Under the pieces are notes generated by a model. It was given only the letters and a program-made list of their open reading frames with translations, ran no database searches and was not told where the DNA came from. Shown here piece after piece: positions 1-64,000 of a stretch of DNA of 64,000 nt. The DNA lies in assembly GCA_051294375.1 (NCBI GenBank), contig CM119269.1, positions 10,351,056 to 10,415,055 on the forward strand, given 5' to 3'. The position numbers and the translations under genes are program-made. Numbering within the stretch: position 1 is the stretch's first letter; each line of letters begins with the position of its first letter. Origin of the DNA: Paraspadella gotoi (lineage: Eukaryota; Animalia; Chaetognatha).

Positions 1-1709
1 ATTAGAACTTGATGCCCACTCCAAATTAAAAAAACTGCTTAAAATATACTGCTTCTGTCATATTAAAAGAGGCTACTGAATTAAGTTAAAACCTTACAAA
101 GCATCCGAAGAATCAATATTTTATACATTTGACAACCTTAAAAATGTTCTAGTTGGGATTGTTTAAAACTTATTTGAATTTGTCCAAGGATAATATGTTA
201 TATCAGTTCAAACAATTAAATAGGCATGTTGATTTTTAAAAAAAAATTTTTTTTGTCTGTTATTTCATACATAATTTTTTAATATCAGTAAAATTTTTGG
301 ATTTTGCAAAAAGTAAGTAAATATAGCAGTCAGTATTTATTAAAAATAAAAGAAGTTATAAAATTATTATAATTGAGAATGATACAACCTGACCAGTAGT
401 ATTAAAAGCATCATGAACAATTAATTAATAATTATGTTTATTATGCTAAAAAAAAATTCAAAGTTAAAATTTTTTTCATATATTTAATTTTTATAAATTA
501 TATTTTCTATTGTCCAAAAATCATCATAATTAAACTTACTATATATTGTATTTTGAAGGCCTCATATTAGGTTAGGTAAGTCCTCTTATAATATAAATTT
601 TTCTTCAATCACTTTTGGCATAGTTATATTTTTTTTAATTTAAATTACCGTTGAAAAAAAATTAAAATAATATTTTAATAAAAAAATTAATTACAAATAA
701 CTATTAAAGATAGATATAATGGTTATGGACTCAAACGAAAGAAAATTGTTCATGGATTATGGATTGATGATGATATTTTCATTTTTTAAAAAAATTTAAA
801 CCCCATTTTTTTAATTTTTTTTATTCTAACTTTATTGATTTATATAGCTAATTTTAATATTTAATTTAATAAAAAAACTTGTCATTAGGAAAAATTTGAT
901 TACCCTTTTTTTGGTGTAGCCCCAAAAAGGTCCGCGAAACGTATCCCGGGACATCTCATTCTTTGTGCACTCCATGCCGATTAAATCGATTGTAAAAAGG
1001 AAAAACCGTGGAAAGTTATGATAACAAAAAAAAGGGATATCGAGCGAGAAGAGAATTTGAAGAGAAGAAGAGAGAAGAGACGACGGGAGAGAGAGAGAAT
1101 GAGAGATGAGGAGATGGAGAGAGAGATAGAGAAGAAAGAGAGGAGAAGAGAGAGAAGAGAGAGAGAGGAGAGAGAGGCGAGATGAAGAGACGAAAAGAGA
1201 AGCGGATCAATTTTTATTAAGACTCAGTGGAAACGTGGGTCGGGGATGGGTTGAGGGAAATGGAGTTGGGAGCCGACAGAAATATTCATTATATCGAATA
1301 GTGGGGACTGCTGGGTTTTTGACCCTCGAGGCAGAGGGAGCGGAGGGCGCAGTGGGAGCAGAGGGGACCCGGTTGTGCTCAATAGCAGTAAATTTTGCCA
1401 TTTTCAATTTCGACAACGACGATGGCGGCGCAGAAAAAGACGAAGACGGTCGAAAAGGCTGATATTTTTAACGAACAAATATTTATTAATTATTTCCTTC
1501 TTTCGATTCCTGTTTCAAAACGGTTTTCCCCGAACGAAGGCGGTTGTTTTGTTTCGTATTTTCTTCTTTAAAAACAGGATATAAGATTCATGGAGTTCGT
1601 CCATTTACAAGAAACAAAAAAACTAGCGATGGCAAAGAGAGAAGAATTTATGCCTCATGAAGGATATTTGAGAAGGAGCGAGGATTTTCTTTTATTTCTT
1701 TTTTATTTT

Positions 1710-1781
<72 letters not shown>

Positions 1782-2524
1782 TCCTTCTTTCCTTCTTTCC
1801 TTCTAAATTTCTCCTGAGAAGCAACATGACCTCCTTTTTTTCGCTTTCCATCCATCGACTTTTCTGCTTCCCACGTTCCCCCTCGACCTCACCTTCTACC
1901 TCACCCACTTCGACCGCAAAAATTCCATTTCCATTCCATTATATTCCGGATATGAACTAAAAAGAAAGAAAAGGAAGTAACCTACCTTCGCCCCGCCCGA
2001 CCGGTGTAAGTCGCCCTCGGTCGAAAGCTACTGCGACTTACTTTCTGCTTTAGAAGTCAAGTTAGCGCTTGGCCAAAAAATTTCTTCAACGTTGTGCGAC
2101 TCATTCGTAACTCATTATTTGTCTACATATTTCATCTTTCATGTTTTCATGGTGTAATATAAAGGAACTTTTGCGACTTTTTAAATTTCCATTTTGTATA
2201 TTCTTCGATTCCCTTTTTTTTTCCATCTGAGACTGAATAAGCATTTTTCTTTTTCCCTATTAGTTCCTTCGTTCTTTATTTTTTTTATTTCCCTTCTCAA
2301 TTTTTGCGCCTTTCCTCCTTGACTTTCCTCCCTCTCCGTTCTACTCTTCCTCTTCCTCCCATTTTTCTTCCTCCTCTTCCTCTTCCCATCTTTCATCTCT
2401 TCTGGCACCTTTCGGCCAAAATGGAAGCTTGACATGCAATCCCAACCTAAGCCCCTTCAAGTTTCAAACTCTTTTTATATTGACAATTTCGGATTGAAAA
2501 GAACCTGACCCAGAACTTTAATTT

Positions 2525-2563
<39 letters not shown>

Positions 2564-3042
2564 CTCTTCTCTCTCTCTCTCTCTCTCTTCTCTCTCCCTC
2601 CTCCCTCACCCCCCGCTCTTTCCAATACACCTCCACTACCCTGTATCGGTTGAGTCATATCAGTTAATTCATAGGGCAAAAACGAACTTATTATCACTGA
2701 TAAAAACAGCTGCCGCAGAAGACGTTAGCGGATAATAACTTTAGATTTAATAAACTTCCCCAAGAGTTAAAGGCGAACAAAAGGAAACTTTTAAAAAGTT
2801 GTCGTATGATACAAATCGTTAGTAATAAAGACCTTAACGCCGGCAAAATGGTTATCTAATGAACTTAAAAAAGTTAGATAGTTTAGTTTATCTTCTCTGT
2901 GCAAGGTTAAGAATAAAAGAAAAATCGATGAATTTTTAATAAACTTTGCAGGTTTAATCGGAAATAAACCCAATAAATTTTAAATAATTAAATAACGTTT
3001 AATCACAGTTAAAACAGTTTAAAAACTTTGTTTTAAATTTAG

Positions 3043-3205
3043 GGGCCGCATCGTCCTCGGCTACGTTGAGCGAGAATTCTCTTCGAAGGGCGGATATGAT
3101 CTCCTGCATCCCGATGACCTCACTTACTACGCCACGGCACACCAAGAATGTTAGTTTCGATTGATCATTCTGGATGAAAAAATATAATATAATATAATAA
3201 TAATA

Positions 3206-3243
<38 letters not shown>

Positions 3244-6200
3244 GTAATAAAGTTGAATAAAAATCGACAAAGTATTTACATTATATTTTTTATTGTATAA
3301 TGGGAAGAGGGATTTTACTATTCTCTTCGGGTAATAAAGGGATCATGTGATATGCATAATGTGACAGGTAATAAAACTATAATTTCTTATCATTCCCGAA
3401 CGATAAGCTCAGGAAAACTAAAGAAAAACAAAAGAAATTAGTTTTTAACTGACACTTTCTGCAACCCGTGCTTCCCTCCAGTGCTAAAAACGGGTTCCTC
3501 CGGCCTGGTCGCCTACCGATGGCAAACAAAAGACTCTCGATGGCAATGGCTTCAAACATCGATGAGGGTCGTCTACAAAAACAACAAACCCGATTACGTC
3601 CTCTGCACGCATCGCCCTCTGACGGAGGACGAAGGGAGGGACCTCTTCGGAAAGAGAGGTGCCTAATTTCTATTGTTTATTATATATTTATTTTTATTCT
3701 CAAGAATTTTAAAATCCCCGTTTTTAATATCAGTTTTAATATCCCTTTCTCAAAACCAGGGACGGAATTCAAACTTCCTTACCCTTTTATCGATCTCGAC
3801 GGGAGCCTCACCCTCTCGGCGGCGACCCACAGCAGCGACGCCAGCGACGACTTCGTCTCCAAAGTGAAGGCCCAGCGATCGAGGAAGAGCAACAACAAGA
3901 CGGCGACTTCCGCCGCGTCGACGACGGCGACGACGTCAGCCGCCACGTCGGCGCCGCCAGCAAAGAAGCACAAGAGCGGAGCCGCGTCGTCGGCGTGTGC
4001 TGCGGCGGCGACGCCCGGCGCCACTATCATCATTCAGCCGCAGGATCAACAGCACGCGATCCTTCTGAAGCCGGAACTGATTTCGCCGGCGCCGACCGGA
4101 GCGGCGCTGTCACCGTCGAACGGTGGGCGTTTATCTATCTATTTATTTTTTTCTGTTTTTTTTTTCTATTTTTTTTTAAATTTTTTTCCCCCGCAAATTT
4201 CTCCAATCGCCCTCTACCAGGTTACGCCTCCCCCAACTCTTCCTTCGCCGTCGTCCAACCCGACGTCAAACCCGAAATGATGTACACCTACGCGACTCCG
4301 GCCTACGCCGCCGCCGCCGCAGCCGCCGGACAGACGGGAGATCTCTACAGCACCAATCACGTCGCCTACAGCGACGTTCTCACCAACCAAATGTATTCTA
4401 CCTTCGCCGCTGCGCAGACGGACCCGGCCGCCGCCGCCGCGGCAGCAGCAGCCGCGGCCGCCGGCTACGATTCTCACAAGGTACCTTACCAGAACTCGTC
4501 GGCGGCGGGTGCCTCGGCGGCGACGGCGGTATACGCCATCGACCCCATCAAACACCCCTATACCCACACCCTTCAGTACCACGCCTCCAACGCCTCTTAT
4601 TCCGATCTCCTCCAGCAGTCGTCGAAAATTCCTTTCGACGCCTCCAGGTTGATAGGGCGGTAGGGGAGGGGGCGGTGTCGAAGAGAGTAAGCGAATTAGC
4701 GCATTTAAATTTAAAAAAAAACTAAAAACTAATCTTTTTTATGTCATGTTATCTTAAAAAATCACTTATTCATGAAAATTTATAGAGATTTATAAAGCGT
4801 TTTATTTGGCCTACAGCATTTTTCCAAATGTTGATGTCGATGTTCACCGATGACATAAATTTGAATTTTCTTTTTAGGTTTTCTCCCAATTCATACTCTT
4901 CACAAGAGGATCTCTCCAAGTACGCTCCCGCTACTTACCCGGCGGGTGAGTTTCATTTTTTTCCCATAGCGGAAAAGTAAAAAAGTCTTCGTGATTTTTT
5001 ACTCCCAACCTCATTTCCTATTTTTTTNNNNNNNNNNTTCCTTTCCTTCCTCCCTTCCCTTCCCTTCTACCCTTCTTCCCTTCTTCCCTTCCCTTCCTCC
5101 ACTCTCCAGCCTACACCGCCACCGGTTACGAACTGATCAGCGGCGGCTCCGCCGCGGCCGCCCTCAGCGCCGCCGCCGCCGCCGCCGTGGCGTCCGGCGA
5201 GTCTTCCGTCCTCGTGACGCCGTCTTCCGTCCAAATCCCCGCTTCCATGGCGCCGTTTTCGGCGTTTCTTCGGCCACCGGCGTCGTTGTCGTCGTCGCCT
5301 AAACTCGAAGAGGGCGTGGAGCCAGCGCCGAACGTGATCGTGCAACAGATCGCTCCCGGCGACGTTATTCGCGTGGAGGGCGTGCCCGGGGTCGCCGGGG
5401 TCGTTTCCGCCACGCCGCCGGAAATCGTTCACCAGGAGGCGATCGAATCTCACCACGTCTACGGCTCCGTGATCCACGGGAACGCGGGCGTCGTCGCCCC
5501 GGCGGGTTCCATCGGCGCTGCTCTTCCGGCGCTTCACGACGCCGGCGCTCCTAACGGCGTCGTCACGCCCACATCTTGCATGACTCCGACTCGCGGCGCC
5601 ATGCCCATGTCCTCCTACTTGCCGGCGGTCAGTGCGGCGTCTAACGACGACGCCGGGGGAACGATGACGCCGGCTGCGTCCTGTGGCAGCGACGCCGCTT
5701 CGCCACATCACAACTATTCGCCGCTTAAGTTGTCGCCGCAAGAGGGCGCCACGGTTGCGCTGACGACCGTAGCGTCCATGGCGTCAGCGTCAATGGCGCC
5801 GGCGACACAATACGACGCTGGCGCAGCGGCTTTCGTCATCTCGGACGGCGTCATCAAGGCGGCGCCGACCTCCGTTATTCAGCAAACGGGGCATTTGCAG
5901 CAGCATCACCAGCATCATCATCAACAGCAGCATCAGCCTCAAGATATGCACCATCAACACATGCAGCACTTTCACGGGGACAGCATACAAGTTCCTGTAG
6001 TCAAAACGTCTGCTTGGGCAAGATCCTCTCCCACCACTTATGAAAGTAAAATTTTAATAGTAAAATTCTAAAGATTATTACCTAATAATAATAATAATAA
6101 TAAGTTAAATTGGATTTGGTTAATCTACTTCTCGCACCCGTTACAAACCACGATTTCCCAACTAGGTCCCGAACACTGGACGCATCAACAGACACAAGAG

Positions 6201-7108
6201 ATGGTTGTTGCTCAGAGCTTACACTATCAACATCAACAGCAGCAGCAGCAGCAGCAGATGCAGCAGTTTGTCAATAATTCGTCGCCGCGCGCCGCCGCCA
6301 CGGCCAACGACGTTGCTTCCGAGGTGAGATTAATTTACGGTAAAATATTTGAAGAAACACAAGTTCATTTTTTAGAGGAAATAAAGCGAAAAATGTATTT
6401 GAAATACGTACAACTTTAAATACGCGCCGCACTCAATAATTTATTTCTTTTTTTTTTCGTCGCACGAAGCATAAAGCGATGGTTTGATATAAAAAACTAA
6501 ACAACAATTAAGTTAAAAAAAAAAAAAAAACTACTTTCTACCCAGACCACCGCTTTCTAATTTACTTCTACTAACTGCATTTATTTATAAAAAAAGAAGA
6601 TTCACTCTTCACACAGATTCACATTTACTCACTTCGAACTTCCTCTCTCTCTCCTCCCTGGCCGACTGCCTCTCCCCCTCCTTTCGCACCGGACGCCTCA
6701 CCTCCACTCCCCTCTGCACTTCCCCCATCTCCCTACCCCCCCTACCCGCCCCCGTCGCGCCATGCCCACAACTGTCTCCTTCGCCCCCGGCAGCGAAACT
6801 TTTACTTCGCTTCCTTCCAGGCGTCAACGATTCCGGTTTCGACCACCGGCGGCGCTGAGGGCGAATCGCTCGACCTCAAGTGTCACGTTGCCGCGGTGAG
6901 AACGATGAGGGGTTGCGGTGTTACGTTGTGTTTGTTTTTTTCTCATTCGACTTTTCACGCTTCCGTTTTCCTCCGCTAGATGTCGCAAGCTCTGCCATCG
7001 GCGTCGCACCCAGCCTCGATTCCATCCACTCCCGCCTCCGTCACCGTCGTTGACTCCAATCCGCTCCTCTCCTTCTCCGAAGTGACGCATACGTTGCTTA
7101 CCGAATGA
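3043..7108 (+). CDS. AHR: Aryl hydrocarbon receptor / spineless-like bHLH-PAS transcription factor, 3' part only (PAS-B/PAC plus low-complexity C-terminal region). The bHLH and PAS-A exons are presumably upstream of the window.
   Basis: GT-AG exons at about 3043-3149 (GRIVLGYVEREFSSKGGYDLLHPDDLTYYATAHQE), 3482-3658 (LLKTGSSGLVAYRWQTKDSRWQWLQTSMRVVYKNNKPDYVLCTHRPLTEDEGRDLFGKR), 3760-4122, 4221-4647, 4878-4945, 5110-6045, 6166-6323, 6821-6895 and 6980-7108 (ends PLLSFSEVTHTLLTE*). The PAS-B/PAC peptide matches the AhR/spineless pattern. Exon phases join without frameshift. The tail is Ala/His/Gln rich. Confidence 0.88.
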
Positions 7109-8739
7109 CGCGTCGCGACGTCGGTCTACGAAACTTACCAAAAATAAAGCGGAGTCGGGCATCCCATTTAATTTACGAATAAACAAATGAACAAAGGGAA
7201 AAACGATCGGAAAACCGGAATTGACTACAAGCCTGGAATAATGTAGAGGACAAAAACAAACATCGTTAACAACCGTGCCATCATTTTATATAGTTATCAG
7301 ATATATATAACTTACAGTTTATATGTATATTCATCATTATTTCACCCCACGCACACTTAAGTAGGCCTGTGTTACTGTTTTTTTTTTCATTTCCGCATCG
7401 CTACGGTCCTGTACTTTAGAATTCCAGAAACGCACTCCCAAAGACTTTCTCGTCCAGTTTGTTTTCTTTTTATTTAGTTTTGATGTGTATTTTTTTCTCG
7501 TCTCACTTATGTTAACGGATTTAATACATTTTAATTCATTAATTCATCACGTGATATCGTTAATAACATTAATCGCGGAGCACTCGTTTTCGGAATTTAT
7601 TTAAAAAAGCAAATTTTCGACAATTTCCGGACTTTTTGCAACTAATTTAATTATTAATTTTTTGTTTTTAATTATTTTTTTCCCTTATTTTTCTTGAAAG
7701 CTTTATTTTGATTAGTTTCTTTGATTCTATGTACAATTTTTCTCACATAGAAACTCTTCAGTAGAAAATTAAAAAAAATAAGTATCATTTGAACAATCAT
7801 TCCACTCTTATCTTGGGCGGATAGGCCGGAAAATTGTTTAAATGTTTTTTATACTCTAAAAAGAACTCTTTTCCCGGTCAATTTTGTACGGGTTCCTTAT
7901 AATCCATTTCATTAAACTTTAAAACCAACTTTAAAAACCTTGATTAAATATCAATTTAATTTGAAGAGAAAAATCTACAATAACAACGTAGAAATGAAGG
8001 AAAATAATTTTAATTTTCTCTAAGTACTTTTACTTCGAGTCGATTCGAAACCCTTAACTTCATTTTTTTGTAAGTGTATTTATTTTTCCTGCATGTTTTT
8101 TCTATACGAATAATAAATGCCATAACAGTATGCGTAATCAAAATGTGTCTTTACTTTACTAGTAATAAGATTTAGGTGTAGAAAAAGTATTTTGTAAGAT
8201 CCATAATCCAAAAACAGTATAACAAAAGTACAAGTTCGCTGAATAGTGCAATTTTCAAATTTTCAAATTTCTAATTTTGTGTATAGAATTTCGATTTCGT
8301 TGCTTTTGGAAATTAGGAAGAAAAACTATTTTGATTTGTTTTAAAAAATTTGTCTTGTTAAAAAACAAATCAGAATTGTTTTTCTTCCTAATTGTTAATT
8401 TTAAAACTTTACTATTTTACTTCTGTTTCAGTATAAATTTTTTTTAAAATAGAAAAAAAAATCAACATTAATTGCAACGTGCACATTCTTGTCTCCGGTG
8501 ACATTTTTTTAGGAAAAAAAATCAAACTGTTAAATGTTGCGCTCGATCATTTGCTACTTAACCCCGTCATATAACATATATTACTTATTAGTCATATGCG
8601 TTTTGACTCCCGTCGTTTCTGAGTGTATGACCTCTGCAAACATTTGTTGTTCGTTGCTATTTTTGAGAGCCCCAATTTATTTTCTTTACAGTGAACTTAA
8701 TTTTAATTTAAATATTTAATTTTAATTTTAATCTTTAAT

Positions 8740-8990
8740 CCTAATCACTAACCCTTATTCCTAATCCTAACCCTAATCTCAATATTTTCAATGATTTTTC
8801 CCGATTTAAAAGTATCTCCCTGGGTGTTCTGTTTTTGATTTTTGTCCTCAATCAATTTTGTCGCATTTGAGTAAAAACGCTCATAAATCCTTGTCCCCCA
8901 ACCCTAAACCTTTACTGCATAACCCTAATTCTTAACCTAATCATAAACCAAATCCTTAACATACTCTTTAACCATAACCTATATTTCCAA
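8740..8990. repeat. Degenerate TAACCC/CCTAA-like array, probably internal to a dispersed repeat
   Basis: Repeated cctaa/aaccct/aatcct units such as ctaatcctaaccctaatc. Imperfect and interstitial. Confidence 0.4.
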
Positions 8991-10510
8991 TTTTTAAGCA
9001 AATCTTAATGTACAAAAATTCGGCGTGAATTTAGGCTGAAATGGGGCGCTGTTGGAAAATATGGCCACAACAACCAAATTATCAAATTCGCCTCAAAACA
9101 ACAACAACAAAAAAAGAACAACAACATATATATAAACAGAAGAAAGCTTTATAAAAAAAGGAAAACAAAGTTATTTGAAATCTAGCAGATCCGAATTCCT
9201 TATAATTGATAATGGCCATAATCGTTTTGCAGCAATTTTTTTTTCTCTTGCTCTCTGCTTATTTAATTTTAGGCTCGCCTCGAGCGGAGCTGTTGGACTC
9301 AAATTTTTGAAGAACCACTGAAACTGTCGACTTGTTTAATAAAACAGGTTTATACTCTAATTTTAATTGATTTTCATTGCGTATTAATTTATATTAAATC
9401 TTTTTATGCAGATCACGTGATATTATTATAAAAGTTAACATTCTAAAAGTTACTTTTCGGTCGGTCCTTCTGTCTCTTTGTACATTGGTCACTGGTCACT
9501 GGTCACTGGTCACTGGTCAGTTCCACCTAGGTTTTAAAAGCTTAAAACTCAGGTATTTCGTGTCAAATAAGTACATATTTGGTTGAAAGGTAAGGTACCA
9601 TTAGACATTTGATGTGCAATTTACTAAATAGGAATCAAACAGAGATCTAATAAACAATAATATATTTCTTGTGCTTATGTTTTATACTTATGTAATCATG
9701 TGATCATTCAAATATATATTAAATATTATAATAAAGTCACAACGGCGCAACCTTTGAAAAATGAACATTCCAATTCTTGTTCTTGTTAATTATTCGTTCT
9801 GTCGCTTTGTAGAGGGGAGAGCGTTGCTAATTAAATAAAAAAATCTCTCTTTCTTTCTCTTTATCTCTATTTCTTTTTCTTTATTTTTCTTTCTTTATTA
9901 AAAATAAAAAATATTTTTATATGGTTTTTTAACCTTAATACTTTCCTGTTGTCAATGGATCGGGATAAGAGGAATTTGTTTTGCTGTACGCACAAAGTTT
10001 GAGTTATACATATTCTCTCATTTATATTGGGTATTATCTTCTCGATTTATGCCATAAATTATGGCAGTAATAAAAAACATCAAAAATTAAATAAGCCAAA
10101 TCGAACACAAGCTTTTATATAAAAATTGAACGAAAAACCGAAACATAAGAATAAAAAAAAATATCTCTTTTTTGATATTGAATTTTGTGCAAAATATTAA
10201 TAAAGAAAAAATGCGCGAAGACAAACTATTAAGTAAACTTACTAAATAAATTATTATAGAAGAGGTATACACCCCCCAATGTAAATCAATTAAAATTATT
10301 CATTCATATAATTAATGAGCGAAAACTCACTATGGATTTACACTGATTAATAAACTTATAATAAAACAGCATCTAAATCTCCGGCTCACAGGGGTCCTTA
10401 AAACCAGGCCCTTGGCCTTGATTGATTAACGATGTTTGATTGTGTCCACTGATAGTTTACGCTTTTATTTGCGTTTTTCATTTAAGGATTTACAAACTTG
10501 GCTATCAAAC

Positions 10511-13500
10511 ATGGAGGTCGGATTCGGCATCGTCGATTACGTGATATTCAGCGGGACTTTGGTCGCATCAATGTTAATAGGTGGGACGACAAGAGGTGTA
10601 AGTTTAAACAATATTTTTTTTATGATATTATACATTAATCAAAAAGTAGGAAAAAAAATATCGGTCAGTCGAACAGACTCGCAGCTCAGTGAGATAAGAG
10701 AAATATTTAGATTGGATTTTTTAATTTTATTTATGTAGTAACAATATATTTGCCTACAATAAGAAAAAAATTCAATGACAATACGTACAACAACAAAATG
10801 CACAAGGATGTCCTTTAATATATTTATTTATTTATTTATTTATTTATTTATCGTTTGAGGCGTTTACCACGCTTACGTTCATCGCCACGGCGACGCCAAC
10901 GACTACCTGTTGGCGGGCGGCGACCAGTCGGCGATCCCGGTGGCGCTATCTCTCACCGCCACGCTGATTTCCGCCGTGACTACGCTCGGCTTTCCCGCTG
11001 AGGTGAAGCCGTGGGGTAGGGGGAGGGGAAGTTTAGGCAAGAAATGGTAGAGGGAGACAAGGATAATGATCAGGATATCATTTAGAAACTAATCATCAAT
11101 CAACACTCTGAACCTACCCGTTTTTGTTTTGTAGTTTTATCAATTTTATATGAAACGAATATCCGAAGCGACCGACCGAAGTGTTTTCTTCTAAAAATTT
11201 GTTTAAAGCTGTTCAAACTGATTAAGCCACGTCCTTAAAGGTCTTCCTGAAGGGCATGACGGTTGCCGGTTACGCCGGGGGGTCTCTCATCGGAGTCGTC
11301 GTCGCCGCCCTCTTCACCGTCCCCGTTTTCTTTCCCCTAAAATTCACTTCCATTTATTCTTATCTCGAGACGAGATTTCAAAGTCCCATCGTCAAGAAAA
11401 TCGCCGTCTTCAGCTTTTTTGTTCAGGTCCGTACGTTTCTGAATGACAGAGGCAATTTTTACCGGATGACGCTAAATGAGATGATGTGGCGAATCCTAAA
11501 TTTTCCTCCCGTATAACTTGTCCATTGGCTTGGACACCTAATTCATCGTTCACCGACCGTAGTTTCCGGGTTCAATCCCCTCACGGTTTACGCTGATTAA
11601 AGTGTTGACATAAACAAGCCATTAACAGCAAGCAGATCCAAAACCCTGGGCGCCCACTCTCCGGAGATGATTCAACCCTGGGTGTCACAAATGTTTCCCC
11701 GTTGCCGTAATAAAGTAGTGTTTTGTACAGTCTTGTGCAAAAAAAAAAAAAAAAAAAAAAAAGAAAAAGAAAATAAAAAAGAATACCCCACACAGTATTT
11801 TTTGCAGAAGATTGTATTACAGAACGATTAAACGTTGCGGCAAAGAACTCTATTGTCCCTTCTATCTCTCGCTCTTTTTTTCCCCTTCTATTCCTTTATA
11901 CTTTGCACTTTTCCCCACTCCTGTCTACGCACCCACTTTTTACTACTCCCCCCACCTGATCTCTTCCTCCCCATTTCCCCATTCACCCCTCTCCCACTTC
12001 TTTACCCAAGATGCATTTCTACATGGGCGTCTGCCTCTTCGGCCCAGCGGCGGCGCTCAACTCGGTCACGCCCATTCCCTCCTCCCTCGCGATCCTCATG
12101 TGTGGCGTCGTCTGTACGGCCTACACGTCCATCGGCGGGATGCGGTCCGTGCTGTGGACGGACACGTTTCAGTCGGCGACGATGTTCGCGGGGCTTATCG
12201 CGGTGCTGGCGATGGGGGGCCGCGCCTTTGATGGATTCGGCAACATCGTCAAGGCCAACGTGGTGGCAAGGAGACTGGAGGTGCTGCAATTGATACAATT
12301 TAATAGTTCTTGTCAGAAAAATAACTTATAAATTCTTTTTTAATAGCTTTCACAGGAAATTAAATATAAAAAAATTGGCCTCAAATTAAACAGATTATAT
12401 CTAATATAAAAATAATCCGGCATATCTATCAAAATTAGTATCATGACACCTAATGACCAAAAGTAATTTAATAACAGGTCCCTCATAAGTTCTGGTCGTT
12501 CGACCCGACAATACGCCACACTCTCTTTTCCACGCTCCTCGGAAGTTCCTTCATTTGGATGATGAGTATTGGATCGTCTCAATCCATTACTCAGAGAATA
12601 CTCTGCCTGAAAAATCCGAGAAAGGCCATTCTAACGGTAAAATTATCTTTTTTAAATAGTATTATTATGGATGGTCTTTATGTGTAAATCCGTTCTGTTT
12701 TACTGTGTTTGTAGATTATAAGACAGTTTAATTATTTGCAACAACAATTTATTATTAAAAGACGAACATGTTTCGGCTCGAATTCGAGCCTTCATCAGGT
12801 CTTTATAAAACTTTCGCAAAATTGTTACATACCTTTTGAGTTTTGTTTTTTAGCTCCGGTTGAAGCGACCTCTATTCTTGGTATGCCGCTTTTACACAAC
12901 AAAAGAACAGTTTTTATGATTGTTTCTCAGTTACTCAATATTGTTTTTGTTTTTATTTTTTACTATTAATAATACAATTTTTAACCCTATACTAAGATCG
13001 TTAACCAAATCAAAAAGAATAAGATAAAAAAAAAAGAAAGTGACAAAAAAACCCCTCAGTCCTCGGCCAAATAACTTGTAACTTTCTCCCAAAGACCTGT
13101 GCGGCCGCACCCATGTACGCCTTCTTCATGGTGATCGGGATGCTCTGTGGACTCGTCCTCTGCATTTCCTTCATTTTCTGCGATCCGCTTAAGACGGGTG
13201 TCCTCTCCAACCAAAACCAACTGCTTCCTTTCTTGGTGGCGCAATCATTTGGAAGCGTTCCCGGTCTCGCGGGTAAGGGGCTGTTAGAATTTTATTTGTA
13301 GTTCATTAATTGATTAATTAATTAATTGATTCTGAGTCCTTAGGTCCGTTGGTCTTGCTGGGGCGCAGTTGTTCTTCTTTCTTCTTGGGAGGCCGTTGAT
13401 CTGCCCCCAGAAGCCTTGTTACACTCCTTTTTATAGAAAAACTTTGCCTGCCCCTTCCTCTCTTAGATCGACGTATGTGCTGGGCAGGAAAACACTAAAC

Positions 13501-16500
13501 TGTTGCGCTTGTCTTACAGACTAAGATGCTATCATGGTTGTAATTAATTTATCTATTACTATTATTTATTTTTGTACCCCTTCTAATTCCCTTTTCCTAG
13601 TTTTATTATTTAGGCTTAAGGGGAACAAGTGACCAGTGGGGGTAAAAAGCTGAAAGCATAACGTTTGACCCTTTAACTTAAGCTAGTTCTGACTATATGA
13701 TTCTTTCTTCTATAATCATTTTGGAAAGTAGTAGAAAAATTCGATATAATCAGCGAGCTTAATTTTCTTTAAAAAATCGGTAAGAAAAAAAATATTTTTC
13801 AAATTTTAAATTTTTTTTCTAAAAAAGGGTAAGATCTAATTTTAAAAAGATTTTTAGCTTTTATAACAAAATTTATAACAAAAAAAAACTTGGAATGAAT
13901 CAAAATTAGTCTGTCAAACACTGATGAAGGCTTGAACAAGAGCCGAAACATGTCTGTTTATATTAAATAAAACTTTGTTTTCGCTAAAACTAAAACATAA
14001 TAAATTAAGCCACACAACATGCGGTGGCCAGCAAACGAGGCGGCGCCCGTCTCCGGACGGACTCCCCCTTGTGTCTCTCAAGTTCCTCAACACCGGCCCA
14101 CCGTAAGGTTAAATCCAGGCATTGTTTCACTCGTCGGTGCAAGACTAGCCAAGAGGGACACGAGGTCCATCCGCATCCGTCTATCCATCCGGCGGCCGCC
14201 GCGAGGCAATGGGCGTGCTCTAACACTAATTTTTTCCATCAGGAAAAACTATTTATCAGAATTTTTTTTGTAGTTTATTAGTTTATTAGCATCCTTTATT
14301 TCCAACAGTGAGGGCCGTTGCCATGCCAAGGATTTCCTATCCAGAGAGATTTGGGCAGAGTTCCTCCATGATCCTGAGTCATGAGGTCCGCTGGTCTTGC
14401 CGGGGCGCAGTTGTTCTTCTTTCTTCTTGGGAGGCCGTTGAACTGCCCCCAGAAGCCTTGTTACACTCCTTTTTATAGAAAAATCTCGGCTCCCCTACCT
14501 CCTCACTACATAGAATAGAGCATCTCATTGGAAGGAAAGAAGGAACCTGAGTACCCCTTGAAGACCCTCAGCTCTCTTCTCTCTCCTATTGGCTGAGAAC
14601 TGCGGTATGCCTGGAGTTCTGCGTCTTTGCCTCCTAGTCTCTCTGCTGAGGGTGTCGGCAAGCTTGTCATTGGTTGCTTCTCTTTTCCCCGGCCAACTTC
14701 TCATTTGAAGTTATGTGTGCTTGAGAATAGCTGACATAGCAGGAGTGAGTGGGCGAGAAGTGCTTGCTCAGGATATCTATGCGGCTTCCTGTCGTAAGCC
14801 TGCAGTAAAGTGAGGGCAGGGGCGAGAAGAATAGCTCAGGTACCTCTCTCTTCCTTCGCTAAACCATTAAAAACTGACAGGGGCCGAGAAGATTAGGCTC
14901 CAGGTGCCTCTCTCTATCTTCTTTCTCTTGTGAAAACTGAAATGGAGTAATGGTGCTTTTTAGGGCCTAGTTGCGTGGGCGGCGCCGTGCTTCTCTTCAG
15001 CGCTGCCTCGCACCATGCTCGTGAAGTCTGTGCTTGGAGGGCCGTTGAACTGCCCCCAGAAGCCTTGTTACACTCCTTTTATAGAAAATCTCGGCTCCTA
15101 CCTCCTCACTACATAGAATAGAGCATCTCATTGGAAGGAAAGAAGGAACCTGAGTACCCCTTGAAGACCCTCAGCTCTCTTCTCTCTCCTATTGGCTGAG
15201 AACTGCGGTATCTGAGTTTCTCTCTTTCCTCCTCTCTCTCTTGCTGAGGTGTGCAAGCTTGTGCATTGGTTTCTTCTCTTTTCCCCGCCAACTTCTCATT
15301 TGATTATGTGTGCTGAGATAGCTGACATAGCAGAGGAGTGGCGAGAATGCTTGCTCAGATATCTATCGTTCCTTCCTAACCTCAGTTAAGTGAGCAGGGG
15401 CGAGAAGAATAGCTCAGGTACCTCTCTCTTCCTTCCTAACGCATACAAAACTGAGCAGGGGCGAGAAGATTAGCTCAGGTACCTCTCTCTTCCTTCTTTT
15501 CTCTGTGAAAACTGAATGGAGTAATTGCTTTTTAGGCCTCTTCGTGGCGGCCGTCTTCTCTTCAAGCCTCTCGACCATCTCGTCAGGCATAAACGCCACA
15601 GCCGCCGTCATGTGGGAAGACGTCTTCTTTCACTTCCGGTTTTGTGAGGAGCGAATCAACCCTACTTTGGCAATGAAGGTTAGGAAGGTGGGAACAAAAT
15701 AGGGTGCGAACATGCAAATGGCTTTCCTCAATAATTATTTATATATCATGAATGTCATATATCATGAATATGAATTGAACGAGGGTTACTTTACTCTCAT
15801 AGACAATCATTGTTTGAGGCTTTGTAATATAGGGCAGTGATTTTATTTGGTATTTTCAACAATGGAATTGGAACTTAAATAACTATTATTTTTTTTTTTC
15901 CCCACTGATAAATATGAAACAATTAATAAAATGGTTGGCTATAGTTATCTTCTCCCTTATAACATAGTAACTCACTGGGTGAATTTCCTATGCTTTCAAA
16001 AATATGGTAAGACATAATTTATTTTACGTTTAATGGCATTCTAATTTAGAGATGAGCATCGTTTCGAATCGAAGCTCCGATCAAGATTCCCTTTATATTT
16101 CACTTCTATTCAAAACTGCATAGTCAACGGCCCAAAAAAATTATTGATCAATATGGGCAGATTTGGCGAAGCTTGGCGTCTTGGGAAGCCAATGGAGGTA
16201 GAGCGCCATCGAAATTCCCATTTATCATGCCCAAAAATAGGTATTTAAATGCAGACCTGGTCAGGTCGTTTTTCCTATTCAAGAAAACCTCGCGCTGCTT
16301 GAGTAAAAGAAGCAAAATCATACATATTAGTACAGTTTCCGAAACTTATTGTCTTTCTAACATGATTGAAAAAATGCAAAATTAAAATTCTTGCAATCTT
16401 AATTGCTTGATAAGCAATCAAATGAACTGGTTTTTTAGGTGAAAACTGCATAGTCAAGCCTTCATTTTTTTCAATTTTGAACACAATTGACAGAGAACTG

Positions 16501-19500
16501 TATTGATTTTACTATTCAAATCAGGTAGAGCGCGGGCTTAATCTAAAAGCGTTTTCTCATATAAGAAAATTTAAAAAAAGTCCAATAAAAACTGATTAAA
16601 ACAAAAATCGTCGCACAGTGTTGCTTGTGAGTCTCCAAATGCTAGAAAAAATAAATTTTTAAATTTTTTTTATAGTTATTATAATAATATAACAAAATAT
16701 TTATATTAAATATATTTATAATATGTTACCCCAGAAAATAAATTTTTTTATTCGAAGTCTTGAGAAAGGTGTACTATATATATATATATATGTTATAAAA
16801 AAATATATTTTATAACTTAAATTCCAAAACTAATTTTTGTTAAACTGTGAGTTTTTTTTTATTCATGGTATAATTAAAAAATATATAGATTGAAATAAAT
16901 TTTGTTAATTTTAATAAAATATAATATCTATATTAAATATAATTAAATTAAAAAATTTTATTTTTTTTAATTTTAATAACTAATAAAATAATAATAATAA
17001 TAAAATAAAATATTTTAATTTTTAATTTTATTTTTTTAATTATAATTATTATTTATTATTATTATTATTTATGTTTATTATTTTAATAAATTGATAATAA
17101 TATATATTTTATTATAAATAGATTTATTTTATTTATTGTAAAATTATAAAAAATTATATTTTAAATTATTTTAATATTCAAATAAATTTTAAAAAGAAAT
17201 ATTTTTATAATTTAAATATAATAAAAATTATTTTTAATCTGACGGGAATTTTTCTTGAAAAATCAGGCCCAGGAATCGTCACTGTGCGGCCGGTTCTAAA
17301 GCTTAGTATTACGCATAGTACTAATCTTTGTGTGGGAGTCAAAACGAGTCGATTTTAAAGTGGAAAGTTGATCGGTTGAAGAGGGCGATTTTTTGCGATT
17401 GCTTTTTGCGCGATGTACTTTTGAACGGATTGTCGATTAGTGATGAAATTAATGCCATGTAGATACTGTTTGCATTGTCATATCGAACGCTAGCCAAAAT
17501 TTGATATATAAAACAATGAGTTGTTTTAGAAACGATTGCTCATACCCCATTCTAATCATGGTATCTGCCCTAATTAAGATGAAACTAAAACGATTTTTCA
17601 TGGTAAGGGCAACTTTTTAAAGATTAAATTGCTCGTCAGTATCTATCGCGTTTTTAGATATACCAAAGCTTAGGCGAAAAACGGCACGCTATATTGTAAA
17701 ACTTTTTTCATTTTCTCCACTATTTTTTTTTCTCTCTTGAATTCTCTCTTTTTCTCTCTTTCTCTCTGTCTTTCTCTCCTTTTTCCGACTTTTCTGTCCT
17801 CATATTTCTCTGTGTCATCCCTTCTTTTCTTCCTTTACCTTATTTTCTCCATCCTCTCTATCTCTGCTTTTCTCTCCCTCTCTGATTCTCTTTCTTCCCT
17901 CTTATCTTTTCCTTTTCTCTTAATTGTTCTCGTTGTTTAAAATGTATTGTAAACAATGGATGACTCTTCTCATCCTGGGCGCCCGCCCAAAAGAGCGGTT
18001 CAGCTGGAAGATGGCGGGGTTCCAGAGCCAGCTGCCAAGCAGGGGACCAGGCCCGCCTCCTCAGCAGGGGAGAAGAGGGCAAGCTGCAGGGATGACAGGT
18101 CTCGTCGACATAAGGGTCGCAATGGGATTCATTCCCAACCTCACCCAGTCGTAGGCATGACCATCCCCAATGACCAATATACATCGTTTTAATGTAAAGT
18201 CTAATTTATTACCTCTGCATTTTCTTTTCTCACCTTTCATTTCCTTTCCCCCATGTCTCTCTCTATCTGAGCTAAAACTTCAACTGTCCTCACCTTCCTA
18301 TTGTTATCACTTTCCCTCAATTCTTTGTTGGAAGCTTTATTAGTTTTTGACAAGTCAATTTAAAAATTTATTCATAGGCAAACAATAGATGACCAACGGC
18401 AAATGAACCGACTCAGAGGTAAAGAATATAAGAAGGACCCGAATTCCGGAGTAAAAATTTTTTCTTCAACGATCTTGGCGTTCAATTCTCAAGAAAAAAG
18501 TCAAAATGGACAAAAATGGACATAATTTTTTTTTTATAAAAGTAGCAAAATGATATTTATCTTGATTAGAAAATGCAGCAGATGATTTCAATTAATCCGT
18601 AGTCCAGCCCTCTTTGTCTTAGGATTCAAATTAATCAATATCAATTTCTAGCAATATTGCAAAAATTGTTTTTTGGTGAATTCTCGATAGAAATACTGCT
18701 ATAACATGAGGTTAAAGATACTCGCTTTTAGCGATCCAAATCGCAGCGCAAAATGGTTGTTTCCTGCTTACTGGAATAATGAGGTGGCCACATACCTGTC
18801 TTTTCTATTTAAAATCTCTGTTTACTATGTAATGTATGTATGTTTTCCCTTTACAACTACTGTACCCTTTACAACAAAAAATGAAAATATATAAAGTCTA
18901 AAATATTTCTTCTATTCCGACTCAGAAAAAAGGCGAGAGATGGGTGTTCCAAAAAGCGAGATTGGGATCTCGTAATTCCGTTTTTTATTTTTGCCATTTT
19001 TCGTCGATCAAAGAACGAGATTATTGGTGGAGCGAGATCAAGGTCAAAAAGAGAGGAAAAGAAGGAATGATGGCCACTTGGGGGGGCATCTGGGATGCGA
19101 GGGATGTGAGTCAGTTCAATGGCAGCGAACGCTTTAGCTTTGGTTATACCTGTACCATCACACCTAACCAGCCTGCCCGCGAGGGGATTGAACCCATGTC
19201 ACGGTTGTTTAGCTAGTGTTTAGCTTTATCGCCACAGAAGAAAAAAAAATTTTTTTCTCAAAATCGTTTTTCTTCTTTAACTTATTAATCTCTCTATTTT
19301 TCTACGTGAGGTCTTTTTCTTTTGTTTCTTCTTTATAAATCATTTAATCATCTCATTAACCTCTCTAACCTCTTTGGTCATTCACCTTGGCTCTTCCCCT
19401 TCTCCTACTCACCCTTTATCCATTTCAACTTGTCTCCTCACCGTTCACTTCTTCTTTCGGTTCCAATTCTCTCCTTCCAAATTTTGTGTCCCAACATTTC

Positions 19501-22500
19501 CTTCTTATTTCTTTCCGACACTATCCCAATATATGACACCAACCTTAACCCTCAACTGTCGCTTCCTAAACGCAATACACTTTTTATCCTTATCTCTTTG
19601 TTCACATCTTTATTTCTTTCTCACGCACGAAAGCGCCCAATAAAATTCCGTTCGAGAAAATGTTGCGGATGAAAAGTCGAGTTTTTATGAAGACAAATTC
19701 TCCTGGTCAAAAAAGAAAGAAAGAAACAAATGGACAAAATTTCTGGGCAGTGCCATGTTAAAAAATTGCGATGGCTTAGTGCGATCTTTGCACTGCTTAG
19801 TAGGGTGGCGTGATTGAACATTATTTTTTTGCTGCCTTTGGACAAGTAATTCATAAATTTTAAATACTTTAAAATTTTTTTAGCATAACAGTATAGTAAA
19901 TTAAATTATTTATGTAATAATATCCTTATAAAATCATTAAATTTCAAAATAATTTTTTAAATTTTTTTGTACTAATTAATCATACTATCTTACGTCCTTG
20001 TTTGAATATTCAAATAAATTTTTTTGTTCTTACGCGGTCAGTCGAACAGACTCGCGCTCAGTGAGATAAGAGAAATATTTTAGATTGGATTTTTTAATTT
20101 TTATTCTATGTTAGTAACAATATATTTGCCTACAATAAGAAAAAAATTCAATGACAATACGTACAACAACAAAATGCACAAGGATGTCCTTAATATATTT
20201 ATTTATTTTATTTATTTCATTATTATTTATTTATCGTTTTGAGGCGTTTACACGCTACGTTCATCGCCACGGCGACGCCGACGACTACCTGTTGGCGGGC
20301 GGCGACCAGTCGGCGATCCCGGTGGCGCTATCTCTTCACCGCCACGCTGATTTCCGCGTGACACGCTCGGCTTTCCCGCTGAGGTGAAGCCGTGGGGTAG
20401 GGGAGGGGAAGTTTAGGCAAGAAATTGGTAGAGGAGACAAGGATAATGATCAGGGATATCATTTAGAAACTAATCATCAATCAACACTTCTGAACCCTAC
20501 CCGTTTTTGTTTGTAGTTTTTATCAATTTTATATATGAAACGAATATCCTAAGCGACGACAGAAGTGTTTTTCTTCTAAAAATTTTTGTTTATAAGTTGT
20601 TCAAACTGATTAAGCCACGTCCTTAAAGGTCTTCCTGAAGGGCATGACGGTTGCCGGTTACGCCGGGGGGTCTCTCATCGGAGTCGTCGTCGCCGCCCTC
20701 TTCACCGTCCCCGTTTTCTTTTCCCCTCAAATTCACTTCCATTTATTCTTATCTCGAGACGAGATTTCAAAGTCCCATCGTCAAGAAAAATCGCCCGTCT
20801 TCAGCCTTTTTTGTTCAGGTCCGTACGTTCTGAATGACAGAGGCAATTTTTACCCGGATGACGCTAAATGAGATGATGTGGCGAATTCCTAAATTTTCCT
20901 CCGTATAACTTGTCCATTGGCTTGGACACCTAATATTCGTTCACCGACCGTAGTTTCCGGTTCAATCCCCTCACGGTTTACCGCTGATTAAAGTGTTGAC
21001 ATAAACAAGCCATTTAACAGCAAGCAGATCCAAAACCTGGCCCCACTCTCCGGAGAATGATTCCACCCTGGGTGTCACAAATGTTTTCCCCGTTGCCGTA
21101 ATAAAGTAGTGTTTTGTACAGTCTTGTGCAAAAAAAAAAAAAAAAAGAAAAAAAAAAAAATAAAAGAGAATACCCCACACAGTATTTTTTGCAGAAGATT
21201 GTATGTACAGAACGACTTAAACGTTGCGGCAAAGAACTCTATTGTCCCTTCTATCTCTCGCTCTTTTTTTCCCCTCTATTCCTTTATACTTTGCAACTTT
21301 TCCCACTCCTGTCCTACGCACCCACTTTTATACTCCCCCCACCTGATCTCTTCCTCCCCATTTCCCCATTCACCCCTCACTCTCCACTTCTTTTACCCAA
21401 GATGCATTTCTACATGGGGTCTGCCTCTTCGGCCCAGCGGCGGCCGCTCAACTCGGTCACGCCCATTCTCCCTCCTCCTCCGCGATCCTCATGTGTGGCG
21501 TGCGTCTGTACGGCCTACACGTCCATGCGGCGGGATGCGGTCCGTGTGTGGACGGACACGTTTCAGTCGCGACGATGGTTCGCGGGGCTTATCGCGGTGC
21601 TGGCGATGGGGGCGGCGCGCCTTTGATGGATTCGGCAACATCGTCAAGGCCAACGTGGTGGCAAGGAGACTGGAGGTGCTGCAATTGATAACAATTTAAT
21701 AGTTCTTGTTCAGAAAAAAAACTTATAAATCTTTTTTTTAATAGCTTTCACAGGAAATTAAATATAAAAAATTTGGCTCAAATTAAAAAGATTTATATCT
21801 AATATAAAATAATCCGGCATATCTATCAAAATTAGTATCATGGACACCTAATGACCAAAAGTAATTTTAATACAGGTCCCTCCATAAGTTCTGTCGTTCG
21901 CCCGACAATACGCCACAACTGCTCTTTTTCCACGCTCCTTCGGAAGTTCCTTCATTTGGATGATGAGTATTGGGATCGTCTCAATCCATTACTCAGAGAA
22001 TACTCTGCTGAAAAAATCCGAGAAAGCCATCTAACGGTAAAATTATCTTTTTTTAAAAATAGTATTATTATGGATGGTCTTTATGTGTAAATCGTTCTGT
22101 TTTTACTGTGTTTGTAGATTATAAGACAGTTTAATTTATTTGCAACAACAATTTATTATTAAAAGACGAACATGTTTCGGCCTCGAATTCGAGCCTTCAT
22201 CAGGTCTTTATAAAACTTTCGCAAAATTGTTACATACCTTTTGAGTTTTGTTTTTTAGCTCCGGTTGAAGCGACCTCTATTCTTGGTATGCCGCTTTTTA
22301 CACAACAAAAGAACAGTTTTTATGATTGTTTCTCAGTTACTCAATATTGTTTTTGTTTTTATTTTTTACTATAATAATACAATTTTTAACCTATACTAAG
22401 ATCGTTAACCAAATCAAAAAGAATAAGATAAAAAAAAAAACCCTCAGTCCTCGGCCAAATAACTTGTTAACTTTTCCCAAAGACCTGTGCGGCCGCACCC

Positions 22501-24428
22501 ATGTACGCCTTCTTCATGGTGATCGGGATGCTCTGTGGACTCGTCCTCTGCATTTCCTTCATTTTCTGCGATCCGCTTAAGACGGGTGTCCTCTCCAACC
22601 AAAACCAACTGCTTCCTTTCTTGGTGGCGCAATCATTTGGAAGCGTTCCGGTTCTCGCGGGTAAGGGGCTGTTAGAATTTTATTTGTAGTTCATTAATTG
22701 ATTAATTAATTAATTGATTCTGAGTCCTTAGGTCCGTTGGTCTTGCTGGGGCGCAGTTGTTCTTCTTTCTTCTTGGGGAGGCCGTTGATCTGCCCCCAGA
22801 AGCCTTGTTACACTCCTTTTTATAGAAAAACTTTGCCTGCCCCTTCCTCTCTTAGATCGACGTATGTGCTGGGCAGGAAAACACTAAACTGTGCGCTTGT
22901 CTTACAGACTAAGATGCTATCATGGTTGTAATTAATTTATCTATTACTATTATTTATTTTTGTACCCCGTTCTAATTCCCTTTTCCTAGTTTATTATTTA
23001 GGCTTAAGGGGAACAAGTGACCAGTGGGGGTAAAAGCTGAAAAGCATAACGTTTGGACCCTTTAACTTAAGCTAGTTCTGACTATATGATTCTTTCTTCT
23101 ATAATCATTTTGGAAAGTAGTAGAAAAATTCGATATAATCAGCGAGCTTAATTTCTTTTAAAAAATCGGTAAGAAAATAAATATTTTAAATTTTAATAAT
23201 TTTTATATAATATATGAAAAATGGAGGTAGGAGGAGGAGGAGAAGTGAAAGAGCGCAGAGGAAAAGAGGTGAAAAATTGTAAGAGGCAGAAAGAAAATAA
23301 AATCACAAACGCAGAATCTGTTATCGAAGACGACGACGAAGTGCTTAATCTTGGGCGCCGTTAATTGATTCGCTCAAGGCTTTCTCATAACGAATGGAAA
23401 ATTAGCCTAAGTAGTAGAGTGAAGCACTCNNNNNNNNNNNNNNNNNNNNNNNNNATCCTTATAAAATCATTAAATTTCAAAATATTTTTAAAAATTTTTT
23501 TGTACTAATTAATCATACTATCTCACGTCTAAATTGATTATTCAAATAAATTTTTTTGTTCTTGAGTGCTCCACTCTACTACTTAGGCTAATTTTCCATT
23601 CGTTATGAGAAAGCCTTGAGCGAATCAATTAACGGCGCCCAAGATTAAGCACTTCGTCGTCGTCTTCGATAACAGATTCTGCGTTTGTGATTTTATTTTC
23701 TTTCTGCCTCTTACAATTTTTCACCTCTTTCCTCTGCGCTCTTTCACTTCCTCCTCCTCCTTCTCCTCCTCCTCCTCTATTAGTTCGTCTCCGTCATCTC
23801 CGGCGCCATCGTCATCGGCATCGCCTTCGTGGTCGACGCTTCCGGCAGCAACATCTTCACTTTCGGCGTCAAACTGCAGTCGGTTATCGGCGGTTCTCTT
23901 TCCGCCATTTTCTTGGCCGCTTATTTCGTGAGGATCGTTACCGCCAGGGGCGTTGTGACCGGTGAGGTGTGGTTGAATAAAAGTGACGATAAAAATAAGT
24001 AATAAGTAATAAGCAATTTCGTTAATAAGATTTATTTATTTATTTTTTTTTTTCATTTTCGTAAAAAGTTGAGTTTTCCCTCGGGCCCTCCCCCCACAAA
24101 AAAACAATCAGCAATCGGAAGCAAGCAAGTAGTTAACATAAAACAGAATTAATCAAAGATTAAGAAGAAAAGAGGAAGGTGAGAAAATTAGGGGAGTGAA
24201 AGTACACGGAAATGAAAGTGAGAGGAGGTAAAGTAAATTAAGGAAAAGGTGAGAAATACGACACCACGAAAATTAGGAGGCAGCAAAAGAAAATAAAGCC
24301 AAAACAAAGAAAAACAAAAGAGAGGGCGTGAAAAAAAAAGATTCCTTTTAACACAAGAAATTCTGGAAGAAAAACTAAAAGATGTCGCAACGAAAGAAAA
24401 GCGAAGTTTTCAAAGATTAAATCAAAAA

Positions 24429-24481
<53 letters not shown>

Positions 24482-24869
24482 GTTCTCTCCCGACTGTCTC
24501 ATTCCCGACTCTCTTCTAACTTAGATCTAAGTTCTTTTTGACTAATCATGATCATCCAAACTTTAAAAAAAACTTAAAAAATTGAGATTTTAATCTTTAT
24601 AATTTAAATACAAATTCCGTCTTCCTTTCAGGCTGGGCGGCCTCCTTCGCTCTCAGCACTTGGGTGGTCATTGGCTCGGTCCTCTACCCGGCGAGGGAGA
24701 CCGACCTCTTGCCGACCTTCGTCGACGCCGAGCTCTGCAACGCCACCTCGGGCCTCGCGGTGACGGCGACGACCTTCTCCCTCGACAACTTCACGTCGAA
24801 GTTCGAGAGCGACTCTCGCGCGATGAGGATCATCGTTGAAGCCCTCGCGGATCGTTCCAGTGCTGATGG

Positions 24870-24901
<32 letters not shown>

Positions 24902-25733
24902 GGGCTCGGTTGGATGGCGAAGTCTCGAAGGCCTGGTGAAGGGTTGAAAGTATTTGCGAGTGTTTGGGTAGTGCAGGGGAGTGCTGGAGATTGCGTGGGA
25001 CTTCTTGGGAATGCTGGAGGGAGGCAAATATTTGTTGATGTTTATACATTGAACTCTTGTTGTTGGAGTGGGAGTGATGGTAAGGGGATGCCATAAAGGA
25101 TTCTCTCACTAAACGTGAACTGGCACGATACACCAGTGATGAGCGGTATTTATTGTAGAGAGCTCACCTCGGTTCGGCTTGAAACGGTTTGGGTAAGTTC
25201 AGTGGATATTGGAGATCAAATAAAGTTCTTGTGAAATCATGCTCAATCTGCAGCAAAAGGTAGGGACGGCCAAAGGCATCATTAATCATTTGAAATGCTT
25301 AGAATAAGGAACTAGGAAAATAGATCATAATATAAAACCCCGACACTGGCTGATCAATAATTATATCACGTGATTTGTATAAGAAAAGAGAAGGTTTAAT
25401 ACAAAATAACAAATAATGATTAATAATAATTAATCATAATCATACGTAAAGTTTTATTAATTATACACAGACGAAATAAGTTTATTTCCATTCCACGTTT
25501 GGCGAAAGTTTATGTCCAACATTGTCTCCGGCGAAAGTTTGATACAGAGAGTTCTTTCTCAACCTCGATATTAACTCTATATATCTCAACCTTTCAGAGT
25601 ACGAAGGATTCGCCATTTACAGACTGAGTTACCTTTTGGTCGGTGTTTTCTCAGCCGCCGTATTTATGGTCGTCGCCGTTGTCGTCAGTCTGTTGGACGG
25701 CGGGCTCGAAGTCGGTAAAAACATTGACTCGAG
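10511..25733 (+). CDS. SLC5A sodium:solute symporter (SMCT/SMVT/NIS-like)
   Basis: Exons at about 10511-10580 (MEVGFGIVDYVIFSGTLVASMLIG), 10860-11002 (DYLLAGGDQSAIPVALSLTATLISAVTTLGFPAE), 11241-11426 (TSIYSYLETRF), 12011-12280 (YTSIGGMRSVLWTDTFQ), ~12490-12636 (FDPTIRHTLF...QRILC), 13095-13272 (CDPLKTG...NQLLPFLV), 15536-~15687 (GLFVAAVFSSSLSTISSGINA), 23784-23961, 24632-~24868 and 25598-25733 (IYRLSYL). A possible terminal exon lies near 34124-34160. All carry typical SLC5 motifs; the subfamily cannot be resolved by eye. Confidence 0.85.
11505..11590 (+). mobile_element. tRNA-derived SINE-like fragment
   Basis: B-box-like GGGTTCAATCCCCTCACGG with a weak upstream A-box. The related GGGTTCAATCCCCTCGCGG occurs on the minus strand near 19175-19200. 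No complete cloverleaf. Confidence 0.35.
12758..12804 (-). ncRNA. Minimal type I hammerhead ribozyme-like motif (Penelope-like element relic)
   Basis: Minus strand reads AAAGAC-CTGATGA-A-GGCTCG-AATT-CGAGCC-GAAAC-AT-GTTC-GTCTTT: stem I, both core boxes and a perfect stem II. The cleavage-site region is atypical (GUUC). Followed by AATAAA. Confidence 0.65.
13916..13959 (+). ncRNA. Minimal type I hammerhead ribozyme (Penelope-like element type)
   Basis: AAACA-CTGATGA-A-GGCT-TGAACAAG-AGCC-GAAAC-AT-GTC-TGTTT: stem I AAACA/TGTTT, intact core, GUC cleavage triplet and palindromic ACATGT stem III. AATAAA lies just downstream. Confidence 0.8.
16614..17286. mobile_element. Putative non-autonomous Transib-like DNA transposon with RSS-like ends
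   Basis: Inverted CACAGTG termini, each followed after 23 or 24 nt by AGAAAAA. Flanks are GC-rich 5-mers CGTCG and CGGCC (imperfect TSD). The interior is extremely AT-rich and non-coding. Confidence 0.4.
20035..23190 (+). pseudogene. Indel-rich second copy of SLC5A exons 2-6 with their introns (copy of ~10660-13800); probable assembly artefact
   Basis: Colinear with 10660-13800 including introns, but with many 1-nt indels, often in homopolymers, that frameshift the exons. Ends next to the N-gap at 23430-23454. Confidence 0.7.
22162..22209 (-). ncRNA. Hammerhead-like motif, duplicate of 12758-12804 inside the duplicated block
   Basis: Same sequence as the 12.76 kb motif with one extra base in stem II. 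Confidence 0.5.
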
Positions 25734-27189
25734 GTAAGCAATTTCTTAGAATCGTCAACCAATCGATTTATTGGATTTGTCAGTTGAATCGATGATTTAA
25801 TATCAATCAAAGTTCAACAAATTAATTAATTAATTAAGTTAAATTTGTTTAATTAAATCTTTCAAAATCAATTCAATTAATTAAATAAGTTCGATAAATT
25901 TATTTTTAAAAAAATATGGAAAAAGGGTTAGCCCTATGTCTATCAAAAAGATTTAATCNNNNNNNNNNCTATATATCTCAACCTTTCAGAGTACGAAGGA
26001 TTCGCCATTTACAGACTGAGTTACCTTTTGGTCGGTGTTTTCTCAGCCGCCGTATTTATGGTCGTCGCCGTTGTCGTCAGTCTGTTGGACGGCGGGCTCG
26101 AAGTCGGTAAAAACATTGACTCGAGGTAAGCAATTTCTTAGAATCGTCAACCAATCGATTTATTGGATTTGTCAGTTGAATCGATGATTTAATATCAATC
26201 AAAGTTCAACAAATTAATTAATTAATTAAGTTAAATTTGTTTAGATTTTGTGCAAAAGAGAGTGTGAGAGAGAGAGGAGAAAGAGAGAGAGAGAGAGGGT
26301 AAAAGTTTTTCCAAAAAGTAGTGAGACAGAATAGTGGTCAGATGTGAGGACAGGTTGAAGGTGAGGGCAGATTGAGTGATTGTGTTTTCACTAAAAAGGG
26401 ATTAAATCCTTTCTCTCTCTCTCTCTCTCTCTCTCTTTTTCTCTCTCTCCGAGTCTCCTCCTCTTCCTCTCACCTTCTCTTATTTGTAAATTTTTTTTTT
26501 TTTACCTCACCACAATTTCTCTGGCCTTGAATAATGAACCAGCTAAATGGTTTGAATGCATGGTCCTAAATAAAATTAGCACTGTTTCCCAAATCGATGT
26601 TTTTCTATATCAAACTATTCGTGCATGAGATGACACTTTAACAATCCTATATTATTATTATACAATTTTAATTTCAGCTTAAAATACAGGTTTTGTTTAT
26701 ATTTGATCAACTTAATGAAGAATTTAACATTTATTGGTTATTAGTACTATGGCCTACTGTATAAATTGTAAAATTATTATAAATTTTTTTTATACATAGA
26801 TGTTTATTAGTATAATGTTTTTGTTCTGACTTTTAGAATTTAATTAAAGTTAAATTTAGAATTTTTACTACGCTTAGTAGTCATGTCACATCATGTCACA
26901 TCATGTCATGATAAATACACATGATAAGGCATCAACGGTGGCGCAACACATTTGAATTACCGTTCTTGTTTATTCATTTTTTCAATTCCCTTTAATAGGT
27001 CCTAGTTTTAACAATGTATCCAAGCGAATTTAATCTGAAAGAAACCAATCTTTTATACAATTATGTTGGTATGACATGATTAATTTTTATGCTGCTAATT
27101 GGAAAAACAATGGACTCATAAACTCTTCAAAACCATATCGTGTTAGTAACTTGAATATTTATAAGAGGATTTATTAGCTTATTTACAGC

Positions 27190-27700
27190 AGATTCCGGCT
27201 CTAGAATTCACTTTGTCGATCCGTCGGTCCGCCCTACCAATCTTGTCGGTATGTCACTTAAATCATGTCAGAACATACAAAAAATTTATTATGCTGTCTG
27301 TCTGTCCGTCCGTTCCGTCCCCTTAGCTTTGAACGGCAATTACTCATGATTGCTTGGTGCGTTTGACTTGAAATTTTGTAAGTGGGTTGGAAGTGTGTGA
27401 TTAAATGAAATCAAGTTCGATGCAATCGTCTGAGTGGAAATGAGTTTAAAATGTTTCACTAATTGATTATGCTTCTTTTTTCTTTTTATATGAAATGTAA
27501 ATGCAAGATGTATTAATTAATCAAATTAATGTGGATGGGGCGATTTACTTGGAATTTTGTGTGTGATTGAGCTTGGAATTCAAATTTCGATGGAATCGTC
27601 TGAGTGTAATGTAAATGCAATGGATCACAAATTGAAAGAATTTATCGTGATTTATCATTGTTTGCTCAAACTTGTTTTATGATTAATGAATAATATATTG
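27190..27700 (+). mobile_element. DINE-1/Helentron-associated (HINE)-like non-autonomous element
   Basis: GTCY microsatellite (gctgtctgtctgtccgtccgttccgtcc) followed by gacttgaaattttg. A related inverted copy lies at ~30600-31275. Confidence 0.45.
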
Positions 27701-27942
27701 GAGTAGCTTAAATGAAAACCGTGAAACAAAAAAAATTTAAACTGAAAATAGATATGGTGAAATGTTCAGTTAAATAATTCGGTTATGCGCTAGTATATGT
27801 AATCTAACATATGTGGAGTAAACACTTTAATTTTTTTTTATAGTTTTGGATAAATTATACTTCAGTTTTTCATTCTTACAATTTTTTTTCATCGTTCAAA
27901 CGTTTCTTGATTTTACACCTTTCCACTTCTAATCGAGATAGA

Positions 27943-28150
27943 CACCAACCGTTCATCAGTGGCCATTGTGCACGAGGCAAGTCATTCGCCTCCCAACCCA
28001 AAAGAGTCAGGGCGACCCGTGGCACGCGTGCAGTTAGCCATGAGGCGCTTAACCCCCTGTAACCGTGTTACACCTTTATCCGAAGCTCAGGGACTGCTTA
28101 TTATTGAACGGTTCTGTCATTAACACCATAACAACCTATTACTGTCTCTT
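27943..28150 (+). repeat. Degenerate copy of the structured ~235-nt dispersed element
   Basis: Shares caccaaccgttcatcagtggccatt...ccgaagctcagggactgc...attgaacggttctgtc with the copies at 28.3, 42.3 and 57.4 kb. Confidence 0.75.
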
Positions 28151-28291
28151 TATTGGTTGAGCCCAACTTCGAACACAACAGCAAACAAACAACACTTTCA
28201 GGGGACATGCCTCAAACTGGCGATGAACTTTCTACCAACAACAACAATTCACTGAGAGACGCAACAGACTTCTCCCTACGGGAGGGGGATG

Positions 28292-28526
28292 TATGGTGGA
28301 CTAAAATCCACCAACCGTTCAATCAGTGGCCATTGGTGCCGGAGGCAAGTCATTTCGCCTCCCAAACCAAAGGTCTGGGGTTCTAGCCCGGTGGCCGCCT
28401 AGCAGTTAAGAGGGGCGGGGCGCTTAACCCGCCTGTAACACGGTGTTACAGCCTGATCCGAAGCTCAGGATGCTTTTATTGAACGGTTCTGTCATTAACA
28501 CATAACAATAATTACTATCTCTTCAG
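28292..28526 (+). repeat. Structured ~235-nt dispersed element (full copy)
   Basis: Runs from tatggtggactaaaatccacca to ctcttcag, with several hairpins and the long-range pair aaccgttcaat/attgaacggtt. Confidence 0.85.
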
Positions 28527-30159
28527 ACAGATTAATAAAATAATTGTGATACTAATTTTAGGATTTATTTTTTAGTATAAAGGCTCCAATTCGGACGTTA
28601 CATTCCTTCCAAGTGGAGAATCACCCCACAATATGCACTTTATGGATATTATGAAGGTACTGAACATTTACAGAGATATTCATCATGAGTATAAAAATAT
28701 TAAGACAAGTATTCAAATTAAATATTGAAATATATTTATATTTCTTTATAATATTAAAAAATATATATTTGAAATTATTTAATTTTTTTACATAACATAA
28801 TTAATGTTTTTAATTAATCACAGCTTTAACCAAGACCATAGTAATAGCTTGTGATTCCATCTTACCCCTTGGCCTCGTTCCTAATCCTTAACTCCAAGTA
28901 ATTTTATTAAAAACCACCATAGTGGAGTGGACCCAACAATTTTTAGATTAAGAATGATTTTATTTTTCAACAAGTTAATAACAATAACAGCTTCAGATGA
29001 GAACTTTCTTTGAGCAGTGTTTAACATCGACTAATATTAACTCAGTCCAAATACCAAAAGATAATAATAGAATAGTAACTTTATTACTAAGTATTTCAAT
29101 ATCCACCAACAGTCATTGAAATATGAGTAGCTGCTGCAGAGAAAAGAGCAACAGCAGCAGCAGAAGCCGAGACGCAGCTTCAGTATCAAAGCTCCATAAA
29201 AATTTAAATTAATTACCATATTCAAGTAAATTAGAAAACTTCATTTAATACCTGATGGTCTCAGAGGATTATTGATAGTTTGATGACCGTTTAACTGTGT
29301 TAATATCGTTTTTGATATTAATAAAAAAACCAAAATAGTTATTATTAACCAATGAGAGACCAGATATTCAAATTTAAATTTAAGCATGATTTGAGCCTTC
29401 AAAAATAAAATGCCAGGGCTCAATTCAGACAAAAATTATTATAAACCCTTTAACACTAAGTCTATAACAGGAGAAGAGAAAGAGAGAAAACGATCGAGGC
29501 CAGTTTGGACGAGGTTGCGTGTTGTAGTTGTTCGCCCACAGGGGGTTCAGTGAGGAGACCTAACTCGACCGCTTTTATACATTAAAACATTTTAAGTATT
29601 TTGCTCACATCAGTTTCAAACTTGAGTTGTATATTCGTTTTTAAGAGGCATGGGAATAATGCTTAATAATTTTAAATATGCCTTTTTTATAACATTTTGC
29701 CTTTTAAGATTTAAATACATTGATTACGATCGTTTGTTTTTAGAAAATTGGAAGCGGTCCATGATCTTTTCATTTTATTATGAATGAAAGTAAAGATTTC
29801 GACAGTTCGGTAAAAAAATGAAGCGAATTTAGTTAGTCGTTAGGGTTTAAGATACGGCGATCTATGTCAATGGAGTGGGTCAGAGATTTGGGAACCTTCC
29901 TAAACGAAACTACATAATAAATTTCTGAGAAAACTTTCAATGGACCAATATTTTTTTAATATTTATTTTTAGATAAAAAAACAATTTTAAAAAAAATTTG
30001 TATTTTTAAAAGTAGAATCAAATAGCGTACAAACAAGTTTGAGCAAACAATGTCGGACCTGCCCACGATAATTAAACTGTAATTAATTAAATAAATATGG
30101 AAATAAAAAAAAAATAAATAAATTACAAATAATTTTTTTAATTATTATTATTTTTTAAA

Positions 30160-30545
30160 CATGCATCATTTCTTAACTCGCATAATTTTTTAAATTTGCC
30201 ATTATTTTTTTAACTTGCCTTCATTTTTTCAACTTGCTTCATTTTTTCAACTTGCATCAGTTTTTCATCTTGCATCATTTTTTCCACTCGCATTATTTTT
30301 TTTAACTCACATCATTTTTTAAACTTGAATCATTTTTCAACTTGCATCATTCTTTCAACTTGAATCATTCTTTCACTTGAATCATTCTTTCAACTTGAAT
30401 CATTCTTTCAACTTGCATCATTCTTTCAACTTGGATCATTCTTCATCTTGCATCAATACTTCAACTTGAATCATTTTTTCAATATGCATAATTTTTTATC
30501 TTGCAATCATTTTTTCAAAGTGCATCATTTTTTCACTTCGATAAT
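30160..30545. repeat. Minisatellite with a ~20-nt unit (TCAACTTG[C/A]ATCATT[C/T]TTT)
   Basis: Many imperfect tandem copies are directly visible. Confidence 0.85.
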
Positions 30546-30599
30546 TAATTAATTAATTAAACATTATGAGTAATCGTAATAATAAAAATTCAAGTCAAC

Positions 30600-31275
30600 T
30601 TGACTTTGGCTTTTTTCATGCAAACTAATTTCCACTACTCGATTCCAACTTTATGTCATGCTCAATCACACATTTTCCTACCCACACACAAAATTTAATC
30701 TCAATCTATCCATTCAATTATGATTAATAAATTAATTATGGATTAAAGTTATTTAAAAATTCAAATAAAAGTGACTTATGTTTCTTTCTATTTAAATTCA
30801 TTTCTACTCGCACGATTCCATGAAAACTTTATATCAAACTCACTAACCAACTTTTCCTACCCACACACAAAATTTAATTTCCAATCTATTCATCCAATTA
30901 TGATTTATTTGAGTAAATTATGGTTAAAATTAGTAAAAAGATTTAAGTTAATTTGACTTATTTTTTTCCCATTTAAACTCATTTCCACTCGCACAATGTC
31001 CATCGAAACTTTATTTCCAGCTCAATCATACACTTTCCTAACACCACACAAAATTTTATTCCAATCCATCTATGCAATTACGAGTAATTGGAGTTTAATG
31101 AAAAAGTGGACGGACCTTCCGACAGACGGATGACGGACGGTCGGACATCGTTTGTTTTTTTTGCTTAATTTAGCATTATATGACTTTCTAATGTGATAAA
31201 AAATTATTTACCAACAAAGATTTAGGGGTGGGACCGACGGACCGACAAAAAGTGAATTATTGAGTCGGAATTGCT
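30600..31275 (-). mobile_element. Inverted copy of the HINE-like element, with an internally repeated ~175-nt unit
   Basis: Contains ggacggacc...gacagacggatgacggacgg and ggaccgacggaccgacaaaaagtgaatt, the reverse complement of motifs at 27200-27320. Confidence 0.45.
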
Positions 31276-31639
31276 GATGAGCAGATCGACTAAAAAGTAT
31301 CTGCACAAAGTATAAATCTTTTCTCAATATTTTGATCAGTGGATCATAGAAGAAGTTTGAATTGCTTTCAACAACGATTTATTGGTACATAGTGACGTAC
31401 ATGTACCAATAAATTATTGGTTACATAGTGATGTACATGTACTAATAAAATTATTGGTAATACTACATAGTGACGTACATGTACTTCAAACTTCTTCTAT
31501 TATTTCAAACACAACGAAACAAGAAACAAGAAATTCACGATGATAAGTGGATCAAAATTGAAAAAAAAATATTATTTTGGAAATTTACTATTTTAGAAGG
31601 ATATAAAGAGGATACTGTTCCCAAACCATATGATCAAAA

Positions 31640-32584
31640 ATTTTGTACTAATTAATCATACTATCTTACGTCCTTGTTTGACTATTCAAATAAATTTTTT
31701 TGTCTTGAGTGCTCCACTCTACTACTTAGGCTAATTTTCCATTCGTTATGAGAAAGCCTTGAGCGAATCAATTAACGGCGCCCAAGATTAAGCACTTCGT
31801 CGTCGTCTTCGATAACAGATTCTGCGTTTGTGATTTTATTTTCTTTCTGCCTCTTACAATTTTTCACCTCTTTCCTCTGCGCTCTTTCACTTCCCTCCTC
31901 CTCCTCCTCCTCCTCCTCCTCCTCCTCCTCCTCCTCCTCTATTAGTTCGTCTCCGTCATCTCCGGCGCCATCGTCATCGGCATCGCCTTCGTGGTCGACG
32001 CTTCCCGGCAGCAACATCTTCACTTCGGCGTCAAACTGCAGTCGTTATCGGCGGTTCTCTTTCCGCCATTTTCTTGGCCGCTTATTTCGTGAGGATCGTT
32101 ACCGCCAGGGGCGTTGTGACCGGTGAGGTGTGGTTGAATAAAAGTGACGATAAAAATAAGTAATAAGTAATAAGCAATTTCGTTAATAAGATTTATTATT
32201 TATTTTTTTTTTTTCATTTCGTAAAAAGTTGAGTTTTCCCTCGGCCTCCCCCCCACAAAAAAACAATCAGCAATCGGAAGCAAGCAAGTAGTTAACATAA
32301 AAACAGAATTAATCAAAGATTAAGAGAAAAAGAGGAAGGTGAGAAAATTAGGGAGTGAAAGTACACGGAAATGGAAAGTGAGAGGAGGTAAGTAAATTAA
32401 GGAAAAGGTGAGAAATACGACACCACGAAAATTAGGAGGCAGCAAAGAAAATAAAGCCAAAACAACGAAAAACAAAAGAGAGGCGTGAAAAAAAAGATTC
32501 CTTTTAACACAAGAAATTCTGGAAGAAAACTAAAAAGATGTCGCAACGAAAGAAAAGCGAAGTTTTCAAAGATTAAATCAAAAA

Positions 32585-32646
<62 letters not shown>

Positions 32647-34105
32647 CTCTCCCGACTGTCCTCATTCCCGACTCTCTTCTAACTTAGATCTAAGTTCTTT
32701 TTGACTAATCATGATCATCCCAAATAAACTTAAAAAATTGAGATCTTTTAACTTATAATTTAAATACAAATTCCGTCTTCCTTTCAGGCTGGGCGGCCTC
32801 CTTCGCTCTCAGCACTTGGGTGGTTCATTGGCTCGGTCCTCTACCCGGCGAGGGAGACGACCTCTTGCCGACCTTCGTCGACGCCGAGCTCTGCAACGCC
32901 ACCTCGGCCTCACGTGACGGGCGACGCCCTTCTCCCTCGACAACTTCACGTCGAAGTTCGAGAGCGACTCTCGCGCGATGAGGATCATCGTTGAAGCCTC
33001 GCGGATTCGTTCCAGTGCTGATGGTGATGATGATGATGATGATGATGTGATGATTGGCTCGGTTGGATGGCGAAGTCTCGAAGGCCTGTGAAGGGTTGAA
33101 AGTATTTGCGAGTGTTTGGGTAGTGCAGGGGAGTGCTGGAGATTGCGTGGGACTTCTTGGAATGCTTGGAGGGAGGCAAATATTTGTTGATGTTATACAT
33201 TGAACTCTTGTTGTTGGAGTGGGAGTGATGGTAAGGGGATGCAATAAAGGATTCTCTCACTAAACGTGAACTGGCACGATACACAGTGATGAGCGGTATT
33301 TATTGTAGAGAGCTCACCTCGGTTCGGCTTGAAACGGTTTGGGTAAGTTCAGTGGATATTGGAGATCAAATAAAGTTCTTGTGAAATCATGCTCAATCTG
33401 CAGCAAAAGGTAGGGACGGCCAAAGCATCATTAATCATTTGAAATGCTTAGAATAAGGAACTAGAAAATAGATAATAATATAAAACCCCGACACTGGCTG
33501 ATCAAATAATTATATACACGTGATTTGTATAAGAAAAGAGAAGGTTTATACAAAATAACAAATGATGATTAAGAATAATTAATCATAATCATACGTAAAG
33601 TTTTATTAATTATACACAGACGAAATAAGTTTATTTCCATTCCACGTTTGGCGAAAGTTTATGTCCAACATTTGTCTCCGGCGAAATTTGATACAGAGAT
33701 TTCTTTCTCAACCTCGATATTAACTCTATATATCTCAAACCTTTCAGAGTACGAAGGATTCGCCATTTACAGACTGAGTTACCTTTGGTCGGTGTTTCTC
33801 AGCCGCCGTATTTATGGTCGTCGCCGTTGTCGTCAGTCTGTTGGACGGCGGGCTCGAAGTCGGTAAAAACATTGACTCGAGGTAAGCAATTTCTTAGATC
33901 GTCAACCAATCGATTATTTGGATTTGTCAGTTGAATCGATGATTTAATATCAATCGAAGTTCAACAAATTAATTAATTAATTAAGTTAAATTTGTTTTAA
34001 TTAAATCTTTCAAAATCAATTCAATTAATTTAAATAAGTTCGATAAATTTATTTAAAAAAATATGGAAAAGGGTTAGCCCTATGTCTTTCAAAAAGATTT
34101 AATCT
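31640..34105 (+). pseudogene. Indel-rich second copy of SLC5A exons 8-10 with their introns (copy of ~23490-25958); probable assembly artefact
   Basis: Near-identical to 23490-25958, with scattered 1-nt indels that break the frames. Confidence 0.7.
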
Positions 34106-35100
34106 TTAACCGTTTTCTTTCAGGGTTTATTTTTACTTTTGATAAACTATTCTCGGACTGACGGGAGACAGTTCCTCATAAAGTTGCGCTGGACGAAAAT
34201 GATTTTGAAATGAAAAAGGTTAGGAATAAGGATGGTCTGTATCGTTGTATAGTTTCATTATTTGTGGTAGTTTCAATTTGGATTTTTCTTAAATTCAGGA
34301 GAATAATTCTTTCATTCAATGTGTTAAAAATTTTGACTTGAACAAGGCCCATATTATATGATTTGTTAATGTGGAACCGAAATACTCTTAAAATAAATCT
34401 CTCTTCTGGAACACTTGGATGTGTGATGCAACCTCAAATTTGTCTTTAATTGAAAAAACTGATAAGCATGACGCAGAATAATTCAATAATGAGTTGGTAA
34501 TTTAATGGTTTTTCCTGAAAAAATGATCAGAAATCGTTGGTACAAAAATATTTTTTCTGATTCTAGTTTTTTTTTTACTTTGGTTTTTAAAAACGCATCA
34601 TTTGTATTTTCAAAAAAAAACCCGGTTATTCCCCAAGTTTTTACCGAGAACTTCCAAGAGAACACAGAGAGAGAGAGAGAGGAGAAGAGAGAGAGAGAGA
34701 GGAGAGAGAGAGAGGAGAGAGAGGAGAGAGCACTTCTCTCCTCCTCATCCTACTCTCAAATCGGAAGACGAAATANNNNNNNNNNNNNNNNNNNNNNNNN
34801 AATCGAAGCACGAAATAACAAAGCCCTTCCAACAACAACAATGAAAAAACCTTTTAAATACTACGTACTTTTTTTCATAATCACAGCTACTGTACAGTAC
34901 TGATATTAAAGAGTCGTTTCTCTGAAGATCATCCTGTATTTTAATCGTTTTCGAATCGAAGCTTGACTGCGACTCCGAATTCTGCGGGACGACTGTCGAC
35001 GACAACTTGATTTTCAAGTTTCGCTAGCTATTTCGCGCAATTATCGATCTATTACCGTTAATTCAAAATCGAGATAATTGGCGCTAAAACCGCTAGATAC

Positions 35101-35185
<85 letters not shown>

Positions 35186-35203
35186 TAATAATAATAATAA
35201 TAA
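35101..35203. repeat. (AAT)n microsatellite
   Basis: Directly visible. Confidence 0.95.
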
Positions 35204-35600
35204 TCACAATTCACTAGTGTACTAAGTACGTAAAGGTTAATTTTCGAAATAAATTTCTTGACATATTTAGACTTTCGTTCCTTTAGTTTAATTGCTTATT
35301 CATTCATTTACTATTTGATAGACTAATTTGTTTATTCAGTCATTTATCCATTTAGTTATTTCATAGATTCGTTTTGCCTTCTTCTTAATCTCAACATTTG
35401 GAATCCTTATTAATCATTACCTTATTAATTATAATCACATTAACCACAGTTCTCGAGACACAAATCTGATTAACCTTCCGGTTTGCCACGCCTCCGTTTC
35501 GCGATTCGCCGCAGCGACGACTCATGTCGATCAAACCGAAAAAAAATATTCTTAAAAAATATCGCGATTTGAAATTTAAGCTAAAAACAGGAAAAACGGA

Positions 35601-38276
35601 ATGTCGTCGTCGTCATCTTCGCCTCGTGATGTAGCGTCACCTGTTGACGTTGAAAAGAATTTGAGAAACGTAAAAATCGCGTCAGGAAGCGAAACCGGAA
35701 CGAGTGAACTTAGCGTGAAAGTAAGTGAATTGTCAGTAAAAAGTAAAGTAAAAGAAAATTAAGTATTAAAAGTAAAGTAAAAGTAAGTGAATCATCCTCT
35801 TGGCTCTTTAAGAATTAAATTAAATCATTACATCACTCAAATTAATCTATAAAATTTAATAGATAATTGACGTTTGACGTTTGCTGTTGACTATTTATTA
35901 GTCCTTAGTCCATTGCACAAATTTCGAGTTTTGTAACATCAATGAACAACTTTTTTGAAGGACAACGTCTCCTCGTCGGAGTCGTCAACCTCGGCCGTAA
36001 AATTGGTCGCCAAAGGCGGCAAGCCCGTCCAGGTATACGCTATACACTGTGTAGCATTCAGTTTGAGACATCATCTGTTTTTACGTTCATACCATGATGG
36101 AAAAAAAAAGTGTCGCGGCTACTTTCCAGCTAGTTTTCGGCATTTTAATGTAAGAATCAAAAAATAAAATTTAGATATTAAAAAACTTTGGGCTTTTTTG
36201 ATTCATATAAGCTGTGTCTCATTTATGTATGAAAAAAATACAGGAGTTTTATGTAAAAAAAAATGCGTTGACCAAAAAAATGCTTCCTTAATTTTTATTT
36301 TTTTTATATCTACACTTTTTATTTATACTCATTTCCGGTTTTTTTTTATTACGTTTTAAAAATCCTTGCCTTTTCTCAGTCTCATGTCAAATGGTTATTG
36401 CATTATCTTCATTAGGATAAATTCAGGGATGAATCTTAATTCATATATAAAAAAAAAACAATATTAAAAATACATTGATGCTGTAAATGTTACAGAATAT
36501 TATTTTTAAATTGTAAAGTATTAATAAAAGTTATAAGGTTCTGGGTAACCTTTCTGTAAACAAAGTAATAATTTTTATTTATCTTTAGATGTATTATCAG
36601 AATCAAGTATCAAACAAGTCTAAAAAGAAAAAAATAAAAAAATTTTGTTAAAGTGAAAGACAATATTCCTCACATTATGCAGTAACAACTCAAGCCTGGT
36701 TTACTTTACTGAGGATCAATATTTTTACTGCCTTGCTAAGGACCATTTTTTGCCCACAATCTGATAAAAAATATCATGTCAAAGTAGAGCACTATCTAAA
36801 GTATCTAAAGTATTTTAAAATTATATTCATGACAATAAGGTGCCCCTATAGACCTTTCCCCCCCAGTATGTATCCCTATCAGAACATACAATTCTACATG
36901 GTAGTCTTATCCCCTATTGGTAAAAAATCATTATAACGTTGGTCCCTCAAAATTATCCATTCCCACCCTTTTCTGTTTCAGCCTCTTAGATATTATGATT
37001 TTTCATTAATGACTTCTAACAGAAATGATGTGTGATATCTTATTAGAAAAACTAGACAGATAGTAATCTAACCTTGTGTTGTATAGATGCTCCCTCTATT
37101 TCAGAGAGACAACACTGACTTCCCCTTCCCAAATTGTATTATAGATAAATAAACATTTTTAAAAAAGAAGCAATATATGTTTGAATAAATAATATAGATT
37201 AAATACTAATCCTTCAATAAAATATTAAAATATTAAAATATTAAAATAGAAAAATGAAAATAGTGAAACAAGTAATTTGCAAATTTTCATATAATTTTAA
37301 CAATAATATCAGTAGTTCTCTTAATCAAAAAGAAGTGAAAACAGTTAGAGACAACCTCTTTAGGAAGTATTGAATACATTAAAAAATTTAATGCTGTTGA
37401 AAAATAAATCATTTTATTCAATTTTAGGGAGGTCATATTACCTATTAAAACTTATTTATTAGCCAAAAAATATATTTGACAATAAATTAACTGACTTTTC
37501 CAAACCGCGACACTTTTTTTTCCATCATGGTACGACAAAAGCTTCTATATTCTATTTCTCTCTCTCTCTCTCTCTCCTTTTGTAAAAATTTTGTATAGCA
37601 TTTCAAAAACTTGTTAACGCTGATGAAGACTCGTAACAAGAGTCGAAACAAGTACATTTCTTTATGAATTAAAATCGTTGTTGAAATAAAATTTAAAACT
37701 TTTTCTAAATATATGTAAAACTTGTATTTATATTAAAAAAGGTGAGTCTGATTTTCGCGCTTCACTTTGTTTTAAGAAAAATTTCTCTAAAAACATAATC
37801 AGTTAGAGAAAACAAAATATTTGTTACCAAAATATCTAAATTACAAAAAATAAAATTTAACCGAATTTAACCGTTAAAATAAAAAAAATAACGGTTAAGT
37901 TAACGTTAAGTTAACGTTATTACCGGTTAATTTTTAACGGTTAAGGAATCTCTAGTTGTAGATACTTTACTCTATCCTTCTGACTACGAAACAGCGACGC
38001 GGTAACGGGAACAGAGACTCCGAGAAAGTTGAACAAAAGCGGAGAGAACGAACGGTCAAATCCATGTCAGAGGATTCCAGTCCGCCGCCGTCTGATGTCG
38101 GGGTAAGCTTTTTCGCACGCGGGGCGTAGGAAACATTGTTCTTGGTCAAAATGAACGAAATCATCAAGATGGCGACGTATCGAAAAAGAGTAAACAAATA
38201 AGTCCGCTTTAAAAATTAGACCCGAGAGTCCCGTTTACAGATGCAAAACACGAGTACGGTTACTGTCGCGAAGGGA

Positions 38277-38320
<44 letters not shown>

Positions 38321-41168
38321 CTCTCTATCTCTTTCTCTCTCAGTCTGAAAGGGGGAATCAATTAAACTTCCGTCACTATGAGGATGTAGCTTAAAAAACA
38401 CTTTCGCCGGTCCCTCTGATGTCGTTAAATTCAAGTTTAACGGTTCATGTACATCTTTTGAAAGATGATGATAAAAAAAAAGTGTTTTCTATTTCTTTCA
38501 ATCGAGTCTAACTCGCTATCTATCGTATTCATTCTTTCTCTTATTATCTCCAATCTCGCTGAATATCAGTTTGTGTTTATTCACAGGACGATCAGGACGA
38601 CTCGTTACAGTCCGCCAGCCCCACCCTTCAGAATAAAACACTCTCGGAGTCGAAGGCAAAAGTAAAATATAAATAAATATAAAAAATATAAAAATATAAT
38701 GCTAGACAACTAAATACTAAATAATAACTCCAGAAAGATCGAATGGAGCGATGCTGTCTATTAATAGTAGTAATACTATCAAGTCCGAATTAAGTTATAA
38801 CCGAATTTTTTCAGGCCGACCACGGAAAAAAAGTAAAAGTAGCAACGGAGATGGAGAAAACTTCAACAGCTAAAACAGACGTGACCGAAAAGTCCGACGC
38901 GTCGTCGTCGTTATCAAAACAGCAAGTAAGTTTGAATTAAAAACAAAAGCGAAAAGGCGCCACCGAGACTCGAACTCGGGATCTCTTGTTTACAAGACAA
39001 GCGCTTTTACCAACTAAGCCATGGCGCCCTGCCCGATATCTTAACCTCAGCACAAACGGAGTTTCGAGGAAGAGATGGAATACGTCCTTCGAGAGACGCC
39101 CTTCCGGTGGCGGATCAGAAAAGGTTTTGTCCCCAATATGATTGTCGACGGCGTATTCTTCGTCAACAAGCATCTCGAAGAACTTACCTTCGAGGAGCTG
39201 GCAACGTCGACCCGACCAGAAGGCAATCCGGGTGGCTTCGTGCCCGCCCTCAAACAGATCGCCAACGTGGCGGCGTTACCAGGCATCGTGACGTACTCCA
39301 TCGGGCTGCCCGACGTTCACTCCGGATACGGATTCGCCATCGGCAACGTTGCCGCCTTCGACATGAACGATCCTGAGGCTGTTGTCTCGCCTGGTGAATC
39401 TTGGATTAAACGATATAAAGATGAATATAGATAAATATAGGAATGAAGGAATCTGAAAAAATTTTCAGAATTGTCATTCTGACAAAGCGATATTATTCAT
39501 TGATTGAATTTCTTTCGTCTTTACTTGCCAGCAGTAAAATAATAAAAATGAATAACTTCATTTTATTTAATTTAAATTTTAAGAAAACGCTATAATTCAA
39601 TAGATTTCAATGAAATGATATGATGTTTCAATAACTTTCTCCGCCTGTGGGCATTAAAGTTTCCTACTTATCCCACCAGGCGGCGTCGGATTCGATATCA
39701 ACTGTGGCGTCCGTTTGATCCGTACCAACCTGACGGAGGCGGAGGTGTCGCCAGTCAGAGAGGAGTTGGCCCAGGCGCTCTTCGATCACATCCCGGTCGG
39801 CGTCGGAGCCCACGGCATCATCCCCATGACGAGCAAAGAGATCGACGACGCCATCGAACAAGGCGTCGACTGGTGCGTGAAAAAGGGCTATGCCTGGCCC
39901 GAGGACGGCAGGCACTGCGAGGAGCAGGGCCGCATGCCCAACGCCGACCCGTCCAAGGTCAGCGAGCGGGCCAAGAAGCGGGGCCTGCCGCAGCTCGGCA
40001 CTCTCGGTGCGGGGAACCACTACGGAGAGGTGCAAGTCGTCGAGGAGATTTTCGACGCTCAAGCCGCGGAGGCGATGGGCATCAAGAGCGTTGGGCAGGT
40101 GGTGCTGATGATCCATTGCGGCAGTCGAGGACTGGGTCATCAAGTGGCCACCGACGCGTTAATTAACATGGAGAAAGTGATGAAGGCCCAAGGCGTGGCC
40201 GTCAACGATCGGCAATTGGCCTGTGCCAGGATCGATTCGCCAGAGGGACAGAACTACTTGGCGAGCATGGCGGCCGCCGCCAACTACGCCTGGGTTAATC
40301 GATCTTCTATCACATACACAGCGAGGGAGGCCTTCTCTAAGGTGAGGAGAAAAAAAAGGCGTTTCTCATTGTTCTTTGTTTGATTATTTTGTTTGCAAAC
40401 CACTCATTAGCTAATGGTCCGTTCAAGTCGCATTTTAATTTGTTAATCACATGGCTCATAAATTTTTAAAAATCAAATACGTAACAGGTTCTAGAAAAAT
40501 CTTATTTGCTTTGGCAGGTCTTTAAGAAATCCCCCCGCGACTTGGACATGCACGTCGTTTATGACGTGTCACACAACATCGCCAAGATTGAAGATCACAT
40601 CGTCAACGGCGAACCAAAGAAGCTCCTCGTCCACCGCAAAGGCTCCACCAGAGCCTTTCCCCCGGGCGACGACAGGATCCCGGAAGATTACAAAGAGATT
40701 GGGCAGCCCATTCTCATCGGCGGCACGATGGGGACGTGTTCTTACGTGTTGACAGGGACGGAGGAGGGTATGCCAATCGGGGCTAAGTTCATGATGTTCT
40801 ACTAAATTTCTTACATATCGTCAGATATTTATATTATATACATTATATTAAGTCAAGTTTTTTTTCGTTTAATATCATTAAAAAAAACTCTCTCCCTTCC
40901 AGGAATGAGGACGACCTTCGGCTCGACGTGTCACGGTGCCGGTCGCGTCCTCTCGCGCGCCCGAAGTCGACGCGAGCTCGATTCCGACGCCATCTTGCGG
41001 CGTCTCCAAGAAAAGAAGATCGCCATCCGCGTGGCGTCGCCCAAACTGGTGATGGAGGAGGCGCCCGAGTCTTACAAGAACGTGGACGAGGTCATCGAGA
41101 CGTGTCACGCGGCCGGCATCTCTAAGAAGACGCTCAAGCTGAGGCCAATCGCCGTCATTAAAGGATGA
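35601..41168 (+). CDS. RTCB: RNA-splicing ligase RtcB (tRNA/XBP1 ligase catalytic subunit) with a predicted N-terminal extension
   Basis: Core exons 39051-39393, 39680-40341, 40518-40767 and 40903-41168 encode [64 protein letters not shown] and the C-terminus LRPIAVIKG*. Metal-binding residues and the guanylated His are present. Less certain upstream in-frame phase-0 exons are 35601-35720, 35961-36032, 37995-38102, 38587-38661 and 38815-38925. An alternative ATG is at 38851. Confidence 0.95.
36092..37530. mobile_element. Non-autonomous TA-flanked DNA transposon (Tc1/mariner/pogo-type) in an RtcB intron
   Basis: ~27-bp TIR CCATGATGGA(8-9)GTGTCGCGG at both ends. TA on both sides (36090-91 and 37531-32). 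No transposase ORF. Confidence 0.8.
37616..37658 (+). ncRNA. Minimal type I hammerhead ribozyme-like motif in an RtcB intron
   Basis: AACG-CTGATGA-A-GACTC-GTAACAA-GAGTC-GAAAC-AA-GTA-CATT. Core intact. Stem II covaries relative to the other copies (GACTC/GAGTC vs GGCTC/GAGCC). GUA triplet; one mismatch in stem I. Confidence 0.7.
38955..39028 (-). tRNA. tRNA-Thr (anticodon TGT), intronless, antisense within an RtcB intron
   Basis: Minus strand GGCGCCATGGCTTAGTTGGTAAAAGCGCTTGTCTTGTAAACAAGAGATCCCGAGTTCGAGTCTCGGTGGCGCCT. Acceptor stem GGCGCCA/TGGCGCC, A box, anticodon arm CTTGT-CT[TGT]AA-ACAAG, T arm CCGAG-TTCGAGT-CTCGG, then T-runs (Pol III terminator). Confidence 0.95.
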
Positions 41169-41597
41169 GGAAGAGAGGAAGAGAAGAGCGTGGCGAGGGT
41201 TATCTTGAAAAAAGAAAAGAAAAGTAGGAAAGGAGGAAAAAAGGGTGAACTTTTATCGCAGGGAGAGAAGTCCGAATACTTAAAGAATTTTCATGAAAAC
41301 TTTTGGGCCATGTCAAGGCTTATGAATAAAGATCGGGCAAGGGCAAAGGCCTCGTCTTCGGTTGCTATCATCGTGACGGTGGGAGATTCTTTTCCATTAC
41401 ATTCATGTATTTATATTTCATGTTCTACTTCTACTTTTTTTATTCTTTTGATTTTGTCGATGAATAAACTGAATGTCGAAAATCATCTTGCACAAAAAAT
41501 CAATAATCAGATTCTTTTTTTTTTTAAATTTGACTTCATATTGACATGTTCTTGTCTGTAGGACATCTTTAAAACTGTTTTAAATGTAGTAGAGTAA

Positions 41598-41646
<49 letters not shown>

Positions 41647-42083
41647 CTCTTGATTTGTCATCACTCTCAAACTAGGATGTCCGACCGCATGCGGCATCTA
41701 TCGATACCAATTAAAGGAAATATACGCTTTAGTTATAGTACATAATATCTGAAACAAAATTATCTTAACAAACTTCTTAACCCCATTTAAATAGTTCCAT
41801 TCCTCCGCCTCCCCTCCCAAAGCCTTACCTCTCACCTCCACACGCCCCCCCCCCAGCCTCCCCCACTCGATGCGCGCACGTTTCAAAGAACAAAATGTCA
41901 TTCGTCAAACGTCACGGGGGCTGCAGCCCGAGGCCACCGGGGGCGTCTCCGGGAGAGGTGCCGCTCCGTTGTTGGTGACGATCCTGGGCAGGTGCGGGCA
42001 GGTGTGAGCAGGTGAAGACCGAAAGCGCCTCCTGGCGTGACGTCTGACGGCGGAGATGAAGCGTGGGATTTTCTCCCTCGCGA

Positions 42084-42136
<53 letters not shown>

Positions 42137-42257
42137 GTGTTAGAGTTAAAGAAAGAGAGACACCAAGAGTCATAGACTGGAGAATATTTTTCTTTTGATG
42201 AAAGTTATTTTTGGATTTGGTGGTCATTTCTAGGACTATGTACTTTTTATACGTAAG

Positions 42258-42478
42258 TGGTTGATGGACTAAAATTCATCAAAAAAAAAAATCCAGCGAC
42301 CATTTGTGCAGGAGGCAAGTCATTCGCCTCCCAACCCAAAGATCCGGGGTTCTGGCACGGTGGTTGCCTAGCGCTTACCCCCCCTGTAACACGATGTTAC
42401 AGCCTGATCCGAAGCTCAGGGACTGCTTATATTGAACGGTTCTGTCATTAACACGCAACAACCATTACTGTCTCTTCA
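42258..42478 (+). repeat. Partially deleted copy of the structured dispersed element
   Basis: ggaggcaagtcattcgcctcccaacccaaag...ctgtaacacgatgttacagcctgatccgaagctcagggactgcttatattgaacggttctgtc. Confidence 0.8.
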
Positions 42479-43339
42479 ATCCGAAACAATGCATATAATA
42501 ATATTGCTGCACTCAGTTTCATATAATTTAAACGATCAGTTTACGTTATTACTATTTATTGTATTGAAAGATAAAGTCACTCCTCAGACTAATATCATTA
42601 TCATGTTGTTCAGGAATCACTAGCGAGATTGGTAACCGGGCGTAAGACGAGCTTAGTAATGTCCTGTCTTAAGAATATCAGTACACCTGTAGTGCCACGG
42701 ACAGGACAAATTACCGCCTGTTACTAGCTAGTTTCAGAATTTCGGATTTGATTGTAGTCCGCCACTACAATCAAGTCCACTTGGTAATGGTAGGAAGAGA
42801 ATTCTCGCTCTTACTACTCCGGGGCTGCGCTGACAGAATCGCTGACAGAATCGCTGACAGAATCGCGCGGGTGGCGATAGTGAATGTGTTGCCACACGCC
42901 TTTCATCGCTTCGCTCGGGAACCCTAATCGGCCAATCATGGTCTCAATCGTTTCCGTGACGTTGGATCGGAAGAGCAGCTTCAAGATTGTTGTTACGGGT
43001 AACGTTGTCTTTGTTGTTGACGGACATTGCCTACAGTTGCACAGGCAATGTTGAATCATGTTGTCTTTATCGACGTCGTCAGCATAGTTTCTTCAATTAA
43101 CTATTAATTCTGATTCGGCCGAAGAACCTGCATCAAAGCGGATTCGAACCCGCGACCGTCCCTCCTCAGTACCGCATCAGGACAAGTCACGACGACGTTT
43201 TGACGATGACTGCGACAACAACAACAATGACGACAACGACTCCAACGACCTCTGGAGGAAACGGGAGGAAGAATAAGTCGAAATCACGTGATCAGCTCCA
43301 TGCGCCTTTTTGAACCGAAATCTTGCGAATTCGTGCCAC

Positions 43340-56045
<12,706 letters not shown>

Positions 56046-56999
56046 CTGTTTCCCCTTCTTCTCGTTGTCTGTTTTTTATAAAAAGTGGCTGAATTCTTCC
56101 TCTTTGGTGGCCAGAGTAAATCCGAAGCAACCCCCCCCATCCGACGAAGCTGGCTGGGGCCTCAGGTTGGCGGGCGGCGGCGGCGTGACGCAACGGCGTC
56201 CCTGGAGGGTCGTTTGCAGCGACGCTTCTGACACACCTTCAAAGTTCAACCCTCCGTCGGAAACAAAAGAACGCATCTTCGATAAGACGGTCGGCGATAA
56301 TGTCCGCCGAGATTTGGGAGTGAGACAGGATGGAAGAAGAGAAGAAAAAAGGGATGAAGAATACAACTAAAGATAATAATAAATGAGATAAACATAGAAA
56401 AGAAGAAAAAAAAAAAGAAGTAAAAAGATGAGAAAAATCTAAAATCTAAAAACAATTGCATTAATAAATCTTTAATTTGAGTACGTCGCATTTTTAAACA
56501 TAAGAGTTTTGAGAAATATATACATTTTAGATACATTCATTCTAAAAACAAACATTTCGGGTCAAATTAATTAATTTATTAATTAAATGATTATTTTAGT
56601 TTATATAGTTTTTATTAATTAATTAATTAATTACCTCTAATGATCGTGGGCAGATCCGACATTGTTTGCTCAAACTTTTTTTTTTTTTTTTCATTTAAAC
56701 TCATTTACACTTGGACGATTTGGAATTCAAACTCAATCTCACATTTCCTCATCTACACATAAATTTTCAAGTCAATCGCCTGATTGTTTGTCTTGCGATG
56801 ATATAGAATCGCAAAAAGAAAGTTAAAACTACGAGTGACCGTAATTCTCGTCCCTAACTTTTTTACTTTTTAAAAAACCGGTCTAAACCGGTTAAACCTG
56901 GGCAACAAACAAATTTTTGCTTACTGGTTCTTAGTTGTCAAAAAGTTTTTTATTTACCAAATTAAACCAAATAAACATCAATGAGAAATGTTAAAAACA

Positions 57000-59900
57000 A
57001 TGGAAGGAGCAGAAGTAATCTTTTTGTTTGCTCTTGTTTTGTCATTTTCGAATGCGGCTATCAATCTGAAATTTGGGAAAAACTTTGAAACTTCCGCCTT
57101 TATTGACGAGTTAAAAAAAATAAATTTGAGAAACACGAGGTAATTCAAGTTAGAGGAACCAAAAGCAACCAACAGATGAATTATTAAAAAAAAAAAATTG
57201 CTTGTAGGTTACATAAAAATGATGAGCCTGAGCTTATGATCAATCGGGCAAACGACTGTCAAATAGCCTGTCAATACACTCCGTCAAGTGTCCTTCAGCA
57301 TCGCATGGATATTTGGAGCTGCGGATGGCGAACTCATTCCAGCATTCCTGGCATCGACTTCCGGAAAAAACCAGGTATTATGGTGGACTAAAATTCACCA
57401 ACCGTTCATCAGCGGCCATTGGTGCCGGAGGCAAGTCATTCGCCTCCCAACCCAAATGTCCGGGGTTCTAGCCCGGTGGCCGCCTAGTAGTTAAGAGGGA
57501 CGGGGCGCTTAACCCGTCTGTAACACGGTGTTACAGCCTGATCCGAAGCTCAGGGACTGCTTATATTGAACGGTTCTGTCACTATCACATAACAATAATT
57601 ACTGTCTCTTCAGTATCAAGTTGGTGAAGATCCCTCGAAGTCTGAAGGGAAAACTCACGTTTACGTAATAATAGCCCAAAGTTCATTTTTTCCTTGTCCA
57701 TTAAGTAATGTAAATAAGTTCTGTAATGTAAACATATTCAAGTATCGTTTAAAGATAACGAAAATAGAAAACAGAAGGGAAAGAGTGAGGAGATAAGGCG
57801 GTTTTTTCTGTATACACTATACAATATAAACTATACAGTATACACTACACTGTTTTCTTTTTGTTTCAGGTTGTGAGAACCTTACAAAAGTTATGATGAA
57901 TAATGCAACTACCCTAAAAGAAGAAAAGATGAAAAACGTGCAAAACAAAACTTTCTCGCTTCTTTTTACGAATCTTGGATTAAAAAACTTGGAAGATTTT
58001 TTTTTAGAAGATTTTTATAATTTAATAGGTCTCATGTTCATGCAAAATAATATTAAAAATATTAAAAAAAACACGTTTAAAATGAAAGGAGGAAGCCAAA
58101 TGATATTTCTGATTTTATTGAATAACGGAATCGATAACCTCGATCAACTAGTTTTCAAAGAATTAAGGTGTTTGTCTTTTATACTGATAAGAGAAAATAT
58201 TTCATTGAACATAACATCGGAAACTTTCGGCGTATTGAATTTTTTAAATTATTTAGATTTATCGAAAATATATAACTTAACGATAACACCTGACGCTTTC
58301 AGGAATAACTATTTTTTGCACTTTTTGAAAATTGCGGGAACCCAACTATCAACTTTTGAAATGGAAAGGTTTTTTGGTAATCCTTTTTCTCAACACAATT
58401 TTTTAAGTGTGGATAATAATTTAATCCGTGAATTAAGATTTACTTACAAAAATCCAATGCCTGTACGAATTGTTTCTGCAGAAAACAATTCGATATCCAA
58501 AATATCAGAAAGTACATTCAAAAAACTGACAAAAACTCAGGAGCTTTTTCTTCTGGGCAACCCAATTGAAACTATAGGCAAAAACGCATTTTCGTTTTTG
58601 ACAAGACGAGGCTCAACAATATCAATTGGTTGCGGACGATTCTACAGAAAAAATCTGAAAATGAAATTGCACCAAGATGCTTTTAAAAATATTGTTGATA
58701 TTTCATCTCTGACCATAGAGGGATGTTTGTCGGAATTAAAAGATAATACTTTGTACAATATTTCAATAATAAGTTTAATCATTAAAAAAAATCTAGATTT
58801 GGAAAAGATTTTCAACAAATCATTTTATGGGGTACGGAATACAATAAATTTAGACTTAAGTTACAATAATTTAAATTTTATTGATGAGCTGGCTTTTGTT
58901 TCATTCTCAGAATTAAAAACCCTAAGATTAGACAATAACAATTTGAAAAACTTGTATCCAAGTTTATTTGATCAGGCAACATCTCTTAAAAACGTTAACT
59001 TAGCTAATAATCGACTTGGAAGTATCCCAGAAACCTTATTTAAAAATCAAATGAATTTACAACAATTAAATTTGGAAAAAAACTCTCTTTCTAGCTTTAA
59101 AAAAAAATTTTTTAATGGTACAAAATATTTAAAAATTCTCATTCTAAATAACAATAATTTTAATGCGATGCACCAAAATTGGATGTTTGAATTGAAAGAT
59201 TTATACCAATTAGACTTGTCAAATAATTTCATTACTAATATTTACGATATATATTTAAATTCTGATATCTTACATGATTTAGATTTGAGTTATAACTTAC
59301 TTGTTACAATCCCATCTGACGTATTTATCCATGTATCATATATCAAGAAATTGAATCTACGAGGGAATAAAATCATGCATTTTGAGCCGCTATCATTCGT
59401 AAAGCATCTTACATTTCTGGATATAAGTTACAATAACATTTCAAATTTGAATGGATTTTTCTCTAAAACTGATATTTTTCAACCAAGCCAAAAGATTACT
59501 GTTCTGTTAAACAATAACTTATTGAAAGAAATAGCTCTTAATGAATTTCTATACTTTGCAAGTGATTTATACCTCAATCTAAGCAGTAATTATTTGACAA
59601 ATACATTATTTCTTGATATAAATTTTGGGAAATTACCGAAATCAGTAGATTTTAGTTATAACAACATTAAATCTCTATCCAAAAGTAACATTGATACTTT
59701 ACAAAAAATTCATTCCGTTTTTTTGCTTGGCAACAAATGGCGATGTGACTGCGAAAATCTAGCACTCATGTATTATTTATCTACTTTTAAAATTTTTCCT
59801 TGTTGTCCGCCCGGTTGTGATTGTTATATAGAAGTACAACAGTTGACAAGACATTTTGTTATCAACTGTTCCTTCACGAAACAGCCAGATCTACCTCCCT

Positions 59901-61912
59901 GCATTCCGTTTCCTAACTCAATAGTTTATTACTCTAACAACAACAAGACTGAGTTAACATTTTCAGAAGCCCTGAAGCAAATAAGTTGGCTTGATATTTC
60001 TTTCAACAACATCTCTCGCATCCATAAGGACGCCGTATCGCAAATGTACAACCTTAATTTTTTAGATTTAAGGAACAATCAATTGTCAACGGTTCCCACC
60101 GAATTACAGAATTTGATTTTTTTGAATCTGAAACTGAGCAATAATCCATTTAATTGCTTTAATGATTGTTTGTTGGTCCAATACCTCATGGACAAATCTA
60201 AATATGAGCCAATCACTTGTAAAGACACAGACATCAAGTGTGCTTATCAAACATGCCGCATAAAACGAACCATTATCCCCATCTCGTTATCAACCATTTT
60301 AGGTGTTTTGGCCATTTTGTCGCTGTTTCTGCTTTCCCGGCACTTTTATCTCCTGTACCTACTCAAAAGGTATTGCAGTCCTCTGAATCGACGTTTCTCA
60401 TCAAAAAAAAGGTTTCAGTATGAAAAAAAGATTGCCTTGAAGTTCAACCATCAAAACCTGCTCAAAATGTCAGCCACGGTTTATACTTGGAACCCATTAT
60501 TAAAGTTTAAAGGTTACATATTTTTCGAAACCACAGATCAAAGGCTTTTGAATTTCTTAGCTTTTATCTCCGAAGAATATCAGGGACTAAAACTACATTT
60601 TATTCGCGTTGAACTCATCAAGCAGCTCATGTTAGCTCTTGATCATCTTAATTCGTTGACGACTCCCGTTCGCCACAATCGAGTCACCGTCGATAGCATA
60701 AACTTGAAATTTCGTGAAAATCACTTCACCCTTAAGTTGTGCGATTTCGCCGCCGCAGAGTTCGTTGCAGCGGATACCGGTAACTACAATGCTGATATGA
60801 TATCATCAAGTACGGTGATTAGTGCTATCATCAGCAGCGGCTGCGATCGATTAAGAAATGTCGAGTTCCTGGTCCTCATCAAATGTCTCATCGAGAAAGG
60901 CTTTAGCGCCCGCGATGCACTGAATTGTCCAGCATTAAAGAGCATGTCGTCCAAGATCCTAGAAGTCGGACTCCTCAACGAGTTAATGATAGAGGGCGCA
61001 CACGACCCGGAGCGCGTTAATGCAGAAAAAAACGTAGAACTGGTCATTGGAAAGCGCGGGGCCTGGCACAAACTGATTGATCGGCGCCTGTTGCAGACTT
61101 TTGCCGGCAGAGGTCGAGGATATCGCGTCTCATCCTTTTCCGGTTTGTTGCGCTTTTCACGCAACGTTGTTCATCACGCTCATCAGAGGAGAAACAAGGA
61201 TGTTTTTCGTCAATTATGCGGAAGCGAGGAGTCAGATCCTCAACCAGTCGATATATTCTACTGCCTCCTTAGCCCCTTTCCCTTTTTTTACTGCCATTGC
61301 CTTTCAGTTCTGCAACAGATGGGCCACGTTGATTCGAATGACGAGGTCTTTGTTTCGACATACAATGCTTACGAGAGGGAAGCCTTTGAGGTAGCCTCCG
61401 TGGAGGCAGCCCAAAATGGGTCATCCCTCGAAGTTAATCTCGGTAGGCATGTCCCTACGGATCCCGACGCTGCCAGGACATGGCGTCTTAGTTTTCCCGA
61501 GAATAGAACGGTGATTCAAGCAGCGCCACTCAGGACGCGCCTACTCGTAATAGCCGAGAAGGTTTTTCCAGGAATTGATTTGGCCAAAATTGTCGTCAAG
61601 GACGACGAATTTGGAGCCGTCCTTCCTCTGACGGGCGAATCGTCAAGGTCGTCGCAACCGATACTGGACGGGTCGACGTTGACTATGTCATTGATGGAGG
61701 CGCGAGTCAGAATCGGCGTTGAAGGCAAAGTTGAGACTTTTGAATTCAAAGAGGCTTACAATGTTCAGGCGTTGGTTGGGCCGTTGGCCGGAAAGGAAGG
61801 AAAGAAGGTGAAGGAGGCTGAGATTTTGCTGAATGGCGAGCGAATCGGAATTAAGACGAGGATCTTGGAGACAGCATTCCAAGAACATATCTTTCAACTT
61901 AATTTTGAGTGA
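57000..61912 (+). CDS. Toll-like LRR transmembrane receptor with cytosolic RNase L/IRE1-like pseudokinase, KEN ribonuclease and ubiquitin-like domain(s); ~1449 aa, 3 exons
   Basis: Exon 1 57000-57139 (signal peptide MEGAEVIFLFALVLSFSNA; upstream in-frame ATG at 56988), exon 2 57208-57374 and exon 3 57870-61912 join in frame via GT-AG introns of phase 2 and 1. Features in order: many LxxLxLxxN repeats, NKWRCDC, CCPPGCDC, NPFNC, TM TIIPISLSTILGVLAILSLFLLS, kinase remnants (HQNLLKM, YIFFE, HNR, LKLCDFA), KEN motif GYRVSSFSGLLRFSRNVVHH and a C-terminal ubiquitin-like pattern. Confidence 0.9.
57379..57613 (+). repeat. Structured ~235-nt dispersed element inserted at the start of intron 2 of the LRR-KEN gene
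   Basis: Highly similar to 28292-28526. Begins 4 nt into the intron (donor GT at 57375). Confidence 0.85.
60940..61325 (+). other. KEN (kinase-extension nuclease, HEPN-like) ribonuclease domain
   Basis: W(HKLID)...Y-x9-R-x2-RNxxHH...F(YCLLSP)FP. Tyr codon at 61121, RN at 61160-61165, last His ending at 61177. Same spacing as the IRE1 catalytic Tyr/Arg/Asn/His. Confidence 0.85.
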
Positions 61913-62546
61913 ATTTTGTATGTTATGTATGTCTTTTTTTTTTTATTTACCTGTGCTTGTAGCTTACCTCCACTTTCTAAATTGTATAAGATTTGGTGCA
62001 TTGTAGAATATTTTTTTCTTAACCGACTTTGTAGCTTATGCTTTATGTACTGTTGTAAAAATAAATGTCTACCATAAAGAAGTTTATATTTTTTGTTTTC
62101 ATTTAAGTATTGTACTTTAGTATATACTACTCGGCCCCTGGTGTTGAGCTATGGAGCGCCCACTAAAGGGACTGAAATCTTTACCCCCTGGACTCTGAAG
62201 CCACCCCAACCAGAGGGATTATTTTCTTTGCAAGATACTCTGGCGCATTATAATTCTATGCCCCAGGGGGATAAACTAAGGAGTTTGAAATTTTGTATTG
62301 TTTTTAAATATTTTGTAATACAATTTCCTTTAAGTCTTTAATTGAAAGAAAAAAAATTATAATTTTTTTTTTACAACAATGATTTCTTATTGGAAAAACA
62401 AAAACATGTTTATTGTTTTTTCAACAAAAAATCGTTGCTGTAAACAAAATTATATACTTTGTTTTCTCTTAATCAAAACTTAACAAAAAAAAGCAAAATA
62501 CCAAGTCTTTAATTATATTTAATAAATTAAAAAATCTTAATTAATA

Positions 62547-63005
62547 TTATGAAATTGGTACAACCAATATAAAAATTATCCATTCATTTAATAAATAAGC
62601 TATCTTGCCCCTGACTTTGGACAGGCTTTGGTGGTTTAAGGCCTCCATCACTCTTACAAGATAATGACATAGTAGGTCCCTGCAAGCTTTCAATCAAGAC
62701 TATCTCACACTCTCACATCTCACTCTCACAGTCTCGTTTATTCACTCCCAGAGTACCTGGCTTCCCTATCAATGAAGTGGTATAATATTTCAAAGAATGT
62801 TTCAATTGTATGAAAAGACCACTCCCTTAAGTATTAGATCGGGGAATACTTATTGTACTCCGCACTAGCATCAAAATACAAGGAGCTGAATTTTATGAAA
62901 TTGGTACAACCAATATAAAAATTATCCATTCATTTAATAAATAAGCTATCTTGCCCCTGACTTTGGACAGGCTTTGGTGGTTTAAGGCCTCCATCACTCT
63001 TACAA
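62547..63005. repeat. 113-bp perfect direct repeat (62547-62659 and 62893-63005)
   Basis: ttatgaaattggtacaacc...ccatcactcttacaa occurs twice, 233 nt apart. Confidence 0.9.
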
Positions 63006-63217
63006 AATATATTATAATATTTTTTACAATTAAATAAGTATTTTGAATTAAAAAAATACATAAAAAAATTAAACTTAAATTATAAAAATAAATAAATAAT
63101 AAATAAGTAATAGATAAATAATAATAAAATGAAAAAAAATAATCATAACTTATAGTAATTTAATATAAAAGTATTTTAAGAACTGTTATAAAGAGAGTCA
63201 TCTCATGCACTGAGTAG

Positions 63218-63814
63218 TAAGGCGTAGTAAAATTTCTAAATTTAACTTTTAATTAAAATTCTAAAAGTAAGAAACGAACAACATTATACTAATGAACATT
63301 TATGTAATAAAAAAATTTATAATAAATTTTACAATTTATGCAGTAGCCATTTATACTAGTACTAAACCAATAAATGTTAAAATTTCAAAACAGTTTTTTC
63401 TAAGATTTTTTTGCAGATTTGGATTCGTCATAAAAAGTTGATAAAAGGAAATATAACTCTTTTGAAAAATTCCTTCATTAAGTGGATTAAAAATTATAAA
63501 AAGCTATATTTTAAGCTGAAAATTAACTTTTTATATATTAAATATAGTTTTTTTAATTTTTAACCCACTTAATAAAAGAATTTTTAAAAATGATTTATAT
63601 TTTCTCTATCAACTTTTGATGAGGAATTCAAATCTGCAATCAAAATTAAGAAAAGCCTATTTTGAAATTTTTCGATTTTATAAGGATATATAAATATAAA
63701 TATAAATATAAATATAAATATAGCCGACTGCAAAAATTAAAAAACATAAAATTAATTTTTTTTACAAATTAATTGACTTTTAGAATTTTCGTATGTAACT
63801 TTCACTACGCCTTA
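63218..63814. mobile_element. Non-autonomous TIR element with an 8-bp TSD (hAT-like MITE)
   Basis: TIR TAAGGCGTAGT.../...ACTACGCCTTA. CTGAGTAG at both 63210-63217 and 63815-63822. A related inverted partial copy at ~26700-26877 ends at the same TAAG terminus. Confidence 0.75.
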
Positions 63815-64000
63815 CTGAGTAGTATTTATATAATTGAACATTTTTTCCTTCTGAAAATTGATTTTCTGTTAACTGACAAAAATAGGTTTTCAGTCCCGGG
63901 TAATTTCATATAAAAAGAAAAAAATGGTTAACGAATTTAAATTTTAAATATGTAAAAAATTTTGAAACGGGCATAAATATTTATAAATATATTTGAATGG

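What the first reader, a model, noticed from the sequence alone, without database searches (positions are those of the whole stretch)
57000..61912. Toll-type LRR receptor whose TIR domain is replaced by an RNase L/IRE1-like pseudokinase-KEN ribonuclease
Seen in the sequence: signal peptide, a long LRR array, LRRCT (NKWRCDC), a second cysteine cap (CCPPGCDC...INC), ~3 more LRRs, LRRCT (NPFNC...C...C), one TM helix, a degenerate kinase and a KEN motif. Established: the LRR-CT-NT-LRR-CT ectodomain is the multiple-cysteine-cluster layout of Drosophila Toll-type receptors, which normally end in a TIR domain. Kinase+KEN is characteristic of IRE1 (ER luminal stress sensor) and RNase L (ankyrin 2-5A sensor), and both are activated by dimerisation. 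Inference: ligand-induced dimerisation of the Toll-like ectodomain could switch on RNA cleavage directly, giving a pattern-recognition receptor-ribonuclease for antiviral RNA decay, cell death or non-conventional splicing. I do not know of a described animal family with this architecture.
Basis: partly seen in the sequence, partly recalled or inferred. Interest (0 to 1): 0.97.

Follow-up and report, generated by a model that had tools for sequence, protein, structure and literature searches.

The report
Toll-like receptor ending in an RNase
An animal-type gene joins a Toll-like leucine-rich-repeat outer domain and one membrane helix to a dead kinase, an IRE1/RNase L-type RNA-cutting domain and a ubiquitin-like tail, so ligand binding outside the cell would likely switch on RNA cleavage inside directly, without the usual Toll signalling relay.

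Summary
Confirmed and extended. Pfam finds no TIR. The cytosolic model (pLDDT 80) matches IRE1 (Z 20) and RNase L (Z 17.8). All four IRE1 catalytic residues are present at the yeast spacing; R, N and H are invariant in 15 of 15 aligned KEN domains, whereas kinase catalytic residues are not conserved. It is not a mis-join: the junction lies in one 1360-codon frame, contigs of four other data sets bridge it, and an unnamed 1457-aa relative aligns end to end (24% identity). The same pseudokinase-KEN-Ubl cassette also sits on a Roco-type protein, so it is a movable effector. Most likely, ligand-driven clustering pairs the KEN domains and triggers RNA decay, probably in immunity. Expression, ligand, location, activity and the organism's lineage are untested. 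Ten literature searches found no such architecture; one relevant figure and supplement could not be seen.

The parts
57000..57139 (+). Predicted exon 1: start codon and signal peptide (about aa 1-19, 57000-57056)
   Evidence: GT donor follows; hydropathy peak 1.86. Splicing is predicted, no RNA seen.
57208..57374 (+). Predicted exon 2: N-terminal cysteine cap of the LRR array
   Evidence: AG/GT ends, phases fit both neighbours; its Cys/Trp pattern aligns with relative P0003.
57379..57612 (.). High-copy 235-bp interspersed repeat inside intron 2 (not part of the protein)
   Evidence: Very high contig depth and loose ends at both borders; three further copies in the window.
57870..61912 (+). Exon 3: one open frame carrying LRRs, TM, pseudokinase, KEN and the ubiquitin-like tail
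   Evidence: 1360-codon stop-free frame; a single 4977-base contig 57590-62566 in run X1.
57875..59731 (+). First LRR block (about 20 repeats) with a cysteine-bearing insert near 58620-58730 that is shared with relatives
   Evidence: Pfam LRR_8; relaxed motif count; insert aligned in P0003; a similar motif is visible in P0004.
59732..59917 (+). Internal LRRCT followed by LRRNT (second cysteine cluster)
   Evidence: Motifs NKWRCDC and CCPPGCDC; the same pair in P0003.
59918..60256 (+). Short second LRR block (3 motif matches) and juxtamembrane LRRCT
   Evidence: Pfam LRR_8 E 1.8e-08; motifs.
60269..60337 (+). Single transmembrane helix
   Evidence: Only internal 19-residue hydropathy peak above 1.7 (2.38); a similar peak in P0003, P0004 and P0006.
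60404..60937 (+). Truncated pseudokinase: C-lobe confident, no Gly-rich loop recognisable, HRD and DFG degenerate
   Evidence: Pfam Pkinase E 0.003; model residues 50-190 superpose on kinases at Z 10-11; residues 1-50 low confidence; catalytic columns vary in the family.
60938..61345 (+). KEN (Ribonuc_2-5A) RNase domain; Y1187, R1200, N1201, H1205 of the 1449-aa model
   Evidence: Pfam above cut-off; family profile aligns to human IRE1 through the active-site motif, E 1.6e-06; fold match.
61421..61693 (+). First tail unit, probable ubiquitin-like (beta-grasp) fold
   Evidence: Strand-strand-helix-strand-strand-strand order at block pLDDT 68-90; no direct fold match listed, so inferred.
61694..61909 (+). 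Second tail unit, ubiquitin-like fold, no terminal di-glycine
   Evidence: Parkin Ubl Z 10.2, rmsd 1.9 over 71 of 76 residues, and four more Ubl rows; 6 of 6 profile hits are Ubl/SUMO, weak E 0.04-0.28.
62060..62065 (+). Candidate polyadenylation signal AATAAA
   Evidence: Only such hexamer in the 290 bases after the stop; weak in AT-rich DNA.

Best explanation
The gene encodes a single-pass membrane protein with a Toll-like LRR ectodomain and a cytosolic pseudokinase-KEN RNase, and ligand binding likely clusters it so that two KEN domains would pair into an active site and cut nearby RNA, probably as an innate immune response. Shown by sequence, family or model: the domain order, absence of TIR, intact KEN catalytic residues, loss of kinase catalytic motifs, a ubiquitin-like tail, and relatives with the same layout. 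From established knowledge: IRE1 and RNase L cut RNA only as dimers or oligomers. Inferred: surface or endosomal location, a microbial or danger ligand, clustering driven by the ectodomain and TM with the dead kinase C-lobe as a spacer only about 25 residues from the membrane, RNA decay and translation arrest or cell death as output, and the tail as a docking or regulatory module.
For: Architecture and motifs. Fold match to IRE1 Z 20.3 (rmsd 4.8, 291 aligned) and RNase L Z 17.8 (rmsd 4.7, 260 aligned), next fold 13.1; the same two rank first among 48,161 representatives. Y-R-N-H spacing 0/+13/+14/+18 equals yeast Ire1 Y1043/R1056/N1057/H1061 (PMC3149027 passages). R, N, H in 15 of 15 rows of A3 that cover KEN, while KEN identity to the window protein is about 26-35%; the Tyr column is Y 10, H 4, Q 1. 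Kinase HRD-Asp and DFG columns are not conserved. P0003 aligns in one piece over residues 60-1448 (24%, E 4e-84). The cassette also follows LRR-Roc in P0026, and family members are highly diverged, a pattern typical of defence genes (PMC3710099 section 9). Drosophila Toll is the one entry of the 60 shown whose best stretch runs across both cysteine clusters (query 346-768).
Against: No RNA run holds the gene, so expression and splicing are unproven. The only RNA-guessed holder (X7) has the same contigs as DNA run X8. The kinase N-lobe, which helps RNase L dimerise (PMC5927464 passages), is missing or low-confidence here, so the known activation route cannot apply unchanged. Better LRR scores than Toll come from ALS, LRRC15 and LGR4/5, so Toll ancestry and immune function are not shown. 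No paralogue lies in the window, and none at 85% DNA likeness appears over kinase-KEN in X1, so no expansion is shown in this genome. Many invertebrate Tolls act in development (recalled).
Confidence: 0.58

Rival explanations
1. It is a ligand-gated RNase receptor, but for development or cell contact: an endogenous cue (a Spaetzle-like cytokine or an adhesion partner) would trigger local mRNA decay or an IRE1-like non-conventional splicing event.
For: Same anatomy as the best reading. No paralogue seen in the window or at 85% likeness. A TIR-domain receptor ectodomain, 8suf, is the second-best solved match (recalled as nematode TOL-1, a developmental receptor). An RtcB ligase gene lies 16 kb upstream.
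Against: Relatives are very divergent (24-26% identity) and the cassette moves between sensors, which suits conflict more than development. Gene neighbourhood at 16 kb in a eukaryote is weak evidence.
Confidence: 0.2
2. It is an ER- or secretory-pathway-resident IRE1 paralogue whose luminal LRRs sense misfolded or foreign glycoproteins and trigger decay of ER-bound mRNA.
For: The topology (signal peptide, luminal sensor, TM, kinase-KEN) is that of IRE1, and IRE1 is the closest fold.
Against: Capped LRR horseshoes with Toll-type cysteine clusters are typical of surface and endosomal receptors (established knowledge). The kinase needed for IRE1 regulation is degenerate.
Confidence: 0.12
3. KEN is not used as a nuclease; the cytosolic part is a scaffold that signals through the pseudokinase and ubiquitin-like domains, or merely binds RNA.
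For: The kinase is truncated. Relatives P0006 and P0008 carry extra degenerate units and only their last KEN has the RNxxxH motif.
Against: R, N and H are invariant in 15 of 15 KEN rows despite about 30% identity, which is expected only under selection for catalysis.
Confidence: 0.07
4. The fusion is an assembly chimera or an unexpressed pseudogene.
For: GC3 rises from 0.30 in the LRR part to 0.50 in kinase-KEN. No RNA evidence.
Against: One 1360-codon frame. The junction is bridged by contigs from X5, X6, X7/X8 and X9. P0003, P0004 and P0006 have the same LRR-TM-kinase junction. None of the five variants in exon 3 checked is a stop.
Confidence: 0.03

Closest known systems
IRE1 / ERN1 (PDB 6w3k, 3fbv, 2rio)
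   Same: Type I membrane topology with an outer sensor, one TM and cytosolic kinase-fold plus KEN; closest fold (Z about 20); all four catalytic residues at the same spacing.
   Different: LRR ectodomain instead of the luminal unfolded-protein sensor; kinase truncated and catalytically degenerate; ubiquitin-like tail; about 20% identity.
RNase L (PDB 4o1o, 4oav)
   Same: Repeat-domain sensor, pseudokinase and KEN in one chain; fold match Z 17-18.
   Different: RNase L is cytosolic, uses ankyrin repeats and the second messenger 2-5A, and keeps a full N-lobe; this protein is membrane-spanning with LRRs and no ankyrin.
Multiple-cysteine-cluster Toll receptors (Drosophila Toll, PDB 4lxr)
   Same: Signal peptide, long LRR block, LRRCT-LRRNT, short LRR block, LRRCT, single TM; collinear match over both clusters (E 6.5e-20).
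   Different: No TIR domain, hence no MyD88-type relay from this chain; an enzyme effector is built in. Common descent with Toll was not tested.
Other KEN fusions in Anantharaman et al. 2013 (PMC3710099, Table 1)
   Same: KEN listed with kinase, ankyrin, CCCH, ubiquitin-like and BRCT domains; lineage-specific expansions predicted as defensive RNases.
   Different: No LRR or receptor ectodomain is listed for KEN; the paper's one LRR mention concerns the DZIP3 HEPN family.
OASL (two tandem C-terminal ubiquitin-like domains; PMC10400998)
   Same: Tandem Ubl tail on an innate-immunity RNA-pathway protein.
   Different: OASL is a nucleotidyltransferase-fold sensor; only the tail is analogous, and no homology was tested.

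Membership tests
Toll / TLR (multiple cysteine cluster type) | Signal peptide, LRR ectodomain, single TM | tested here: met
Toll / TLR (multiple cysteine cluster type) | Internal LRRCT-LRRNT plus juxtamembrane LRRCT | tested here: met
   Motifs at 59732, 59801, 60143; collinear match to Drosophila Toll.
Toll / TLR (multiple cysteine cluster type) | Cytosolic TIR domain | tested here: not met
   No TIR in Pfam up to E 1; the cytosolic 510 aa are accounted for by kinase-KEN and a ubiquitin-like tail.
Toll / TLR (multiple cysteine cluster type) | Ectodomain descends from Toll | not tested
   No LRR phylogeny; other LRR proteins score higher.
IRE1 | Kinase fold followed by KEN | tested here: met
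IRE1 | KEN catalytic Tyr, Arg, Asn, His | tested here: met
   Y1187, R1200, N1201, H1205 at the yeast spacing.
IRE1 | Active kinase motifs (Gly loop, HRD, DFG) | tested here: not met
   HNR and DFA in place of HRD and DFG; columns vary across the family; N-lobe not modelled with confidence.
IRE1 | Luminal unfolded-protein-sensing domain | tested here: not met
   The ectodomain is LRR throughout.
IRE1 | RNA cleavage on oligomerisation | not testable with these tools
   Needs an assay.
RNase L | N-terminal ankyrin repeats, soluble protein | tested here: not met
   No ankyrin in Pfam; signal peptide and TM present.
RNase L | Pseudokinase plus KEN | tested here: met
Ubiquitin-like (beta-grasp) domain | Beta-grasp fold, second tail unit | tested here: met
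   Z 9.7-10.2, rmsd 1.8-2.5 over 68-75 residues against five Ubl entries.
Ubiquitin-like (beta-grasp) domain | Beta-grasp fold, first tail unit | tested here: inconclusive
   Secondary-structure order fits; no listed fold match; unit-to-unit profile comparison not significant.

The most novel reading that the evidence does not exclude
An undescribed animal family of one-component immune receptors: a Toll-derived ectodomain reads a pathogen signal across the membrane and directly fires a built-in RNase L-like nuclease, with no TIR, adaptor, transcription or second messenger. The pseudokinase-KEN-Ubl cassette is a swappable death or shut-off effector that the same lineage also plugs into Roco GTPase sensors.
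Probability: 0.45. Interest if true: 0.93.

Novelty: new variant of a known kind. Interest (0 to 1): 0.82.

Why it matters
Toll-type receptors are known to signal through TIR adaptors to transcription, and RNase L needs OAS and 2-5A and is confined to jawed vertebrates (PMC10400998, section 6). A receptor that couples an extracellular LRR sensor straight to a KEN RNase would be a shortcut between the two: an invertebrate-type route to ligand-triggered RNA decay. It shows that the IRE1 effector module is reused with unrelated sensors (LRR-TM here, Roco in P0026). It makes a simple test available (forced dimerisation of a 510-aa cytosolic part), and it offers a natural template for ligand-gated RNase receptors.

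Tried and rejected
No whole genome is held, so paralogue counts and lineage could not be obtained. Word-seeded protein searches found no relatives or only 2 ordinary IRE1-like proteins among 8000 candidates; the index-free search did, so the blanks reflect divergence. Family patterns found no confirmed locus in metagenome or viral contigs (84 and 131 pattern matches, none confirmed); the viral fold library gave only single-domain ubiquitin and kinase matches, so nothing points to a viral origin. NCBIfam gave nothing and PHROGs one weak unknown family. Single-sequence fold was unusable (pLDDT 33.6). Single-sequence search of KEN against solved structures gave 0 hits. Homodimer prediction of pseudokinase-KEN returned no answer (score 0.00, alignment not used), which is evidence neither way. 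No RNA holder listed. Runs X10 and X11 of two other species gave nothing at 80% likeness, no proof of absence. Profile comparison of the two tail units was not significant. The KEN tree (17 rows, no outgroup) leaves the window protein on a long branch in an unresolved group and does not date the fusion. Earlier scan notes held nothing similar by sequence or place. A functional link with the RtcB gene 16 kb upstream was considered and not adopted. Rows left out: P0018 and P0020 (ordinary kinases) from all alignments; P0006 and P0008 (repeated units) from A3; P0016 has no KEN part. Alignment A5 misplaces the start of the window's tail, so only its profile hits on the second unit were used.
Full report
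Observation. The window is intron-containing, microsatellite-rich eukaryotic DNA; no whole genome is held and the lineage was not determined. 'Animal' is inferred from the Toll-type layout. The frame 57830-61912 is open for 1360 codons; 300 base shuffles gave at most 166. Two short upstream exons, 57000-57139 and 57208-57374, have GT-AG ends and join in phase with the acceptor at 57870 to give 1449 aa beginning with a signal-peptide-like stretch. Exon 2 is supported independently: its Cys/Trp pattern aligns with relative P0003. Pfam gives LRR_8 (E 6.8e-38), Ribonuc_2-5A above its cut-off, a sub-threshold Pkinase and no TIR. A relaxed motif scan gave 26 matches, of which 23 lie in the two LRR blocks. 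The order is LRRs, LRRCT (59732), LRRNT (59801), three LRRs, LRRCT (60143), one TM helix (60269-60337), kinase-like region, KEN, tail. Among the 60 best solved LRR matches shown of 249, Drosophila Toll is the one whose best stretch runs across both cysteine clusters (query 346-768), although ALS, LRRC15 and LGR4/5 score higher.

Is the fusion real? Yes at the DNA level. Run X1, which may be the window's source, holds 57590-62566 as one contig. Contigs of other samples bridge the TM junction: X5 59756-60458, X6 60082-60746, X7 60148-60865 and X9 60189-61063. X8 has the same contigs as X7, so these are one data set filed twice and probably DNA, not RNA. X7/X8 differs from the window at 4 sites in exon 3 (3 amino-acid changes, 1 silent, no stop), so it is another individual; X5, X6 and X9 are almost identical to the window and may be close kin. 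Eight of the 11 listed runs were laid. No RNA evidence exists. GC3 rises from 0.30 in the LRR part to 0.50 in kinase-KEN; this is unexplained, but the fusion is old because distant relatives share it.

Family. An index-free search of 1.84 billion representatives with the cytosolic 510 aa gave 19 hits; 17 belong to the family and 2 are ordinary kinases. P0003 (1457 aa) has a signal peptide, both cysteine clusters, TM, pseudokinase, KEN and tail, and aligns in one piece over residues 60-1448 at 24% identity, E 4e-84. P0004 (1393 aa) has LRRs, one cysteine cluster, TM, kinase-like region and KEN; P0006 is a fragment starting in the last LRRs, with LRRCT and TM. P0026 carries the same pseudokinase-KEN-Ubl cassette behind LRR and Roc domains and two TM-like helices; it is one predicted protein, and a shorter form without the cassette (P0023) is in the same cluster. 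The 17 family hits come from ENA, Logan or JGI contigs (those holding the hits are at most 6.6 kb); 15 are unnamed, 2 have generic names, and none lists NCBI or UniRef. P0003 lies on a 4980-base contig as one frame that includes parts which are separate exons here; this would fit an mRNA, but it is inference.

Cytosolic anatomy. With a 16-row alignment the model reached pLDDT 79.9 and pTM 0.75. IRE1 and RNase L fill the top 40 of 50 rows (best Z 20.3 and 17.8; next fold 13.1) and rank first and second among 48,161 representatives. The family profile aligns to human IRE1 through the active-site motif (E 1.6e-06). Yeast Ire1 uses Y1043, R1056, N1057 and H1061 and cuts as a symmetric dimer (PMC3149027, passages); the window protein has Y1187, R1200, N1201, H1205 at the same spacing. 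R, N and H are present in 15 of 15 rows covering KEN, and the Tyr column has Y 10, H 4, Q 1. In contrast the HRD-Asp column has Asp in 1 of 8 rows and the DFG-Asp column in 2 of 10. The kinase-like part is about 180 aa: the C-lobe is confident, the first 50 residues are not, and only about 25 residues separate the TM from the alphaC-like helix, leaving no room for a normal Gly-rich loop. After KEN come two beta-rich units. The second superposes on ubiquitin-like domains (parkin Ubl Z 10.2, rmsd 1.9, 71 of 76), with weak support from profile hits, Atlas leads below its recognition mark and Pfam on relative P0005 (E 3.3e-4). The first has the same secondary-structure order but no direct match. 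The chain ends without di-glycine.

Mechanism. Shown: layout, fold, intact nuclease site, degenerate kinase. Established: IRE1 and RNase L are switched on by self-association (PMC3149027 and PMC5927464, passages); Toll-type ectodomains dimerise on ligand (recalled). Inferred: ligand clusters the ectodomains, the short juxtamembrane link passes this to the kinase C-lobe, KEN domains pair, and nearby RNA is cut. Because the N-lobe that helps RNase L dimerise is reduced, the receptor itself probably supplies the pairing. An immune role is favoured (0.58) by rapid divergence and by the cassette's exchange between LRR-TM and Roco sensors. A developmental receptor (0.20), an ER sensor (0.12), a non-catalytic scaffold (0.07) and an artefact or pseudogene (0.03) are the rivals.

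Comparison with what is known. It works like IRE1 in topology and like RNase L in having a repeat sensor and a pseudokinase, but fails membership of both, and of Toll (no TIR). Ten full-text searches of the open library listed no title or abstract describing an LRR receptor with KEN; 'KEN domain' plus 'leucine-rich repeat' gave 0 papers. PMC3710099 (passages and section 9) lists KEN with kinase, ankyrin, CCCH, ubiquitin-like and BRCT domains, not LRR. PMC10400998 (first of six parts, section 6, term search) has no LRR, leucine or transmembrane mention in its main text, but its Fig. 2 architectures and supplement could not be seen and may bear on novelty. Subscription journals are not covered. 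Three earlier AI notes of this scan describe other sensor-KEN fusions; they were not checked and are not evidence, but they suggest that KEN shuffling recurs, which makes this a new variant of a sensor-KEN kind rather than a new kind.

Verdict. A real, family-supported and apparently undescribed receptor architecture with a clear, testable mechanism; function unproven. Interest 0.82.

Noticed in passing
window about 39045-41168 (+), tRNA at 38954-39029 (-): Intron-containing RtcB RNA-ligase gene (Pfam), 16 kb upstream of the receptor, with a tRNA-Thr(TGT) gene on the opposite strand just before the first recognised coding piece. RtcB ligates IRE1-cut RNA (recalled); the proximity is probably chance.
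   Followed up: partly
window 10662-13822 and 20035-23210; 23498-25958 and 31641-34104: Two near-identical duplications (94.7% and 95.4%); the first holds sodium:solute symporter exons. Recent duplications or uncollapsed haplotypes.
   Followed up: no
window 57379-57612, 28292-28526, 42262-42478, 27943-28150: A very high-copy 235-bp interspersed repeat (SINE- or MITE-like), one copy in intron 2 of the receptor; no Rfam match at the intron copy.
   Followed up: partly
window 62543-62663 and 62889-63009: 121-bp duplicated piece of a high-copy repeat; each copy has a weak twister-P5 ribozyme score (25.8 bits, below the 37.6 cut-off).
   Followed up: no
protein P0026 (unnamed ENA contig): LRR-Roc protein with two TM-like helices ending in the same pseudokinase-KEN-Ubl cassette; a form without the cassette (P0023) and cassette-only forms (P0010, P0021) share its cluster.
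   Followed up: partly
proteins P0006 and P0008: Relatives with repeated kinase C-lobe units and degenerate helical units; only the last KEN has the catalytic motif.
   Followed up: partly
window 57872-61909: GC3 gradient along one exon: 0.30 (LRR), 0.50 (kinase-KEN), 0.54 (tail), against 0.79 in an RtcB exon; unexplained.
   Followed up: partly
window 3453-6068 (+): Low-complexity Ala/Ser/Pro-rich reading frames that look like exons of a regulatory protein; no convincing Pfam match.
   Followed up: no
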